A stretch of DNA of 64,000 bases from NCBI GenBank assembly GCA_965116335.1, contig OZ220677.1, positions 1,315,933 through 1,379,932 on the forward strand. The letters run 5' to 3'. The notes beneath the pieces were generated by a model that saw only the letters and a program-made list of their open reading frames with translations, was not told where the DNA came from and made no database searches. The stretch comes from Arenicellales bacterium. GTDB taxonomy: Bacteria > Pseudomonadota > Gammaproteobacteria > Arenicellales > Poriferihabitantaceae. The position numbers and the translations under genes are program-made. Every line of letters begins with the position of its first letter. The first letter of the stretch is position 1. Shown here one piece after another: positions 1 to 64,000 of the stretch.

Positions 1-437
1 CTGTTTACTTCTACTTCTTCCCCCTGATCAGCTTCCACGCTTCCGGCTTCGGCTGTTACGCTTCCGGCCTCGCCTGCCGGTTCGCTTTCATTGCTGGCCG
101 TTGCTTCGGCTTCGGTTCCTTCCGGTGGACACGGCCCCGCGTCCCCCGCCCGGTAAAAATCCACTTGCGCCAGTAACAGGGTTTTGTCGCCCGTGTTCGG
201 GTTTCCACCATGCGCCCGCACAAAAGCCGCCGCCGCTTGGGTTGTCCGCTTGCCATAGTCCCCATCAATCGCGCCCGCATTAAACCCGCATCCATTCAAC
301 GCTTGTTGAACCTCCCGGATACTGTTCTTTGCCGCTTCGTCCTCGGCATGGCCGGGCATTGTCAACAATAGAAAAGCCGCCATTGTCAGGATTGCCAGCC
401 GTCCAACGGCCAGGGTCTTGATGATTGTTGTTTTCAT
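1..437 (-). CDS. Secreted protein with peptidoglycan-binding (PG_binding_1-like) domain; C-terminus lies beyond the window start
   Basis: Absent from the ORF track because it runs off the edge. Reverse-strand ATG at 437 is preceded by GAGGA. Translation starts MKTTIIKTLAVGRLAILTMAAFLLLTMPGHA (signal peptide), then VQQALNGCGFNAGAIDGDYGKRTTQAAAAFVRAHG, which fits the LxxLGFxxGxxDGxxGxxT motif. Confidence 0.6.
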   Translation of the reverse strand, partial: MKTTIIKTLAVGRLAILTMAAFLLLTMPGHAEDEAAKNSIREVQQALNGCGFNAGAIDGDYGKRTTQAAAAFVRAHGGNPNTGDKTLLLAQVDFYRAGDAGPCPPEGTEAEATASNESEPAGEAGSVTAEAGSVEADQGEEVEVN

Positions 438-466
438 GGTTGAATCCTCGTTATTGGTTGATTGAT

Positions 467-490
467 AAAGCCGGTAATATACCCGGCTTT
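467..490. terminator. Hairpin AAAGCCGG-N8-CCGGCTTT downstream of the 503..862 gene; related to the hairpin at 1305..1326
   Basis: Perfect 8-bp inverted repeat read directly from the sequence. Only a short T/A run follows, so it is a weak intrinsic terminator at best. Confidence 0.35.
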
Positions 491-502
491 ATCTGGTTGC
501 GT

Positions 503-862
503 CTACCAATCACGCCCACGCCGCCACTCGTTAAGGTCTGGTATACATTGCGGCGATCCGCTTCGGTAGCCTGTTATTATTGGATCATGGTTATCTGAAT
601 CGGTCATAACGCTTTCCCTTTCTTGCAAAATTGGAATTATGGGTACAACCCATCTACAGGGTACAAAGTCCTTTATTTTCGGTACATATTCCGGCAAGTC
701 TGCATCCCCTCGTTTTTCTGGTATGGGTACTACTTCGATTACAAAACGGGTTGGTGCTTCTTCTTCGTATTCTTCCCAGTACTCCGGTGGCGCGATTGTT
801 GTCGCGCTTGCGGCCAGTGGCATGATCAGCAATGCCAGCCCCGCCAGTATTTTCAATTTCAT
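503..862 (-). CDS. Small secreted protein, unknown function
   Basis: The track ORF is 503..997, but the internal ATG at 862 has a GAGGA RBS and opens a canonical signal peptide MKLKILAGLALLIMPLAASA. Confidence 0.55.
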   Translation of the reverse strand: MKLKILAGLALLIMPLAASATTIAPPEYWEEYEEEAPTRFVIEVVPIPEKRGDADLPEYVPKIKDFVPCRWVVPIIPILQERESVMTDSDNHDPIITGYRSGSPQCIPDLNEWRRGRDW

Positions 863-1015
863 TATGGATTCCTCGGTTGTAGTGAGATTACCATTAGAAA
901 CCAGGTTACTTAAACCTGCCCTGAACCAATAAAACCGGGTTTTTACCCGCGCCGCCGATTCTGCAAGCTCCTGTAATCGCCTGTATCGGCTTTTCAAGGG
1001 TCGCCCTATATCTGC

Positions 1016-1282
1016 CTATAGGCCAATATCCGGCTTGCCAGCCTGCCACGCGCTGGCCGCGCTGGATGATGATTCAGTGTTAGTCCTTTCCTGTTCTACG
1101 CCGTTTATAAACTGGATTGTGTAACTTGTGCCGTCCGGCCTTGTGTATGTCCATTGCCCGTGTCGTTCACCGTCTACAATCGGGCCTTCCATAACCGTAC
1201 CATCCGGCCATTCAATTACTTCCGCGCTTGCGGCCAGTGGCAGAATCAGCAATGCCAGAATTGCCAGTATTTTCAATTTCAT
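1016..1282 (-). CDS. Small secreted protein with one MORN/YwqK-like repeat
   Basis: ATG at 1282 opens signal peptide MKLKILAILALLILPLAASA. The mature part GPIVDGERHGQWTYTRPDGTSYTIQFINGVEQ fits G..hG.W....G....f.nG. Confidence 0.5.
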   Translation of the reverse strand: MKLKILAILALLILPLAASAEVIEWPDGTVMEGPIVDGERHGQWTYTRPDGTSYTIQFINGVEQERTNTESSSSAASAWQAGKPDIGL

Positions 1283-1304
1283 TGTTATATCCCGGTTATT
1301 GGTC

Positions 1305-1326
1305 AAGCCGGGAATATACCCGGCTT
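1305..1326. terminator. Hairpin AAGCCGGG-N6-CCCGGCTT downstream of 1331..1663; second copy of the 467..490 element
   Basis: Perfect 8-bp inverted repeat. It shares the AAGCCGG.AATATACCCGGCTT core with 467..490. Confidence 0.35.
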
Positions 1327-1330
1327 TGCA

Positions 1331-1663
1331 CTACTGGACAATCAAGCCGTCCCGCTCCATTTCTGCCTGTAACTGTTCCATGCTCTTGCCCTGCCCGGTG
1401 GCCGGTCGATTGCTGGCCGGGGTCGATTGCTCGACCTGGCCGCGCTCGATGTTGGCCGGGTCGATGGTATCCCCCTGGACGGTCTGCCAGGCTGTTTGTA
1501 TCAAGGCTTCAATCATCCTTGACCGGGTTACTTGATGCAGTCGCGCCAGTTCGTCCAGTTCGTCCCGCCTGGCCGGATGGAGTCGGATATTGACTTGTGC
1601 CCGCTTGTCCGCCGGGTCGGTTACGCGCTCCGACCATCGCGCATAATACTTGTGTTTATTCAT
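1331..1663 (-). CDS. Ribbon-helix-helix (CopG/MetJ-like) DNA-binding protein
   Basis: VNIRLHPARRDELDELARLHQVTRSRMIEALI has the strand-helix-helix pattern of RHH proteins. ATG start at 1663. Confidence 0.5.
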   Translation of the reverse strand: MNKHKYYARWSERVTDPADKRAQVNIRLHPARRDELDELARLHQVTRSRMIEALIQTAWQTVQGDTIDPANIERGQVEQSTPASNRPATGQGKSMEQLQAEMERDGLIVQ

Positions 1664-1934
1664 CTACTGATTCCGGCTAATGTGCCAAGTCACAAATGCT
1701 CTTTTGGTCGAGACGTTCGTTTTCGGGGATGATTTTATTAATTTCTCGGAGCTTTTGTAGCGAAATCGGGTGCTGTCCATTCTTTTGCATTTTTCCGCTA
1801 TCCCGCCAGGGAATCTCTCCTTTGCCATTGTATATGATTTCTATTTCACGTTCGGCAATCAAAACTTATTCTGCTATTTAAGCAAAGAGACTTTCTTTCT
1901 TGTTAATTGAAACCTATGAGGTTACAATTCACAG

Positions 1935-1968
1935 ATGATACGGAGCTTTCAGCATAAGAGGCGATGCC
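1935..1968 (+). pseudogene. higB: Vestigial higB (HigB/RelE-type killer toxin); only about 8 N-terminal codons retained
   Basis: ATG at 1935 encodes MIRSFQHK, the typical HigB N-terminus (MIKSFKHKGL...). The frame then reads nonsense, runs into higA and stops at 2024. It sits directly upstream of an intact higA. Confidence 0.5.
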
Positions 1969-2253
1969 ATGCTAATGCACAATCCCCCACATCCCGGCGA
2001 AATGATAAAAGAGCTTTGTCTTGACCCTCTTGGCCTTACCGTCACATCAGCGGCCAGGTCGTTAGGCGTGAGCCGAAAAACACTGAGTCAAATCGTAAAT
2101 GGTCGCACAGGCATCAGCCCGGAAATGGCTGTTCGGCTATCCATCGCCTTCAGTACATCAGCAGAGAGCTGGATCAATCAACAAGGCCATTATGATTTGT
2201 GGCAGGCAGAACAGCGTCGTGAACAGTTACAGGTTCAACCCTTATTTGCCTGA
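1969..2253 (+). CDS. higA: HigA-family antitoxin (XRE-type HTH)
   Basis: [61 protein letters not shown] matches the HigA signature (HNPxHPGExL, LGVSRxxxSxIxNG). Confidence 0.85.
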
Positions 2254-2353
2254 GCGTCATTTCGTGTTTTTCTTATTCAATATGGTTCAAAAATGGTACT
2301 TCTTAAAAACAGTATCTCAAGGTATATTTACCGCTTTGCGATTTTTCCCCTGA

Positions 2354-2375
2354 CAATCATTAGTCAATCATTAGT
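2354..2375 (+). promoter_or_regulatory. Tandem 11-bp direct repeat CAATCATTAGT x2 about 30 bp upstream of the betaine transporter start; candidate operator/promoter element
   Basis: Read directly from the sequence. It is followed by TAGTAT (a possible -10) and a GGAG RBS. Confidence 0.25.
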
Positions 2376-2405
2376 AGTATACAAATACCAACGGAGATCA
2401 TCATT

Positions 2406-3383
2406 ATGAGAAAATCATGTATCAAGCCATTGACAGCCATGCTGTCGGCCTTATGCTTTATCCTGACGGCAACTCCCGCCATGGCTGCGGACAGTAGTGA
2501 ACCGATTAAGATACCGATCAAGAACTGGTCCAGCCAGGTCGTTATGGCGCACGTGATCGGCGGCATATTCGAGAGCATGGGAAACAATGTTGAATATGTT
2601 CCTGTGGACAATCAGGCCAGCTTCGAGGCGGTTCGCGCCGGCGATCTCACCATCGTACACGAGGTCTGGCAATCCACCATGCAGAACGCCTATTACAGCG
2701 CCATGGAAAAAGGCGGGTTGATCGACATGGGCACCCACGCCGCGGAAACCCTGGAAGAGATGGGAGTGCCCAACTGGGTCATCGAAAAGGACCTTTGTCC
2801 GGGCCTGCCAAGCTGGGAGGCGCTGAAAGACTGTCACGCAAATTTCGCGACGCCGGATTCTGACGGCAAGGGCCGCTGGCTGGAAGGCCCGCAAAGCTGG
2901 CATGGTGATGTCATGCCGAATCGTCTCAAGGGTCTCGGTCTGGATGACAAATGGGTGGTCAAGTTCGCGGGCGCTGCAGATGCACTGTGGACCGAGCTCA
3001 AGGCTGCCGAAAAAGAAGGCCGCGGAACCATTATCTTCAACTGGACGCCTAACTTTACGGATGCCTCAGGGTTTACCTTTATCGAGTTTCCACCGTACTA
3101 TGATGGTTGCCGGATGGCAGATGGTGGCGACTTGAGCACGACCGGCTGCGGCTCTCCGGTAGGCTGGCTGAAGAAAGGCGCTAACTACCGCTTCCCGAAA
3201 TCACATCCCCGGGCTTATACGACATTTTCCAAGCTGTCGTTCACCACGCCACAGATCGGGTCGATGGCTGCACTGGTCGATGTCGATGGCATGACCCATG
3301 CAGATGCTGCCGTCAAGTGGCTGGCAGACAATGAGGAAGTCTGGAAACCCTGGACCGTATCCATACTCGGAGAAAGCAACTGA
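2406..3383 (+). CDS. Glycine betaine/proline betaine ABC transporter substrate-binding protein (OpuAC/ProX family)
   Basis: Signal peptide is followed by IKIPIKNWSSQVVMAHVIGGIFESMGNNVEYVPVDNQASFEAVRAGDLTIVHEVWQS, typical of OpuAC. The adjacent genes encode a ProV-like ATPase and a ProW-like permease. Confidence 0.8.
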   Translation: MRKSCIKPLTAMLSALCFILTATPAMAADSSEPIKIPIKNWSSQVVMAHVIGGIFESMGNNVEYVPVDNQASFEAVRAGDLTIVHEVWQSTMQNAYYSAMEKGGLIDMGTHAAETLEEMGVPNWVIEKDLCPGLPSWEALKDCHANFATPDSDGKGRWLEGPQSWHGDVMPNRLKGLGLDDKWVVKFAGAADALWTELKAAEKEGRGTIIFNWTPNFTDASGFTFIEFPPYYDGCRMADGGDLSTTGCGSPVGWLKKGANYRFPKSHPRAYTTFSKLSFTTPQIGSMAALVDVDGMTHADAAVKWLADNEEVWKPWTVSILGESN

Positions 3384-3430
3384 CTCCGGTAGTCCTCCCG
3401 TAAGCCACGGGAGCTTCAAGCAAGACTCTG

Positions 3431-3466
3431 GATTCCCCCCTCCTTGCAGGGGGGAATCTGTTTTTG
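3431..3466 (+). terminator. Rho-independent terminator/attenuator between the binding-protein gene and the ATPase gene
   Basis: GATTCCCCCC-N8-GGGGGGAATC stem followed by TGTTTTTG. Confidence 0.6.
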
Positions 3467-3538
3467 GGCATCGGATTTACAAATCGGACTAAAAATAGGG
3501 TACGCTATCGCACTATAAGGGTAACGATAATTTCGGAT

Positions 3539-4609
3539 ATGTCATCAGCAGAAGAATCGAGCGGTAAAGAGCAATCCATTATACGGTGTGAATCTGTCTA
3601 CAAGATATTTGGCAGTAATGCCAAAAGCACGCTGCGCGAAGCGGGTGGGGTTGTGGATGCCAAACGATTCATGGAGGCCGGACTAATCGTGGGAGTCAAC
3701 AACGTATCCTTCGATGTGATCAAGGGCGAAATCCTGGTGGTTATGGGCTTGTCCGGCTCCGGGAAATCCACCCTGCTACGCTGTATATCGAGATTGACCG
3801 ATGCTACCTCCGGGCAGATTTTCATCGAGGGGCAGGACATCCTGACCATGAATCACAAGCAACTCGTCGAGTTGCGGCGCAACAAGATGGGCATGGTCTT
3901 CCAGAATTTCGGGCTGTTGCCACACAAGACTGTGCTGGAGAATATCGCGTTCCCGTTGCAGGTCAAGGGAATCAGTACCCGGGACAGTGTCAAAAGAGCC
4001 ATGGAAATGGTGCAGCTGGTCGGACTTGAGAGACGCGAGAACTATTTCCCGCGGGAATTATCCGGCGGCCAGCAGCAAAGGGTAGGTATCGCGCGCTCGC
4101 TGGCTGTCGAGCCGGACATCTGGTTTCTGGATGAGCCGTTCTCCGCACTGGACCCGTTGATCCGCAAGGAAATGCAGGATGAGTTCCTGCGCTTGCAGGG
4201 AGTTTTGGGCAAAACCATCCTGTTTGTCACCCATGATTTTGATGAAGCCCTGCGCCTCGCTGACCGCATCGCTATCATGAAGGATGGCGTGGTTGAGCAG
4301 TTGGACACGCCTTCCAGTATCGTACTGAATCCAGCGACCGAATATGTACGCAAGTTCACCGAAGACGTACCGCGAGAAAAAGTGCTGCGAGTGCAATCGG
4401 TAATGGACCCGGTATCCAACACAGAAGTACACGGCGATATCAGAGTTCCCGTGGATGCCGTGATTGAGTCGGTTGCGGAGAATATTCTCGGACAGCAAAA
4501 GCCGGTGGCGGTGGTGGATGCACAAGGCGAAGTAGTCGGTGCCCTGCACGCCTCTCACGTGATCAAGGTGCTGTTCGGAGGAAAGTCCGGTAACCCGGAA
4601 CAGCGCTGA
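3539..4609 (+). CDS. proV: Glycine betaine/L-proline ABC transporter ATP-binding protein with C-terminal CBS region (ProV/OpuAA)
   Basis: Walker A GLSGSGKST, signature LSGGQQQRV, Walker B IWFLDEPFSALD. The track start at 3464 is TTG inside the terminator, so ATG 3539 is preferred. Confidence 0.9.
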   Translation: MSSAEESSGKEQSIIRCESVYKIFGSNAKSTLREAGGVVDAKRFMEAGLIVGVNNVSFDVIKGEILVVMGLSGSGKSTLLRCISRLTDATSGQIFIEGQDILTMNHKQLVELRRNKMGMVFQNFGLLPHKTVLENIAFPLQVKGISTRDSVKRAMEMVQLVGLERRENYFPRELSGGQQQRVGIARSLAVEPDIWFLDEPFSALDPLIRKEMQDEFLRLQGVLGKTILFVTHDFDEALRLADRIAIMKDGVVEQLDTPSSIVLNPATEYVRKFTEDVPREKVLRVQSVMDPVSNTEVHGDIRVPVDAVIESVAENILGQQKPVAVVDAQGEVVGALHASHVIKVLFGGKSGNPEQR

Positions 4610-4619
4610 TACCCAACCA

Positions 4620-6680
4620 ATGACTTTCCTGACCAAACACCCGAAAGTCATTCAGTTTGCCGTCCTTTTGACGGTATTTTTCCTGCTGTGCGTACTGATC
4701 AACCCCTCTGAATCGAGTGTTCTGTGGCGCTTGCCGCCGTTGCTTGCCCAGCTACCCACGCTCATCAACGATTCAGTCCGGCACCTGATGTTTGACTGGT
4801 GGCCAGTAAAGGTATACGACCCGATTATTGAGGACTATGAAGAAGAAGCCCTGTTCCGGGAAATCACCCGTGCAGTATCCGGCCTGTTTCTGTTCGTGAT
4901 CAATCTGGTGCGGGAGATATTTCTCGGCGGCAACAAGACAGTGGTCGCTTTTACCGGCTGGGATTTTATCAGCGAGAACCCCTGGGCACGCTGGCCCGCC
5001 CTGCCCTGGACCGTGATCACCGGCTGGGCCATTATTCTGGGTTACAGACTGCAAGGATTCTGGCTGGCAATACTGGCAGGCCTGTGTACAACATTTATCG
5101 CGATGTTCGGACAGTGGAAACCCTCGATGGAGACGCTGTCATTCATACTGATCGCCGCGCCGGTATCTGTCATTCTCGGGCTAACGCTGGGTATCTGGGC
5201 CTACAAGAGCCGCTTTATTGAGGAAGCACTGAATCCACTCCTCAACATCGCCCAGACCATGCCGCACTATTCCTACCTGGTTCCGGTGATCGTGTTGTTT
5301 GGAGTCGGGGACCATGCCGCCGCGATTGCGACTATCGTGTTCGCTACGCCACCAATGGTTCGGTTGACGCTGTTGGGGTTAAAGAAGGTGCGCCCGGATG
5401 TGGTGGACTCCGGCATGATGAGCGGGTGCAACAAAATCCAGTTGATGTTCCGGGTACTGATCCCCACAGCGCGACGTGACATCCTGATCGGCGTCAACCA
5501 GACCGTCATGCAATGCCTGGCGATGACCGTGATCGCCTCATTTATCGGCGCCCAGGGATTAGGCTCCAACCTGATGATCGCGCTCAACTCCCTCAAGGTC
5601 GGCACCGGCATCGAGATCGGAGTCTGTATCGTACTGATTGCAGTTGTACTGGATAAAATGTCCCTGGCCTGGGCAAACAAGCAGACAGACTACTTCGCCA
5701 ACCTGACATTTGTACAGCGTCACCGATACGGGTTACTGGCTGTGGCTGTCTTTCTGATCGGTACGGTGCTGGCCTGGATTGGCAGTTTCATTTTCCGCGA
5801 GGGCTTTAACTATCTGTATATCGTCCCGCACAACAAGGGCATTACGACTGCGCCATTATGGCAGGCTGCGGTGGATTGGGTATGGGACACGTTCTTCTAC
5901 GCGCTGAACAGCTTCAACGAGTTCCTGATCACGACCATACTGGTGCCTATGAAAAATATGTATCTTGGTATGCCAGTCGCAGCGACCTTTGTCCTGATGA
6001 TGGGCATTGGATACATACTGGCCGGTGTCCGGCAGGCACTGATCATTGGCGGATTCCTGCTTTTCATTGCGCTGTCAGAATACTGGGATCGCGCCCTGAT
6101 TACGGCTTACATGGCCTCGTTCTCCGTGATTGTCTCAACGATTCTCGGTGTAATCATCGGTTCCCTGTGCGCCCAGAATTCCATCGCCAGCAAGAGTGTC
6201 CTGCTGATCTGTGATTTTCTCCAGACCTTCCCCTCGTTCATCTACCTGATCCCGGTGATCATGCTGTTCGGCATCACCGATACCTCCGTGATCATCGCCG
6301 CCGTAGTCTACGCCACCGTCCCGGCGACACGATACACCGTCGAAGGACTTCGCAGTGTGCCGCAGGTTCTGCATGATACCGGCTCCATGCTGGGCGTATC
6401 GCGCACCCAGAGATGGCTCTCGATTGAACTACCTCTGGCATTCCCTCATATCATGCTGGGCGTGAATCAGACCGCGATCTTTGCCTTGTTCATGGTGATC
6501 ATCGGGGCCTTTATCGGCACCACCGATCTTGGACAACTGATCCTGAAAGCCATATCGGATCCACAAGGCACTGGAATCGGGCTGACACTGGGGTTATGCG
6601 TCGCTTTCATGGGGCTTGCGGTTGACCAAATCATACGCACCTGGGCGAATGAGCGCAAAAAGGCACTGGATATGAACTGA
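4620..6680 (+). CDS. Betaine-type ABC transporter permease; two ProW-like permease domains fused in one 686-aa polypeptide
   Basis: Two internally similar halves, each carrying the binding-protein-dependent permease loop: (1) ATPPMVRLTLLGLKKV and (2) ATVPATRYTVEGLRSV. Multiple TM segments. Confidence 0.85.
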   Translation: MTFLTKHPKVIQFAVLLTVFFLLCVLINPSESSVLWRLPPLLAQLPTLINDSVRHLMFDWWPVKVYDPIIEDYEEEALFREITRAVSGLFLFVINLVREIFLGGNKTVVAFTGWDFISENPWARWPALPWTVITGWAIILGYRLQGFWLAILAGLCTTFIAMFGQWKPSMETLSFILIAAPVSVILGLTLGIWAYKSRFIEEALNPLLNIAQTMPHYSYLVPVIVLFGVGDHAAAIATIVFATPPMVRLTLLGLKKVRPDVVDSGMMSGCNKIQLMFRVLIPTARRDILIGVNQTVMQCLAMTVIASFIGAQGLGSNLMIALNSLKVGTGIEIGVCIVLIAVVLDKMSLAWANKQTDYFANLTFVQRHRYGLLAVAVFLIGTVLAWIGSFIFREGFNYLYIVPHNKGITTAPLWQAAVDWVWDTFFYALNSFNEFLITTILVPMKNMYLGMPVAATFVLMMGIGYILAGVRQALIIGGFLLFIALSEYWDRALITAYMASFSVIVSTILGVIIGSLCAQNSIASKSVLLICDFLQTFPSFIYLIPVIMLFGITDTSVIIAAVVYATVPATRYTVEGLRSVPQVLHDTGSMLGVSRTQRWLSIELPLAFPHIMLGVNQTAIFALFMVIIGAFIGTTDLGQLILKAISDPQGTGIGLTLGLCVAFMGLAVDQIIRTWANERKKALDMN

Positions 6681-6756
6681 CCTCAAGGAACCGGCAAGGG
6701 GCGGCATTCCGACAGCGCGAGTCAAAGCCACTTTGACGCGATGGCGTTGATTGGTA

Positions 6757-6833
6757 TGGTCGGGGTGAGTGGATTCGAACCACCGGCCCCTGCCTCCCGA
6801 AGGCAGTACTCTACCAGGCTGAGCTACACCCCG
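6757..6833 (-). tRNA. tRNA-Pro (anticodon CGG), CCA encoded
   Basis: The reverse complement folds as a cloverleaf. Acceptor CGGGGTG/CACCCCG, anticodon stem CTGCC/GGCAG with loop TTCGGGA, T-arm GGTGG TTCGAAT CCACT, 3' ACCA. Confidence 0.95.
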
Positions 6834-6860
6834 ACATCGGTAGAAAGCGCGTATTGTAAC

Positions 6861-7169
6861 TTATCTCAATACCCCATCGTAGTATCCGACTTCTTTCTGA
6901 TGACGTATTGCCAGAATGGTCACAATATCGTCATCCATTTTATATCGCGCCAGATAGCCACTATCACCAAATTTGATTATCCATTCCCGATACTCGTCAG
7001 GCATATCCTCAATCGGGCGACCCAGGCCGGGTTGGTGCGCGATTACCTGTACAGCTTCCCGGATGGTTACACTGGCCCGTCTGGCAGCGGCAGGGTTCCG
7101 GGGTTTCAGAAATTCGTATAGTCGTTGCAGGTCGCGGAGTGCGCCAGGAGCATATATTACCTGTGGCAT
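6861..7169 (-). CDS. RelE/ParE-family type II toxin
   Basis: 102 aa. LRDLQRLYEFLKPRNPAAARRASVTIREAVQVIAHQPGLGRP...YLARYKMDDDIVTILAIRHQKE is typical ParE/RelE. It overlaps the upstream antitoxin by 13 nt. Confidence 0.85.
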   Translation of the reverse strand: MPQVIYAPGALRDLQRLYEFLKPRNPAAARRASVTIREAVQVIAHQPGLGRPIEDMPDEYREWIIKFGDSGYLARYKMDDDIVTILAIRHQKEVGYYDGVLR

Positions 7170-7447
7170 ATCGGGGCAGTCCGTTCATCCCCGGTGCCCC
7201 AACTAGCCAGCCATGCGTCTACTTCTGCGGCAGTCGCGTGCAGACCACTGGCCTGAAACTCATCCCAGGCCCTGAGTGTATCCTGTCGGAAGGTTTCGCG
7301 TTTTTCTTCACGTTCCACATATTGCTGGATTGCCTCGCGCATTATCCAGTGTGCAGTCCGGCGGCGTACTGTGGCCAAACGCTCAATGCGGGTACGCGTA
7401 TCCGTGTCGAGCTTGACCGACATGGGGCGGATTGTGGCAGTTGTCAT
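7157..7447 (-). CDS. Ribbon-helix-helix (CopG/ParD-like) antitoxin
   Basis: MSVKLDTDTRTRIERLATVRRRTAHWIMREAIQQYV is an RHH motif. Sits immediately upstream of the ParE/RelE toxin. Confidence 0.8.
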   Translation of the reverse strand: MTTATIRPMSVKLDTDTRTRIERLATVRRRTAHWIMREAIQQYVEREEKRETFRQDTLRAWDEFQASGLHATAAEVDAWLASWGTGDERTAPICHR

Positions 7448-7509
7448 CAGGGCTCTCTTAATTGATTAGTCACAGGTAATACTATAACATACTTACGATG
7501 GAACCTCAT

Positions 7510-7542
7510 CCAGATTAACACCAGATTAACCACCAGATTAAC
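7510..7542. promoter_or_regulatory. Three direct repeats of CCAGATTAAC spaced 11 and 12 bp apart; candidate operator of the RHH antitoxin
   Basis: Copies at 7510, 7521 and 7533, located 63-95 bp upstream of the antitoxin start at 7447. Confidence 0.35.
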
Positions 7543-7631
7543 CGCCTTTGTTCATTCAATTCAATTTGTCATATTGTGGTATATCCCGTAGAATCGCGCG
7601 GTTCCGGTGATCTTGAGCACAGTATCCGGGA

Positions 7632-8456
7632 ATGGAAAAACAAACTCTAACTCTTGAGAAAGCAATCATGTCAAAATCCTGCAATCCAGACCGTCCTGTT
7701 AGCGTCTCCCGTGTTTCATCCCCCCTCCCCCGCAAGTGGCCGGTTGCAGGACTTGGATGGGCAGTTGCTCTGACAACCTGCCTGTTTGTTCATAGCGCTG
7801 TGGCGCAATCGGGATATTCGACAGTTAAAGGCATTTCCTCCGGCATTCCTGAGGGTGGCCTGATTGCACATAAGGGGGGCTCAGCAGGCTATAGTTGCGG
7901 ACAAAAAACTACGTATGACCCGAAAGGGAGTAGTGAGAGTCAGTCAGATTTCATAAACCGCGTCATGAATTTCTTTTCAAGCGGGGGAGGCGAGAACATT
8001 TACTACTGCGAATATCGGGATATTCCCGATGCTATGGACCGAAGACAGCCTGTATACATCTCCATAGTCAATCCCCCTCAGACACAATGTCAGATCTTTT
8101 TCTCAGCTGCCACCATAAATTTATATAATCAAGGAGGAACCGCACAAACCAGTCCGTTCAACGTCACTGTGAAGACAGGTAAAAGGAACCGCTTCACTTT
8201 TTACGTAACTGGCAAAGCCGACTATATCAGGGAATCAAATGCACTAGGACATGTGGAAGTCTCGACTATCGGATCCACCCCTTGTCCTGGCGGCGGGGTG
8301 CTAACGTTCGATGTGATTGACGATGATAACTCTGCTTACATCGGGTCACTGAATGCGCACCCTTACAGAGAAAGTTGGAATAAGAGACCGCATTGCAAAG
8401 TGACCGATTTGGATAGTACTGGAAAAGATGGGCCGGGTTGCGGCGCAATAGACTGA
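7632..8456 (+). CDS. Hypothetical secreted Cys-containing protein
   Basis: Hydrophobic signal-like segment WPVAGLGWAVALTTCLFVHSAVAQ. I recognise no family motif. The region is visibly more AT-rich than its neighbours. Alternative start ATG 7668. Confidence 0.5.
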   Translation: MEKQTLTLEKAIMSKSCNPDRPVSVSRVSSPLPRKWPVAGLGWAVALTTCLFVHSAVAQSGYSTVKGISSGIPEGGLIAHKGGSAGYSCGQKTTYDPKGSSESQSDFINRVMNFFSSGGGENIYYCEYRDIPDAMDRRQPVYISIVNPPQTQCQIFFSAATINLYNQGGTAQTSPFNVTVKTGKRNRFTFYVTGKADYIRESNALGHVEVSTIGSTPCPGGGVLTFDVIDDDNSAYIGSLNAHPYRESWNKRPHCKVTDLDSTGKDGPGCGAID

Positions 8457-8471
8457 TGCCAGGCGATTAGC

Positions 8472-9338
8472 ATGACCGACCCATCCTGGACACCGCCCAA
8501 AGTCTGGCGACCGGAGCAAGGGGGCGGGGGTCGCTGGGCCGGGATCAACCGTCCCGTTGCCGGTGCTACTCATGAGCGGGAGTTGCCGCGTGGCCGCCAT
8601 CCGATGCAGCTGTATTCTCTGGGCACGCCTAACGGCATCAAGGTCACGGTGATGCTGGAGGAATTGCTGGAATTGGGTCATCCGGGCGCCGAATACGATG
8701 CCTGGTATATTGATATTGGCAAGGGGGATCAGTTCGGCAGCGATTTCGTCTCCATCAATCCCAACTCGAAAATCCCCGCCCTGCTGGACTGTAGCGAACA
8801 ACAACCCGTGCGCGTATTCGAGTCCGGTGCGATTCTCTGGTATCTCGCGAACAAGTTTCAGGTACTGGCGCCAACCGACTCTTCACAACAAGCCGAGTGT
8901 CTGTCGTGGCTTTTCTGGCAGATGGGCAGCGCACCGTATCTCGGTGGCGGCTTCGGCCATTTCTACCGATACGCCCCCTGGCCGATGGAATATCCCATCC
9001 ACCGCTTCACCATGGAGGTCAAGCGGCAGCTGGATGTACTGGACCGCAATCTGGCAGACCGGCGCTATATCTGCGGGGATGAGTACACGGTGGCAGACAT
9101 CGCCATCTGGCCCTGGTACGGTCGGCTGGCGCTCAATTCTGTCTACGAGGCGGCGGAGTTTCTGGATGCAGCCTCCTACCGGCATCTTACCCGCTGGGCC
9201 AGGCAGATCGGCGAGCGGCCCGCAGTAGAGCGCGGCAAGCGTGTCAACCGTTCCTCAGACAACAATCCGGGGCTATTGCGCGAACGCCACGATGCCCGGG
9301 ATTTCGAGAACCCCGGAGAACCGCCCACCGCTTCGTAG
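8472..9338 (+). CDS. yghU: Nu-class glutathione S-transferase, YghU-like
   Basis: Near-colinear with E. coli YghU as I recall it: PPKVW...INRPVAGATHERELPRGRHPMQLYSLGTPNGIKVTVMLEELLELG..AEYDAWYIDIGKGDQFGSDFVSINPNSKIPAL. Confidence 0.9.
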   Translation: MTDPSWTPPKVWRPEQGGGGRWAGINRPVAGATHERELPRGRHPMQLYSLGTPNGIKVTVMLEELLELGHPGAEYDAWYIDIGKGDQFGSDFVSINPNSKIPALLDCSEQQPVRVFESGAILWYLANKFQVLAPTDSSQQAECLSWLFWQMGSAPYLGGGFGHFYRYAPWPMEYPIHRFTMEVKRQLDVLDRNLADRRYICGDEYTVADIAIWPWYGRLALNSVYEAAEFLDAASYRHLTRWARQIGERPAVERGKRVNRSSDNNPGLLRERHDARDFENPGEPPTAS

Positions 9339-9406
9339 ACGCTCGCCGGAACCCCGATCAGGCCGGACGACTTACAAGCTGCTGGTCAGACCCCTGTCTT
9401 CTCCAG

Positions 9407-10843
9407 TCAGGGGGATGACAGGGCCCGGTTGTCGGCGGCGGCTTCCCGGATCAGGTTCCAGAGCGCCTCCACATGGTGTCGTTCGGTCGCCTCGGCGCCG
9501 ATGGAAACCCGTACCATCCAGCGCTCATCAATCTTTGCCGGGGACAGGAATGTGGCCCCGGAACGGTTGATGGCATCTACCCAGCCCAGTGTATGCTCAT
9601 TCAGCGCCCCCCCGGTGAGACCGGGCGGGCGGTGCAGGACACATACGGTTTGCAGGGTGACCGGAGCCACCACCTCCCAATGGGCTTCAGCCATCACCTG
9701 AGCCGCCAGCCAACGGGCATTGTCAAGGTCCCGGCGCAATCGCTGGCGGATCGCTTCGGCACCGTCGAGACGCAGGTGAAACCAGAGCTTCAACGCCCGG
9801 AAGCGCCGTCCCAGCGGGATACCCCAGTCACGGTACTGCTTCACTTCACCGTCCACGCCAGAGCGTAGGTAGCTCGGATTGGTAGACATCACCCGAACCA
9901 GATGTTCGGGGTCACGCACATAGAACAGCGCACAGTCGAGAATGGTGCCCATCCACTTGTGCGGGTTCCATGAGATCGAGTCGGCACTCTCGATACCTTG
10001 CCAAAGGTGGCGACACTCCGGCAGCAACATGGCGGAACCCGCCATGGCGGCATCGACATGGAGCCAGAGGCCGTTGCGTCCAGCACACTCCGCCAGCGCC
10101 GCCACCGGGTCCATCGCGGTGATGCCGGTTGAACCCACCGAGGCCACGATGATGGCGGGCATGGCGCCAGCCGCCAGATCGCGTTCAATCATGGCTTGCA
10201 GGGCTTGCGGCTGCATGGTGCGAGTGCCGGCATCCATCGGCACCCGGCGGATGTTATCTGCGCCGAACCCGGCCAACAACGCCGCCTTGCGAACGGAAGA
10301 ATGCGCCTCGTCCGTGGTGTAGACGGTGAGAGGCGCAGATACCTGCTGAAGCCCGCCCCGGGTCTCACCGTAATCAGTCACCTTTTCCCGCGCCAGTATC
10401 ATGGCACAGAGACAGGCGGTGGATGCGGTATCATGGATCGTACCTTGCCACTCCTCCGACAGCCCAACCAGCTGGCGCATCCAATCACACACTACCTCCT
10501 CCACCTCGGTAAGAGCGGGGCAACTTTCCCAGGAAATGCCCAGAGTAGAGAGACCGGAGCTGGCGAAATCACCCAGCACAGAAGCCAGCGAGGCGTTGCA
10601 GGGAAACCAGCCGAACTGCATGGGATGCTGCATCTGGGTGATGCCCGGCACGATCAGGGTATCCAGGTCGCGCAACACATCGGCGAACGGTTGCGGCTGC
10701 TCCGGCGGAGCGTCCGGCAGTGCTTCGCGGATGTCTCCCGGAGCGACCTGCGCGCGCACGGGCCGCCCTTCAATCTGCTGACGGTAATCACAGACCCAGT
10801 CAATCAGTTCATGCGCTTGCCGCCGGAATTGTTCAGGTTTCAT
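9407..10843 (-). CDS. Group II PLP-dependent amino-acid decarboxylase (aromatic-L-amino-acid/DDC-like)
   Basis: MKPEQFRRQAHELIDWVCDYRQQIEGRPV..., HPMQFGWFPCNASLASVLGD, and the PLP-lysine motif SISWNPHKW. The track ORF extends to 11065, but that would overlap the upstream gene, so ATG 10843 is preferred. Confidence 0.85.
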   Translation of the reverse strand: MKPEQFRRQAHELIDWVCDYRQQIEGRPVRAQVAPGDIREALPDAPPEQPQPFADVLRDLDTLIVPGITQMQHPMQFGWFPCNASLASVLGDFASSGLSTLGISWESCPALTEVEEVVCDWMRQLVGLSEEWQGTIHDTASTACLCAMILAREKVTDYGETRGGLQQVSAPLTVYTTDEAHSSVRKAALLAGFGADNIRRVPMDAGTRTMQPQALQAMIERDLAAGAMPAIIVASVGSTGITAMDPVAALAECAGRNGLWLHVDAAMAGSAMLLPECRHLWQGIESADSISWNPHKWMGTILDCALFYVRDPEHLVRVMSTNPSYLRSGVDGEVKQYRDWGIPLGRRFRALKLWFHLRLDGAEAIRQRLRRDLDNARWLAAQVMAEAHWEVVAPVTLQTVCVLHRPPGLTGGALNEHTLGWVDAINRSGATFLSPAKIDERWMVRVSIGAEATERHHVEALWNLIREAAADNRALSSP

Positions 10844-10878
10844 AGTTTCTTCGTTAAAAGCAAATAGTTGTCCGCCCC

Positions 10879-12288
10879 TCACCCGATCGTGGGAGTAGAT
10901 AATAGCCACAATCCAAACACCGTATAACCCACCATCAGTATGGCCGGGAATACCTGGCTCCTGACCGCGCTTCGGGAATCTCGGCAAATATCCAGCGCGA
11001 TGACATGGGCGATAAAAATACCCATCACATGGCCGAGGACGATGACCGCCGTCTGCACACTCCATATCAGGGCGACCGCATCGAGATAATTAAAAAATGA
11101 AGTGGTCACATGGAAGTGGTTGGCGCCGAGCAGGTTCCATCCTTCGGACAACGGATCATTCCAGGCGAGCACGGCATACTGGATATTGACCAGAACACGG
11201 GTCAGGTAGTGAGCGCAATGAAAAACCAGGGATATGGGGATAATCGAGTATACCAGTCTCCCGGCAACCTCCACAAAACCGACTGTTACGCCCGCCATTT
11301 TCCAGCCCGCATACACGCACGCCAGATACAGCAAAACCAGCAACCCGAATGCGCCCGCCAGCCCCAAAGAATTATCGGGCATCACCGCGCTTCTGCCGGG
11401 AAATTCCAACGGGTTGACTCCAATCAGGCTCAACCAGAAGAAGGTTCCTGAAAGACCGTCAAAAGAAACCGTACTCAAAGTCAACAGCACGAAAAGGACG
11501 CCGGAAAGAGGCAGGGCGGGCAGGGTACTAATGGCAGAACCGGGAGCTACTATGCTGATTTCCCCCCCCCTGCCACCACCGCGCTGAAAGGGTGAAAATC
11601 TGCCGATGAGGCGAAAGAAAATAGCGAACGGCTCGCCACGCTCAAACCATTTTTCCTCACCGTATATCAATACCGCAATCAGGTTGATCAGCCACCATCC
11701 TAGCACTATCCAGGCCAGCCGGTGGGGATCTTCCGGTGCTGGATCAACCAGCTCAAACCAGGCAAACCCCGCGAACAGAAGGATCGCCGGGAAATAACCG
11801 AATCTTTCCGGCAATGCAGTATAGCGGGGTTTGAGGCGAACAATCCGCCGAACTCCCCAGGCTACGCCACTCCACGGATTGAGGTGAGTCCATAGATTGC
11901 CGGTAACGCATTGAAGCAGGGTGAACAGCACCCAGAACAGGGTCCAGACCGTGATCGGCAGTGGGTTGTGCAACGGGTCCCGGGTGCCTTCAAGACCGGC
12001 AACAATCAAGAAGGCAAACAGCACAGCCGACCCCAGGCTGCAAGGAATAACCGGAAGCCCGGAAATCCCCCTGATCGGCTGGCTGTACCCGGACAGTCGC
12101 TTGACAAGGTCCGGGGGAATGACGGCCAGCGCGATAAAAGACAGCAAGACAGCCAGCGCGCCACCGATCATATAAAACTCGGTCGGAAGTAGCAGGATCA
12201 ACCCGCGTTCGGCACTATGAGCCAAAACATCAGCCGGCCAGAAGCTCCAGCCAGGCAGTAATAATCCGGTTGACAGTCTGGTTCTCAA
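10879..12288 (-). CDS. Polytopic integral membrane protein, unknown function
   Basis: About 12 hydrophobic segments. The track start is TTG overlapping the livF-like stop (TTGA), so the true start is uncertain. No recognisable motif. Confidence 0.6.
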   Translation of the reverse strand: MRTRLSTGLLLPGWSFWPADVLAHSAERGLILLLPTEFYMIGGALAVLLSFIALAVIPPDLVKRLSGYSQPIRGISGLPVIPCSLGSAVLFAFLIVAGLEGTRDPLHNPLPITVWTLFWVLFTLLQCVTGNLWTHLNPWSGVAWGVRRIVRLKPRYTALPERFGYFPAILLFAGFAWFELVDPAPEDPHRLAWIVLGWWLINLIAVLIYGEEKWFERGEPFAIFFRLIGRFSPFQRGGGRGGEISIVAPGSAISTLPALPLSGVLFVLLTLSTVSFDGLSGTFFWLSLIGVNPLEFPGRSAVMPDNSLGLAGAFGLLVLLYLACVYAGWKMAGVTVGFVEVAGRLVYSIIPISLVFHCAHYLTRVLVNIQYAVLAWNDPLSEGWNLLGANHFHVTTSFFNYLDAVALIWSVQTAVIVLGHVMGIFIAHVIALDICRDSRSAVRSQVFPAILMVGYTVFGLWLLSTPTIG

Positions 12289-12995
12289 TCCGTTCGTCCG
12301 ATACCGATATAACGCCTGACCAGCTCCTCGTTACGCTCTACCTCCGCCACATCCAGCGGTTCATGCAGAACGCCGTTCTCCATGAATGCGACGCGGTCAG
12401 CGACTCCCAGCACTGCATCAATTCGCTGTTCCACAAGCAGAATACCCACCCCCTCTGTAGCGAGCCGACTAATGACCGCACGGATGGTTGAAATCATCGA
12501 CGGCATCAACCCCTCGGTGGGTTCATCCAGCAAAAGCAGGGCAGGCTGCAAGCATAAGGCTCTGGCCATAGCCAGCATCTGCTGTTCTCCTCCACTCAGC
12601 GTGCCGGAAACCTGGTTAAGCCGCGCCCGCAGAGTCGGGAACAACTCCAATGCCTGATCGAGGAGGCGCTTGTCCTGTTTCTTCAGCAACAGGCCGATCT
12701 CAAGATTCTCCGCCACGGTCAGTTCCGCAAACAGTCGTCTTCCCTGAGGCACATAACCCACTCCAGAGCCAGGAATTTGGTGTGCATCCAGAGTCATCAA
12801 CTCCACTCCGTTCAACCGGATTTCCCCTGAGCGGAACGGCATCAGGCCCATGATCGTTTTTAACAGGGAGGTTTTCCCGGCGCCGTTTCGGCCCAGCAGA
12901 CAAAGCACCTCTCCGGCTTCCAGTCGAAATGAAACACTCCGCACCACATGACTGTCCTGAGTATACCCGGCGCTGACATGGCTGGCTGAAAACAT
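12285..12995 (-). CDS. livF: Branched-chain-amino-acid-type ABC transporter ATP-binding protein (LivF-like)
   Basis: GRNGAGKTSLLKTIMG, LSGGEQQMLAMARAL, LLLLDEPTEGL. ATG at 12995 is preferred over the track start at 13052. Confidence 0.85.
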   Translation of the reverse strand: MFSASHVSAGYTQDSHVVRSVSFRLEAGEVLCLLGRNGAGKTSLLKTIMGLMPFRSGEIRLNGVELMTLDAHQIPGSGVGYVPQGRRLFAELTVAENLEIGLLLKKQDKRLLDQALELFPTLRARLNQVSGTLSGGEQQMLAMARALCLQPALLLLDEPTEGLMPSMISTIRAVISRLATEGVGILLVEQRIDAVLGVADRVAFMENGVLHEPLDVAEVERNEELVRRYIGIGRTD

Positions 12996-12999
12996 ACGC

Positions 13000-13734
13000 T
13001 CACACACGCCCCAGATAAGCAGTCTGGACGGCCTCGTTGCGCTGGATTTCATCGGCAGTGCCCTCGGCCAGGATAGCGCCCTGATTCATGACCGTAATCC
13101 GGTCCGACAGGGCAGTGACCACCGGCACATTATGTTCAATCAGCAGGATGGTGGTAGATTGCCTGATTTCCCGTATCAGGGACTGGAATACTTCCGTCTC
13201 GCCATCAGACAATCCCTGAGTCGGTTCATCCAGTATCAGCAGCAACGGAGACAGCGCCAGTCCCATGGCTATTTCCAGCAATCGCTGGTGACCGTAGGCG
13301 ATTTCTCCCGCCTTTTGCCGCGAGTCAATGCGAAGCCCCACCCGACGCAGACACTCGATCACGACCTCATCCACAGACCGCGCCGGGTTAGCGGCAACCG
13401 GGGGTTGCCGGACTTGCGTGCGAAGCTGCGCGGCGATGGCGACATTCTCAAAAACCGACAGGGCCGGGTAGATGCTGGTGATTTGAAAGGTATAGGCAAT
13501 GCCGAGCCGTACTCTGCGCCAGGTCGGCAAGGATGTGATTTCTTTGCCACAGAGCCGGATGGATCCGTTGTCCGGAGACAATCGCCCGGACAGGAGGCTG
13601 GCCAGAGTGGTTTTTCCGGCGCCATTGGGACCGATGATTGAGCGTACCTCGCCAGTATTCACCGAGAAGTCCACACTGCGAACCGCCTGTAATCCACCAA
13701 ACGACCGCGACAAATTGCGAGTCTCGATCAGCAT
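13000..13734 (-). CDS. livG: Branched-chain-amino-acid-type ABC transporter ATP-binding protein (LivG-like)
   Basis: MLIETRNLSRSFGGLQAV..GPNGAGKTT. ATG 13734 overlaps the livM-like stop (TAATG). An upstream in-frame start at 13755 is also possible. Confidence 0.85.
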   Translation of the reverse strand: MLIETRNLSRSFGGLQAVRSVDFSVNTGEVRSIIGPNGAGKTTLASLLSGRLSPDNGSIRLCGKEITSLPTWRRVRLGIAYTFQITSIYPALSVFENVAIAAQLRTQVRQPPVAANPARSVDEVVIECLRRVGLRIDSRQKAGEIAYGHQRLLEIAMGLALSPLLLILDEPTQGLSDGETEVFQSLIREIRQSTTILLIEHNVPVVTALSDRITVMNQGAILAEGTADEIQRNEAVQTAYLGRV

Positions 13735-14696
13735 TACGGCAACCAGGCTATCCATCGCTCCCGCACGGCACCGAGAATGCCTTTAGGGAAATACAGGATC
13801 AGGAATATCAGTACGACTCCGGCAACCAGCAGCCAGGCGGCGGTATAGTTGCTGGCAATATCAATCAGGTAAAACATCAGGAAGCTGCCCACCAATGGAC
13901 CCAGCACTGTGCCAGCGCCTCCCACCAGAGTGAACAGCAGGGCATCAATGGAATAACTGATACTGGCGAAAGAAGATCCGATATAGGCAAACAACAAGGC
14001 GTAAGCGCCACCGGCGGCAGCGGACAGGGTTCCCGATATGACCACCGCCTTGAGCTTGATGGCAAAGGTATTGTAACCCAGCATACGAGTCCTCTCCTCG
14101 TTTTCACGGATGGCGATCAATATCCTGCCGGTCGGGCCATTGACCAGGCGATAAATAGTAGTCAGACAGACGGTTAGCAGAGCCAACGCGATAAAATACC
14201 GGGTAGCGGGGTCTGTCAGGTTTAATTGCCAGCCCATCCATTGCAGGCTTCGCGCCGACTCAGGCAGAACCAGTCCCTCATCGCCTCGGGTATAGGTGGT
14301 GAAATGCAGGGTGGCCAGGTAAGCCACCTGAGCAAACATCAGGGTAACAATCATGAATGCCACGCCGCGAGTACGCAATGCGATAGCACCGATTACCACC
14401 GAGACCAGAGCGCCTGACAACACGGCAAAAACGAACGCGGCAACCACACCCCACTCCAGATGATAAGCCGTCAGGCCCGCACCATACAGCCCGGTAGCGA
14501 AAAACATGGCATGCCCCAGACTCAGCAATCCGGTATAGCCGAACAGAACATTGAAGCCCATGGCAAAAACCGCCAGCACCATGATCCGGGTCGCGGTCAG
14601 ATGATGATATTCCGGGAGCACGAACTGTAGAACGAAAAGGATCACGATAACCGCACTATGCAGCAGCAGAGACTTGTTTTTAACCAGCCCCCTCAT
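13734..14696 (-). CDS. livM: ABC transporter permease (LivM-like)
   Basis: 320-aa polytopic protein with LivM-type motifs (GYTGLLSLGHAMFFATGLY). ATGA overlap with the livH-like gene. Confidence 0.85.
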   Translation of the reverse strand: MRGLVKNKSLLLHSAVIVILFVLQFVLPEYHHLTATRIMVLAVFAMGFNVLFGYTGLLSLGHAMFFATGLYGAGLTAYHLEWGVVAAFVFAVLSGALVSVVIGAIALRTRGVAFMIVTLMFAQVAYLATLHFTTYTRGDEGLVLPESARSLQWMGWQLNLTDPATRYFIALALLTVCLTTIYRLVNGPTGRILIAIRENEERTRMLGYNTFAIKLKAVVISGTLSAAAGGAYALLFAYIGSSFASISYSIDALLFTLVGGAGTVLGPLVGSFLMFYLIDIASNYTAAWLLVAGVVLIFLILYFPKGILGAVRERWIAWLP

Positions 14697-15574
14697 CGCT
14701 GCTTGACTCCGAACAGCCCTTCGGGCTTGAACACCAGCACCATGGCAACCAGAAATGTAGCGGTCATCTTGGCCAGCGTAGGCGAGAAGAACATGGAAAT
14801 GATGCCATCGCTCATGCCAATCACAATCGCCGCAACCAGGGTGCCACGGATACTGCCGAGTCCGCCGGTTATAACCACGATAAATGACATCAGCAACGGG
14901 TCCAGACCCATCAGGTAGTGCGCCTGTCGAATCGGAACAATCAGCACCGCCGCCAGCGCCGCGAACAGAGCGCCGACAGCGAAAACCCAGCCGTAAACAC
15001 GAGTTACCGGAATACCGAAGGCTTGTGCCATCTCACCATCGACCTGGGTGGCTCGCATGATCAGGCCAGCGCGGGTACGGCTGAGCACATACCAGCTGCC
15101 GAGCAGAATAATAGCAGCCATCACAATCACCAGCAGCTTGTAGCCGGAATAACCGAACCAGGGGAAGTCAACCCGGAAATACAGAGGCGGCTGCACCGGC
15201 CTGGCATCGGGACCGAACAGCAACAAGGCAGACTGCTGCAGAATATACAAAACCCCGATAGTGGCGACGATGGTGGCCTCTGGATTGTAGTCGAGCCTCT
15301 TGAGAACCAGTCGTTCACTGCAAAAGGCAATGACTCCAACCAGAGCCGGGCCAATCACCAGCGCCGCCAGAAATCCGGCCGCAGGATGAAGCGGGAACAA
15401 GCTGGTAATCCACCAGGCCAGAACCGCACCTAGCATATAAAACTCGCCATGCGCGACATTGACGATACGCATGACCCCGAACACCAGACACAATCCCAGC
15501 GCGGTCAGACTCAGCACCGCCGATTGCACCAGCCCTTCCAGAGAAGCGAGCAGCAGGAATGGCCCGAAATCCAT
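14693..15574 (-). CDS. livH: ABC transporter permease (LivH-like)
   Basis: MDFGPFLLLASLEGLVQSAVLSLTALGLCLVFGVMRIVNVAHGEFYMLG is a LivH signature. The track start 15589 is TTG, so ATG 15574 is preferred. Confidence 0.85.
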   Translation of the reverse strand: MDFGPFLLLASLEGLVQSAVLSLTALGLCLVFGVMRIVNVAHGEFYMLGAVLAWWITSLFPLHPAAGFLAALVIGPALVGVIAFCSERLVLKRLDYNPEATIVATIGVLYILQQSALLLFGPDARPVQPPLYFRVDFPWFGYSGYKLLVIVMAAIILLGSWYVLSRTRAGLIMRATQVDGEMAQAFGIPVTRVYGWVFAVGALFAALAAVLIVPIRQAHYLMGLDPLLMSFIVVITGGLGSIRGTLVAAIVIGMSDGIISMFFSPTLAKMTATFLVAMVLVFKPEGLFGVKQR

Positions 15575-15638
15575 GAATGAATCCGCCAAAGACGGCCTAT
15601 CCCGTTGCCGGGGCGAACCGTCTACAATATGCCAATGC

Positions 15639-16943
15639 TTACAGATCCATCAACGTGTAATCGGCCGCGGGTTCGTACAGGCCATCCTCGATAGAGGTCC
15701 GGTGCACTACATTGAGACGGCCACCTTCAACCCGTGAGATACTCTGATGCCCGAAGCTCTGGTGAATCCTGCTATTGAAAACCTTGTCCCCCTGGGGATG
15801 GTTCCTGCCTTCGGGGAATTCCTGTAGTGACTCGGTCGCCTCGATCAACGCTTTTTTATCTGCCGGGGTGGGCGCCGAATAGCCACTCAACTCCATCGCC
15901 TGCTTGATAATGAACAGGGTTTCCCAACAACCGAACATGTGAGAATAAGTCGATACATCGCGGGCATCATTCACGCTGGTGCCATTCTGATCCACTCCCA
16001 CAGCCTGACGATAAAAAGCGTCATGCTCGCTCTGCCCGCTCTGGGCATAACGGGGATAAGCCTCCCAGAAGTGCGTCCCCTCCAGAAATTCAAGCTGGGG
16101 AGTAGACAGATCAACCGCTTCCAGAGAATCTATAAAACCAAAGATTTGCGGACGGTTACTGCCAAAATGCTGCCCCATCTCCTTGACGAAAGTGAGCACG
16201 CCCGGGCCAACCATGACATGGTACAGCACCTCGGTAGCGGAGGGTATTCTGGGCAGATAACGGGTAAACGAAGACTCGGTCGGGGGCACCGCAATCAGTT
16301 CAAGCACCTCACCACCCTGCGCCTCAATAGCGGCAGAAAAATAGTCTCGATGATCATGGCCGAAAGCAAAATCCGGAAAGATCATGGTGACCTTCTTGCC
16401 CAGATTCTCCGCCACCCAGGGCGCCATGGAAATAACCTGGGATCGGACATCGGTTATTCCGGGCTGGAATACATAACGATTCAGGCTGCCCGAAGCGACG
16501 TGATGGCCTTCAGATACCACATAATAGGGCAGTTTCAGTTCTCCGGCCCGGGGTGAGGAGCCGATGACCACATGGGAAAACAGAGTGCCGTAAGCGACAT
16601 CCACCTTATGCAGAGTGGCGAATTTTTCGATCACTTCGGCGCCGCGCTTGGGGTCCGTACCATCGTCCTCGATCACCAGCTCAAGCGGACGGCCATTAAT
16701 CCCGCCCTCGTCATTGATGAGCCGGGCCGCCGCCGATGCAGTGCGCTCATACCACCTGCCATAGGAGGCGCCAATTCCGGTTCTGTGTAATTGCATACCG
16801 ACCTTGATGGGCAGGTCAGAGCCGGATACCCAGGCTGTCATTGCGGGATTGAATTGGGCCGCCGCAGTGAGTGCCGCGATGGTTCCCGCTTTCTTCAGCG
16901 TCGCTCTTTTCGCGGGGTTGATGGATGCATCTTTTGTTTTCAT
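15639..16943 (-). CDS. Periplasmic substrate-binding protein (type-1 PBP, Leu/Ile/Val/amide family), ligand unknown
   Basis: N-terminal signal region and a strong GGAGG RBS. IKVGMQLHRTGIGASYGRWYERTASAAARLINDEGGINGRPLELVIEDDGTDPKRG is typical of LivK-type binding proteins. Confidence 0.8.
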   Translation of the reverse strand: MKTKDASINPAKRATLKKAGTIAALTAAAQFNPAMTAWVSGSDLPIKVGMQLHRTGIGASYGRWYERTASAAARLINDEGGINGRPLELVIEDDGTDPKRGAEVIEKFATLHKVDVAYGTLFSHVVIGSSPRAGELKLPYYVVSEGHHVASGSLNRYVFQPGITDVRSQVISMAPWVAENLGKKVTMIFPDFAFGHDHRDYFSAAIEAQGGEVLELIAVPPTESSFTRYLPRIPSATEVLYHVMVGPGVLTFVKEMGQHFGSNRPQIFGFIDSLEAVDLSTPQLEFLEGTHFWEAYPRYAQSGQSEHDAFYRQAVGVDQNGTSVNDARDVSTYSHMFGCWETLFIIKQAMELSGYSAPTPADKKALIEATESLQEFPEGRNHPQGDKVFNSRIHQSFGHQSISRVEGGRLNVVHRTSIEDGLYEPAADYTLMDL

Positions 16944-16969
16944 CTTTATCTCCTCCAGTCATATAGGAA

Positions 16970-17818
16970 TTATTTGATTGAAATACCCGGTTCATCCGGT
17001 TTCCAGGCTGTAAAACAGACTCCGCCGAGATTGCCTGCCGTAAACAGGTTGACAATCGCATGGTAAAACTCCGACAGGCCATTCACGACTTGCTGCCCGT
17101 GCAGCTTTTCGTTGCGTTGCCTGGCGTTTTCGAAAGCGGCTTGCCGCTCAACCACAAACCGAGTCCATTCGACGGATTTGTCCACCAGTTTGATGCGGGT
17201 GAATCCCGCTTCGGAAAGCTCATCGAAATACTCGTCCAGAGTCGGCACACGGTCACAGCGCACTTCCCGGCTCAACAACCGCTTATCCTGGTCGCTCAGC
17301 GGATTACGCTCGAAATAATCTTCGACATAGAGACCGGCTCCGGGCTTCAAGGCCGAAAAGCAATGACCATAAAGAGCGCGGCGATCCGGGATATGCAAGA
17401 ATGTAAGCCAGCTAACCAGCGCGTCATATTGCCGGTTCCCAGGCGGGCCATCCAGTATATCGCCGCACAGATGAGTCACCTTGTCCACAAGACGGCAGCG
17501 GGCGGTCAGTTTCATCGCCGTCGCATTCAATTCCGGTTGCAACTCCAGAGCCGTTATCCTGCATCCCGAAGTGTGCGCAAGATAACGCGCCGGGCCACCG
17601 ATTCCAGCACCCACCTCCATGATCTCCATGCCCGAATCTATACCCAGCTTTCGGATAGCCTCATCCACAGCATCCGTGCCAAGGTAATGGTATTGATCGA
17701 ATGCGCTCAACACCGACACATCGAGCGGTTCCTGCTCACCGATGCCAAGAGCGGCCAACTCGTTGAATACCCGGTCTACCTGATGGTAGAGCTTCATGTC
17801 CGCTATGTCATCCGTCAT
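16970..17818 (-). CDS. Class I SAM-dependent methyltransferase, phosphoethanolamine/sarcosine N-methyltransferase-like
   Basis: Motif I MEIMEVGAGIGGPARYLA, preceded by FDQYHYLGTDAVDEAI. The C-terminal part resembles PMT-type N-methyltransferases as I recall them. The track start 17887 is TTG, so ATG 17818 is preferred. Confidence 0.7.
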   Translation of the reverse strand: MTDDIADMKLYHQVDRVFNELAALGIGEQEPLDVSVLSAFDQYHYLGTDAVDEAIRKLGIDSGMEIMEVGAGIGGPARYLAHTSGCRITALELQPELNATAMKLTARCRLVDKVTHLCGDILDGPPGNRQYDALVSWLTFLHIPDRRALYGHCFSALKPGAGLYVEDYFERNPLSDQDKRLLSREVRCDRVPTLDEYFDELSEAGFTRIKLVDKSVEWTRFVVERQAAFENARQRNEKLHGQQVVNGLSEFYHAIVNLFTAGNLGGVCFTAWKPDEPGISIK

Positions 17819-17886
17819 GTTGAGTTGTTGGAAGGCTGTTGCTGATGGTTTATTATGGCATAGTTCCAGATAACAGAGATTGTTCA

Positions 17887-18522
17887 ATGAAAAAAATGAT
17901 ACAAAACAACACGGATTGCCTGCTGATTATTGATGTGCAAAACGATTTTTGCACTGGAGGAGCGCTGGAAGTCCCGGATGGGGACGCGGTGGTTCCGGTC
18001 ATCAATGCGGTTTCAAAAGAATTCCAGCACCGCATACTGACTCAGGACTGGCACCCTGCAAACCACAGTTCCTTTGCATCCAGCCATCCCGGACATTCCC
18101 CGTTTGATCCGATCAGTATGCCTTACGGGAACCAGGTTTTATGGCCGGATCATTGTGTCCAGGGTTCTTCAGGAGCCGCCTTCCATCCCCGGCTTGATAT
18201 TACCAACGCAGAGTTGATTCTCCGCAAGGGCTTTCGGGTGGCGATAGATTCCTATTCCGCGTTTTTTGAAAATGACCAGACCACTCCGACCGGACTTACC
18301 GGTTATCTGCGGAGCCGTGGATTCGAGCGCATTTTCATGGCTGGACTGGCGACCGATTTTTGTGTGGCCTGGTCGGCTCTGGATGCCCGGTCAGAAGGTT
18401 TTGATGTAGTCCTGATCGAAGATGCCTGTCGCGCCATTGACATGGAGGGCTCATTGGCGACAGCCATGAAACAAATGGATGACAGGAATGTCATCAGAAT
18501 GCAATCAAATTCCTTGACATAA
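17887..18522 (+). CDS. pncA: Nicotinamidase/pyrazinamidase (isochorismatase family)
   Basis: LLIIDVQNDFCTGGALEVPDGDAVVPVIN, DWHPANHSSF, GLATDFCV (catalytic Cys). Confidence 0.9.
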   Translation: MKKMIQNNTDCLLIIDVQNDFCTGGALEVPDGDAVVPVINAVSKEFQHRILTQDWHPANHSSFASSHPGHSPFDPISMPYGNQVLWPDHCVQGSSGAAFHPRLDITNAELILRKGFRVAIDSYSAFFENDQTTPTGLTGYLRSRGFERIFMAGLATDFCVAWSALDARSEGFDVVLIEDACRAIDMEGSLATAMKQMDDRNVIRMQSNSLT

Positions 18523-18527
18523 GGTGG

Positions 18528-18791
18528 GTGAAATGTAAGTATTGCTTCATGGAAACTGATGCTTTCAACCAACTTTCTGCATGGGCGAGCCCGGCCCTGA
18601 TTGTCGGACTGTTTTATTTTCAATGGCACAACAACAAGGATGTGCAGAACAAGATCGCTGATCTGAATGACAAGATCGCAAGGCTGAATGATAAGGTCGC
18701 CGCATTGGGGGAGCGCATGGCTAAGCTTGAAGGAATGTTTGAGGTTGCGCTACCACGCCCGAAACAATCAGACTCCCCATCCTCGTCCTAG
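18528..18791 (+). CDS. Possible small membrane-anchored coiled-coil protein
   Basis: GTG start. One TM (ASPALIVGLFYFQW) followed by heptads NKIADLNDKIARLNDKVAALGERMAKLEGMF. Weak translation signals. Confidence 0.3.
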   Translation: MKCKYCFMETDAFNQLSAWASPALIVGLFYFQWHNNKDVQNKIADLNDKIARLNDKVAALGERMAKLEGMFEVALPRPKQSDSPSSS

Positions 18792-19069
18792 TGTCCCGGC
18801 TCGGCAGGGCGTACGATGCGATGTCATCTGAGGCGCCAACCGGTTTTTATAAAACTCATAAAAATCATAATAAAAATTGCCAACAGCGGCTGTAATATGT
18901 CAAGATACGGCCTGCAATGGGCTAAAGCCCAGCAAAAGAGTTGTATTTTCGATAGGGTCTGTTCTTTATCGGACCAGTTCTTTTTTGTGTTTCCCCGTGG
19001 TTTTTGGGGAACCAATCTGAAGTCATCTATCAAATATCAAAATTAGCAGTAATCAGGAGACAAAACAAA

Positions 19070-20182
19070 ATGATTAAAACTTTTAAACGAGTGGCAGCCA
19101 CACTGATCGGGCTGTCCATGCTGGCGAGTGCCAGCGCAATCGCGGAGGTAAAAATCCGGGTGCAGTCGGTACTGCCGACCAAGGCGGATGAAATCGTCAT
19201 GCTGAAGGATTTCGCTGCCAACGTCGCCGCCCTGACCAATGGCGAAGTGCAGATTGAAGTATTGCCGGACGGCGCCATCGTGAGTGGACGGGATATCCTG
19301 AACGCAGTGGACAAGGGCCTGGTCGAAGGTGGCTTCGCCTGGACGCATTACTGGTCCGGTCAACATCCCGCCGCCATGCTGTTCGGTTCTCCGGTTGCAG
19401 GCGCTGGCGTGGGTATCGACAACATCGCTTTCATCTCATGGTTCATGAATGGCGGAGGACGCGAGCTGTATGACCGTCTGTGGGACGAAATGGGTCTGAA
19501 TGTGCATGGCGTCATGCTCCAGCCTGTTGGCCCGGAAGCACTGGGCTGGTTCAAGGAACCGATCCACAGTATGGATGATTTCCGTAAATATCGTTTCCGT
19601 ACACCTCCCGGCATTCCCGGACAAACCTACAAGGATATAGGCGTGGCGAGCGTAGCGATGGGAGGCGGTGACATTCTGCCCGCGCTGGAAAAAGGCACGA
19701 TTGACGCTGCCGAATGGTGCTGCCCGAAACCGGATAGTGTGTTCGGCTTCCAGAAAGTGCTGAAACACTACTACCTGCAGGGACTTCATCAGGTCGTGGT
19801 CAACGCGGACCTTTACATCAATGGTGATGTCTGGAACAGCCTGACCGAAGACCAGAAAAACGCGATCAATATCTCTGCCGATGCTTCCCTGATTCGTTCC
19901 ATGAGTTATCGAATCTATGAAAACGGCAAGGCGCTGAAAGACCTGACGGAAAATCACGGTGTTATTCTGCATGATACGCCCGCTGATTATTTCCCGGCAT
20001 ACATGAACGCGGCGAAGGCAAGTCTTGAGAAAAATGCCGCTGAAAATGAGTTCTTTGCTGAAGTCTGGAATTCGCAAAAAGCATTTGCTGATATTGCGGT
20101 TCCGTTCTGGGCTGGCGCGCAAACATCCAATGCCAACCTCGGCCAGGCTTACGCCAAACAATTGCAGCAAATGGCGCAATAA
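19070..20182 (+). CDS. TRAP transporter substrate-binding protein (DctP family; HpsK-like)
   Basis: AGGAG RBS, signal peptide MIKTFKRVAATLIGLSMLASASA, DctP-type sequence. DctQ and DctM genes follow. Confidence 0.85.
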   Translation: MIKTFKRVAATLIGLSMLASASAIAEVKIRVQSVLPTKADEIVMLKDFAANVAALTNGEVQIEVLPDGAIVSGRDILNAVDKGLVEGGFAWTHYWSGQHPAAMLFGSPVAGAGVGIDNIAFISWFMNGGGRELYDRLWDEMGLNVHGVMLQPVGPEALGWFKEPIHSMDDFRKYRFRTPPGIPGQTYKDIGVASVAMGGGDILPALEKGTIDAAEWCCPKPDSVFGFQKVLKHYYLQGLHQVVVNADLYINGDVWNSLTEDQKNAINISADASLIRSMSYRIYENGKALKDLTENHGVILHDTPADYFPAYMNAAKASLEKNAAENEFFAEVWNSQKAFADIAVPFWAGAQTSNANLGQAYAKQLQQMAQ

Positions 20183-20222
20183 ATCTGTGACTTGTGCCCG
20201 GAACCATAAGGCACAATAGCAG

Positions 20223-20260
20223 GATACCGATACGGGCTTATCAAGCCCGTATCTGGTATC
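20223..20260 (+). promoter_or_regulatory. Long intercistronic stem-loop between the TRAP binding-protein gene and the permease genes
   Basis: GATACCGATACGGGCTT-ATC-AAGCCCGTATCTGGTATC. This is a near-perfect 17-bp stem with no T-run. Confidence 0.45.
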
Positions 20261-20333
20261 ACTCTCAAAATAATCACGAATCCAGCTGAAAGCGGGTTAT
20301 ACTGTCCCCTCTACACATTGATGCGTCACAATC

Positions 20334-20948
20334 ATGGCTGAAGAAATCATCCCGGACGATCTCGAGATCGCAGACGAGTTGATCGCCGAGCGGCGTTCCG
20401 CCGACCCGGGTAATCTGCCGGATGACATGCCGTACTGGGTAGCCTGCCTGATCAGCTGGATAGACCGCACCAGTATGCTGGTTGGAAAACTGGTTTGCTG
20501 GTTTCTGGTGCCGATGTGCCTGGCGATGGTATATGAGGTCATCGCCCGCAAGTTCTTCATTGCCCCGACCATGTGGGCCTACGATGTCAGCCGTATGCTA
20601 TACGGCGCGATGTTCATGCTCGGTGCAGGCTATGCCTTGTCACGTGGCGTACACATCCGCGCCGACTTCATATACCGCAACTGGTCGGATCGTACGCAGG
20701 GAATCGTGGACGGCACATTGTATGTACTCTTTTATTTCCCCGGTATGCTGGTTTTCCTGTGGATGTCGATTGATTATGCCTGGACCTCGATTGATCGGGG
20801 AGAACGTGGCATGGACACGGCCTGGATGCCCTACATGGGGCCGATAAAAAGCGCCATCCCGATCGGCATTGTGCTGTTATTAATGCAAGGCATATCCGAG
20901 TTACTGAAATGCTGGTATGCAATTACCCGTGGCAGGTGGCCTGTTTAG
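20334..20948 (+). CDS. TRAP transporter small permease (DctQ family; HpsL-like)
   Basis: 204 aa with four hydrophobic segments. Its stop abuts the DctM start (TAGATG). Confidence 0.8.
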   Translation: MAEEIIPDDLEIADELIAERRSADPGNLPDDMPYWVACLISWIDRTSMLVGKLVCWFLVPMCLAMVYEVIARKFFIAPTMWAYDVSRMLYGAMFMLGAGYALSRGVHIRADFIYRNWSDRTQGIVDGTLYVLFYFPGMLVFLWMSIDYAWTSIDRGERGMDTAWMPYMGPIKSAIPIGIVLLLMQGISELLKCWYAITRGRWPV

Positions 20949-22289
20949 ATGATTGATTTCCTCGCCAACCTGCAACCCGAATATATCGGGCTGATCATGG
21001 TCGCCTGTATGCTGTTTGCCATTTTTATCGGCTTCCCGATTTCATTCACCTTGATTTTCCTCGGCATGACCTTTGGCCTGTGGGGGTTCGGGGAACTGGT
21101 TTTCTATCTGATGACGTTCCAGTTTTCCGGAGTCATGCTGGAACAGACACTGGCCGCGGTGCCATTATTCATTTTCATGGGCATCCTGATGGAGCAGGCC
21201 GGTCTGATGGAGCGGCTGTTTCACGCAGTGCAACTCGCCCTGTCCCGCACTCGTGGCGCCCTCTATATCGCAGTGCTCTTTGTCTCTACCATTTTTGCCG
21301 CCGCCACCGGCATTGTAGGTGCTTCGGTGACCATTCTCGGTATCATGGCAGCCAAAACCATGAATCGCGCCGGTTACGATGTACAACTTTCTGCCGGGTC
21401 AATTACCGCAGGCGGTACATTGGGAATCCTGATCCCGCCGAGTATCATGCTGGTGGTCATGGGGCCAATCCTGGAAGTGCCAGTCACCGACCTTTTCGCT
21501 GCCGCCATCATTCCAGGTTTCATGCTGGCTTTCCTGTACACCGGTTACGCGCTGATCCGCTGCCAGCTCAATCCGTCTCTGGGCCCGCCTCTGCCGGAGG
21601 AATTGCAACCGACCTCCATGTCCCATGTGTGGAAGGAGTTTTTCCTCGGCCTCGTACCGCCCGCGGCGCTGGTTGGTTTCGCGCTGGGCAGCATCCTGCT
21701 CGGATTTGCTACCCCGACAGAAGCCGCCGGTATGGGCGCCTTCGGCTCGTTCCTGCTTGCGGCAGCCTATAAAAAACTGTCCTGGTCCGGTTTCCGGGAT
21801 GCGTTGATCAAAACCCTGGAAATTTCGGCCCTGATACTGGTACTGGTCGCCGCCTCGAATTTCTTTGGCGCTGTATTCGCGCGGCTGGGTACGCCAACCA
21901 TGTTGACTGAGGTTCTGTTATCACTGGATATGTCGCCTTACGCGATCCTCGCATTGGTGATGGTGCTGATATTTCTATTGGGCTGGCCGTTGGAGTGGGT
22001 GCCGATTGTCCTGATCATCGTGCCAATCCTCTTACCGTTGATCGATAAACTTGGATTCAATCTGATCTGGTTCGGAATTCTGGTTGCGGTCAACCTGCAA
22101 ACCGCCTGGCTATCGCCGCCAGTCGCGCTATCGGCCTATTTTCTCAAGGGCGTAGTACCCGAATGGGATTTGAAGGATATCTATATAGGAATGATGCAGT
22201 TCATGGTGATCCAGTTGATCGGGTTGCTATTGATCATTATGTTCCCGCAGATCGCGCTATGGCTGCCGGAATACTTAAGCTCAAGATAG
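20949..22289 (+). CDS. TRAP transporter large permease (DctM family; HpsM-like)
   Basis: 446-aa polytopic protein with typical DctM sequence (VPLFIFMGILMEQAGLMERLF). Confidence 0.9.
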   Translation: MIDFLANLQPEYIGLIMVACMLFAIFIGFPISFTLIFLGMTFGLWGFGELVFYLMTFQFSGVMLEQTLAAVPLFIFMGILMEQAGLMERLFHAVQLALSRTRGALYIAVLFVSTIFAAATGIVGASVTILGIMAAKTMNRAGYDVQLSAGSITAGGTLGILIPPSIMLVVMGPILEVPVTDLFAAAIIPGFMLAFLYTGYALIRCQLNPSLGPPLPEELQPTSMSHVWKEFFLGLVPPAALVGFALGSILLGFATPTEAAGMGAFGSFLLAAAYKKLSWSGFRDALIKTLEISALILVLVAASNFFGAVFARLGTPTMLTEVLLSLDMSPYAILALVMVLIFLLGWPLEWVPIVLIIVPILLPLIDKLGFNLIWFGILVAVNLQTAWLSPPVALSAYFLKGVVPEWDLKDIYIGMMQFMVIQLIGLLLIIMFPQIALWLPEYLSSR

Positions 22290-22327
22290 CCAATTAACAC
22301 AATTCTCAGGAGTTTTCAGTAGTAATC

Positions 22328-23644
22328 ATGGCAATTCACTATATCAGGAAAGCGCCCAGAACGCCGTCCACCGGGCAGGACGACACCCATCAAACCGTTC
22401 GCACCATGTTGCAGGAAATCGAGCAGGGTGGCGAGGAGAAAGTGCGGGAGTATGCACGCAAACTGGATGGTTGGGAGAAGGAAGTCGTAGTAAGCCGGGA
22501 AGAAATCGAGCAGGCAGAAGCATCGCTGCCGGAACAGACCCGGCAGGATATCCGGTTCTCTCACGCACGTGTACAGGAATTCGCCCAGGCTCAACTGGCG
22601 AGTATGAGCGAGTTCGAGACTGAATTATCGCCCGGTCTTTTTTGCGGGCAACGCCTGATTCCGGTACAGACTGCGGGTTGTTACATACCCGGCGGACGCT
22701 ACGCGCATATCGCGTCTGCAATCATGAGCGTCACCACAGCCAAAGTCGCTGGCGTGCGTAACATCATCGCCTGTTCACCAACGCACGGGGAACGCGGTGT
22801 TCACCCCGCGATACTGTATGCGGCGAATTATGCCGGAGCGGATACCATACTCCATCTTGGCGGTGTTCAGGGAGTGGCCGCGCTGGCCTTTGGTCTGTTC
22901 ACCGGCAATCCGGCGGATGTGCTCGCAGGCCCGGGCAACCGCTTTGTAGCGGAGGCTAAACGAATCCTGTTCGGGCAGGTCGGTATCGATATGTTCGCCG
23001 GCCCCACCGAAGTATTAATCATTGCAGATGAGACCGCCGACCCGGAAATCATCGCCTGTGATCTGGCAAGCCAGGCGGAGCACGGCCCGGATTCTCCTGC
23101 ATGGCTGATCAGCACTTCCAGAGCGCTGGCCGAAAAAGTCATCGAACGGATGCCGGAGTATATCGAGAGACTGTCCGAGCCCAATCGTTCGACTGCACAG
23201 AGTGCCTGGCGTGACTATGGCGAAGTCGTTGTGGTTGACTCGCGTGAGGAAGCCGTCGAAGTCAGCGACCGTTACGCCAGCGAACATCTGGAGGTGCACT
23301 GCCGGGACCTCGACTGGTGGCTTGAAAATCTGAGCAACTATGGCTCCCTGTTTCTCGGCGAAGAAACCACGGTTTCTTACGGTGACAAGTGCTCCGGGAC
23401 CAATCATATTCTGCCAACCAAGGGGGCGGCGCGTTATACCGGCGGACTCAGTGTAGCCAAATTCATCAAGGTGCTGACTTATCAGCGGATGAGCCAACAG
23501 GCCAACCGCGATGTCGGCGCGGTAACCGCAAGAATCTCCCGCGCGGAAGGCATGGAAGGCCACGCCCGCAGTGGGGATGACCGCCTCTACAAGTATTTTC
23601 CGGGCGAAAAATTCGATCTGGGGATTGATCGGCAGACGCTGTAG
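22328..23644 (+). CDS. Histidinol-dehydrogenase-family oxidoreductase (HisD paralog; candidate sulfopropanediol 3-dehydrogenase HpsN)
   Basis: HisD-type motifs: CYIPGGRYAHIASAIMSVTTAKVAGV, QAEHGPDSPAWL, SEHLEV. The context is a TRAP transporter rather than his genes. Confidence 0.75.
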   Translation: MAIHYIRKAPRTPSTGQDDTHQTVRTMLQEIEQGGEEKVREYARKLDGWEKEVVVSREEIEQAEASLPEQTRQDIRFSHARVQEFAQAQLASMSEFETELSPGLFCGQRLIPVQTAGCYIPGGRYAHIASAIMSVTTAKVAGVRNIIACSPTHGERGVHPAILYAANYAGADTILHLGGVQGVAALAFGLFTGNPADVLAGPGNRFVAEAKRILFGQVGIDMFAGPTEVLIIADETADPEIIACDLASQAEHGPDSPAWLISTSRALAEKVIERMPEYIERLSEPNRSTAQSAWRDYGEVVVVDSREEAVEVSDRYASEHLEVHCRDLDWWLENLSNYGSLFLGEETTVSYGDKCSGTNHILPTKGAARYTGGLSVAKFIKVLTYQRMSQQANRDVGAVTARISRAEGMEGHARSGDDRLYKYFPGEKFDLGIDRQTL

Positions 23645-23661
23645 GCAGAGCCTGCCCGGAC

Positions 23662-24453
23662 ATGCCAGGCCCGTCACCGATCAAGGATAGTCCACTCGAC
23701 CAGTTTTTACTGGACAATCGGGTTTTCGTGATTACCGGCGCCAGCTCAGGAATCGGCCGTGAGATGACCCGGATTCTGGCTGCAGCAGGAGCCGCCGTGG
23801 TCGGCATCGCCCGCCGCAAAGCCCCGCTCGACGAGGTAGTGGAGGAAATCACAGAAAACGGCGGACGCGCCCGCTCCGTCTGCGCCGACCTGAGTGACCG
23901 ACCTGCAATACCGAATATCGCCGCGCAATGCCGGGCTATATTCGGGCCGGTCGATGGCGTTGTCAATGCTGCCGGAATCAACCTTCGCCAGAGTATCGAG
24001 GAGATCACTATTGAAAGCTGGGACGCGACTGTCAACCTGAATCTTTGCGCGCCGTTTTTTTTCAGCCGGGAGTTTGTGCCCGATATGGTTGAAAATGGCT
24101 ACGGACGCATTATCAACATTGCATCCTTACAATCATTGCGCGCATTTGCCAACAGCCTGCCTTACGGTGCATCAAAAGGCGGCATCTGCCAGTTGACCCG
24201 TGCGATGGCGCAGGCCTGGTCTCCACAGGGCATCACCTGTAACGCGATAGCGCCCGGGTTTTTCCCGACCGAGTTGACCGCCCCCGTGTTTGGCGATGCC
24301 GAGACCGAACAGTGGCGAGCCAGCCAGACGATGTTGGGACGCAACGGCAAGTTAAGCGATCTGTCCGGTATTACTATTTTCTTCGCATCGGCTGCGTCTG
24401 CCTATATCACCGGACAGACACTACACATTGATGGCGGTTTCTCTGCCGGGTAA
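23662..24453 (+). CDS. Short-chain dehydrogenase/reductase (HpsO-like position)
   Basis: VFVITGASSGIGREM (TGxxxGxG), NIAS, YGASKGG (YxxxK). Confidence 0.85.
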   Translation: MPGPSPIKDSPLDQFLLDNRVFVITGASSGIGREMTRILAAAGAAVVGIARRKAPLDEVVEEITENGGRARSVCADLSDRPAIPNIAAQCRAIFGPVDGVVNAAGINLRQSIEEITIESWDATVNLNLCAPFFFSREFVPDMVENGYGRIINIASLQSLRAFANSLPYGASKGGICQLTRAMAQAWSPQGITCNAIAPGFFPTELTAPVFGDAETEQWRASQTMLGRNGKLSDLSGITIFFASAASAYITGQTLHIDGGFSAG

Positions 24454-24467
24454 TACAGGAGGCGAAT

Positions 24468-25457
24468 ATGAAAGCTCTGGTCTATACAGCCAATCAGCAA
24501 ATGACTTACCGAGACGAACCGGACCCGACCCCCGGTCACGATGAAGCGCTGGTCGCCGTTCAATCGGTCGGTATTTGCGGTTCCGACATGCATGCCTGGA
24601 TGGGGCACGACTCGCGCCGTGTACCTCCCTTGATTCTCGGACATGAAGCCGTTGGCGTGGTATTGCATGGACGCAGGCCGGGCAGCAGAGTCGTACTCAA
24701 TCCACTCATCACCTGCGGTATATGCGATGACTGTTCGGGCGGTCGACAGAATCTCTGCGCCGACAGGGATTTGATCGGCATGGTGCGGGCAGGAGCCTTC
24801 GCTGAACAGGTCGCCATCCCGGAAAGAAATCTGATTGAAGTCCCGGACGACATGGATACCGGCAAGGCAGCCTTGACTGAGCCGGGCGCCACCGCGCTGC
24901 ATGCGGTATTGCTTGCCGAGCGCTCCAGTGCCCGCCCGGTCAGTGAAGCCCGCGCTCTGGTCATCGGCGCTGGCTCGGTTGGCCTGCTGACTGCATTGAT
25001 CCTGCTGGACAAGGGGGTGGCACAGGTTGATCTGGCCGAAACCAACCCATTGAGACGGCAAACGGTGATTGACCATACCGATTGCAGGGTTTTTGATCCG
25101 ATCGAAAACCCTCCCGCAGAAAATTACTATGATCTGGTCTTCGATGCTGTTGGAAATGCCAATACCCGCAATACCAGCATAGCCAGCGCTCGTCCGGGAT
25201 CAATCATTGTGCACATCGGGCTGATGGATAATCAGGGCAGCATGGATGTACGGCGCATGACCTTGCAGGAAATTACCCTGATTGGATGTTATACCTATTC
25301 TCCGCTGGACTTGCGAGTCACGCTGCGGAAGCTGCACAGCGGGGCGCTGGGCACACTGGACTGGATAGAGTCCCGTCCGCTCGGTGACGGGGGCGGTGCT
25401 TTTGAAGAAATCCACAATGGATATTGTGCAGCGCCCAAGGTGGTATTGCAGATTTAA
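24468..25457 (+). CDS. Zn-dependent medium-chain alcohol dehydrogenase (HpsP-like position)
   Basis: GICGSDMHAW, GHEAVG, a CGICDDCSGGRQNLC structural-Zn motif, and GAGSVG as the NAD fold. Confidence 0.85.
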   Translation: MKALVYTANQQMTYRDEPDPTPGHDEALVAVQSVGICGSDMHAWMGHDSRRVPPLILGHEAVGVVLHGRRPGSRVVLNPLITCGICDDCSGGRQNLCADRDLIGMVRAGAFAEQVAIPERNLIEVPDDMDTGKAALTEPGATALHAVLLAERSSARPVSEARALVIGAGSVGLLTALILLDKGVAQVDLAETNPLRRQTVIDHTDCRVFDPIENPPAENYYDLVFDAVGNANTRNTSIASARPGSIIVHIGLMDNQGSMDVRRMTLQEITLIGCYTYSPLDLRVTLRKLHSGALGTLDWIESRPLGDGGGAFEEIHNGYCAAPKVVLQI

Positions 25458-25489
25458 CGGCGCACACGGGAATCCACAACCACCATCCA

Positions 25490-25518
25490 CATCATTCCCC
25501 CCTTGAGGGGGGAATGAT
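25490..25518. terminator. Bidirectional hairpin (REP D-type module) between the convergent ADH and csp genes
   Basis: CATCATTCCCCCC-TTGA-GGGGGGAATGAT inverted repeat. Confidence 0.5.
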
Positions 25519-25531
25519 TTCCTGCCCGCAA

Positions 25532-25741
25532 TTACTGGACAGGCACCACATTATTGGCACACGGGCCTTTCTGACCCTGCCCTATCTCGAACTCAACCTC
25601 CTGACCTTCATCCAGCGTCGCATAGCCGCCGCCACTTTGAATCTCAGAATAGTGGACAAAGAGGTCTTTGCCTCCGTCCTGTGGCGTGATAAATCCGAAA
25701 CCCTTAGCGGCGCTGAACCACTTGACCTTACCTTTACTCAT
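25532..25741 (-). CDS. CspA-family cold-shock protein
   Basis: [34 protein letters not shown] contains the RNP1/RNP2 motifs. 69 aa. Confidence 0.95.
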
Positions 25742-26112
25742 TTATTTTCTCTTGAATTAACGGTGAATCAACATAAAATTTCCACATCCAAATTCACCGG
25801 TTTGAAGCAGAAAACAAAAATATGACGATAACCCGTACCGCCAACTTGAAAACCTGCGAACCTTAACACCTAAAGCGGAAAATTTCATAACAATTTCAAA
25901 CGAATATACCCTGAATCGCAAATATGCCCTGAATTGCAGCACTCCGGTCGTATAATCTATCTATAACGAGAATATTGAAATATAACTTCAATATAAATCG
26001 ATCTCCTGTGATTTTAGGATTATTTTATCGTAGAATCCAGTATACAATTTCCTTTCCCGGGTCATCCGCTGCCCTCAGATGACTTATACCATCACTTTTT
26101 TGCGAGGCACCG

Positions 26113-27330
26113 ATGAAAGAAAACTACTATCTGGATAATGCTGCTACTTCCTGGCCGAAACCTGAATGTGTCTATCAATTCATGGATCAGTTCTATCGCG
26201 GCTACGGAGTGAACCCGGGCCGAGCCGGACATGAACTGGCAGTGGAAGCGGAAAAGATGATTTCCCAGACCCGCCGGTTGCTGGGACAGTTCTTCAATTT
26301 CGGTCATGACAGCAGTCGTGTGGTTTTCACCCAGAATGCCTCGGACTCACTCAACATCGCGCTGTTCGGTATGCTTGAACCCGGTGATCATGTAATCAGT
26401 ACCCGTGTGGAACATAATTCTGTTATCCGCCCCTTGAATCATCTGGAGCGAGACCATAACGTCGCCGTCACGCGCGTAGAACATGATGAACAGGGTTATG
26501 TCGATCCACAGGAAGTAAAAAAAGCACTTCGTCCCGAAACAAGAGTGATCGTGGTCAACCATGCTTCCAACGTACTGGGTTCTGTTCAGGACCTGAAATC
26601 AATTGGACAGATTGCGCGTGAAGCGGAAGTGACTTTCGTGGTCGATACCTGCCAGACTGCCGGAGTTTTGACCATCGACATGCAGGACTGTTGCATTGAT
26701 GTCCTGACCTTCACCGGCCACAAGGGTCTGTTTGGCCCTATGGGTGTCGGTGGAATGCTGGTCAATGACGGCATCTGGATTCGTCCGGCGCGGGTAGGTG
26801 GAACCGGCGTTGACTCGATCACCCCGTTCCAGCCTGATGACTATCCCCACCATCTTGAGGCAGGCACAGTCGCGCTACCCGGTATCGCGGGCTTGAATGC
26901 CGCGCAGAAATGGTTCGCGGAACTGGGCAAAGAACAACTGAATGACTCTGGCGGGGATGTCAGCCACACGCAAGCCTGCCGCGCCGCGCTGCAACATATA
27001 GAGGACAAAGAGGTCGCCCATGTGAAAGAGTTGGAGACCGCATTCAGGGATATTGAGACGGTCAAAATCTACGGCCCGCAGGGAGACCGTCACCGGGTTG
27101 CGACACTGTCCATCAATATCGGCGATCTTCCCGCCGATCAGGTCGGCACGATGCTGGATGCAGATTACGCCGTATGCGTCCGCGCCGGTCTGCATTGCGC
27201 GCCACTGGTTCATCAGGATGCCAATACCGTTCCACAAAACGGAACCGTGCGGTTTTCTCCCGGATACTTCACAGACGGGGAAGACCTGGAACAGGCTATC
27301 GAGGGCGTTAAGGAACTGGCAGAAATGTAA
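26113..27330 (+). CDS. Class V aminotransferase-fold PLP enzyme (cysteine desulfurase/selenocysteine lyase-like)
   Basis: YLDNAATSWPKPECV N-terminus, FTGHKGLFGPMGVGGM (PLP lysine), RAGLHCAP near the C-terminus. Confidence 0.8.
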   Translation: MKENYYLDNAATSWPKPECVYQFMDQFYRGYGVNPGRAGHELAVEAEKMISQTRRLLGQFFNFGHDSSRVVFTQNASDSLNIALFGMLEPGDHVISTRVEHNSVIRPLNHLERDHNVAVTRVEHDEQGYVDPQEVKKALRPETRVIVVNHASNVLGSVQDLKSIGQIAREAEVTFVVDTCQTAGVLTIDMQDCCIDVLTFTGHKGLFGPMGVGGMLVNDGIWIRPARVGGTGVDSITPFQPDDYPHHLEAGTVALPGIAGLNAAQKWFAELGKEQLNDSGGDVSHTQACRAALQHIEDKEVAHVKELETAFRDIETVKIYGPQGDRHRVATLSINIGDLPADQVGTMLDADYAVCVRAGLHCAPLVHQDANTVPQNGTVRFSPGYFTDGEDLEQAIEGVKELAEM

Positions 27331-27387
27331 GAAATGTAGCCTGGGAATCCGGTTCAGCTACCGATTCAGCTCCGGCTCAATCGGTAG

Positions 27388-28785
27388 TCATCCGGTAGTC
27401 ATCGGATGAAACCATCCCAGCTTCGAATGCAGGCTGACTACGGAACCGACTATGGTCAGGGTCGGTGCCTGGATATTACTGCTGGCTATGACATCGGGCA
27501 GTTTTTCCAGAGCGCTGATATACACACGCTGATCCGGGGTGGTGCCTTTTTCAATGACTGCGGCCAGAGTATCCGGCGCACAACCATGGGCAATCAATTG
27601 CTCGCAGATGGTCGACAATCCCTGAAGAGCCATATAGAAAACCAGTGTCTGCTCGCGGGCAACCAGACTGCCCCAGTCCAGATTGACGGAACCGTTTTGT
27701 AGTTGCCCGGTGACAAAGCGCACGGATTGTGCATGATCGCGGTGAGTCAGTGGAATGCCCGCATAGCTGGCGCAGCCGTTGGCCGCAGTGATACCGGGAA
27801 TAATCTGGAAGGGAATGTGGTGCTCGGCCAGTTTTTCTATTTCTTCCCCGCCCCGACCAAAAATAAACGGATCACCGCCCTTCAATCTCGCGACTCGCTT
27901 GCCCTGCCGGGCATACTGCACCAGAAGATCATTGATTTGTGTTTGCGGCAGGGTATGTTTCGAGCGCTGCTTGCCGACATAAATCAATTCCTTGTCCTCC
28001 CCCAATCGATCCAGGGTTTCCTTCGACACCAGCCGGTCATAGAGCACAATCTCAGCCTGCTGCAGCAACCGAAATGCCCGCAGGGTCAGCAGGTCCGGGT
28101 CACCCGGTCCGGCTCCGATCAGATAAACCTCGCCACAGTCTGAAAACCCCCGGTGGTCGTCAATCGCCGCCTGCAACCGGGATTCCGCGAGCTCAATGTT
28201 GCCGGATAACGCGCTTTCGGCAATATCACCGTATACCACCTTGTTCCAGAAGTTTCTGCGCTCACCCGGATGTTGTATCTGTTGATTGATCTGTCGGCGA
28301 TATCGCCCGAACAACTCCGCAAGCCTGCCATAACCACTCGGGATGAACAGGTTGATCCGATGACGTAGCAGGTTCGCGAACTGGGGAGAAGCGCTGCCAC
28401 TGGTAATCGCGATCTGCGTAGGCTCACGATTAATAACGGTCGGGAAAATAACATCACACAATGCGGAATCATCCACCACATTGACCGGGATCCCCTGCCG
28501 CTTGCCGGCTTCGGCGATTTGCCGATTGACCTCCCGGTCATTAGTCGCGGCCACCAACAGCCTATAGTGGCTTGCAAGGTCACTCGAACGCCAGCGGCGC
28601 AGCCAGACACTGCCGTTGCCTGCGAGAATAATATCGTTCAGCTCAGGCAGACATTTCACCGCCACCACATCCACCCGTCCGCCTGCTTCCAGTACACGTC
28701 GGGCGCGTCTCAAGGCCACCTTCCCTCCGCCCACCACCAGAGCGCGACAACCGGAGAAATTGTGCATTAACGGCAGATACTTCAT
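27388..28785 (-). CDS. cysG: Siroheme synthase (uroporphyrinogen-III methyltransferase / precorrin-2 dehydrogenase / ferrochelatase)
   Basis: N-terminal ALVVGGGKVALRRARRVLEAGGRV (NAD fold), followed by the methylase domain GEVYLIGAGPGDPDLLTLRAFRLLQQAEIVLYDRLV. ATG 28785 (the track start is GTG 28788). Confidence 0.9.
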   Translation of the reverse strand: MKYLPLMHNFSGCRALVVGGGKVALRRARRVLEAGGRVDVVAVKCLPELNDIILAGNGSVWLRRWRSSDLASHYRLLVAATNDREVNRQIAEAGKRQGIPVNVVDDSALCDVIFPTVINREPTQIAITSGSASPQFANLLRHRINLFIPSGYGRLAELFGRYRRQINQQIQHPGERRNFWNKVVYGDIAESALSGNIELAESRLQAAIDDHRGFSDCGEVYLIGAGPGDPDLLTLRAFRLLQQAEIVLYDRLVSKETLDRLGEDKELIYVGKQRSKHTLPQTQINDLLVQYARQGKRVARLKGGDPFIFGRGGEEIEKLAEHHIPFQIIPGITAANGCASYAGIPLTHRDHAQSVRFVTGQLQNGSVNLDWGSLVAREQTLVFYMALQGLSTICEQLIAHGCAPDTLAAVIEKGTTPDQRVYISALEKLPDVIASSNIQAPTLTIVGSVVSLHSKLGWFHPMTTG

Positions 28786-28815
28786 CACAGTCGCATCGTC
28801 TGTAGCAAAACCGGC

Positions 28816-29904
28816 TCAACAACAGGCCGCCCTGAATCTCGCCAGCGCCTCACCGCTGGCAATCGCTTGTACCGCTTTTGCCGCCGCCTCGCGTGGGTCA
28901 GAAGCCATCCGGAACTGGATCAACCCGATTGCGGCACCATAAATCAGGCTGTCACGCATCGCACCGGGCGTATTGCCGAGTGCCTCAAGTCCCAAGCCGA
29001 CCGTATGCTCCACAACGCCTTGCAATACCTGCGTATTGTCATAAGATGTTTGCTCGATATCCGCCTGCAATGATTCAGGAACCGGAATCGCCCGCTGTTT
29101 GCGTTCTATGCCGAACTCAATCGGTGACAGCTTGTTCATCCTCAATTCCTCCTCTCCCCAACAACCAAAATAGCGGGAAACCTGGCTGAGCGAAGCAATG
29201 CAACCGCCCTCAACACCGCGCACAATGGCACTCGAATCGAATCCGGCATGTCTGGCCAGCATCGCATAAACCGGGGGGTAAGCCTTGTGTACGAAGCCGG
29301 TCATAAGATAGGTGGCGCGGGCACCCCGCAAGGGCTGCAACACCACCTCCAGTGTGGAAATACAGCTTCGTTTTACCATTTCATCACGAAGCGCGATCAG
29401 GTTATTCAGTGCCGGGATATATTGCTCCTGATCCAGATAGCACCATCCGGTATCCGCATCATCCAGTTTTTGTGCAGCGCTGGCCGGACTCAGCCCGACC
29501 TGGACGCCTGCCGCATCCAGCACCATCCGTGCCGTGATGCCGTATTTTGGGCCGACGAACTTCAAGCCGTGCAGGTAGGTGGGCAATCCGCAGGCGGCAT
29601 AGACAGCGGGCAGAAACGGAGTAGCTGGCAGGCTGCGGGTATAACCGTTGAACGGGTCCGCGATCGCCAGGATTTGTGGGCTGCGGGTTACACAGCTCTT
29701 GAGGTTACGCATCAGCGCATTGAGAACGCCGATATTCTCGGCATCGGTTTCTCGTTTCATGCGTAACGCAATCAGAAACAGAGCCGTTCGCACCGGGCTT
29801 ATCTGGCCGCCCAGAATCAGTTCCATGGCATCCTCTGCCTGTGCCTCGGTCAGCGATTTACTCAGTTCCGGCCCGGTTGCGATCAGCTGGATATACCGTC
29901 GCAT
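28816..29904 (-). CDS. Glycosyl transferase family 3 / anthranilate phosphoribosyltransferase-like (TrpD2/YbiB-like) protein
   Basis: LTEAQAEDAMELILGGQISPVRTALFLIALRMKRETDAENIGVL resembles the TrpD-family N-terminal domain. Start is either ATG 29904 or TTG 29961. Confidence 0.6.
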   Translation of the reverse strand: MRRYIQLIATGPELSKSLTEAQAEDAMELILGGQISPVRTALFLIALRMKRETDAENIGVLNALMRNLKSCVTRSPQILAIADPFNGYTRSLPATPFLPAVYAACGLPTYLHGLKFVGPKYGITARMVLDAAGVQVGLSPASAAQKLDDADTGWCYLDQEQYIPALNNLIALRDEMVKRSCISTLEVVLQPLRGARATYLMTGFVHKAYPPVYAMLARHAGFDSSAIVRGVEGGCIASLSQVSRYFGCWGEEELRMNKLSPIEFGIERKQRAIPVPESLQADIEQTSYDNTQVLQGVVEHTVGLGLEALGNTPGAMRDSLIYGAAIGLIQFRMASDPREAAAKAVQAIASGEALARFRAACC

Positions 29905-29957
29905 ACGCGACTGCGCAGCGCTGGATATGTCCACTGTAGCACTCTCAGTGGAGGCAC

Positions 29958-30404
29958 TCAAAGAGAATCCGCCTTGTCATCAAAACCTGCCTTCCGATAC
30001 CACATTTTCGCCTGTTCCAGATCCACCTCACAACCTCGGCCTTCCTCATACATCAGGGCCAGAGTCGCCATTGATCCCACCAGCCCCTGATTCGCCGCCT
30101 GAGTGAACCACCAGGCCGCCTGTACCGAATCCTGATCCACACAATCCCCCTCCATATACATGAACCCCAGCCCGTGTTGAGCCAGGGCCAGTGATTGTTC
30201 GGCAGCCAGCTTCATGTTTTTGAAAGCCATCAGTTCATTCCGCACCACACCGAGCCCATTCTGGTGCATGATCGCCATACGATACTGCGCTTCCGCATTG
30301 CCGCCTTCCGCCAAAGGCGACAGGATACGCAATGCCAAAGCGAAATGCTTTGATTCAAATGCGGAAATGCCGCTGCCCAGAATTACCGAAGAGTCATCGT
30401 TCAT
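29958..30404 (-). CDS. Sel1-repeat (TPR-like) protein
   Basis: Three or four Sel1 units, including GNAEAQYRMAIMHQNGLGV, ALAQHGLGFMYMEGDCV, SMATLALMYEEGRGC and EQAKMWYRKAG. Confidence 0.8.
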   Translation of the reverse strand: MNDDSSVILGSGISAFESKHFALALRILSPLAEGGNAEAQYRMAIMHQNGLGVVRNELMAFKNMKLAAEQSLALAQHGLGFMYMEGDCVDQDSVQAAWWFTQAANQGLVGSMATLALMYEEGRGCEVDLEQAKMWYRKAGFDDKADSL

Positions 30405-30508
30405 AAGACTAACAGCTTACATCGGCGCAAAGCCTGCGGGAATATGGCTAATGGGATATTCGGATTATGCCCGACAAGGCTGGCCATTATATAATACGCC
30501 CCAACCAT

Positions 30509-30650
30509 CCGTCTTTCCCGTGTAAACGGGAATCCACAATAATATGGAGATTGCGATTACCTGTCATCGTAGGGGCGCCCCTCTGTGGGTGCCCGCTATC
30601 GTTGATACCTGTTCCGACATTTGCGGGAGGGCACAAGACCCTCCCCTACG
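30509..30650. repeat. REP-type hairpin cluster: module A (inverted) 30509-30537, module B 30568-30605, module C 30624-30650
   Basis: Modules recur throughout 44-60 kb. A = GTGGATTCCCGCCTGCGCGGGAAnGACGG. B = CGTAGGGGCGACCCTCTGTGGTCGCCCGCTAnCGTTGA. C = CGGGAGGGCACAAGACCCTCCCCTACG. Confidence 0.75.
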
Positions 30651-30809
30651 ATAGCGGTTCGATCACTCCACAAAACCCACAAAACCCACTTGACAGGCGA
30701 TGACTCCTTATAGCAAACTTATACTCTCAATATCCGGCAAAAAACAGGCTAACGCAATGAAAAAAATAGAAATAAATTCGATTAAGTCCTTGATTTATAG
30801 TATAATTGA

Positions 30810-30873
30810 CCGGATTACCGGATTACCGGATTACCGGATTACCGGATTACCGGATTACCGGATTACCGGATTA
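30810..30873 (+). repeat. Perfect octanucleotide tandem repeat (CCGGATTA) x 8
   Basis: Counted base by base: 64 nt with no mismatch. Starts 4 nt after a TATAAT hexamer (30801-30806) and ends 25 nt before the first in-frame ATG (30899) of the autotransporter ORF. Confidence 0.95.
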
Positions 30874-30898
30874 CGCTTGGCGCGTCGGCGTGACGGCC

Positions 30899-33800
30899 AT
30901 GAGCGCGTTCGCCTGGTTGCGCCGTTCCCGAGGTTCGTCCTCCCAGCCTGAATCTTCCGCTCCTGCTGGTTGCCGATCCAACACCCGCAAGCCTGCGCCC
31001 GACAATCATTCCCCTCCCCGATCAAGCCGGGGACAGGCTCTTGAGGGGGAATCCACCTCACCCTCCTGTCGCAACCTTGCCGCTGCCCTGCTCTGCCTGC
31101 CACTGCTGGCGCTGTTCACTACCGGAGCGCAGGCGGTAGTGCTGGTCAGCAATCTTGGCCAGGCGGACGGTGGCACCGGAGGGTTACACAACGATCATGC
31201 CCAAAAGTTCACGACCGGCAGCAACGGCTATAAGCTGACCAGCGTCGAGATGGAGTTCGCCAAACTGAACGACACCGATGCCGCCAGCGTCACCTGGACG
31301 GCCACTATCCGAAAAACCAGCGGAAATCGCCCGTTCAGCGCTGTCGATGGCACCCTGACTAATCCTGCTTTTACGACCTTTACCTCCGACACCACGCTGA
31401 CCTTCACCGCCCCTGCCGGAGGCATCAGCCTGGATGCGAATACCAACTACGCTTTCGTGCTGGACCTGTCAGCGCCAATAAACCAAAACAGAAATGCCGT
31501 GCGCAACACGTCATCGCGAGACGAGGACTCCGGTGCCGCAACCGGCTGGAGCTTTCATGATGGGAGTGTGTACAGGGCAGCCGCCAATAGTTCCGGTGGC
31601 ACGACTTCATGGAGCATCTGGAATCAACCCAAAAAAATCCGCATCAATGGCAGCGACGGCTCTGACACCACCGCTCCCCGCATCACCTCCATCACCCGCC
31701 ATACCCCATCCACTTCACCAACCAATGCCGATACCCTCAAATGGCGCGTCACCTTCAATGAACCCGTACAGAATGTGGACGCAGCAGATTTCTCTATCAC
31801 TGGCACCACCGCTACCGTTAGTAGCGTAGTCGAGACTTCAGGCACAATCTACGACATCAGCATATCCAGCGGCAACCTCGCAAGTTTCAACACGATAGTC
31901 ACTCTGGAACTCGACAATAATAACCAAAACATCCAGGACACCTCCGGCAATGCACTCACTAATCTCACGCCCACCGGCACCAATGAAAATACCTACGAGG
32001 TTGACAACCTGAAACCCCGCGTACAATCCTTCACCCGCCAGAACCCATCCACTCAGTCAACCAGCGCCGATACCCTCAAATGGCGCGTCACCTTCAACGA
32101 ATCCGTGAAGAATGTAGACGCAGCAGATTTCAGAATCGTCCCCAACACCCCTCCCCCTACCACCACCGCCACCATTACCAGCGCAACCCAGGTCACGGGT
32201 AACGACCGGGCCTACGATGTCACCGCATCCGGTGGCAACCTGGACAGCTTCAACGGCACCGTAAGGCTCGGCTTCAATACAGTTGGCCACAACATTCACG
32301 ACATAGCCGGTAACAGACTCACCAGCTATGGGCGCATAGGCGCCAATCACAATACCTTCACAGTGAGCAATACTGTACAGCCAACCAACAACGCCCCCAC
32401 GGTAGCCAATGCCATCCCCAACCAGAGTGCCACAGTCGGCACCGCCTTTACCTATGCCTTCCCGACCAATACCTTCAATGATGCCGATAGCGACAGCCTG
32501 ACCTATAGCGCAACAAAATCCGATGACACTGCCCTGCCATCCTGGCTGACTTTCACTACCGGCACCCGTACCTTCTCCGGTACACCGCAATCCGGCGATG
32601 TGGGCACACTATCGGTCAAGGTAACCGCCAATGATGGCAATAGCGGCAGTATCAGTGATACCTTTAACATCGTAGTCAGTGCAGCGGCACCGATCATCCC
32701 CACAGTAGACTTCTCTTCCTCGTCTTCGAGTGTGCTTGAGGATGCCGGTACGCATAACGTGACCGTCAATCTCTCATCTGCCGCACCTTCCGGGGGGCTT
32801 ACCCTGACCTACACGGTAGGCGGCAATGCTACAGCAGGGAGTGGCAATGACTTCACCATCCAGAACCAGGGTACACTGAACGTTATAGCCGGAGCTACAA
32901 CTGCAACTATCCCGGTGGTTATCATTGACGACAGCAACCCCATCACCGAGCCAGTCGAGACCGTCATCCTGACCCTGACCGATGGTACAGGCTACACGCT
33001 CGGCAGTACAACAATCGTACACACACTCACCATTACCGATAATGATGCGCCACTACCGGGTACGCCCGCACTGACACTCTCACAAAACACACTGACCTTC
33101 ACGGAAGGAACCACCGGCAGTTACACAATAGAACTGGCAACCGAGCCAACCGCTACCGTAACGGTGGCTATTGAATCAGATAACGAGGATATAACCATCA
33201 GTCCATCCTCACCGCTCACCTTCACAACCACCAACTGGGACACCGCACAAACCGTAACGGTCCATGCAGGGCAGGATGACGATACCACCGATGACTCCAC
33301 AATCCTCACCCATACCGCATCCGGCGGGAATTACGGCACGGTGACTGGCTCCGTTACCGTGACCGTCAATGATGACGATACCACGATAAACCCAGGTCCG
33401 ACGACACCAACCACAAACCCCGGCGGTGACAATAACAACGACACGCCCCCGGTAGTCACCCCACCCGTCATCCCCCCGGTCACGGTTTCCGCGCAAGCCT
33501 TGACCCTGACCGAAGGCACGATGGCTGCCTATACCCTGGTACTGGACAGCGCTCCGACTACAAGTGTCACCATCGAGATTACGCCCCTGTTCTCACCGGC
33601 CATGAGTCTGCTGTCCACAGCCAGTGTCGGCAGTACCGCACAAGACAACCCGCGCATTACGGTCACGCCCTCTACGGTAGTCTTTACCCCGGATAACTGG
33701 CAAACCCCGCAAAGCATCACCGTAAGTGCAATGGCGAACCAGAATACAACCGAACAAACCGTTCAACTGATTCATCGCATAAAGGGAAGCAATCAACGCG

Positions 33801-35515
33801 TAGCCTCGGTCACCATCACCATACAAGAGCGAGTCATTACGGTCAGCCTGTCTACTCCCGCCCAAGTCACCGAAGGGCAAACCCTGACCGTAACCGTCAC
33901 TGCTGATACCACTCCGACGGTTGATCTGCCGATTGATGTATTGATTCGTGAAACATCCGATACCGACTATATAGAGGATACAGAAGAAGGCACCAAGCGC
34001 GTGACCCTGCCCGCTGGACAAGATCGTATTCGCTATAGCCTCCCGATACGGGATAATGATACAGAAGATACCCAGGCAGGCCGAGTCACCCTCACCATTC
34101 AACCCGGCACCGGCTATACGGTAGCAGGCGGCACGGCGCAGGTCGTCATTACCGATGATGAAGGACAGATTGCCACCACCCCCTGGCTTTCCCGCATGGG
34201 ACGTACACTGGCCGAACAAGCCATAGAGGGTATCAGCGCAAGAATCCATGCTGCACGCACCCCCGGACTGAACGCAACCCTGGCCGGTTGGTCGGTTCCC
34301 ATGAACCCGTCATCAGGAGAATCCCTGGATTCTGAAATCCATACCCTGAACCCGGCTTCTCAAAACCCGGCTTCCGGTCAAACCCTGAATGCACAGGATA
34401 TACTCTCCAACAGTCAGTTTCTCCATACCACCGGCATAGACCTTCGAGGCGGCAATACCGCATGGTGGGGACAAGTCTCTGAAACCGACTTTGCGGGTGT
34501 ACAACACGATATACACACACAAGGAGAAAGCCGAACCATTCAGTTAGGGGGTGACTATGCGGTCAATGACTGGCTGATGGGCATGAGTGTATTGCACAAC
34601 AGCGCAGAAGGAGACAGTCAAAGACGGGGTAATACAGAGCGTCTGGAATCCAATGTAACGGCTTTAATCCCGTACAGCGCCAGAGACCTGGGAAATACCC
34701 ATCTGTGGGGTGCATTGGGCATTGGGCAAGGACAGGTTAGCCGCTACCGGGATAACATTCAACGATCAGAAACCGATATGACCTGGCGGATGATAAGTGC
34801 AGGCACACGCAGTGAATTGAAACAAACCGAAACCACCTCCATGGCACTCATCAGTGATGCCCTGTGGGTGCGTACCGAGTCCGATGAGAGCAAACAAGAC
34901 AATATGAATCCACAAGTCAGTCGCATACGGGCGGGCCTGGAAAGTACATGGAATAAAAGCATTCGGGATATACAGATACAACCCACCTTCACGATAGGCG
35001 CAAGACATGATTCGGGCGGTGCAGAGAGTGGCTTTGGCCTCTATGCCGGTAGTGGACTGCACTGGACTTCTTCTACACTACAAATAGACATAGAAGGGCA
35101 ATATCTTCTGTCTCATCAACAAGAGATAGAAGAAAAAGGGTTCTCGGCTTCACTGATCCATGATCGCAACCCGAACAGTGACTTGGGATTGTCTGTATCC
35201 TTATCGCAACGCAGTATAGCGTCTGGTGGACTTCCATCATTATTTACCCCACAACCTCTGAACATTACCGAATCGAGACCGCGCTGGATGATAGATGCAC
35301 AGTATGGGATGCCTGCATTCAATGGCAGATTTACCGGCAGTCCGCATATCGGGTTGGGACTGGATGGAGATACGACCGATATAGAGCTGGGCTGGCGCAT
35401 GACGCCCCTGACCTATAACAAGAATCTGTCATTGGGTATTCAGGCGACCCGATTGACACAAGAACAAACCGCACCGAAACATTGGTTCGGCGTGGAGGCA
35501 CGGGTGCGGTGGTAG
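30899..35515 (+). CDS. Large type Va autotransporter adhesin with Ig-like, cadherin-like and Calx-beta-like passenger modules
   Basis: C-terminal ~280 aa look like an autotransporter beta-barrel ending FGVEARVRW. The passenger carries 2 tandem ~110-aa repeats (ADTLKWRVTFNE.V.NVDAADF), a cadherin-like module (NNAPTVANAIPNQSATVGTAFTYAFP..DADSDSLTY) and several Calx-beta-like modules (GNDFT...ATIPVVIIDD). Start is uncertain: the track start is TTG 30806 inside the repeat. Confidence 0.85.
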   Translation: MSAFAWLRRSRGSSSQPESSAPAGCRSNTRKPAPDNHSPPRSSRGQALEGESTSPSCRNLAAALLCLPLLALFTTGAQAVVLVSNLGQADGGTGGLHNDHAQKFTTGSNGYKLTSVEMEFAKLNDTDAASVTWTATIRKTSGNRPFSAVDGTLTNPAFTTFTSDTTLTFTAPAGGISLDANTNYAFVLDLSAPINQNRNAVRNTSSRDEDSGAATGWSFHDGSVYRAAANSSGGTTSWSIWNQPKKIRINGSDGSDTTAPRITSITRHTPSTSPTNADTLKWRVTFNEPVQNVDAADFSITGTTATVSSVVETSGTIYDISISSGNLASFNTIVTLELDNNNQNIQDTSGNALTNLTPTGTNENTYEVDNLKPRVQSFTRQNPSTQSTSADTLKWRVTFNESVKNVDAADFRIVPNTPPPTTTATITSATQVTGNDRAYDVTASGGNLDSFNGTVRLGFNTVGHNIHDIAGNRLTSYGRIGANHNTFTVSNTVQPTNNAPTVANAIPNQSATVGTAFTYAFPTNTFNDADSDSLTYSATKSDDTALPSWLTFTTGTRTFSGTPQSGDVGTLSVKVTANDGNSGSISDTFNIVVSAAAPIIPTVDFSSSSSSVLEDAGTHNVTVNLSSAAPSGGLTLTYTVGGNATAGSGNDFTIQNQGTLNVIAGATTATIPVVIIDDSNPITEPVETVILTLTDGTGYTLGSTTIVHTLTITDNDAPLPGTPALTLSQNTLTFTEGTTGSYTIELATEPTATVTVAIESDNEDITISPSSPLTFTTTNWDTAQTVTVHAGQDDDTTDDSTILTHTASGGNYGTVTGSVTVTVNDDDTTINPGPTTPTTNPGGDNNNDTPPVVTPPVIPPVTVSAQALTLTEGTMAAYTLVLDSAPTTSVTIEITPLFSPAMSLLSTASVGSTAQDNPRITVTPSTVVFTPDNWQTPQSITVSAMANQNTTEQTVQLIHRIKGSNQRVASVTITIQERVITVSLSTPAQVTEGQTLTVTVTADTTPTVDLPIDVLIRETSDTDYIEDTEEGTKRVTLPAGQDRIRYSLPIRDNDTEDTQAGRVTLTIQPGTGYTVAGGTAQVVITDDEGQIATTPWLSRMGRTLAEQAIEGISARIHAARTPGLNATLAGWSVPMNPSSGESLDSEIHTLNPASQNPASGQTLNAQDILSNSQFLHTTGIDLRGGNTAWWGQVSETDFAGVQHDIHTQGESRTIQLGGDYAVNDWLMGMSVLHNSAEGDSQRRGNTERLESNVTALIPYSARDLGNTHLWGALGIGQGQVSRYRDNIQRSETDMTWRMISAGTRSELKQTETTSMALISDALWVRTESDESKQDNMNPQVSRIRAGLESTWNKSIRDIQIQPTFTIGARHDSGGAESGFGLYAGSGLHWTSSTLQIDIEGQYLLSHQQEIEEKGFSASLIHDRNPNSDLGLSVSLSQRSIASGGLPSLFTPQPLNITESRPRWMIDAQYGMPAFNGRFTGSPHIGLGLDGDTTDIELGWRMTPLTYNKNLSLGIQATRLTQEQTAPKHWFGVEARVRW

Positions 35516-35523
35516 TAGGGAAA

Positions 35524-35785
35524 TGGGAATCCACAACCATTCGGATGCTGCGCTTAATATCATCGTAGGGGTGCCCCTTGTGGGTGCCCGGTATCGTTGA
35601 TACCCGTTCCGATCATTTGCGGGAGGGTACAAGACCCTCCCCTACGACGTCATTTCGATTCATGCACCAACATCATTCCCCCGCAGACCGGGGAGTCCGC
35701 GATACAAGGGCGAAGCCCGCCGGAGAGCGGGTGGGGGGCACAACCGTCATTCCACGTACCAACCAACCGTCTTTCCCGCAGAGCC
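35524..35785. repeat. REP-type hairpin cluster (truncated A, B variant 35564-35600, C 35620-35646, D-like, truncated A)
   Basis: Same modules as 30509-30650, so the autotransporter gene is bracketed by REP clusters. Confidence 0.7.
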
Positions 35786-35837
35786 TGCCACCGGCCACGG
35801 ATCAAAAAAATCCTTGACTTGGAAAAGGCAAATAGGA

Positions 35838-35859
35838 TTAAATCAATTAAGTTGATTAA
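35838..35859. promoter_or_regulatory. Imperfect AT-rich palindrome TTAAATCAA-TTAAG-TTGATTAA upstream of the polyol operon; candidate operator
   Basis: Read directly from the sequence, 23 bp upstream of the 35882 start. A ROK regulator is encoded at the end of the operon. Confidence 0.25.
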
Positions 35860-35881
35860 TTCGTGAACTCCGGGAGATAAC

Positions 35882-37192
35882 ATGAACTTGAAGACCATTC
35901 TTTGTGCAGTGGGTACACTTGCACTCGTCGCGACAGCCGGCACCCACGCTGCCACCACCGTCACCATTGCAACCGTCAACAACGGCGACATGATCCGAAT
36001 GCAGGGGCTGACAGAGGATTTCACATCCAGCAATCCCGACATTACCCTGGAATGGGTCACGTTGGAAGAGAACGTACTGCGCCAGCGTGTGACCCAGGAC
36101 ATTGCCACCAAAGGCGGCCAATTCGATGTGCTGACCATCGGCACCTACGAGGTTCCGATCTGGAGCAAGAACGGCTGGCTCGTATCATTGAACGACCTGC
36201 CCGCCGGATGGGATGCCGATGACCTGCTTCCCGCGATACGCTCCGGCCTGACCGTCGATGGCGAGCTGTACGCCGCACCGTTCTACGGGGAGAGTTCCAT
36301 GGTCATGTACCGCACCGACCTGATGAAGAAAGCCGGCCTCGAAATGCCCGAAGCGCCGACCTGGGATTTCATCAGGCAAGCGGCGGCAGCGATGACCGAC
36401 CGCGACAACGAGATCTACGGCGTCTGCCTCCGCGGAAAGGCCGGTTGGGGCGAGAACATGGCATTTCTGACCGCCACCGCGAACTCCTTCGGCGCGCGCT
36501 GGTTTGACGAGAACTGGAAACCCCGGTTCGACAGCGAAGCCTGGGCCGACACGCTCAACTACTACATGGACCTGATGACCAACTATGGTCCTCCGGGAGC
36601 CTCGACCAACGGATTCAACGAGAACCTGTCCCTCTTCCAGCAAGGCAAGTGCGGCATGTGGATTGATGCAACCGTGGCAGCCTCTTTCGTGACCAACCCG
36701 AACGACTCGACAGTGGCCGACAGTGTCGGATTCGCTCTGGCTCCTGATAAGGGTCTCGGCAAGCGCGGCAACTGGCTGTGGGCCTGGTCGCTGGCCATCC
36801 CGGCCGGTTCCGACTCGACGGATGCGGCAAAGAAGTTCATCGCCTGGGCAACCAGCAAGGAATACACGGCGCTCGTAGCATCGAAAGAAGGCTGGGCTAA
36901 TGTCCCGCCCGGCACCCGAACCTCGCTGTACGAGAATCCCGCTTATCTGGAGGCTGCGCCCTTCGCCCGGATGACACTGAACTCGATCAACGCAGCCAAC
37001 CCGAAGCAACCGACCGTCGATCCGGTGCCCTATACCGGTGTCCAGTTCGTCGCCATTCCAGAGTTCGCGGGCATTGCCACGCAAGTGGGACAGGAATTCT
37101 CGGCTGCGCTGGCCGGTCAGCAGACCGTCGAGCAGGCACTCGAGAAGGCACAGGCCCTGACCGCCGAGGAGATGGAGGCTGCCGGCTACTGA
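35882..37192 (+). CDS. Sugar-alcohol ABC transporter substrate-binding protein (SmoE/MtlE-like)
   Basis: Signal peptide MNLKTILCAVGTLALVATAGTHA and a family-1 solute-binding sequence. Operon context includes mannitol dehydrogenase and fructokinase. Confidence 0.8.
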   Translation: MNLKTILCAVGTLALVATAGTHAATTVTIATVNNGDMIRMQGLTEDFTSSNPDITLEWVTLEENVLRQRVTQDIATKGGQFDVLTIGTYEVPIWSKNGWLVSLNDLPAGWDADDLLPAIRSGLTVDGELYAAPFYGESSMVMYRTDLMKKAGLEMPEAPTWDFIRQAAAAMTDRDNEIYGVCLRGKAGWGENMAFLTATANSFGARWFDENWKPRFDSEAWADTLNYYMDLMTNYGPPGASTNGFNENLSLFQQGKCGMWIDATVAASFVTNPNDSTVADSVGFALAPDKGLGKRGNWLWAWSLAIPAGSDSTDAAKKFIAWATSKEYTALVASKEGWANVPPGTRTSLYENPAYLEAAPFARMTLNSINAANPKQPTVDPVPYTGVQFVAIPEFAGIATQVGQEFSAALAGQQTVEQALEKAQALTAEEMEAAGY

Positions 37193-37228
37193 TGACGGCA
37201 TCAGCCTGACCTGAAAAGGAACGGCGTC

Positions 37229-38095
37229 ATGGCAACCCTGCACGCAAGGTCCGCCGCCCGCCTGATGATGGCGCCCGCGGTTGTCCTGCTGCTTGGCTGG
37301 ATGCTCGTGCCCCTGACCATGACGCTCTACTTTTCGTTCAAGCGCTACCTGCCGCTGCGAGGCGGCGACCTGGGGTGGGTCGGGTTCGAGAACTATATCC
37401 GCTTTGTCAGCTCAAGCTCGTTCTGGCCGAGTGTGCAGGCGACACTCATTATCGTCGGTGGCGTGCTGCTTACCACCGTGGTTCTGGGCATCCTGCTCGC
37501 GCTGCTGCTGGATCAGCCGATGTGGGGGCAGGGCATCGTCCGGATACTGGTCATCGCGCCGTTCTTCGTGATGCCGACCGTTTCGGCGCTGGTCTGGAAG
37601 AATATGTTCATGGATCCGGTGAACGGGCTGTTCGCGCATCTCTGGAAATTCTTCGGCCTGATACCGCTGGAATGGCTGAGTCAGGCATCACTCTTTTCCA
37701 TCACCCTGATCGTCTCGTGGCAATGGCTGCCCTTCGCAACGCTGATCCTGCTGACCGCGATCCAGTCGCTGGATCGCGAGCAACTGGAAGCTGGCGAGAT
37801 GGACGGCGCCCCGCCCCTGGCCCGCTTCCGCCATATCATCCTGCCGCACCTCGGTCAGGCCATTACCATCGTCATCCTGATCCAGACGATATTCCTGTTG
37901 TCGATTTTCGCCGAAATCTTCGTGACGACGCAGGGTTCATTCGGTACCCGGACGCTGACCTATCTGATCTTCCAGCGTGTGTTGGAAAGTCAGAATGTGG
38001 GGCTCGGTTCGGCCGGCGGCATCTACGCGGTCATCCTCGCCAACATTGTGGCGCTCTTCCTGATGCGCATCGTCGGCAAGAATCTGGATACGTGA
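37229..38095 (+). CDS. Sugar ABC transporter permease (SmoF/MtlF-like)
   Basis: Six TM segments. EAA-type loop LDREQLEAGEMDGAPPLARFRHIILP. Confidence 0.85.
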   Translation: MATLHARSAARLMMAPAVVLLLGWMLVPLTMTLYFSFKRYLPLRGGDLGWVGFENYIRFVSSSSFWPSVQATLIIVGGVLLTTVVLGILLALLLDQPMWGQGIVRILVIAPFFVMPTVSALVWKNMFMDPVNGLFAHLWKFFGLIPLEWLSQASLFSITLIVSWQWLPFATLILLTAIQSLDREQLEAGEMDGAPPLARFRHIILPHLGQAITIVILIQTIFLLSIFAEIFVTTQGSFGTRTLTYLIFQRVLESQNVGLGSAGGIYAVILANIVALFLMRIVGKNLDT

Positions 38096-38105
38096 GGGGC
38101 AGAGC

Positions 38106-38936
38106 ATGGCGCGCACGGTTACCAGCAAGCGGAAGGCCGTCAACACCGCCGTCGCCTGGGGGATCGGCCTGCTGATCTTCTTCCCGGTACTGTGGACCAT
38201 CCTGACCAGCTTCAAGACCGAATCACAGGCAATTGCCGACCCGCCGGTTTTCCTGTTCTTCGACTGGACGCTGGAGAATTATGCGATCGTGCAGGAGCGC
38301 TCGGACTATATGCGCTATCTCTGGAACTCGGTGATCATCGCCGGCGCCTCCACGCTGCTCGGCATCCTCATCGCGGTTCCCGCCGCATGGTCCATGGCCT
38401 TCGTGCCATCGAAACGGACCAAAGACATCCTGCTCTGGATGCTTTCCACCAAGATGCTGCCGGCGGTCGGCGTACTCTACCCGGTCTACCTGATCTTCAT
38501 CGAGTTCGGACTCCTCGACACGCGCTCCGGTCTTGTCATCGTCATGATGCTGATCAACCTGCCGATCATCGTCTGGATGCTGTACACCTATTTCCGGGAA
38601 ATTCCCGGCGAGATCCTGGAAGCCGCGCGCATGGACGGCGCATCACTGCGCAATGAAATCCTGTATGTACTGACCCCCATGGCCGTACCGGGTATCGCCT
38701 CAACCATGCTGCTGAACTTCATCCTGGCCTGGAACGAGGCGTTCTGGACGCTGAACCTGACGGCGGCGAAAGCCGCTCCGCTGACCGCCTTCATCGCCAG
38801 TTATTCAAGCCCCGAGGGTCTGTTCTACGCCAAGCTGAGCGCGGCATCAACCATGGCCATCGCGCCGATCCTGATCCTGGGATGGTTCAGCCAGAAACAA
38901 CTGGTGCGCGGCCTGACTTTCGGCGCGGTCAAGTGA
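38106..38936 (+). CDS. Sugar ABC transporter permease (SmoG/MtlG-like)
   Basis: EAA loop [28 protein letters not shown]. Polytopic. Confidence 0.85.
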
Positions 38937-38946
38937 GGATAGAGAG

Positions 38947-39951
38947 ATGGGACACATCGTACTGGACAAGGTGAAGAAGAGTTTCAATGATCTCACCGTC
39001 ATTCCTCCCCTGGATCTCGAGATGGAGGATGGTGAGTTCGTCGTTTTCGTCGGCCCCTCCGGTTGCGGCAAATCGACTCTCCTGCGGCTGATTGCGGGGC
39101 TTGAGGATGTCACTGGCGGCACGATCAGGATCGACGGGCAGGACGCGACCGCCGTACCGCCCGCCAGGCGCGGACTCGCCATGGTTTTTCAGTCCTACGC
39201 GCTCTATCCCCACATGACGGTTCGCAAGAACATCAGTTTTCCCCTTCGGATGGCGAAGCTGGATCAGGCCGAGCAGGAGCGGCGAGTGCAACAGGCAGCC
39301 GAGGTCCTGAACCTCACCGAATACCTCGACCGGCGACCCGGCCAGCTTTCCGGCGGCCAGCGCCAGCGCGTGGCTATCGGCCGTGCCATCGTGCGTGAAC
39401 CATCCGCTTTCCTGTTCGACGAGCCGCTCTCTAATCTCGACGCAGCGCTCCGCGTCGGCATGCGTCTTGAAATCAGCGAACTGCATAAGCGGCTGAAAAC
39501 GACCATGATCTACGTCACCCACGACCAGGTCGAGGCGATGACCATGGCGGACAAGATCGTCGTCCTCCAGGCCGGGAGGATAGAGCAGGTGGGCTCGCCA
39601 CTGGAACTCTACCGGACACCCCGCAACCGGTTCGTTGCCGGGTTCATCGGCTCCCCCGGAATGAACTTCCTGGAAGGGATTGAAGCCAGCAAGCACGATG
39701 CAACTATGATCGGCATCCGCCCCGAACACATCACGCCGTCACCGGATGAGGGCATCTGGAAGGGGCGAGTGGGCGTCGCCGAACATCTCGGTTCGGACAC
39801 GTTCTTCCACGTCCATATAGAGGAATGCGCCGAACCAGTCACCGTGAGATCAGGCGGCGAGGTGGACATGCACCACGGTGACACGATCTATTTGACCCCG
39901 GATGCCCAACAGATCCATCGGTTCGACGAGCGGGGTCTGCGCATTGGGTGA
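38947..39951 (+). CDS. Sugar ABC transporter ATP-binding protein (MalK/UgpC/SmoK-like)
   Basis: [37 protein letters not shown], and a MalK-type C-terminal domain. Confidence 0.9.
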
Positions 39952-39953
39952 AG

Positions 39954-41444
39954 ATGATCCGTCTATCGAACGCCACGCTGAGCGACCTGCCGGAAACGAT
40001 TGCCCGGCCAGGCTATGACCGAACCTCCCTGACTCCGGGGATCATTCATGTCGGGGTCGGAAATTTCCATCGGGCGCATCAGGCGTGGTATCTGCATCGG
40101 CTGTTGCAGATGGGTCTCAACCACGATTGGGCGATCATTGGCGCCGGTATCCGCCCCTACGATGCCACGCAACGAAGCAAGCTCAGGCAGCAGGATTACC
40201 TGTCGACGCTGATTGAGCTGGATTCATCAGGCATATCGGCAGAGGTGATTGGCGCGATGATTGACTATATTCCAGTCGAGCAGGGCAACGCCGCCCTGAT
40301 CCGCCGGATGACCGATCCGGCGATCCGGATTGTCGAGCTGACGGTGACCGTAGGAGGCTACTACATTGATCCCGCGACCCATGGTTTCGACACGGCGCAT
40401 CCCGACATACTGCACGACGTCGCCAATCCAGAGCGCCCGCGCACCGTGTTTGGCGCGATGGTTGCAGCGCTCAGGTGCAGACGCGATCAGGGGTTCGGCC
40501 CGTTCACCGGCCAGAGTTGCGACAACCTCCGGAACAATGGCGCGGTGCTCCGCCAGACCCTGGTTTCACTCGCACAGGCAACCGACCCGGACCTTGCCAG
40601 ATGGATTGACTCGAACTGCACGTTCCCGAACTCGATGGTCGACTGTATCGTGCCCGCCACCGGCCCGGACGAACTCACACTGGCACGCAAATTCGGCATT
40701 GATGATCAGGTTCCGGTCACACATGAGAGCTTCCGCCAGTGGGTTATCGAGGATGACTTCTGCGCCGGGCGTCCGGACTGGGAGCGGGTCGGCGCCACTT
40801 TTTCGGACAGCGTCCATGGCCATGAGGCGATGAAGATCCGCATCCTGAATGCCGGTCACCAGGTCATTGCCAATCCCGGTGAAATCCTGTCCATCGAAAC
40901 CATTTCGGACTGCATGGCACAGCCCCTGATTCGCGATCTATTCTACAAGGTGCTACATGAGGAAATCCTTCCCCATGTAAAATCGGTTCCGAATCTCACG
41001 AAAGAAGACTACCTGGATCGGATCAGTCGGAGATTCTCCAACACCGCTATCGCCGATACGCCACGGCGCGTTGCCGCCGAGGGATCGGCACGCCATACCT
41101 GCTTTATTCTGCCGATCCTGCGTGACGGGCTTAAGGTCGGCACACCGATCGAGGGACTCGCACTGGTCGAGGCATTGTGGGCGCGGATGTGTGCGGGGCA
41201 ACGAGAGGACGGCACCGTCATCGAGCCGAACGACCCGCTCTGGGACAGCCTTCTGGAGGCGGCCAATGTGGCACGAGAACATCCGCGCGCCTGGCTGGAA
41301 CAACGCCAGTTCTACGGTGACCTGGTGGAGGCGCCCCGTTTCGTCGATGCCTTCGAACGCTGGCTCAACAAGCTCTGGTCGGATGGGTGCGAGGCGACCC
41401 TGCAGACCTATGTGGCCGCCTGTCCGGCACGTTCATGCAACTAA
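39954..41444 (+). CDS. Long-chain mannitol dehydrogenase family enzyme (mannitol 2-dehydrogenase / polyol dehydrogenase)
   Basis: PGYDRTSLTPGIIHVGVGNFHRAHQAWY is the family N-terminal signature. GTG 39948 (a GTGA overlap with the upstream gene) is an alternative start. Confidence 0.85.
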   Translation: MIRLSNATLSDLPETIARPGYDRTSLTPGIIHVGVGNFHRAHQAWYLHRLLQMGLNHDWAIIGAGIRPYDATQRSKLRQQDYLSTLIELDSSGISAEVIGAMIDYIPVEQGNAALIRRMTDPAIRIVELTVTVGGYYIDPATHGFDTAHPDILHDVANPERPRTVFGAMVAALRCRRDQGFGPFTGQSCDNLRNNGAVLRQTLVSLAQATDPDLARWIDSNCTFPNSMVDCIVPATGPDELTLARKFGIDDQVPVTHESFRQWVIEDDFCAGRPDWERVGATFSDSVHGHEAMKIRILNAGHQVIANPGEILSIETISDCMAQPLIRDLFYKVLHEEILPHVKSVPNLTKEDYLDRISRRFSNTAIADTPRRVAAEGSARHTCFILPILRDGLKVGTPIEGLALVEALWARMCAGQREDGTVIEPNDPLWDSLLEAANVAREHPRAWLEQRQFYGDLVEAPRFVDAFERWLNKLWSDGCEATLQTYVAACPARSCN

Positions 41445-41466
41445 CCCATTCTTTCGAGGCACCCCC

Positions 41467-42399
41467 ATGTTTCTGAGTTGCGGCGAAGCACTCTATGACC
41501 TCTTCCTTTCAACCGAAGCGGACAGCGATGTCACTTTCGATGCTCGCATCGGCGGCTCGCCCTTCAACGTCGCGGTCGGTCTCTCCCGCCTGGGGCGTAG
41601 CGCTGCCCTGTTCACCGGCATCTCCAGCGACCCCTTGGGCCGTCGGCTGGAACAGGCACTGGAGAACGAGGGGGTGAAAACCGATTATCTGGTCAGAAAA
41701 CAGAACCCGACAACCCTGGCATTGGTTACCCTGGGCTCCCGGGGCCTCCCTCATTACAGCTTCTACGGCCACGATGCGGCCGACAGTTCGGTTACCGAAA
41801 CTGACTTGCCTGAAATACCCCGGTCGGTGCCCACCATACACTTCGGCTCATACTCCCTGGTGGTGGAGCCGACCGGCTCCTCGTTACTCCGGCTTGCCCA
41901 ACGCCATCATGACCGGAGACTGGTCTCGTTCGACCCCAACCTCCGCCTCAATGTCGAGCCGGATCTGGGCAAGTGGCGTGAGCGGGTCGAGGCCTTCACC
42001 GAGATCGCCGATCTGATCAAGGTGAGTGACGAGGACCTGGAATTGCTGTTCCCCGGCGACGAGATCGAAAGCTCGATCTACCGCTGGAATTCCCGCGGAG
42101 TCCATCTCATCGTAGTGACCCGCGGCGATGGTGGGGCCCTGGTTTCTCTCCGCGGAGAAGTCTTTGAAACCACCGGACGCCAGGTGGAGGTGATGGATAC
42201 GGTAGGGGCCGGTGACAGTTTCCAGGCAGGGCTTCTTTGCGCACTGGATGAACTCGGCAAGGCAACCAAATCGGGACTGTCCCGGATTTCGCTGGACGAA
42301 TGCCGCCAGGTCGTGGATTTTGCCACGGCGGCAGCGGCAATCACCTGCACGCGCCGCGGCGCCGACCTGCCCTTTCGTTCCGAACTGCCGGATCTCTAG
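41467..42399 (+). CDS. PfkB-family carbohydrate kinase (fructokinase)
   Basis: MFLSCGEALYDLF...GGSPFNVAVGLSRLG (N-terminal motif) and DTVGAGDSFQAGLL (PfkB signature 2). The track ORF start at 41071 overlaps the dehydrogenase gene in another frame. Confidence 0.85.
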   Translation: MFLSCGEALYDLFLSTEADSDVTFDARIGGSPFNVAVGLSRLGRSAALFTGISSDPLGRRLEQALENEGVKTDYLVRKQNPTTLALVTLGSRGLPHYSFYGHDAADSSVTETDLPEIPRSVPTIHFGSYSLVVEPTGSSLLRLAQRHHDRRLVSFDPNLRLNVEPDLGKWRERVEAFTEIADLIKVSDEDLELLFPGDEIESSIYRWNSRGVHLIVVTRGDGGALVSLRGEVFETTGRQVEVMDTVGAGDSFQAGLLCALDELGKATKSGLSRISLDECRQVVDFATAAAAITCTRRGADLPFRSELPDL

Positions 42400-42411
42400 T
42401 ATACCGGCGCC

Positions 42412-43647
42412 ATGCCACCCTTATCGAATATGCGAACCGGAGAGTCGATCGGGCTCAGAGCCTTCAACGAGCGTTTGATGATCACTGCCATACGGCAGGC
42501 AAGCGCACTATCAAAAGCGGAAATCGCACGTGCCACCGGACTCAGCGGCCAGGCCGCGACTGTGATCGTCAATTCGCTGCTTGACGAGGGACTTCTGGTC
42601 AAGTGCGAGAAGGTTCGGGGCAGAGTGGGCAAACCTTTCACTCCGGTCGCGCTCAACCCCGAAGGCGCCTTTTCCCTGGGTGTCAAGATTGGGCGCCGCA
42701 GTCTCGAGGCTCTTCTCGTCGATTTCTGTGGCAGCATCGTGGCTTCCCGGTCAACGGCCTATCACGCCCCGCTCCCGGCGCAGACCATGGCCATGGCGAC
42801 CGACCTTACTCTGGAACTCATGAGTGGACTTGATCGTGACCTGCGCGCCCGCATCGTCGGCCTCGGTGTCGCGATGCCCTGGGTTCTGCATGAATGGTCG
42901 GATGTCCTGAGTCTGGAACGCGAGGCGATCGCCGCATGGCGCGAGATCGATGTCGTCGCCGAACTCGAAGCGGCGACCGGCCTTTCGGTGTCGCTGTACA
43001 ACGATGCCACAGCCGCCTGTGCCGCGGAGATGATTGCCGGCGATCAAATTAACTGGCACAGCGCACTATATATCTACCTGGGCACTTTCGTCGGCGGTGG
43101 CGTTGTCATCAATAGCCGTCTCTACCGGGGTGAACAGCTCAATGCGGGCGCCCTGGGTTCGATGCCGATCGGCGGCACGGATGGAGTCGAAAAACCGCAA
43201 CAGCTCATTCACCGGGCATCAGTCATTGATCTGGAACGTGCACTGGTCGCCGCCGGTTTCGACGAATCGGAAATGCTGAGCCCCCTCGGCACACGGGACC
43301 CCGAGGAGGTTTTCTCTACCTGGCTGAATCGGGCAGTAGAAGCCCTGTCCCGTGCGGTAGTGTCAGCAATGAGTGTGGTTGACTTTGAGGCGGTGATCAT
43401 TGATGGACTTCTGCGACCCGACTGGCGCCGCCGCGTGGTCGATGGAGTGGGGAGTACCTACGGCAAGCTCGATTGCACGGGCCTTTCGCCCATCGAGGTC
43501 GCAACAGGCTCCATCGGACCGAAGGCACGTGTCCTCGGGGCTGCACTGCTGCCACTCATCAGGCGGTTCTCGCCGGACACGGAACTACTCGCCCCACCCA
43601 AGACAACCCGACCCACTCCTGATCCGAGAAAACACTGCAATGATTAA
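42412..43647 (+). CDS. ROK-family transcriptional regulator
   Basis: N-terminal wHTH (LSKAEIARATGLSGQAATVIVNSLLDEGLL) followed by a ROK sugar-kinase-like domain (NDATAACAAE, GTFVGGGVV). Confidence 0.85.
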   Translation: MPPLSNMRTGESIGLRAFNERLMITAIRQASALSKAEIARATGLSGQAATVIVNSLLDEGLLVKCEKVRGRVGKPFTPVALNPEGAFSLGVKIGRRSLEALLVDFCGSIVASRSTAYHAPLPAQTMAMATDLTLELMSGLDRDLRARIVGLGVAMPWVLHEWSDVLSLEREAIAAWREIDVVAELEAATGLSVSLYNDATAACAAEMIAGDQINWHSALYIYLGTFVGGGVVINSRLYRGEQLNAGALGSMPIGGTDGVEKPQQLIHRASVIDLERALVAAGFDESEMLSPLGTRDPEEVFSTWLNRAVEALSRAVVSAMSVVDFEAVIIDGLLRPDWRRRVVDGVGSTYGKLDCTGLSPIEVATGSIGPKARVLGAALLPLIRRFSPDTELLAPPKTTRPTPDPRKHCND

Positions 43648-44260
43648 TCTATATACCTGGAGTACCCCGAACGGACGTAAAGTGTCCATCATGCTTGAGG
43701 AAACCGGCCTGCCCTACCAGGTTCACCCGGTCGACATCGGCAAGAATGATCAATTCGATGAAGATTTCCTGAAAATAAGCCCGAACAACAAGATTCCGGC
43801 TATCGTCGATGAAGAAAATGGCTTGAGCATGATGGAATCCGGCGCCATCCTGATTTATCTGGCCGACAAAACCGGGATGCTGATGCCACAGGCCAGGCGC
43901 TGGCAAATCCTGGAATGGCTGATGTTCCAGATGGGCGGTTTCGGCCCGATGCTCGGACAAGCCCATCACTTCCTGCACTTCAAGCCCGGAGCCAGTGAAT
44001 ACGCCGAGAAAAGATACAAGGTCGAAGCCCAGCGTCTCTATGCCGTACTCGACGACCACCTGGAAGACCATGAATACGTCGCTGGCGATTACTCAATCGC
44101 CGATATCGCACTATGGCCCTGGGCCTCCCGGTTCGAGTGGCAAAAAGTTGACATGACCGACTTCCCCAACATCAAACGCTGGTACACCCAAATAGCCACC
44201 CGCCCCGCTGTACAAAAAGGCTACCGCATCCCGGTAGATACAGAAATACCAATGCCGTAG
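43640..44260 (+). CDS. Glutathione S-transferase, YfcG-like (Nu class)
   Basis: MINLYTWSTPNGRKVSIMLEETGLPYQVHPVDIGKNDQFDEDFLKISPNNKIPAIVD is colinear with E. coli YfcG as I recall it. The ATG overlaps the ROK gene's end by 8 nt. Confidence 0.85.
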   Translation: MINLYTWSTPNGRKVSIMLEETGLPYQVHPVDIGKNDQFDEDFLKISPNNKIPAIVDEENGLSMMESGAILIYLADKTGMLMPQARRWQILEWLMFQMGGFGPMLGQAHHFLHFKPGASEYAEKRYKVEAQRLYAVLDDHLEDHEYVAGDYSIADIALWPWASRFEWQKVDMTDFPNIKRWYTQIATRPAVQKGYRIPVDTEIPMP

Positions 44261-44261
44261 T

Positions 44262-44315
44262 ATCACTCCCCCCTTGAGGGGGAGTCAAATCGTGCGAAGC
44301 GGATTTGGTGGGGGG
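44262..44315. repeat. REP double-hairpin module DE (reverse orientation); left border of the repeat-rich island
   Basis: ATCACTCCCCCCTTGAGGGGGAGTCAAATCG.GCGAAGCGGATTTGGTGGGGGG. The same element recurs at 47747, 48821, 50086 and 53911. Confidence 0.7.
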
Positions 44316-44321
44316 TTGTTT

Positions 44322-45887
44322 TCAGGCCGGGATTACTTTCACTGCGGCCAGATTCCGGTCTTTGGCACTGAACGCTATGCCGATCAGATGGATGGGTTGG
44401 TTTTGGCTGCGGTACTTGTCGGCATAACCTTTCTCCTGTATCTGTTCAATCGCCTGTTGTGCCGTATCCTCACTATTGCTGTCTGTATCTGACATCTTGA
44501 ACTCAAATACGAATACCTGATCTCCATGCAATACCACCATATCTGCCCGACCCCGGCTGCTGGAATCCTCTACCCGAAGGGTAAGACCAATCGTACAAAA
44601 GCAGGCATATAACATCCCCGCATACCAGGCTTCATATCGAGCCGGACTCCGGGTGGACTGCCACTGATACGGAATCCCGGCGAAGAATGATTGTAGATGC
44701 TCCGTGAATCCATCGAAGTCATTGGCTACCAGCAGACGCGCCAGTTGATCGCCCTGATCTGCTGTTTCGATTCTGCGTCCTGTGATATAACCGAGCAATC
44801 CATGGTTCAGACTCTGTCGCACCTCGAAGTTCGGATAATCCAGCGTGTAGAGAGTCCGTGCACCATCCCATTCTCGTTCGACAAGGGTTAAGTAGCCGGT
44901 CTGAAACAACAGGGCATCAATGGTGATGTCATCTATATCGAAGGTGGAGAGTAAGTCTTCATCAGAGATACGATTCTCCAGTTCCAGTGGACTGATTTCC
45001 CGATCCATCATGACGCGAAACAGGAAAGTCGGGGAACCGGTCTCAAACCAATGCGACTTGAACTGGCGTTTGCGGAACAACAGCAATAGATCAAATGGAT
45101 TGTACAGTTTCTCTTCTCCGAGCCAGTGATAGCCGTTATACCATTTACGGATTTCATCCCGGTCAAGACCGGGTAACTCCGGGGCGAATACGGTGTCGAG
45201 GTCTTTGTCGGTATAGCCGCAGATCGTAGCAAACTCTGGATCCAGGCTGATATTGTCCAGGTTGTTGAGGCCGGAGAACAAACTCACTTTCGAGAACATA
45301 CTGATGCCGGTGACGAAGACGAAGCGGACATCCCGGGCACTGTCCTTGATGATGCCGTAGAAGCCACGCAGGTAATCCCGGTTGGCTCTGGCCATTTCCG
45401 GGTTATCCAGTACATCCAGAATCGGTTTGTCGTATTCGTCTACCAGAATGACGACCTTTCGCCCGGTCTGTGCATGCAGGCGATTCAGTATGTTTCTCAG
45501 ACGGCGGGGGCCGGTGTGCGACTCAGTGGCTTGAGTAAGTCCGTAACGACGTTCTACACTTTCCAACTGCTCGATAATGTCGCCATCCAGTTCGCCAGGC
45601 TCGTTGTACTTGCCACCAAAGCTCAATCGCACCACGGGATGTTTGACCGACCAATCCCAGTGCGGATGGATATGCAACCCCTGAAACAGGACTTCATTGC
45701 CCTCGAACAGTTCCTGTAATGTATCGATCAGCAGACTCTTGCCGAATCGACGTGGGCGAGACAGGAAATAGAAACTCCCCATTTCGACCAGTCGCTGGAT
45801 ATGAGGGGTCTTATCGACGTAGTAGCAGTCCTGTTCCCGAATGGTACGGAAATCCTGGATACCGATGGGGAGTCTATGGCGAGTCAT
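44322..45887 (-). CDS. AAA-ATPase_like domain + PD-(D/E)XK (PDDEXK_9-like) protein
   Basis: N-terminus LPIGIQDFRTIREQDCYYVDKTPHIQRLVEMGSFYFLSRPRRFGKSLLIDTL is the hallmark of this family. The C-terminus RGRADMVVLHGDQVFVFEFK looks like a nuclease core. Confidence 0.8.
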   Translation of the reverse strand: MTRHRLPIGIQDFRTIREQDCYYVDKTPHIQRLVEMGSFYFLSRPRRFGKSLLIDTLQELFEGNEVLFQGLHIHPHWDWSVKHPVVRLSFGGKYNEPGELDGDIIEQLESVERRYGLTQATESHTGPRRLRNILNRLHAQTGRKVVILVDEYDKPILDVLDNPEMARANRDYLRGFYGIIKDSARDVRFVFVTGISMFSKVSLFSGLNNLDNISLDPEFATICGYTDKDLDTVFAPELPGLDRDEIRKWYNGYHWLGEEKLYNPFDLLLLFRKRQFKSHWFETGSPTFLFRVMMDREISPLELENRISDEDLLSTFDIDDITIDALLFQTGYLTLVEREWDGARTLYTLDYPNFEVRQSLNHGLLGYITGRRIETADQGDQLARLLVANDFDGFTEHLQSFFAGIPYQWQSTRSPARYEAWYAGMLYACFCTIGLTLRVEDSSSRGRADMVVLHGDQVFVFEFKMSDTDSNSEDTAQQAIEQIQEKGYADKYRSQNQPIHLIGIAFSAKDRNLAAVKVIPA

Positions 45888-46035
45888 TATCCATGTTCTT
45901 TGAGGAAGGGTTCAGCCATCATGCCACCCAATGCAGGCGTATGCAAGTACGCTAAGATCAATCTACATGGTAATCATCCCTGCAGCCACACGAACAATGT
46001 ATAATGGAATCACAATCAGACAAGTAATCAGGATT

Positions 46036-46257
46036 ATGGGTAGACAATTCACAGCGATCATTGAAAAAGAAGAAGGCGGATATGTATCGTTATGTCCGCA
46101 GTTGGATATTGCAAGCCAGGGTGATACTGTTGCTCAGGCGAGAATGAATCTCCAGGAAGCATTAGAGCTTTTTTTTGAGACGGCATCTACCGAAGAAATC
46201 ACACAGCGGCTGCATTCGGAAGTCTATATTACCCAAATAGAGGCAGCGGTTGGCTAA
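46036..46257 (+). CDS. hicB: HicB-family antitoxin (short, UPF0150-type)
   Basis: MGRQFTAIIEKEEGGYVSLCPQLDIASQGDTVAQARMNLQEALELFFE matches the HicB N-domain pattern. Confidence 0.8.
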   Translation: MGRQFTAIIEKEEGGYVSLCPQLDIASQGDTVAQARMNLQEALELFFETASTEEITQRLHSEVYITQIEAAVG

Positions 46258-46366
46258 ATTAAAAGTGCTGTCCGGTCAGCAAGTTTGTCAGATACTCAGT
46301 GGATTCGGGTTTGAGAAGGTAAGACAACGGGGAAGTCATGCAATAATGCAAAAAGCGGGGAAATGA
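46250..46366 (+). pseudogene. hicA: Truncated hicA toxin gene (N-terminal ~37 codons only)
   Basis: (L)AKLKVLSGQQVCQILSGFGFEKVRQRGSHAIMQKAGK* matches the HicA KLPxxSGxE...GF...RQxGSH pattern but lacks the C-terminal half. The break coincides with the first base of the sequence shared by all four downstream tandem units (GGGGAAATGATTGGCCTG). Confidence 0.7.
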
Positions 46367-46375
46367 TTGGCCTGT

Positions 46376-47026
46376 TCAGGAGAAAATCTGTGGTTTGAAA
46401 TTGTCCTTGTTGATAATGCTGGCGCTGTTGCCGGTGGCTCTGATTACGAATAATCCCTGTTTCTCTGCGTAGACATGCGCTTGTTCATCAGATTTTAACC
46501 AGGCCATCGCTCCATAGACGGTGTTTTTCTTAAAACGCGGCATGCGAGTCGTAACCTTACCCACACTGACCAGGAAATCCTTGACATCCTGCGCCTTCAA
46601 GGTGGTCTTGACTTCAACCACTACAATTTCCTGACCATTGGCCGCAATAATGTCATATTCAAAGTTATCATCGGAGCCGCTTTGTGAAATATTCCGGTAA
46701 ATCTGGTAAACATGAACGCCCTTCTCCTGTAACATCGCAACCAAATCCCCCTCTACCAGACTCTCCACCAACCGTCCCCACCGGCTGTTAAAAGAAGCTT
46801 CGTTCTTTTTAATCTGCTTGTCGGTTTCTTTCATTCGTCTGTCGGTTTCCTTCATTTCCTGCATGAGCCTTTCATGGTCGGCGGCCTGCCTGGCAGCGAT
46901 TTCTGCTATTTCCTGCATGGCTTTTTCATGTCTGGCAGCTTCTCTGGCAGCACCTTCCTCCTGGGCAGCGGCAGTTCTTTCCAAAATCGCCCAGATTTCG
47001 TCTGGAGTGGGTACGGTGGTGGTCAT
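46376..47026 (-). CDS. Coiled-coil + PD-(D/E)XK nuclease-fold protein (DUF3782-like), paralog P1
   Basis: 216 aa. Has a Glu/Ala/Arg-rich N-terminal coiled coil. The C-terminal FEYDIIAANGQEIVVVEVKTTL gives a D-x12-E-V-K motif. Reverse-strand TATAAT (47057-47062) and an AAGGA RBS lie upstream. Confidence 0.8.
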   Translation of the reverse strand: MTTTVPTPDEIWAILERTAAAQEEGAAREAARHEKAMQEIAEIAARQAADHERLMQEMKETDRRMKETDKQIKKNEASFNSRWGRLVESLVEGDLVAMLQEKGVHVYQIYRNISQSGSDDNFEYDIIAANGQEIVVVEVKTTLKAQDVKDFLVSVGKVTTRMPRFKKNTVYGAMAWLKSDEQAHVYAEKQGLFVIRATGNSASIINKDNFKPQIFS

Positions 47027-47132
47027 TTTGATATTCCTTACGGGTAGCGATTGCGGATTATAGCAGAATCGGGGTTGGAGGCGGAGACTGTTCGGGTCTA
47101 TGACATCATTTAATCACAAAGCCCATATTGTT

Positions 47133-47242
47133 GTGGATTCCCGCCTGCGCGGGAAGGACGGGTTGGGGCGGGGGTTGATGGTTGGGTCCCCCCATCACAC
47201 CCGCTTTGCGGGATGTGATTCCCCCTCAAGGGGGGAATGATG
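47133..47242. repeat. REP cluster: module A 47133-47161, module DE 47186-47242
   Basis: Direct reading: hairpins TTCCCGC/GCGGGAA and ATTCCCCC/GGGGGGAAT. Confidence 0.7.
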
Positions 47243-47257
47243 TGATGGTGGGTTGTG

Positions 47258-47566
47258 TCAATCCGTAATTACCGGCCACTGCTCTACCACGCCGGATAAA
47301 TGCCCTATCTGTTGCGTAAGCTGGTTAATTTGCTGGTTGCCCTGATACACAAACCCCAGTATGACCAGTGTCAAAACAAAATGTAATCCGAACATCCAGC
47401 GCAATCCGGCTACATCTCGCTGGACTCCGGCAATGTCAGACTTTGTTGCTAACTGTTCGCCCTGATGCGCGACTGCCTCGGCTACCGCTTCGGCCTGGCT
47501 TGATTCAAACCCGGCTGCTTGCAGTTTTCGTGCTGTCGCCAGTGTGTCGATGGTATACGCTGCCAT
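47258..47566 (-). CDS. DUF1640/CCDC90-like tail-anchored coiled-coil protein, paralog D1 (head N1, tail C1)
   Basis: MAAYTIDTLATARKLQAAGFESSQAEAVAEAV...LATKSDI fits the FDTLxxxxxLxxAGxxxxQAEA...LATKxDL pattern. One C-terminal TM, MFGLHFVLTLVILGFVY. Confidence 0.75.
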   Translation of the reverse strand: MAAYTIDTLATARKLQAAGFESSQAEAVAEAVAHQGEQLATKSDIAGVQRDVAGLRWMFGLHFVLTLVILGFVYQGNQQINQLTQQIGHLSGVVEQWPVITD

Positions 47567-47636
47567 GTCTGTTTCTCCGCTTGTTATTTTATATGTGTCC
47601 TCTGTGGATGGATTCTGCCTGAATCCGTCCGCCCGG

Positions 47637-47800
47637 TCAACGGTAGCGGGCGACCACAGAGGGTCGCCCCTACGATGACTTTACGTGCGGTATCTGAATG
47701 GTTGTGGATTCCCGCCTGCGCGGGAAAGACGGGTTGGGACGAGAAAATCACTCCCCCCTTGAGGGGGAGTCAAATCCGCTTGCGGATTTGGTGGGGGGAC
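47637..47800. repeat. REP cluster: B 47637-47674, A 47704-47732, DE (reverse) 47747-47800
   Basis: Direct reading. The same B-A-DE order recurs at 48711-48874. Confidence 0.75.
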
Positions 47801-47823
47801 GTCGGGGGAAATGATTGGCCTGT

Positions 47824-48627
47824 TCAGGAGAAAATCTGTGGTTTGAAATTGTCCTTGTTGATGATGCTGGCACTGTTGCCGGTGGCTCTGATTACAAATA
47901 ATCCCTGTTTCTCTGCATAGACATGCGCTTGCTCATCAGACTTTAACCAGGCGATCGCTCCATAGACGGTTTTGTCCTTAAAACTCTGCATTCGAGTCGT
48001 AACCTTACCCACACTGACCAGGAAATCCTTGACATCCTGCGCCTTCAAGGTGGTCTTGACTTCAACCACTACAATTTCCTGACCATTGGCCGCAATAATG
48101 TCATATTCAAAGTTATCATCGGAGCCGCTTTGTGAAATATTCCGGTAAATCTGGTAAACATGAACGCCCTTCTCCTGTAACATCGCAACCAAATCCCCCT
48201 CTACCAGACTCTCCACCAACCGTCCCCACCGGCTGTTAAAAGAAGCTTCGTTCTTTTTAATCTGCTTGTCGGTTTCTTTCATTCGTCTGTCGGTTTCCTT
48301 CATTTCCTGCATGAGCTCTTCATGGTCGGCGGCCTGCCTGGCAGCGATTTCTGCTATTTCCTGCATGGATTTTTCATGTCTGGCATCCTCTCTGGCGGCA
48401 GCTTCCTTCCGCCTGGCATCTTCTATGGCGGCGGCTTCCTTCCGCCTGGCATCCTCTATAGCGGCGGCTTCCTCCTGTCTGGCAGCAGCAGCTTCCTCTC
48501 TGGCAGCAGCAGCTTCCTGTCTGGCAGCGGTTTCTTTGCTGATGGCGGCGGTTTCTTCCAGGTTGGCGGAAACTTCTTTCAGAATCGCCCAGATTTCGTC
48601 TGGAGTGGGTACGGTGGTGGTGGTCAT
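47824..48627 (-). CDS. Coiled-coil + PD-(D/E)XK nuclease-fold protein, paralog P2 (longest coiled coil)
   Basis: 267 aa from ATG 48627 (MTTTTVPTPDEIW). The track ORF extends to 48825 only by reading through REP hairpins. The C-terminal ~150 aa are nearly identical to P1, P3 and P4. Confidence 0.8.
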   Translation of the reverse strand: MTTTTVPTPDEIWAILKEVSANLEETAAISKETAARQEAAAAREEAAAARQEEAAAIEDARRKEAAAIEDARRKEAAAREDARHEKSMQEIAEIAARQAADHEELMQEMKETDRRMKETDKQIKKNEASFNSRWGRLVESLVEGDLVAMLQEKGVHVYQIYRNISQSGSDDNFEYDIIAANGQEIVVVEVKTTLKAQDVKDFLVSVGKVTTRMQSFKDKTVYGAIAWLKSDEQAHVYAEKQGLFVIRATGNSASIINKDNFKPQIFS

Positions 48628-48710
48628 TTCGACATTCCTTACAGGTAGCGATTGCGGATTATAGCAGAATCGGGGTTGGAGGCGGAGACTGTTCGGGATC
48701 GGAACGGGTG

Positions 48711-48874
48711 TCAACGATAGCGGGCGACCACAGAGGGTCGCCCCTACGATGACTTTACGTGCGGTATCTGAATGGGTGTGGATTCCCGCTTGTGCGGGAA
48801 TGACGGGTTGGGACGAGAAAATCACTCCCCCCTTGAGGGGGAGTCAAGTCCGCTTGCGGATTTGGTGGGGGGAC
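48711..48874. repeat. REP cluster: B 48711-48748, A 48778-48806, DE (reverse) 48821-48874
   Basis: Direct reading. Confidence 0.75.
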
Positions 48875-48897
48875 GTCGGGGGAAATGATTGGCCTGT

Positions 48898-49647
48898 TCA
48901 GGAGAAAATCTGTGGTTTGAAATTGTCCTTATTGATGATGCTGGCGCTGTTGCCGGTGGCTCTGATCACGAATAATCCCTGTTTCTCTGCATAAACATGC
49001 GCTTGTTCATCAGATTTTAACCAGGCTATCGCTCCATACACGGTGTTATCCTTGAAACGCGGCATGCGAGTCGTAACCTTACTCATACTCACCAGGAAAT
49101 CCTTGACATCCTGCGCCTTCAGGGTGGTCTTGACTTCAACCACTACAATTTCCTGACCATTGGCCGCAATAATGTCATATTCAAAGTTATCATCGGAGCC
49201 GCTTTGTGAAATATTCCGGTAAATCTGGTAAACGTGAACGCCCTTCTCCTGTAACATCGCAACCAAATCCCCCTCTACCAGACTCTCCACCAACCGTCCC
49301 CACCGGCTGTTAAAAGAAGCTTCGTTCTTTTTAATCTGCTTGTCGGTTTCTTTCATTCGTCTGTCGGTTTCCTTCATTTCCTGCATGAGCTCTTCATGGT
49401 CGGCGGCCTGCCTGGCAGCGATTTCTGCTATTTCCTGCATGGCTTTTTCATGTCTGGCATCTTCTATGGCGGCGGCTTCCTTCCGCCTGGCATCCTCTAT
49501 AGCGGCGATTTCTTTTTGGCTGGCGCGAAATTCTGCCATTTCCTGTCTGCCTTTTTCATGGGCCGCGGCGGTTTCCTCCTGGGCAGCGGCGGTTCTTTCC
49601 AAAATCGCCCAGATTTCGTCTGGAGTGGGTACGGTGGTGGTGGTCAT
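48898..49647 (-). CDS. Coiled-coil + PD-(D/E)XK nuclease-fold protein, paralog P3
   Basis: 249 aa from ATG 49647. Same leader, RBS and C-terminal domain as the other paralogs, with a different coiled-coil insert (HEKGRQEMAEFRASQKEIAAIEDARRKE...). Confidence 0.8.
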   Translation of the reverse strand: MTTTTVPTPDEIWAILERTAAAQEETAAAHEKGRQEMAEFRASQKEIAAIEDARRKEAAAIEDARHEKAMQEIAEIAARQAADHEELMQEMKETDRRMKETDKQIKKNEASFNSRWGRLVESLVEGDLVAMLQEKGVHVYQIYRNISQSGSDDNFEYDIIAANGQEIVVVEVKTTLKAQDVKDFLVSMSKVTTRMPRFKDNTVYGAIAWLKSDEQAHVYAEKQGLFVIRATGNSASIINKDNFKPQIFS

Positions 49648-49730
49648 TTCGACATTCCTTACAGGTAGCGATTGCGGATTATAGCAGAATTGGGGTTGGA
49701 GGCGGAGACTGTTCGGGATCGGAACGGGTG

Positions 49731-50139
49731 TCAACGATAGCGGGCGACCACAGAGGGTCGCCCCTACGATGACTTTACGTGCGGTATCTGAATGGTTGTG
49801 GATTCCCGCCTGCGCGGGAAAGACGGATTGGGGCATGCGATGACGGTTGGGTCCCCCCATCCAATCCGGCTGCGGATTGGATTCCCCCTCAAGGGGGGAA
49901 TGATGTTGTAGAGCCTGCGCCTGACCGTTATCGTAGGGGAGGGTCTTGTGCCCTCCCGGGAATGTCGGGCGGGTATCAACGGTAGCGGGCGACCACAGAG
50001 GGTCGCCCCTACGATGACTTTACGTGCGGTATCTGAATGGGTGTGGATTCCCGCTTGTGCGGGAATGACGGGTTGGGACGAGAAAATCACTCCCCCCTTG
50101 AGGGGGAGTCAAGTCCGCTTGCGGATTTGGTGGGGGGAC
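49731..50139. repeat. REP cluster: B 49731-49768, A 49798-49826, DE 49851-49905, C (reverse) 49932-49958, B 49976-50013, A 50043-50071, DE (reverse) 50086-50139
   Basis: Direct reading. Seven modules in 409 bp. Confidence 0.75.
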
Positions 50140-50162
50140 GTCGGGGGAAATGATTGGCCTGT

Positions 50163-50879
50163 TCAGGAGAAAATCTGTGGTTTGAAATTGTCCTTATTGA
50201 TGATGCTGGCGCTGTTGCCGGTGGCTCTGATTACGAATAATCCCTGTTTCTCTGCATAAACATGCGCTTGTTCATCAGACTTTAACCAGGCGGTCGCTCC
50301 ATAGACGGTTTTGTCCTTAAAACTCTGCATTCGAGTCGTAACCTTACCCACACTGACCAGGAAATCCTTGACATCCTGCGCCTTCAAGGTGGTCTTGACT
50401 TCAACCACTACAATTTCCTGACCATTGGCCGCAATGATGTCATATTCAAAGTTATCATCGGAGCCGCTTTGTGAAATATTCCGGTAAATCTGGTAAACAT
50501 GAACGCCCTTCTCCTGTAACATCGCAACCAAATCCCCCTCTACCAGACTCTCCACCAACCGTCCCCACCGGCTGTTAAAAGAAGCTTCGTTCTTTTTAAT
50601 CTGCTTGTCGGTTTCTTTCATTCGTCTGTCGGTTTCCTTCATTTCCTGCATGAGCTCTTCATGGTCGGCGGCCTGCCTGGCAGCGATTTCTGCTATTTCC
50701 TGCATGGCTTTTTCATGTCTGGCATCCTCTATGGCGGCGGCTTCCTCCTGTCTGGCAGCAGCAGCTTCCTGTCTGGCAGCGGTTTCTTTGCTGATGGCGG
50801 CGGTTTCTTCCAGGTTGGCGGAAACTTCTTTCAGAATCGCCCAGATTTCGTCTGGAGTGGGTACGGTGGTGGTGGTCAT
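50163..50879 (-). CDS. Coiled-coil + PD-(D/E)XK nuclease-fold protein, paralog P4
   Basis: 238 aa from ATG 50879. Matches P2 but lacks two internal repeat units. Confidence 0.8.
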   Translation of the reverse strand: MTTTTVPTPDEIWAILKEVSANLEETAAISKETAARQEAAAARQEEAAAIEDARHEKAMQEIAEIAARQAADHEELMQEMKETDRRMKETDKQIKKNEASFNSRWGRLVESLVEGDLVAMLQEKGVHVYQIYRNISQSGSDDNFEYDIIAANGQEIVVVEVKTTLKAQDVKDFLVSVGKVTTRMQSFKDKTVYGATAWLKSDEQAHVYAEKQGLFVIRATGNSASIINKDNFKPQIFS

Positions 50880-50962
50880 TTCGACATTCCTTACAGGTAG
50901 CGATTGCGGATTATAGCAGAATTGGGGTTGGAGGCGGAGACTGTTCGGGATCGGAACGGGTG

Positions 50963-51290
50963 TCAACGATAGCGGGCGACCACAGAGGGTCGCCCCTACG
51001 ATGACTTTACGTGCGGTATCTGAATGGTTGTGGATTCCCGCCTGCGCGGGAAGGACGGGTTGGGGCGTAGGAGGACGGGTGGTTGGGGTGTGGGTTGGCG
51101 GATGGTTGGGGCGTGGGATTACGGTTGTGCCCCCCCATCCAATCCGGTTGCGGATTGGATTCCCCCTCAAGGGGGGAATGATGTTGTAGAGCCTGCTCCC
51201 GAACGTTATCGTAGGGGAGGGTCTTGTGCCTTCCCGCGAATGTCGGGCGGGTATCAACGGTAGCGGGCACCCACAAGGGGCACCCCTACG
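50963..51290. repeat. REP cluster: B 50963-51000, A 51030-51058, DE 51128-51183, C (reverse) 51210-51236, B variant 51254-51290
   Basis: Direct reading. The B variant has stem GGGCACCC/GGGTGCCC in place of GGGCGACC/GGTCGCCC. Confidence 0.75.
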
Positions 51291-51318
51291 ACCAAGCCGG
51301 GGGCAGGCGGCTTACGCT

Positions 51319-53766
51319 TTACTCCTTCTCTGCGTGATAAAAGCCTGCGGCTGCGCCGACGACGCTTGGGTCGTCCAGTTCGCCGGCATTGTAAAACAGT
51401 GCTTCGAAATCACCGAAGAAGCCGGTCGGGCGTTGTTCGAAGCGTTGGCCCTGGTCGTTCCCCATCTCGCCGTAAGCTTGCCAGCCCCAACGGCCACTTA
51501 CTGTTTTGCCGCCATCGTAAGTAGCGCCTCTTACGCCATTGGCGCCAATATATCCAGCAGTTCTTTCATCTAAAACAGTTGTAGGGAAAGCGTCCATGGT
51601 TGTCAGAGGGATACTCCATGCAGGATCGACATGACCTTCGCCTGCCACCGCCCTGAAATTGTCAATCGTGCCATTAAGGGTCGGAGTCGTGCCGAAGGTC
51701 GCATTTAGTGTCACGTCCGCCTCGAAGTGGCCGGATGCAGTGGTCATGGCGTCTCCGGCGCCGGTCCTGCGTGCAGACAGGCCGTGTGCATCTCCGCTGT
51801 AGGTGGCGCTGCCAGCAAGGCCACGGTCACTGTCACCAAAGTTCAGGTTGCTCACTGATACGTCTGCTGTCCCAACCCAGCCGATGCGACCCTGGAGCGT
51901 GAGGCTGTTGACGTCGTCGTCAATTCCCTCCAGCCACAAGCCGTAATCGACGTAGTTATCGACTAACTCATAGACACCGTCTCCGTCTGAATCCATATAA
52001 CGGGACATCTCGGTGTTGTAGCCAAGCTCGCCCTGCCGGTCGCTATCCACAACAGGGCTGAAGTAAAAGCCATCACCCAAGTACTTCACCTTCACAACCT
52101 CATTCTCACCCTCACCATTAATAATCGTAATCGTATTCTCATTCAAATCACAGCCACCACTCCGATCACAGTAAAGCGTCCCTGCCATGCCGTTCAGCTG
52201 ACCGTGAAAGAAACCATACTGGCTAACCTGGTTGAGGACACTTATGCCGCCCGCGGGGGCGCCGCCCTCACCGAACGTGCCTTCCGCCCTGACGACGAAA
52301 TCAGACAATTTCGGACGGGTCTGAAAATTGATGGCATAATGATTCTGCGGAAGGCCTGTTTCGGCGTGCTTAGTAGCATTTATCGTATTGTCTGGATTGC
52401 GGAAAGTCCGACGACTGAGCCCCCAGTCATTGTTGTCTTCGGCGATCTGCCTGAACGTCATGGTTCCTTCCGGGGCGGCGCGGAGAAAGACATGGGCACT
52501 GGTATCGAGATCCATGAGGTCGCCGGTGGTGTTGATAACAGGGTCAGAATCAGACCCTCGTATCTGTGCATTTGCTCTTGGCCTATCATAAGCGAGCAAT
52601 GCAAACACCATCTCCGCTTTTTCCTGCTCGCTGACATCGCCCAGCGCGGTCTCCCAACGCGTAATGTCCTTATTAAGGGCAGTCTTGAGATTTTCGAGGG
52701 AGGTTGTGATCTCCTCAACCAACCCACCCTCTCCATTCTCTCCACCAACCACTACCGCTTCAGCCTCCTTAGCCTCCTGATCGCTTCTCTTATCATTCTC
52801 GGCGGTCGTAAGCCGCTCGGCTTCCTCGCTGGCTTCCGCCTCCGCCCGGGTCGCGGCTTCGAACTCCTGCTTCGCCTCTATGTATGCTTCTGCCATCCTT
52901 TTTTCAGCCGCTTCCATCCGATATCTAGCGGCTGCCTCACTCGCAGCCTCAATCTCAATCTCCTTGTCCATAATATCCTGGTTGGTAGCATCAGGGCTTT
53001 GTTGAGGGTCTTTCAACACTGCCAATTCTAACCTAGCATCGGCGGCGTGGGCATCGGACTCAAGAGCATCCTGCTCAAGCTCCATGATTTCCATGTTCAG
53101 AGGATTGTACACTGCCTCTTTCTGACCAAGAGCCTGTACGGCTGTTGCGTACACCGTATTGGCCTCACTCGCTTCTCCAGCAAGACCCTCCGCTTCTTCA
53201 GCAAGACCTGCGGCTTCGGCACCTAAATCACTGTATATCTGCTTGGCAGTCTTAAGATCTTCCTCAACTTTCGCAATCCCGGCCTTCATCGCGTCGACCT
53301 GCGATTGCGCTTCTGCCGTGATGCCCGCGGATACGCCCATGGCAGCGGCGATGACCTGGTTGGATTCCAGATAGATAAGGTTAGCGCCGGTCTCCACTGC
53401 CGCTCTGTTCAATATATCAGGCACCTCTGTTACGGCTTCTTGCGCTTCATCTCTGGCCGTCATTGCATCCTCCACCGGGTCATCACTGGGCGTAACAGGG
53501 TCCGGGGTGTCGCCTCCGCCAGGGCTGGTTGGGCTGGTTCCACCACCACCGCCACCACCGGCCGTGCTTCCATCTCCACTGTCCGTATCGCCGCCTCCGT
53601 TGTCGCCGCCGGTATTGCCGTCCATATTTCCGGTGTTGGGTTGTTCAGGAGCTACCGCTGTGCCTCCCCCACCTCCGCAGGCGGTCAGCAGCAGGCTCAG
53701 GCTCACTGCAACCAGAACGGATACTATCGAATTGATTTTGTTTGTCTCTTGACCCAGATTACTCAT
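51319..53766 (-). CDS. Large lipoprotein with coiled-coil region and C-terminal TbpB/fHbp-like beta-barrel domain (putative surface lipoprotein), paralog L1
   Basis: Lipobox SLSLLLTAC followed by GGGGG. A Gly/Asp/Thr/Pro-rich linker precedes an Ala/Glu-rich helical region. The C-terminus SATYSGDAHG..GHFEADVTLNATF..LNGTIDNF..GFFGDFEALFY..GFYHAE resembles the 8-stranded barrel of transferrin-binding-protein-B-like lipoproteins. Confidence 0.7.
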   Translation of the reverse strand: MSNLGQETNKINSIVSVLVAVSLSLLLTACGGGGGTAVAPEQPNTGNMDGNTGGDNGGGDTDSGDGSTAGGGGGGGTSPTSPGGGDTPDPVTPSDDPVEDAMTARDEAQEAVTEVPDILNRAAVETGANLIYLESNQVIAAAMGVSAGITAEAQSQVDAMKAGIAKVEEDLKTAKQIYSDLGAEAAGLAEEAEGLAGEASEANTVYATAVQALGQKEAVYNPLNMEIMELEQDALESDAHAADARLELAVLKDPQQSPDATNQDIMDKEIEIEAASEAAARYRMEAAEKRMAEAYIEAKQEFEAATRAEAEASEEAERLTTAENDKRSDQEAKEAEAVVVGGENGEGGLVEEITTSLENLKTALNKDITRWETALGDVSEQEKAEMVFALLAYDRPRANAQIRGSDSDPVINTTGDLMDLDTSAHVFLRAAPEGTMTFRQIAEDNNDWGLSRRTFRNPDNTINATKHAETGLPQNHYAINFQTRPKLSDFVVRAEGTFGEGGAPAGGISVLNQVSQYGFFHGQLNGMAGTLYCDRSGGCDLNENTITIINGEGENEVVKVKYLGDGFYFSPVVDSDRQGELGYNTEMSRYMDSDGDGVYELVDNYVDYGLWLEGIDDDVNSLTLQGRIGWVGTADVSVSNLNFGDSDRGLAGSATYSGDAHGLSARRTGAGDAMTTASGHFEADVTLNATFGTTPTLNGTIDNFRAVAGEGHVDPAWSIPLTTMDAFPTTVLDERTAGYIGANGVRGATYDGGKTVSGRWGWQAYGEMGNDQGQRFEQRPTGFFGDFEALFYNAGELDDPSVVGAAAGFYHAEKE

Positions 53767-53910
53767 CTACCCAGACTCCAGATTGTTGGTTGGTTCAGCA
53801 TCAGCGCAGGCGCCAACGCCCGAATTAGCAATATCCAGCGATATTAAACGCAACAATAAACAAAGTCAAACAAAAGAACATCCAATCATTGCCCGGTCTG
53901 CGGCAAGAAA

Positions 53911-54060
53911 ATCACTCCCCCCTTGAGGGGGAGTCAAATCCGCTCACGGATTTGGTGGGGGGAATTGACGAGTGGGGCTGGGGATGATGGTAGCGGGAGG
54001 GCACAAGACCCTCCCCTACGCATCGGTAATTGCGGATTTCGTATGGTTGTGGATTCCTGT
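53911..54060. repeat. REP cluster: DE (reverse) 53911-53963, C 53994-54020, truncated A from 54049
   Basis: Direct reading. Confidence 0.7.
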
Positions 54061-54104
54061 CATCGTTCGTTGTTTGACGGATTGTGTCAATTCTCCCTGA
54101 TGCG

Positions 54105-54506
54105 CTACTGCCTCGGCCATTGTTCTACTACGCCGGATAAATGTCCTACCTGTTGCGTAAGCTGGGTGATTTGCTGGTTAATTTGCTGGTTGCCTTGATA
54201 CACAAACCCTAATATGACCAGCGTCAAAACAAAATGTAATCCGAACATCCAGCGCAACCCGACTACATCTTGCCGGACTCCTGCCACTTCCCCCCGGACT
54301 CCGGCAATTTCCTGGCGTAGTGATTTTTCCACCGCTTTCAGGTCGGACTGTACCAGTTTCAGGTCGGCCTTTGTTGCCAGGTCGTCTCCATGGCTTCCTA
54401 CTACTTCGGCGACTGTCTCGGCCACCGCCTCAGCCTGGATAGTCTCAAAACCTGCCTTTTCCAACTTCCGCATGGTGGCCAGGGTATCAATCGCTATGGT
54501 TGTCAT
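54105..54506 (-). CDS. DUF1640-like tail-anchored coiled-coil protein, paralog D2 (head N2, tail C1)
   Basis: MTTIAIDTLATMRKLEKAGFETIQAEAVAETVAEVVG...LATKADLKLVQSDLKAVEKSLRQEIAGVRGEVAGVRQDVVGLRW, then a TM segment and YQGNQQINQQITQLTQQVGHLSGVVEQWPRQ. Confidence 0.75.
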   Translation of the reverse strand: MTTIAIDTLATMRKLEKAGFETIQAEAVAETVAEVVGSHGDDLATKADLKLVQSDLKAVEKSLRQEIAGVRGEVAGVRQDVVGLRWMFGLHFVLTLVILGFVYQGNQQINQQITQLTQQVGHLSGVVEQWPRQ

Positions 54507-54561
54507 GATTCTTTCCTGATGTTTATTTGTATTGGTTCCTGTTATTGTTCGCCCTGATACG

Positions 54562-55026
54562 CTATTGCTTCGTCCACTGTTCTACTACGCCGGATAAATG
54601 CCCTACCTGTTGCGTAAGCTGGGTGATTTGCTGGTTAATTTGCTGGTTGCCTTGATACATAAACCCGAATATAACCAGATTCAAAGCAACCACAAACCCG
54701 GCAACAATCCCGAATGTCCAGCGCAATCCGGCTACTTCCCCTCGGACTCCGGCAATTTCCTGGCGTAGTGATTTTTCTACCGCTTTCAGGTCGGACTGTA
54801 CTACTTTCAAGTCGGACTGTACTACTTTCAGGTCAGACTGTACTACTTTCAAGTCGGACTTCACTACTTTCAGGTCGGACTGTACCAGTTTCAGGTCGGC
54901 CTTTGTTGCCAGGTCGTCTCCCTGGCGTCCTACTACTTCGGCCACCGCCTCAGCCTGGACAGTCTCAAACCCTGCCTTTTCCAGCTTCCGCATGGTGGCC
55001 AGGGTATCAATCGCTATGGTTGCCAT
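54562..55026 (-). CDS. DUF1640-like tail-anchored coiled-coil protein, paralog D3 (head N2, expanded heptad array, tail C2)
   Basis: 154 aa. Contains DLKLVQSDLKVVKSDLKVVQSDLKVVQSDLKVVQSDLKAVEK. Tail is TFGIVAGFVVALNLVIFGFMYQGNQQ...EQWTKQ. Confidence 0.75.
   Translation of the reverse strand: MATIAIDTLATMRKLEKAGFETVQAEAVAEVVGRQGDDLATKADLKLVQSDLKVVKSDLKVVQSDLKVVQSDLKVVQSDLKAVEKSLRQEIAGVRGEVAGLRWTFGIVAGFVVALNLVIFGFMYQGNQQINQQITQLTQQVGHLSGVVEQWTKQ
54783..54900. repeat. 21-bp tandem repeat (CTTTCArGTCrGACTGTACTA, 5-6 units) encoding the heptad VVQSDLK inside D3
   Basis: Units at 54783, 54804, 54825, 54846 and 54867, with a partial unit at 54888. The other paralogs carry 0-1 units. Confidence 0.9.
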
Positions 55027-55083
55027 GAGCCTTTCCTGATGTTGATTGGTATTGGTTCGAAGATTACTGCACGGCTTGCTCGG

Positions 55084-55422
55084 TCAACCTGCCGTCAAGA
55101 TGGCCATTATTCCGGCCACTTCCTGTCCGATAGTGAATACCTGCCACGTCAGGGCAGCCATAATCCCCAACATAGCCAGCGTAAAGGCAAAATGTAATCC
55201 GAACATCCAGCGCAATCCGGCAATTTCCTGGCGTAGTGATTTTTCCACCGCTTTCAGGTCGGACTGTACCAGTTTCAGGTCGGCCTTTGTTGCCAGGTCG
55301 TCTCCCTGGCTTCCTACTACTTCGGCGACTGTCTCGGCCACCGCCTCAGCCTGGACAGTCTCAAAACCTGCCTTTTCCAGCTTCCGCATGGTGGCCAGGG
55401 TATCAATCGCTATAGTTGTCAT
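55084..55422 (-). CDS. DUF1640-like tail-anchored coiled-coil protein, paralog D4 (head N2, tail C3)
   Basis: Tail MFGLHFAFTLAMLGIMAALTWQVFTIGQEVAGIMAILTAG. Confidence 0.75.
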   Translation of the reverse strand: MTTIAIDTLATMRKLEKAGFETVQAEAVAETVAEVVGSQGDDLATKADLKLVQSDLKAVEKSLRQEIAGLRWMFGLHFAFTLAMLGIMAALTWQVFTIGQEVAGIMAILTAG

Positions 55423-55479
55423 GATCCTTTCCTGATGTTGGTTGGTATTGGTTCGAAGATTACTGCACGGCTTGCTCGG

Positions 55480-55752
55480 TCAACCTGCCGTCAAGATGGC
55501 CATTATTCCGGCCACTTCCTGTCCGATAGTGAATACCTGCCACGTCAGGGCAGCCATAATCCCCAACATAGCCAGCGTAAAGGCAAAATGTAATCCGAAC
55601 ATCCAGCGCAATCCGGCAATGTCGGACTTTGTTGCTAACTGTTCGCCTTGATGCGCTACTGCCTCGGCTACCGCTTCGGCCTGGCTTGATTCAAACCCGG
55701 CTGCTTGCAGTTTTCGTGCTGTCGCCAGTGTGTCGATGGTATACGCTGCCAT
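55480..55752 (-). CDS. DUF1640-like tail-anchored coiled-coil protein, paralog D5 (head N1, tail C3)
   Basis: Head is identical to D8 and D1. Tail is identical to D4. Confidence 0.75.
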   Translation of the reverse strand: MAAYTIDTLATARKLQAAGFESSQAEAVAEAVAHQGEQLATKSDIAGLRWMFGLHFAFTLAMLGIMAALTWQVFTIGQEVAGIMAILTAG

Positions 55753-55790
55753 GTCTGTTTCTCCGCTTGGTATTTCCTTATGTATCCTCT

Positions 55791-55819
55791 ATGGATGGAT
55801 TGTGCCTGAATCCATCCAT
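55791..55819. repeat. Leader hairpin ATGGATGGATT-N7-AATCCATCCAT specific to N1-type DUF1640 genes (also at 57126-57154; degenerate copy near 47607-47630)
   Basis: 11-bp perfect stem about 37 nt upstream of the D5 start, followed by a truncated REP A module. Confidence 0.6.
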
Positions 55820-55916
55820 CCGGTCAATGATCCGTATGGTTGTGGATTCCTGTCATCGTTCGTTATTTGACGGATTGTGTCAATTCTCCCTGATGCGCTA
55901 CTGCCTCGGCCACTCC

Positions 55917-56243
55917 TCAGCCTGCCGTCAAGATGGCTACATCGCGCCAGATAGCGAACAGAAAGCCCAACATAATCAGCGTAAAGGCAAAATGTAATCC
56001 GAACATCCAGCGCAATCCTGCCACTTCCCCCCGGACTCCGGTAATTTCCCCCCGGACTCCGGCAATTTCCTGGCGTAGTGATTTTTCTACCGCTTTCAGG
56101 TCGGCCTTTGTTGCCAGGTCGTCTCCCTGGCGTCCTACTACTTCGGCGACTGTCTCGGCCACCGCCTCAGCCTGGACAGTCTCAAACCCTGCCTTTTCCA
56201 GCTTCCGCATGGTGGCCAGGGTATCAATCGCTATGGTTGTCAT
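55917..56243 (-). CDS. DUF1640-like tail-anchored coiled-coil protein, paralog D6 (head N2, tail C4)
   Basis: Tail MFGLHFAFTLIMLGFLFAIWRDVAILTAG. The middle has a duplicated GVRGEI/GVRGEV unit. Confidence 0.75.
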   Translation of the reverse strand: MTTIAIDTLATMRKLEKAGFETVQAEAVAETVAEVVGRQGDDLATKADLKAVEKSLRQEIAGVRGEITGVRGEVAGLRWMFGLHFAFTLIMLGFLFAIWRDVAILTAG

Positions 56244-56343
56244 GAGCCTTTCCTGATGTTGATTGGTATTGGTTCCTATTGCGTCAAGGCAAAATGTAAT
56301 CCGGTAATGTCGGACTTCGTCGCTAACTGTTCGCCTTGATGCG

Positions 56344-56694
56344 CTACTGCCTCGGCCATTGCTCTACTACGCCGGATAAATGCCCTACCTGTTGCGTAAG
56401 CTGGGTGATTTGCTGGTTAATTTGCTGGTTGCCTTGATACATAAACCCGAATATGACCAGATTCAAAGCAACCACAAACCCGGCGACAATCCCGAATGTC
56501 CAGCGCAATCCGGCTATTTCCTGGCGTAGTGATTTTTCTACCACTTTCAGGTCGGCCTTTGTTGCCAGGTCGTCTCCCTGGCGTCCTACTACTTCGGCGA
56601 CTGTCTCGGCCACCGCCTCAGCCTGGACAGTCTCAAACCCTGCCTTTTCCAGCTTCCGCATGGTGGCCAGGGTATCAATCGCTATGGTTGTCAT
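56344..56694 (-). CDS. DUF1640-like tail-anchored coiled-coil protein, paralog D7 (head N2, tail C2)
   Basis: Head as in D6, tail as in D3. Confidence 0.75.
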   Translation of the reverse strand: MTTIAIDTLATMRKLEKAGFETVQAEAVAETVAEVVGRQGDDLATKADLKVVEKSLRQEIAGLRWTFGIVAGFVVALNLVIFGFMYQGNQQINQQITQLTQQVGHLSGVVEQWPRQ

Positions 56695-56794
56695 GATCCT
56701 TTCCTGATGTTGGTTGGTATTGGTTCCTATTGCGTCAAGGCAAAATGTAATCCGTCAATGTCGGACTTCGTCGCTAACTGTTCGCCTTGATACG

Positions 56795-57088
56795 CTACTG
56801 CCTCGGCCATTGTTCTACTACGCCGGACAAATGTCCTACCTGTTGCGTAAGATGGGTGATTTGCTGGTTAATTTGCTGGTTGCCTTGATACACAAACGCC
56901 AGTATGACCAGTGTCAAAGCAACGTGTAATCCGAACATCCAGCGCAATCCGGCAATGTCGGACTTTGTTGCTAACTGTTCGCCTTGATGCGCTACTGCCT
57001 CGGCTACCGCTTCGGCCTGGCTTGATTCAAACCCGGCTGCTTGCAGTTTTCGTGCTGTCGCCAGTGTGTCGATGGTATACGCTGCCAT
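56795..57088 (-). CDS. DUF1640-like tail-anchored coiled-coil protein, paralog D8 (head N1, tail C1)
   Basis: Head as in D5 and D1, tail as in D2. Confidence 0.75.
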   Translation of the reverse strand: MAAYTIDTLATARKLQAAGFESSQAEAVAEAVAHQGEQLATKSDIAGLRWMFGLHVALTLVILAFVYQGNQQINQQITHLTQQVGHLSGVVEQWPRQ

Positions 57089-57125
57089 GTCTGTTTCTCC
57101 GCTTGTTATTTCCTTATGTATCCTC

Positions 57126-57469
57126 TATGGATGGATTGTGCCTGAATCCATCCATCCGGTCAATGATCCGTATGGTTGTGGACTCCCGTTTGCGGATTGG
57201 ATTCCCCCTCAAGGGGGGAATGATTTGGATACATGGATCGAAATGATGTTGTAGGGGAGGGTCTCTGTGCCCTCCCGCGAATGATCGAACAGGAATCAAC
57301 GGTAGCGGACAGGCACAGAGGCCTGTCCCTACGATGACAGTAGGTACACCATCCGTATGGTTGTGGATTCCCGCTTGCGCGGGAAAGACGGTTGGGGCGG
57401 GGGGATTACGGTTGTGTCCCCCCATCCAATCCGTTTGCGGATTGGATTCCCCCTCAAGGGGGGAATGAT
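57126..57469. repeat. REP cluster: N1 leader hairpin 57126-57154, A/E hybrid + D about 57177-57225, C (reverse) 57250-57276, B variant 57295-57332, A 57362-57390, DE 57415-57469
   Basis: Direct reading. The B variant has stem GGACAGGC/GCCTGTCC. Confidence 0.7.
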
Positions 57470-57492
57470 TTGATGATGGTTGTGGATTGCGG

Positions 57493-59616
57493 TTATTTGC
57501 TCGCTTCGTAAACGCCTGCGGCTACGCCGCCGATGACGACTTCATTATTGTCATCAACGCCATCGTAGAACTCGGCCTCGAAGCCGCCGTAAAAACCGGT
57601 GGGGCGTTGCCCGGAGTCACCATACGAGTCCGCGCTCCATCGGCCATCACCATCGCCATTGGTGATGGTGATTGTACTGTCTATGGTCTCATCGCTGAGT
57701 CCCGCCGCCTGTAGCTCGAGACTCCAGCCGGTATCTACATGGCCGCTGCCTCCGACGGACCGGAAGTTGTCAATCGTGCCCTCCAGCATCGGGTCAGCGT
57801 CGAAAGTCGCCCGTAGTTCCACATCCGCCGCGAAGTGGCCGGATGCGAATACCTCATCGTCTCCGGCGCCGGTCTTGCGCGCTGAGAGGCCGACGGCCTT
57901 GCCGGTATAGGTGGCGCTGCCATCCAGAGTGGTACTGGCACCGAATTCCAGAGTGTTCGCTGGTGAGCGTGGCCCGACCCAGTTGATTCGACGGTGGAGT
58001 CCCAGGTTGTTGTCGTCTCCGTCCAGCCACATACCGTAATCAATGTATCCGACTGCCTCCCAGATGTCATCTTCATCGGAGTCCTGATAGCCGGCCACTG
58101 TCGTGTCATATCCAACACTACTCTGCTTGCTACTCACAACAGGCGTGAAGTACCAGCCTGAGCCGAGGCGTCCAGTGCTACCATGTGTACAGCCGCCGGC
58201 GCGGTCACAGTAGAGCGAGCCGACAATGCCGTTCCATCGAACAATTTGGGGGACAGCATCACGGGCTACAGATGCAGTCAGCGTATCACCCGGAGTGTAC
58301 GGGACAAATTCAGTCGTTTTCTTGAACTCCACAAGCATCGCAGGATGATTTTCCGGCAGGCCCGTTGAGGTATGTGTAGCAGTATCTACCGTGCTATCTG
58401 ATTGAAGAAAATTTTTCATGGCCCGGAAGTCATTATCCTCGCTGTATATGTCGACAAAAGTCATCCGTGTTCCTGTCGGTTGGTCGGCGCGGGCGAAGAC
58501 GTGATAGTCCGGGTTATCAAGATCGGCAACATCGGAGGTGAAAATGTCGGAGTCGGGATTGTCAGGCAAACCCTCAAGCAAGTCGAACACCAACTCCGCT
58601 TTTTCAGTTTCGGTGGCGGCCTCATCATCGCCTACTGCCCGTTTCCACTCTGCGAGGTCTATCTGGAACTGGTCCCGGATGCGTTCAATCTCATCAACAT
58701 GACCTGCGGCCGTATCCGCTTCCGTGCGCTTGGCAGTGGCTGCTGTGTCCGCATTGTCGGCATCGGTTTGAAGTTGAGTGGCTTTTGTTTCTTTGTTATC
58801 CGCTTCCGTGCGCTTGGCAGTGGCTTCTGCCTTCGCGGTTTCCAGATCACTCTTTAGTTGTATGTACGCGTCACCCATCCTGATGGCATCCGCCTGCGCC
58901 CGCTGGACCTCGATCTGCGGGTCAGTCGGGTCAAGGCCTTTCAAGCGTTCCGCTTCTGCTTCATAGCCGGCGATAAGATCGTTCTGAATATTGAGATCGT
59001 CCTGAAGTCTGTCACGCTTCCCTTCGGCATCAGAAGCAGCAGTCTTGAGACCGGGCACAGGCATCATGGCTTCATCCGCATCGTCCTGGAGATCATCCGC
59101 TACCTCCTTGAGATCGTCGGCTTCGTCTGCTAAAGCACTCTGTGCCTTCTCGGCTTCCGTAAAAGCTTTCTTGATTTTCTCAACTTCGGTCTCAATCGTG
59201 GCTATGTCTTCGTAGGCGCCTGTCGCAATGCCTGCGGATACACCCATGGCAGGGCTTATGGTATTGGACGGGAAATCGTGGATGGGAGAACCCTCAATCG
59301 TAGCTAATATCGCTGTCTGTGCGGTTTTCGTATCCATCTCGGCATCTGCCGCCTTATGAATGTCGGGGCGTGTATCTTTGGGAGGAGGAGGAGGAGGAGG
59401 ATTGCGGCTACTACTACCAGAACCGCCGCTACCGGCCATGTTTTCCTCTCCGTTGTCGGTATCCTCGCCTGTGCCGTCGTCTTCTGTATTTCCGGTGTCG
59501 GGGTCTTCAACGGGGGGGGGTACGGGTGTGCTTACAGCCGCGCTTCCCCCGCCTCCGCAGGCGGTCAGTAACAGGCTCAGGCTCGCTGCAATAAAAATGG
59601 ATGCTATCGGGTTCAT
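57493..59616 (-). CDS. Large lipoprotein with coiled-coil region and C-terminal TbpB/fHbp-like beta-barrel domain, paralog L2
   Basis: MNPIASIFIAASLSLLLTAC followed by GGGG (lipobox), a poly-Pro/Gly/Asp linker, an Ala/Glu/Asp-rich helical region, and C-terminus GSATYTGKAVG..GHFAADVELRATF..LEGTIDNF..GFYGGFEAEFY. The track start 59643 is TTG, so ATG 59616 with an AGGAAA RBS is preferred. Confidence 0.7.
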   Translation of the reverse strand: MNPIASIFIAASLSLLLTACGGGGSAAVSTPVPPPVEDPDTGNTEDDGTGEDTDNGEENMAGSGGSGSSSRNPPPPPPPKDTRPDIHKAADAEMDTKTAQTAILATIEGSPIHDFPSNTISPAMGVSAGIATGAYEDIATIETEVEKIKKAFTEAEKAQSALADEADDLKEVADDLQDDADEAMMPVPGLKTAASDAEGKRDRLQDDLNIQNDLIAGYEAEAERLKGLDPTDPQIEVQRAQADAIRMGDAYIQLKSDLETAKAEATAKRTEADNKETKATQLQTDADNADTAATAKRTEADTAAGHVDEIERIRDQFQIDLAEWKRAVGDDEAATETEKAELVFDLLEGLPDNPDSDIFTSDVADLDNPDYHVFARADQPTGTRMTFVDIYSEDNDFRAMKNFLQSDSTVDTATHTSTGLPENHPAMLVEFKKTTEFVPYTPGDTLTASVARDAVPQIVRWNGIVGSLYCDRAGGCTHGSTGRLGSGWYFTPVVSSKQSSVGYDTTVAGYQDSDEDDIWEAVGYIDYGMWLDGDDNNLGLHRRINWVGPRSPANTLEFGASTTLDGSATYTGKAVGLSARKTGAGDDEVFASGHFAADVELRATFDADPMLEGTIDNFRSVGGSGHVDTGWSLELQAAGLSDETIDSTITITNGDGDGRWSADSYGDSGQRPTGFYGGFEAEFYDGVDDNNEVVIGGVAAGVYEASK

Positions 59617-59710
59617 TTTGTTTGTTTCCTGGTAGATCAGCAATGGTCAGCAATTCTGCCCAACCTGAAAACTACTGTCAACCGTCGGGACAGGAATTAC
59701 CGGTACAGGA

Positions 59711-59935
59711 ATCCAACGGTAGCGGGAGGGTACAAGACCCTCCCTTACGATTACGTTACGCACAGCATCTGAATGGTTGTGGATTCCCGTTTGCACGGGA
59801 AAGACGGATTGGAGCGTGGGTGGCGATTGTGTCCCCCCATCCAATCCGTTTGCGGATTGGATTCCCCCTCAAGGGGGGAATGATATGAGGGCGGATTGGG
59901 GCGTGGGGTGGCGATTGCGGGAGGGTACAAGACCC
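59711..59935. repeat. REP cluster: B/C hybrid 59711-59749, A 59779-59807, DE 59831-59884, partial C 59918-59935; right border of the island
   Basis: Direct reading. Confidence 0.7.
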
Positions 59936-59942
59936 ACCACTG

Positions 59943-60968
59943 TCAACCGCCGATATACGACATTTCCACCTTTTGGGAGTGACTGTGCGCCGGGGCGATG
60001 GATGTCGATCGACTCCTTCGCATCGAATACTGGTCATCCCGGTTCAACCAGATCGCCTCGATTCGCTGCCGGATTACGGCGTCTGAATCATGCGCCTTGA
60101 GCAAGCCTTTCAAATCAGTGCCACGGGTCGCGAACAGACAGGTGAACAATTCTCCAATGGCGGAAAGCCGGGCGCGGACACAGTGATTGCAAAAGGGCTG
60201 GGTGATGGAAGAAATAACGCCAATCTCACCCGAACCATCGGCAAACCGCCATCGCTTGGCAACTTCCGACCGGGAATCCAGGTCTATCGGTTCGATCGGA
60301 TAGCGGGACTGAACCAGATCAATGATTTCCCCAGCGCCAAAAACAAGGTCACGTCGCCATTGATTATAATTCCCCACGTCCATGAATTCGATAAATCGTA
60401 AAATCACGCCGGTGCCCTTAAAATACTCGACCATCGGCAATATGTCGGGGACGTTGATCTCCTTCTGTACCACCATATTTACCTTGACCGCATCAAAACC
60501 GGCGGTAACCGCATTGTCCACTCCCTGCAACACGTCTTCCATCGGGAAGGAAACCTGATTGATGCGCTGGTAGATTTCCGGCGTCAGCGCGTCCAGGCTG
60601 ATGTTGATCCGTTTTACTCCGGCCTCCCTGAGCGCCCGCGCCCGCGCGCCGCTCAACAGAGAAGCATTGGTGGTAATCGCAATATCCCTGATTCCATCCA
60701 CCTTGTGAATCTTTTCAATCAGCGTCTCCAGGTCCTTTCTCAACAACGGCTCGCCGCCGGTCAGCCGGATCTTCTCGACACCCAGACTGGCAAATATCCG
60801 CACCAGCCTTTCGATTTCCCCATAGCTTAACAGGGTGCTGGATTTCAAAAACGGGTAGCCCTTGCCGAACACGTCTTTCGGCATGCAGTAACCACAACGA
60901 AAATTGCATCGGTCGGTAACCGATATGCGTAAATCATGCAACGACCGCCGGAGTTTGTCTTTGGGCAC
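59943..60968 (-). CDS. moaA: GTP 3',8-cyclase (molybdenum/tungsten cofactor biosynthesis protein A), radical SAM
   Basis: LRISVTDRCNFRCGYCMP (CxxxCxxC cluster), GVEKIRLTGGEPLL, and a C-terminal CNHCVRARLSA cluster motif. GTG start. Confidence 0.9.
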   Translation of the reverse strand: MPKDKLRRSLHDLRISVTDRCNFRCGYCMPKDVFGKGYPFLKSSTLLSYGEIERLVRIFASLGVEKIRLTGGEPLLRKDLETLIEKIHKVDGIRDIAITTNASLLSGARARALREAGVKRINISLDALTPEIYQRINQVSFPMEDVLQGVDNAVTAGFDAVKVNMVVQKEINVPDILPMVEYFKGTGVILRFIEFMDVGNYNQWRRDLVFGAGEIIDLVQSRYPIEPIDLDSRSEVAKRWRFADGSGEIGVISSITQPFCNHCVRARLSAIGELFTCLFATRGTDLKGLLKAHDSDAVIRQRIEAIWLNRDDQYSMRRSRSTSIAPAHSHSQKVEMSYIGG

Positions 60969-60973
60969 GGCGG

Positions 60974-61222
60974 CTAACCTCCCTGAATCGCGGGCCAGAC
61001 CGTCAACACGTCGCCCTCTTCCAGCTCCACATCCCGTGCCTCGACCGAGAGAAATACACCATTTCGCATCACCGTTCGTATCTCTGCATCCGGCACATTG
61101 AAGCGTTTGAGCACCTGATTCGGCGTAATCGCATCCGGTTCGTCCAATACAATGGCGTTTCCCTCAATGCTTTTCGGCAGATACTCCATCAGGCTGGAGA
61201 AAAGTTTGACTGTGATTTTCAT
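60974..61222 (-). CDS. MoaD/ThiS-family ubiquitin-like sulfur-carrier protein
   Basis: 82 aa with a beta-grasp-like pattern, ending DVLTVWPAIQGG (C-terminal Gly-Gly). Confidence 0.8.
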   Translation of the reverse strand: MKITVKLFSSLMEYLPKSIEGNAIVLDEPDAITPNQVLKRFNVPDAEIRTVMRNGVFLSVEARDVELEEGDVLTVWPAIQGG

Positions 61223-61246
61223 GTCATCCTGCCTGAGACCCGCCCT

Positions 61247-61579
61247 CTATCCGCCACCGCGATGAAGATATTTCTTGAATTTGTCGAGGAATTCATGACG
61301 CTCGGTCTGTGAGAAGTGTTCAAACCGGATTCTAACATCGACAACCGGCAATTCCAGCGAAGCAATACGGCGGATTTTCTCCTCGCCGATGGTCAGATGC
61401 GCCGTTCTGGTATCCAGTGTGATGGTAAATCCGCGCTCTCCCCGGCTTGCAGCCTGAGCCTTTGAGACCCGGTAGGGGGCAACCGCAGAAGCCAGACTCC
61501 TGGTAAGTTCGAGATGGCTGAATCCCATCTGTGCATAGTAATCGGGTGCGGTATAATCAGCCGCGGCAGGCTCGCTCAT
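61247..61579 (-). CDS. Hypothetical 110-aa protein ending in GGG, sandwiched between two MoaD-like genes
   Basis: ATG 61579 forms an ATGA overlap with the upstream MoaD-like stop. C-terminus ...KKYLHRGGG. No recognisable motif. Confidence 0.5.
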   Translation of the reverse strand: MSEPAAADYTAPDYYAQMGFSHLELTRSLASAVAPYRVSKAQAASRGERGFTITLDTRTAHLTIGEEKIRRIASLELPVVDVRIRFEHFSQTERHEFLDKFKKYLHRGGG

Positions 61580-61824
61580 CCTCCGGCAACCGGAGGCCAT
61601 ATCGCAACCGTGTCATTGGCTTGTAACGGAGTATCCCGCTCCGCCGCAGTCAGATACACTCCGTTCAACAATACCAGATGCACCTCGTGACGGGGTACAA
61701 AGTGCTGATCAATCAACTGGTTCGGAGTCGTGTCGGCGTCCACTTCCAGAACCACCACATTTTTTATCGCATTCGCTGGCAAATAGCCCGACAAGGTTGC
61801 GAACAGCTTGAAGTGAACCTGCAT
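61576..61824 (-). CDS. MoaD/ThiS-family ubiquitin-like sulfur-carrier protein (second copy)
   Basis: 82 aa ending DTVAIWPPVAGG. Colinear with 60974..61222. Confidence 0.8.
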   Translation of the reverse strand: MQVHFKLFATLSGYLPANAIKNVVVLEVDADTTPNQLIDQHFVPRHEVHLVLLNGVYLTAAERDTPLQANDTVAIWPPVAGG

Positions 61825-61890
61825 CTGTCATTGCCTCCAACCCGGATTGCCGAGGGAAAACCCGTGCCCGTACCTGTAACCGGCCCAGCC

Positions 61891-63135
61891 TTACCCCTGA
61901 GTCACAGCCAGATAAGCCTCCATGATCATCAACGGGTTATCCATCAGCCGGTCTTTCCATTTGCCCAGAGCAAACCGGCCCTGTACCAGTCCTCGAATGA
62001 CTCCGATATGCTGAGTCAGGCCCAGCGTATTGGCTCCGATCAGGCGATCTCCTTCAAACTGAAGCTGGATATAGCGGAAATTCCTCTCATCGACCAGTCT
62101 CGCCGTGTCACCGCCCGCGACTCCCTGCCATTGACCATAGGAAGCGGATATCAGGCCGATGGTGTCCAGCACGTTCATCAATACACTGCCGCGATGATGG
62201 ATGGAGCCCTGTTCGACCATGTTGGCGGCAGCCGTATAACCATGCTCGACCGCGGTCGGCTGAATCGCCTGCACACTGTATTCGCCGGTAGAAAAATCCC
62301 GTCCGCAAGCTACATCGCCCGCTGCGTAAATGTCCTCAATGGAGGAACGCATACAGTCATCTATGACAATCGCCCCATTGGACATTTGGATGTCGGAATC
62401 TGCCAGAAAACCGGCATTGCCCTGTACGCCGGTAGCGGAAATCACCAACTCCGCCTCGACTGACCCGTGACCACTGACCTGGACCCTGACCTTGTCGCCA
62501 GAAGACTCGATGGCTTCCACCTGACAGCCAGTCATCACGTTGACCCCTTTTTCGGCACACCATCTCTCCAGCAATGTACCGCAGGTCTGGTCCAGCATTC
62601 TGGGCACCATCCGGTCTCCCATCTCGACCACTGTCAGCTTCGCGCCGGAGGAAACCAGCGCCTCCAGAATGATACAGCCGATGAAACCGGCACCGATCAA
62701 TACAACGGATGCGCCTGGACGGATTGTGCCGGATATTTTCCTGGCATCCGCCAGCGTCCAGCAACTGGTCACTCTGGCATGGTCAATACCCGGAATCGGC
62801 GGGGTGATCGGTCGTGACCCGGTCGCGACCAGCAGCCGGTCATAATCCCGATGCCCCCCGCTGGCGAGCGCAACCGTTCTGGCTACAGAGTCTACCGACT
62901 CGACCGTATCCACCACGACCTCAATTCCCTGACTGGGGAAATGGTCTTCCTGCCTTCTCAGATACGTGCCGGACTCGTCAATATTTTCTCTTAACAGATA
63001 GGGAATCGCCATTCTGGAATAGGGCGGCTCCGGCTCGTCTCCAATGAGGGTGATACGGGCGGACGGATCCCGTTTGTGCAGGGTCTCAGCCGCCACCACG
63101 CCTGCGGGGCCGGCGCCAATGATGACATGATTCAT
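61891..63135 (-). CDS. FAD-dependent pyridine nucleotide-disulfide oxidoreductase (AorC-like electron-transfer subunit candidate)
   Basis: MNHVIIGAGPAGVVAAE (FAD GxGxxG), VVLIGAGFIGCIILE (NAD fold), YAAGDVA. ATGA overlap with the AOR gene's stop. Confidence 0.8.
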   Translation of the reverse strand: MNHVIIGAGPAGVVAAETLHKRDPSARITLIGDEPEPPYSRMAIPYLLRENIDESGTYLRRQEDHFPSQGIEVVVDTVESVDSVARTVALASGGHRDYDRLLVATGSRPITPPIPGIDHARVTSCWTLADARKISGTIRPGASVVLIGAGFIGCIILEALVSSGAKLTVVEMGDRMVPRMLDQTCGTLLERWCAEKGVNVMTGCQVEAIESSGDKVRVQVSGHGSVEAELVISATGVQGNAGFLADSDIQMSNGAIVIDDCMRSSIEDIYAAGDVACGRDFSTGEYSVQAIQPTAVEHGYTAAANMVEQGSIHHRGSVLMNVLDTIGLISASYGQWQGVAGGDTARLVDERNFRYIQLQFEGDRLIGANTLGLTQHIGVIRGLVQGRFALGKWKDRLMDNPLMIMEAYLAVTQG

Positions 63136-64000
63136 GCGGGCAGCGCGAACTTCTCACGCACTTCGTCGGTCAACTCACCCTCTTTGTTCCAACCGCGCAG
63201 GGAATAATATTCCGGCAACATTTCATCCAGACCACATACTCTGCCCTCCGCCGGCCCGGTTTTGGCCGCTTCCTTGAGCAGTCTGGGTGGCAATGTGTCA
63301 TCCTTGCCTGTCAATCCGGCCCTGATATTGTAGTCCCGCTCCAGATTCCAGATACGTTCACCGGCTTCCAGCAACCGTTCCACAGACCAGTCACCCTGGC
63401 AGGCCGCGTCAATCTGCGGCGCCATGTTATCCAGTGACCAGGCGAAGGTAGTGAAGACACACAATCCCATCGATCGACCGCCGCGGTCGCATCCTGGAAC
63501 GCCTTGACCAATCCAGCCTTGCCTTCAGTCACCAGTGGATCGGTTTTCTCCGGGATGCCCAGCACTTCAGAGGCTACGGTATAGCTGCGTAAATGGCAGG
63601 CGCCGCGATTGGAAGTCGCATAAGTCAGCCCCATGCCCTGAATGCCACGCGGGTCGTAGGCTGGAAATTCCTGCCCCTTGACCGTCATCGACAACTCCGG
63701 GTGACCGTACTTTTCGCACAGTCTCTTTGATCCCATGCCGAGCTCCTTGCCGAAACCCTGGCCGGTTGCGACCTGATCCACGCACCAGGTCAGTGCCCGT
63801 GCCGAGCCGAAATTGAGCTCCATGCCTCCGGTATGTTCAGTGGTAATGACCCCCATATCGAACAGTTCCATGGCGGCAGCCACCGTAGCGCCGAAAGAGA
63901 TCGGGTCCACGCCGTCCTCGTTACAGATGAAATTGGCGTAGGTCAGCGCGTCCAGGTCACCAACGCCGGTGTCAGCGCCGAGCGCCCAGGCCGCCTCATA
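63132..64000 (-). pseudogene. Tungsten-type aldehyde:ferredoxin oxidoreductase (AOR family), 5' end outside the window, interrupted by a 1-nt frameshift near 63471-63476
   Basis: Frame A (down to ~63480) reads YEAAWALGADTGVGDLDALTYANFICNEDGVDPISFGATVAAAMEL...TYATSNRGACHLRSY...KAFQDATAAVD. Frame B continues as (S)MGLCVFTTFAW...LPEYYSLRGWNKEGELT. Both parts are typical AOR sequence. The join is GTCGAT-CG-ATGGGA. Confidence 0.6.

Follow-up and report, generated by a model that had tools for sequence, protein, structure and literature searches.

Proteins of the DUF1640/CCDC90-like family (PF07798), among them human CCDC90B, MCUR1, yeast Fmp32 and many prokaryotic members, combine a head bearing the motif D-T-L..L...G-F...Q-A-E-A, an A-T-K-x-D neck, a coiled-coil stalk and a C-terminal membrane helix; PDB entries include 6h9m, which is the CCDC90B head fused to GCN4, and 6h9l. 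Mosaic families produced by intragenic recombination and repeat slippage include Neisseria opa and the streptococcal M-like and alpha-C proteins, in which modules are swapped at conserved junctions and the number of in-frame tandem repeats varies between strains; their products are exposed antigens under diversifying selection. The Bdr proteins of Borrelia, encoded on cp32 and linear plasmids, have an N-terminal domain with a ..G-F-S-E-E.. motif, a variable repeat block and a C-terminal hydrophobic anchor; there are numerous paralogs per genome, and alleles are re-assorted through homologous recombination. Repeat numbers in bdr vary among strains, and one locus has been reported to be stable in culture (PMC3303823). 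The start of the DUF1640 stalk is marked by the motif [aliphatic]-A-T-K-[polar]-[DE] (PMC4786415). The neck motif, the head-neck-stalk-anchor logic and the use of short repeats in varying number are also found in Tcar0761/DUF3782 and in the stalks of trimeric autotransporter adhesins (Hartmann et al. 2016, PMC4786415).

The window analysed here is a 64,000-nt stretch of contig OZ220677.1, from a bacterium whose relatives are Arenicellales and Ca. Poriferihabitaceae MAGs. It contains eight ORFs for DUF1640-like proteins of 90-154 aa, all on the minus strand and all found where the original prediction had placed them. Seven are co-oriented copies forming an array (54105-57088), while the eighth, D1, lies apart (47258-47566); tblastn revealed no further full copies in the window. 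The locus is probably a lineage-specific tandem expansion of DUF1640/CCDC90-like genes in a probable sponge-associated gammaproteobacterium, its mosaic structure having arisen by ordinary recombination with no dedicated diversification machinery. Its genes and elements are as follows:

57186-57471, no strand assigned: cluster of REP-like palindromic elements, bounding the array upstream of D8
57122-57163, minus strand: D8 upstream element, promoter-like TTGACC-17-CACAAT with overlapping 11-bp inverted repeat ATGGATGGATT/AATCCATCCAT
57088-56795, minus strand: D8, 97 aa; N1 head, 2-residue stalk, C1 anchor; first gene of unit A
56695-56794, minus strand: D8-D7 spacer, out-of-frame N1 fragment (56733-56822, AEAVAYQGEQLATKSDIDGLHFALTQ), then internal leader AACCAATACCAACCAACATCAGGAAAG
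56694-56344, minus strand: D7, 116 aa; N2 head, 13-residue stalk, C2 anchor
56244-56343, minus strand: D7-D6 spacer, second N1 fragment (56282-56371), then internal leader
56243-55917, minus strand: D6, 108 aa; N2 head, 27-residue stalk (two GVRGE units), C4 anchor; last gene of unit A
55786-55827, minus strand: D5 upstream element, promoter-like site and inverted repeat identical to those of D8
55752-55480, minus strand: D5, 90 aa; N1 head, 2-residue stalk, C3 anchor; first gene of unit B
55422-55084, minus strand: D4, 112 aa; N2 head, 20-residue stalk, C3 anchor
55026-54562, minus strand: D3, 154 aa; N2 head without AETV, 55-residue stalk, C2 anchor
54783-54899, minus strand: 21-bp tandem repeat in D3 (TRF, 5.6 copies), encoding LK-V-V-Q/K-S-D heptads
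54506-54105, minus strand: D2, 133 aa; N2 head, 34-residue stalk, C1 anchor; last gene of unit B
53909-53963, no strand assigned: REP-like palindromic element, bounding the array downstream of D2, with a terminator-like hairpin (53914-53934, minus strand)
47599-47640, minus strand: D1 upstream element, a diverged copy with core GGATTCAGGCAGAATCC at 47610-47626
47566-47258, minus strand: D1, 102 aa; solitary N1 copy, 9-residue stalk, C1 sub-variant

The array is chromosomal, lying between lipoprotein genes and moaA, in surroundings that are REP-rich, paralog-rich and variable. The eight proteins draw on two types of head and four of anchor, joined by stalks 2 to 55 residues long. The heads N1 and N2 read as first described, and identity matrices separate them, as they do the other module types (~63% DNA identity between the two heads, 92-100% within one head type); the head of D3 has four codons (AETV) missing. 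The combinations listed in the original prediction were all recovered, namely N1C1 (D1, D8), N2C1 (D2), N2C2 (D3, D7), N2C3 (D4), N1C3 (D5) and N2C4 (D6), the tail of D1 being a C1 sub-variant with 82-83% DNA identity, one QQIT unit fewer and a PVITD end. The variable central block, with its VVQSDLK and GVRGEV units, was likewise seen in the unit counts and in the TRF repeat: VQSDLK units number five in D3 and one each in D2 and D4 (none in the others), and GVRGEV-type units two each in D2 and D6 and one each in D1 and D3. All eight copies are full-length, with an ATG, a Shine-Dalgarno sequence of their own and a stop codon, and pN/pS, computable for five module types, is ~0.1 (0.08-0.19), which indicates purifying selection. 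In this the residues differ from those of the opa, M-like and alpha-C families, and the protein is probably mostly intracellular.

PF07798 matches all eight proteins, although its gathering score (33.5 bits) is passed by D2 (38.9 bits) and D6 (38.6 bits) while the other six fall under it (17.9-28.6 bits); these six are clearly paralogous to D2 and D6. The family assignment originally proposed is supported, also by a profile of 38 relatives, the best PDB match of which was 6h9m (CCDC90B; E = 2.7e-4, aligned from the D-T-L motif on); the same profile matched Tcar0761 (5apz; E = 6e-3) and 6h9l (E = 0.015). A Foldseek search with the monomer model returned no matches. Many relatives carry PF07798 in precomputed Pfam, and the bacterial DUF1640 family is very large, with 8282 cluster representatives matching at E <= 1e-3. 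Single homologues are carried by plasmid-like contigs and phages. The beta-layer motif at the start of the stalk reads LATKAD or LATKSD in 8/8 proteins; the AF2 model has helices at 8-17 and 22-41, a break at 42-44 (exactly L-A-T) and a single helix at 45-128. A heptad pattern is readable in the stalk (a = L/I/V, d = V/L), where AF2 predicts one long helix, and near each C-terminus there is one 19-residue Kyte-Doolittle window (1.9-2.4) with K/R confined to its N-terminal side. The proteins are DUF1640/CCDC90-like: a short N-terminal head, which is conserved, leads into an L-A-T-K-x-D neck and a heptad stalk, and a single membrane helix lies at the C-terminus. We infer that each is tail-anchored in the inner membrane, with head and stalk in the cytoplasm; by analogy with solved relatives the stalks are probably trimeric, and the Gln-rich segment of ~30 aa in C1 and C2 would be periplasmic.

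Several features set these proteins apart from the described systems. They are much shorter than the 175-position PF07798 profile, D5 and D8 are practically stalk-less (2 residues), and they are encoded in a tandem array that recombines and offers several anchors as alternatives, some of them prolonged past the membrane by a Gln-rich extension. The mitochondrial roles of CCDC90-like members cannot be transferred to the bacterial proteins. Whereas Tcar0761/DUF3782 and the adhesin stalks have nonad or hexad repeats, the window proteins have plain heptads plus one 11-residue element; adhesins, moreover, are surface fibres, while the window protein appears to face the cytoplasm. The likeness to Bdr extends to the repeats (VEKNLQKDISN in Bdr, VEKSLRQEIAG in the window proteins), but pairwise BLASTP gave E = 0.035 and homology is not demonstrated. 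Membership of the Bdr family was rejected, since NF040500 and the KID repeat (PF02524) match the Bdr of cp32-1 and neither matches the window proteins. Bdr proteins, for their part, have no PF07798 match, and their genes are dispersed on plasmids or prophages rather than arranged in a chromosomal tandem array.

Heads and tails were claimed to assort independently, and the identity matrices, breakpoints and distances all agree with this: there is no correlation between head distances and tail distances (Mantel r = -0.19 for the eight window genes and 0.02 for 17 genes), and 7/8 head × tail combinations were found across the three related genomes covered by the array comparison. Independent assortment requires recombination between paralogs. 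By breakpoint analysis the crossovers map to two boxes, both short and conserved: one comprises the ATKxD codons, the other the AGLRW codons (~20 nt, ATTGCCGGATTGCGCTGGA); from the AGLRW box onward the tail DNA of D4 is 100% identical to that of D5. Stalk length varies in whole 21-bp (heptad) units, and, one fixed 11-residue element aside, all modules consist of complete heptads, so that recombinants keep the coiled-coil register and stay functional. The only gene fragments in the array are two 90-nt N1 remnants, one after the stop of D8 and one after that of D7; joined out of frame to the C1 and C2 tails, they give rise to the ending '...PRQ*', its TAG stop coming from the N1 'A-V-A' codons.

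Comparison with related loci, L001 and L015, revealed the re-assortment of modules that the original prediction had anticipated, the array being assembled differently in each. L001 is a genome with flanks ~95% identical to the window and a rearranged array: its gene E1 follows D8 as far as the AGLRW box and D7 after it, and therefore joins a D8 head to a D7 tail, while the counterpart of D3 has six repeats rather than five. A protein identical to D5 is also present in L001. In L015, a sponge-metagenome contig, the same modules occur in other combinations and with other repeat numbers, and head-by-tail mosaicism is likewise seen in the wider family of other MAGs. The locus shows rapid structural change in a REP-rich part of sponge-symbiont genomes. 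It is also a natural series of heads, stalk lengths and anchors recombined in register, useful for probing the effects of stalk length and of anchor type and for work on beta-layer coiled coils.

Head type had been said to co-vary with the 5' leader. Both leaders are real and the pattern holds in the window, where the inverted-repeat core precedes D1, D5 and D8 alone, and CAACATCAGGAAAG precedes only D2, D3, D4, D6 and D7. The link is positional, however, since gene F2 of L015 has an N1 head behind a leader of the N2 (internal) type; leader type is better explained as marking position in the transcription unit than as belonging to the head module. The inverted-repeat core is found only before unit-first genes (three in the window, three in L001 and one in L015), and the internal genes stand behind short spacers with an AGGAAAG ribosome-binding site. 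We infer three transcription units, D8-D7-D6, D5-D4-D3-D2 and D1, each apparently opening with an N1 gene of short stalk that is preceded by a promoter-like site; the 11-bp inverted repeat overlapping this site is a candidate operator. The corresponding hairpin (11-bp stem, 7-nt loop) has a folding energy of -17.1 kcal/mol (z = -3.4). The promoter-like sites (57163-57135 and 55827-55799) are weak matches (9/12 positions), and the five such sites found in the region, against a mean of 3.1 in shuffled sequence, are not above expectation.

In the expansion favoured here, ordinary homologous recombination between paralogs, as unequal crossing-over and gene conversion, generates the mosaic, as sequence comparison shows: exchanges at the ATKxD codons and the AGLRW box reassort heads, stalks and anchors, and the 21-bp repeats gain and lose units. 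Since all genes are co-oriented, exchange is limited to duplication, deletion and conversion. The junction boxes (~15-20 nt) are short for RecA-dependent exchange, and some events may therefore use flanking partial homology or another route. The locus is a recombining paralog family and does not reveal a new diversification mechanism.

It is unlikely, though worth considering, that the proteins derive from mobile elements and serve in exclusion or defence (e.g. superinfection or entry exclusion at the inner membrane), with phage/plasmid conflict maintaining diverse stalk lengths and anchors. Consistent with such a role are matches to the phage families phrog_17872 (E = 4e-12) and phrog_9415, single homologues of the same architecture in Bordetella avium phages, an APSE-7 homologue adjoining a putative transcriptional regulator, relatives on two contigs, one of which carries a relaxase and Rep3 and the other ArdC, and the variable setting of the array noted above. 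In the Bordetella avium phages the gene is surrounded by antirepressor and other early-region genes, with the repressor gene ~3.4 kb away. PADLOC, however, gave no match, nor did PLSDB plasmids; no positive selection was seen on the residues, no partner gene is conserved across loci, and the context between lipoprotein genes and moaA is chromosomal. The C2 tails of D3 (24.4 bits) and D7 (23.6 bits) pass the Pfam score for MbeD_MobD (cut-off 21.6), whose NCBIfam name is mobilization/exclusion protein, but the NCBIfam equivalog scores are far below the cut-off (17-19 against 60). Membership of MbeD/MobD (PF04899; NF033829) was rejected, as the Gln-rich tail aligns only to profile positions 36-70, the Gln-rich half.

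We think it rather improbable that the units are co-expressed 'height ladders' that hold heads at quantised distances from the inner membrane, shuffling being selected for the retuning of height and anchor type. Stalk lengths are 2, 9, 13, 20, 27, 34 and 55 residues in the window and reach 62 in a relative. An operator-controlled unit would then encode one stalk-less N1 protein and one to three N2 proteins, in one-heptad steps of perhaps ~1 nm each that would span ~0.3-9 nm. Blocking or sensing the entry of DNA or protein at the membrane could be one purpose, and the phage-borne single-copy relatives might act likewise in superinfection exclusion.

The cassette-type diversification system of the original prediction did not hold up as a programmed mechanism. 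Such a contingency locus, in which modules would be actively shuffled at high frequency to vary the expressed protein by cassette-type or phase variation, would fit the free assortment of modules, arrays that differ though their flanks are ~95% identical, breakpoints concentrated in two boxes and a 21-bp tract that changes from five to six copies between genomes; it is nevertheless very improbable, given that every copy is intact, with start codon and ribosome-binding site, and under purifying selection. An expression site with silent cassettes was rejected on these grounds, no silent truncated cassettes that could feed one expression site being present in the array. A shufflon, an invertase switch and a diversity-generating retroelement were rejected because the genes are co-oriented and no recombinase or reverse transcriptase domains occur among the ORFs of 44.3-61 kb scanned by profile. 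Inversion sites for recombinase switching were not found either, the long inverted repeats near the array being solely generic REP-like palindromic intergenic elements that are present elsewhere in the window too. The reported stability of one locus of the analogous Borrelia bdr in culture (PMC3303823) points the same way. Although the window and its relatives stem from metagenome assemblies and the repeats (300-450 bp) are up to 100% identical, an assembly artefact, in which near-identical repeats of strains occurring together were joined into chimeras, is scarcely credible, since three independent assemblies share the module types and junction boxes, the contigs of the two large relatives measure 2.7 and 3.0 Mb, all ORFs are intact and in frame, and the wider family in other MAGs is equally mosaic. 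The neighbourhood of the solitary copy D1 holds Hjc-like nuclease paralogs.

The ORF listing and its translation bore out the seven-gene array with a distal copy: seven co-oriented genes for DUF1640-like proteins lie on the minus strand at 54105-57088, transcribed in the order D8, D7, D6, D5, D4, D3, D2, while the eighth, D1, lies apart. When all eight proteins were used as tblastn queries, no further full DUF1640 copy was found in the 64-kb window, although two 90-nt fragments of N1-type genes were detected right after the stops of D8 and D7; the window's own genome bears at least five more copies beyond the window. The head, middle and tail parts originally described were seen in the protein alignment: the head is of type N1 (D1, D5 and D8) or N2 (D2, D3, D4, D6 and D7), the motifs L-A-T-K-[A/S]-D and G-L-R-W are invariant and flank a variable middle, and there are four tail types. 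Stalk length was taken as the number of residues separating ATKxD from GLRW.

Genes for DUF1640-like proteins in the window
D8: minus strand, 97 aa, stalk of 2 residues
D7: minus strand, 116 aa, stalk of 13 residues
D6: minus strand, 108 aa, stalk of 27 residues
D5: minus strand, 90 aa, stalk of 2 residues
D4: minus strand, 112 aa, stalk of 20 residues
D3: minus strand, 154 aa, stalk of 55 residues
D2: minus strand, 133 aa, stalk of 34 residues
D1: 47258-47566, minus strand, 102 aa, stalk of 9 residues

Opposite every DUF1640 gene there are long antisense ORFs of 84-129 aa (window 54214-56707, plus strand), which repeat with the array and look like by-products of repeated sequence and composition.

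The exact D5 protein is also encoded on a 2.7-Mb contig of a related genome (L001), in which flanks 95-99.5% identical to those of the window accompany an array of six genes (E1-E6). Three genes (F1-F3) with quite different neighbours were found on a sponge-metagenome contig (L015; IrcVar142, JGI metagenome 3300003251), the name of which was read as Ircinia variabilis. Exact-sequence look-ups with D3 and D2 returned no record, and the metagenome scan gave, among the matches listed, one short contig, which is unrelated.

Genes for DUF1640-like proteins in the two related contigs
E1: L001, N1 head, stalk of 2 residues, C2 tail; the D8 head fused to the D7 tail at the AGLRW box
E2: L001, N2 head, stalk of 27 residues, C4 tail
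E3: L001, N1 head, stalk of 9 residues, C3 tail
E4: L001, N2 head, stalk of 62 residues, C2 tail; six VQSDLK units versus five in D3
E5: L001, N1 head, stalk of 2 residues, C3 tail
E6: L001, N2 head, stalk of 34 residues, C2 tail
F1: L015, N1 head, stalk of 2 residues, C3 tail
F2: L015, N1 head, stalk of 16 residues, C2 tail
F3: L015, N2 head, stalk of 27 residues, C1 tail

As the original prediction of exchange between paralogs would have it, the array is not identical in its relatives: the modules of L001 and L015 are differently combined, and between close relatives the array has been re-assorted. The DNA of N1 and N2 heads is ~63% identical, compared with 92-100% inside one head type, and the tails sort into four groups at the DNA level; distances between heads do not correlate with those between tails, either across the eight window genes (Mantel r = -0.19) or across 17 genes drawn from three genomes (0.02), and of the eight head-by-tail combinations that could occur, seven were observed among these 17 genes. 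Since the head types differ by ~50 linked differences, their free combination with tails is impossible without exchange, and the strain comparison confirms and extends that claim. The breakpoints are sharp; D4, for example, tracks the N2 genes until ATTGCCGGATTGCGCTGGA and is thereafter 100% identical to D5 through the stop and beyond. The C1 and C2 tails end in 'PRQ*', where the final codons together with the TAG stop are N1-head DNA (GCC GAG GCA GTA GCG) in another frame, and the remainder of a truncated N1 gene comes after the stop; D1 and the relative F3 keep a different ending, PVITD. The 'PRQ*' endings are a footprint of an older illegitimate event.

More distant relatives were found in MAGs of Arenicellales and Ca. 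Poriferihabitaceae, with 5-8 loci each; one locus contains five copies in ~4 kb with other genes between them. In their proteins still other heads and anchors are combined in different ways, mosaics of TM type by post-TM type among them. In one Ca. Poriferihabitaceae MAG, a 109-aa protein (L004 6281-6610, minus strand) has an N-terminal membrane helix and three EIGGLRQQMNQ repeats followed by QQINQIAQQVGHLSG. This is the post-membrane motif of the C1/C2 tail on a different kind of protein, so the Gln-rich tail may be an independent module.

To assign the heptad register, the residue following ATKxD was set to position a, as in the solved beta-layers (PMC4786415). The VQSDLK unit then reads L(a)-K-V-V(d)-Q-S-D and the GVRGEV unit V(a)-A-G-V(d)-R-G-E, while the LK-x-VEKSLRQEIA block is a heptad plus a four-residue stutter; in this register each module lengthens the stalk by whole heptads, and GLRW keeps its L at d. 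Read straight from the sequence, the stalk lengths of D1-D8 are spaced like a ladder. TRF found a 21-bp repeat in 5.6 copies in D3 and ~2 in D2 and D6, together with gene-sized periods of 396 and 451 bp.

The proposed PF07798-type family held when the HMM was run: PF07798 (CCDC90-like, formerly DUF1640) matched all eight proteins, the gathering score being exceeded by D2 and D6 but not by the short copies. When a profile built from 38 relatives was compared with PDB sequences, the CCDC90B head structure 6h9m came first (E = 2.7e-4), ahead of the Tcar0761 beta-layer construct 5apz (E = 6e-3) and entry 6h9l (E = 0.015). DUF1640 proteins are integral membrane proteins of prokaryotes and organelles, and their C-terminal stalk starts with an [aliphatic]-A-T-K-[polar]-[D/E] motif (Hartmann et al., PMC4786415); either LATKAD or LATKSD occupies this place in all eight proteins. 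In the AlphaFold model of D2, with a mean pLDDT of 80, the head forms two short helices, the helical run is interrupted exactly at L-A-T, and one helix spans 45-128. A Foldseek comparison of the AF2 monomer with the PDB gave nothing under E = 2.6, as is to be expected when the model is essentially a single long helix. Close to its C-terminus every protein carries a single, strongly hydrophobic stretch of 19 residues that has Lys/Arg on the N-terminal side alone, and an N-terminal signal-like segment is absent from all eight; we infer from this that they are tail-anchored, with head and stalk in the cytoplasm. Judging from the family (the PDB entries found and PMC4786415), they would form trimers.

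Within the window the only genes preceded by the inverted-repeat core GGATTCAGGCANAATCC are D1, D5 and D8; among the relatives they are E1, E3, E5 and F1. The repeat, ATGGATGGATT-N7-AATCCATCCAT, overlaps a promoter-like TTGACC-17-CACAAT site and can be folded as an 11-bp hairpin. Because the predicted -10 hexamer lies inside the repeat, transcription would, if this promoter is real, start at the end of the 3′ arm; a hairpin acting as an RNA element is thus less likely, and a candidate DNA-level operator is favoured. The other five genes (D2, D3, D4, D6 and D7), and only these, are preceded by CAACATCAGGAAAG. The co-variation of head type and leader originally noted holds among the window genes but breaks down in F2, where an N1 head stands behind the internal-type leader CAACATCAGGAAAG; leader type is better accounted for by position in the transcription unit than by head type. 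The simplest reading is of three putative units, D8-D7-D6, D5-D4-D3-D2 and D1. Seven such units were seen over the three genomes, and in each the first gene is a short-stalk N1 copy; the 3′ flank is the same behind D6 and D2, which close their units.

The shuffled parts had been taken as the mark of a cassette-type diversification system, a mechanism that is not supported here. All copies are complete co-oriented ORFs with their own ribosome-binding site, no recombinase or reverse transcriptase was found among the scanned ORFs of 44.3-61 kb, and none of the features that define cassette variation, shufflons or diversification by retroelements was seen. Long inverted repeats are confined to palindromic elements of a generic kind (TCCCCCCTTGAGGGGGA has 12 copies in the window, 10 of them at 44-60 kb), and all module types are under purifying selection (pN/pS 0.08-0.19 where computable). 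The array fits a paralog family evolving by ordinary processes, which would be unequal crossing-over, gene conversion and repeat slippage. The closest described parallel is the Borrelia bdr genes, which encode proteins of the same plan, occur as many paralogs, differ in repeat number from strain to strain and are re-assorted by homologous recombination; homology to Bdr, suggested by architecture and repeat motif, has no statistic in its support, and the likeness is kept as an analogy. The array is a clean natural series of module swaps in a large family, but one produced by ordinary processes.

An exhaustive profile search returned 8282 cluster representatives at E <= 1e-3, and most of the best 150 are ~80-190 aa, which indicates a large and commonly length-variable family. 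Relatives are contained in the phage families phrog_17872 and phrog_9415. Bordetella avium phages and the aphid-symbiont phage APSE-7 have one DUF1640-like gene each (L021 3501-3887 and L022 3501-3866), of identical architecture, with head, ATKxD neck, 11-residue repeats and C-terminal membrane helix. In the Bordetella phage the copy is surrounded by antirepressor and other early-region genes, with the repressor gene ~3.4 kb away, and that of APSE-7 adjoins a putative transcriptional regulator; both places are like those of lysogenic-conversion or exclusion genes. An exclusion or defence role is possible in view of these phage relatives, of others on contigs resembling plasmids or conjugative elements, and of a weak likeness of the Gln-rich C2 tail to MbeD/MobD. 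However, the DUF1640 proteins have no PADLOC match, and six proteins encoded near the array in the window, compared by tblastn with loci L002-L014, found no match there, so the array has no conserved partner gene. A tblastn search of the PLSDB plasmids gave no match.

The array stands among other paralogs.

Features surrounding the array
44322-45887, minus strand, 521-aa protein with predicted AAA-ATPase and PDDEXK_9 domains
45931-46257, plus strand, small ORF with a faint resemblance to UPF0150/HicB
46376-47026, minus strand, 216-aa nuclease paralog
47824-48825, minus strand, 333-aa nuclease paralog
48898-49860, minus strand, 320-aa nuclease paralog
50163-51257, minus strand, 364-aa nuclease paralog
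51319-53766, minus strand, 815-aa lipoprotein
57493-59643, minus strand, 716-aa lipoprotein

The four tandem nuclease paralogs, each with a PD-(D/E)XK, Hjc-like domain and an N-terminal coiled coil, have coiled coils unequal in length with 33-bp and 21-bp repeats; D1 is located between the first two, and in L001 there are only two of these genes. The nuclease genes share with the DUF1640 array the theme of tandem paralogs that differ in coiled-coil length. They are of the DUF3782-like endonuclease family type, a type tied to DUF1640 via the beta-layer motif (Hartmann et al., PMC4786415); no ATKxD motif was seen in the paralogs of the window. Against PADLOC they gave weak matches to the nuclease part of CARF_PDDEXK/Csx1. 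The 5′ parts of the longer nuclease ORFs extend into REP-like sequence.

One of the two large paralogous lipoproteins stands on each side of the array. Both contain a lipobox (LLLTAC-GGGG), a linker rich in Gly and Asp, a long Ala/Glu coiled coil and a conserved C-terminal domain. Neither belongs to a significant Pfam family, and no PDB sequence was matched by the C-terminal part of the 815-aa protein. Between the window and L001 they are 72-83% identical, against 95% for the flanks, and the L001 counterpart of the 716-aa gene is split between two gene calls, of 434 and 283 aa.

Composite palindromic intergenic elements are dense at 44267-59879 (e.g. at 47220, 47752, 48826, 49883, 50091, 51161, 53916, 57203, 57448 and 59863). 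Their motifs include TCCCCCCTTGAGGGGGA, AATCCGCAAACGGATT, TTCCCGCGCAAGCGGGAA and GGAATCCACAACCATWCRGAT, two of which have 12 and 11 copies in the window, nearly all at 44-60 kb, and they give spurious ORFs, e.g. '...FPAQAGIHNH...'. The 521-aa protein and the small ORF adjoin at the edge of the paralog-rich region, and both are conserved in L001.
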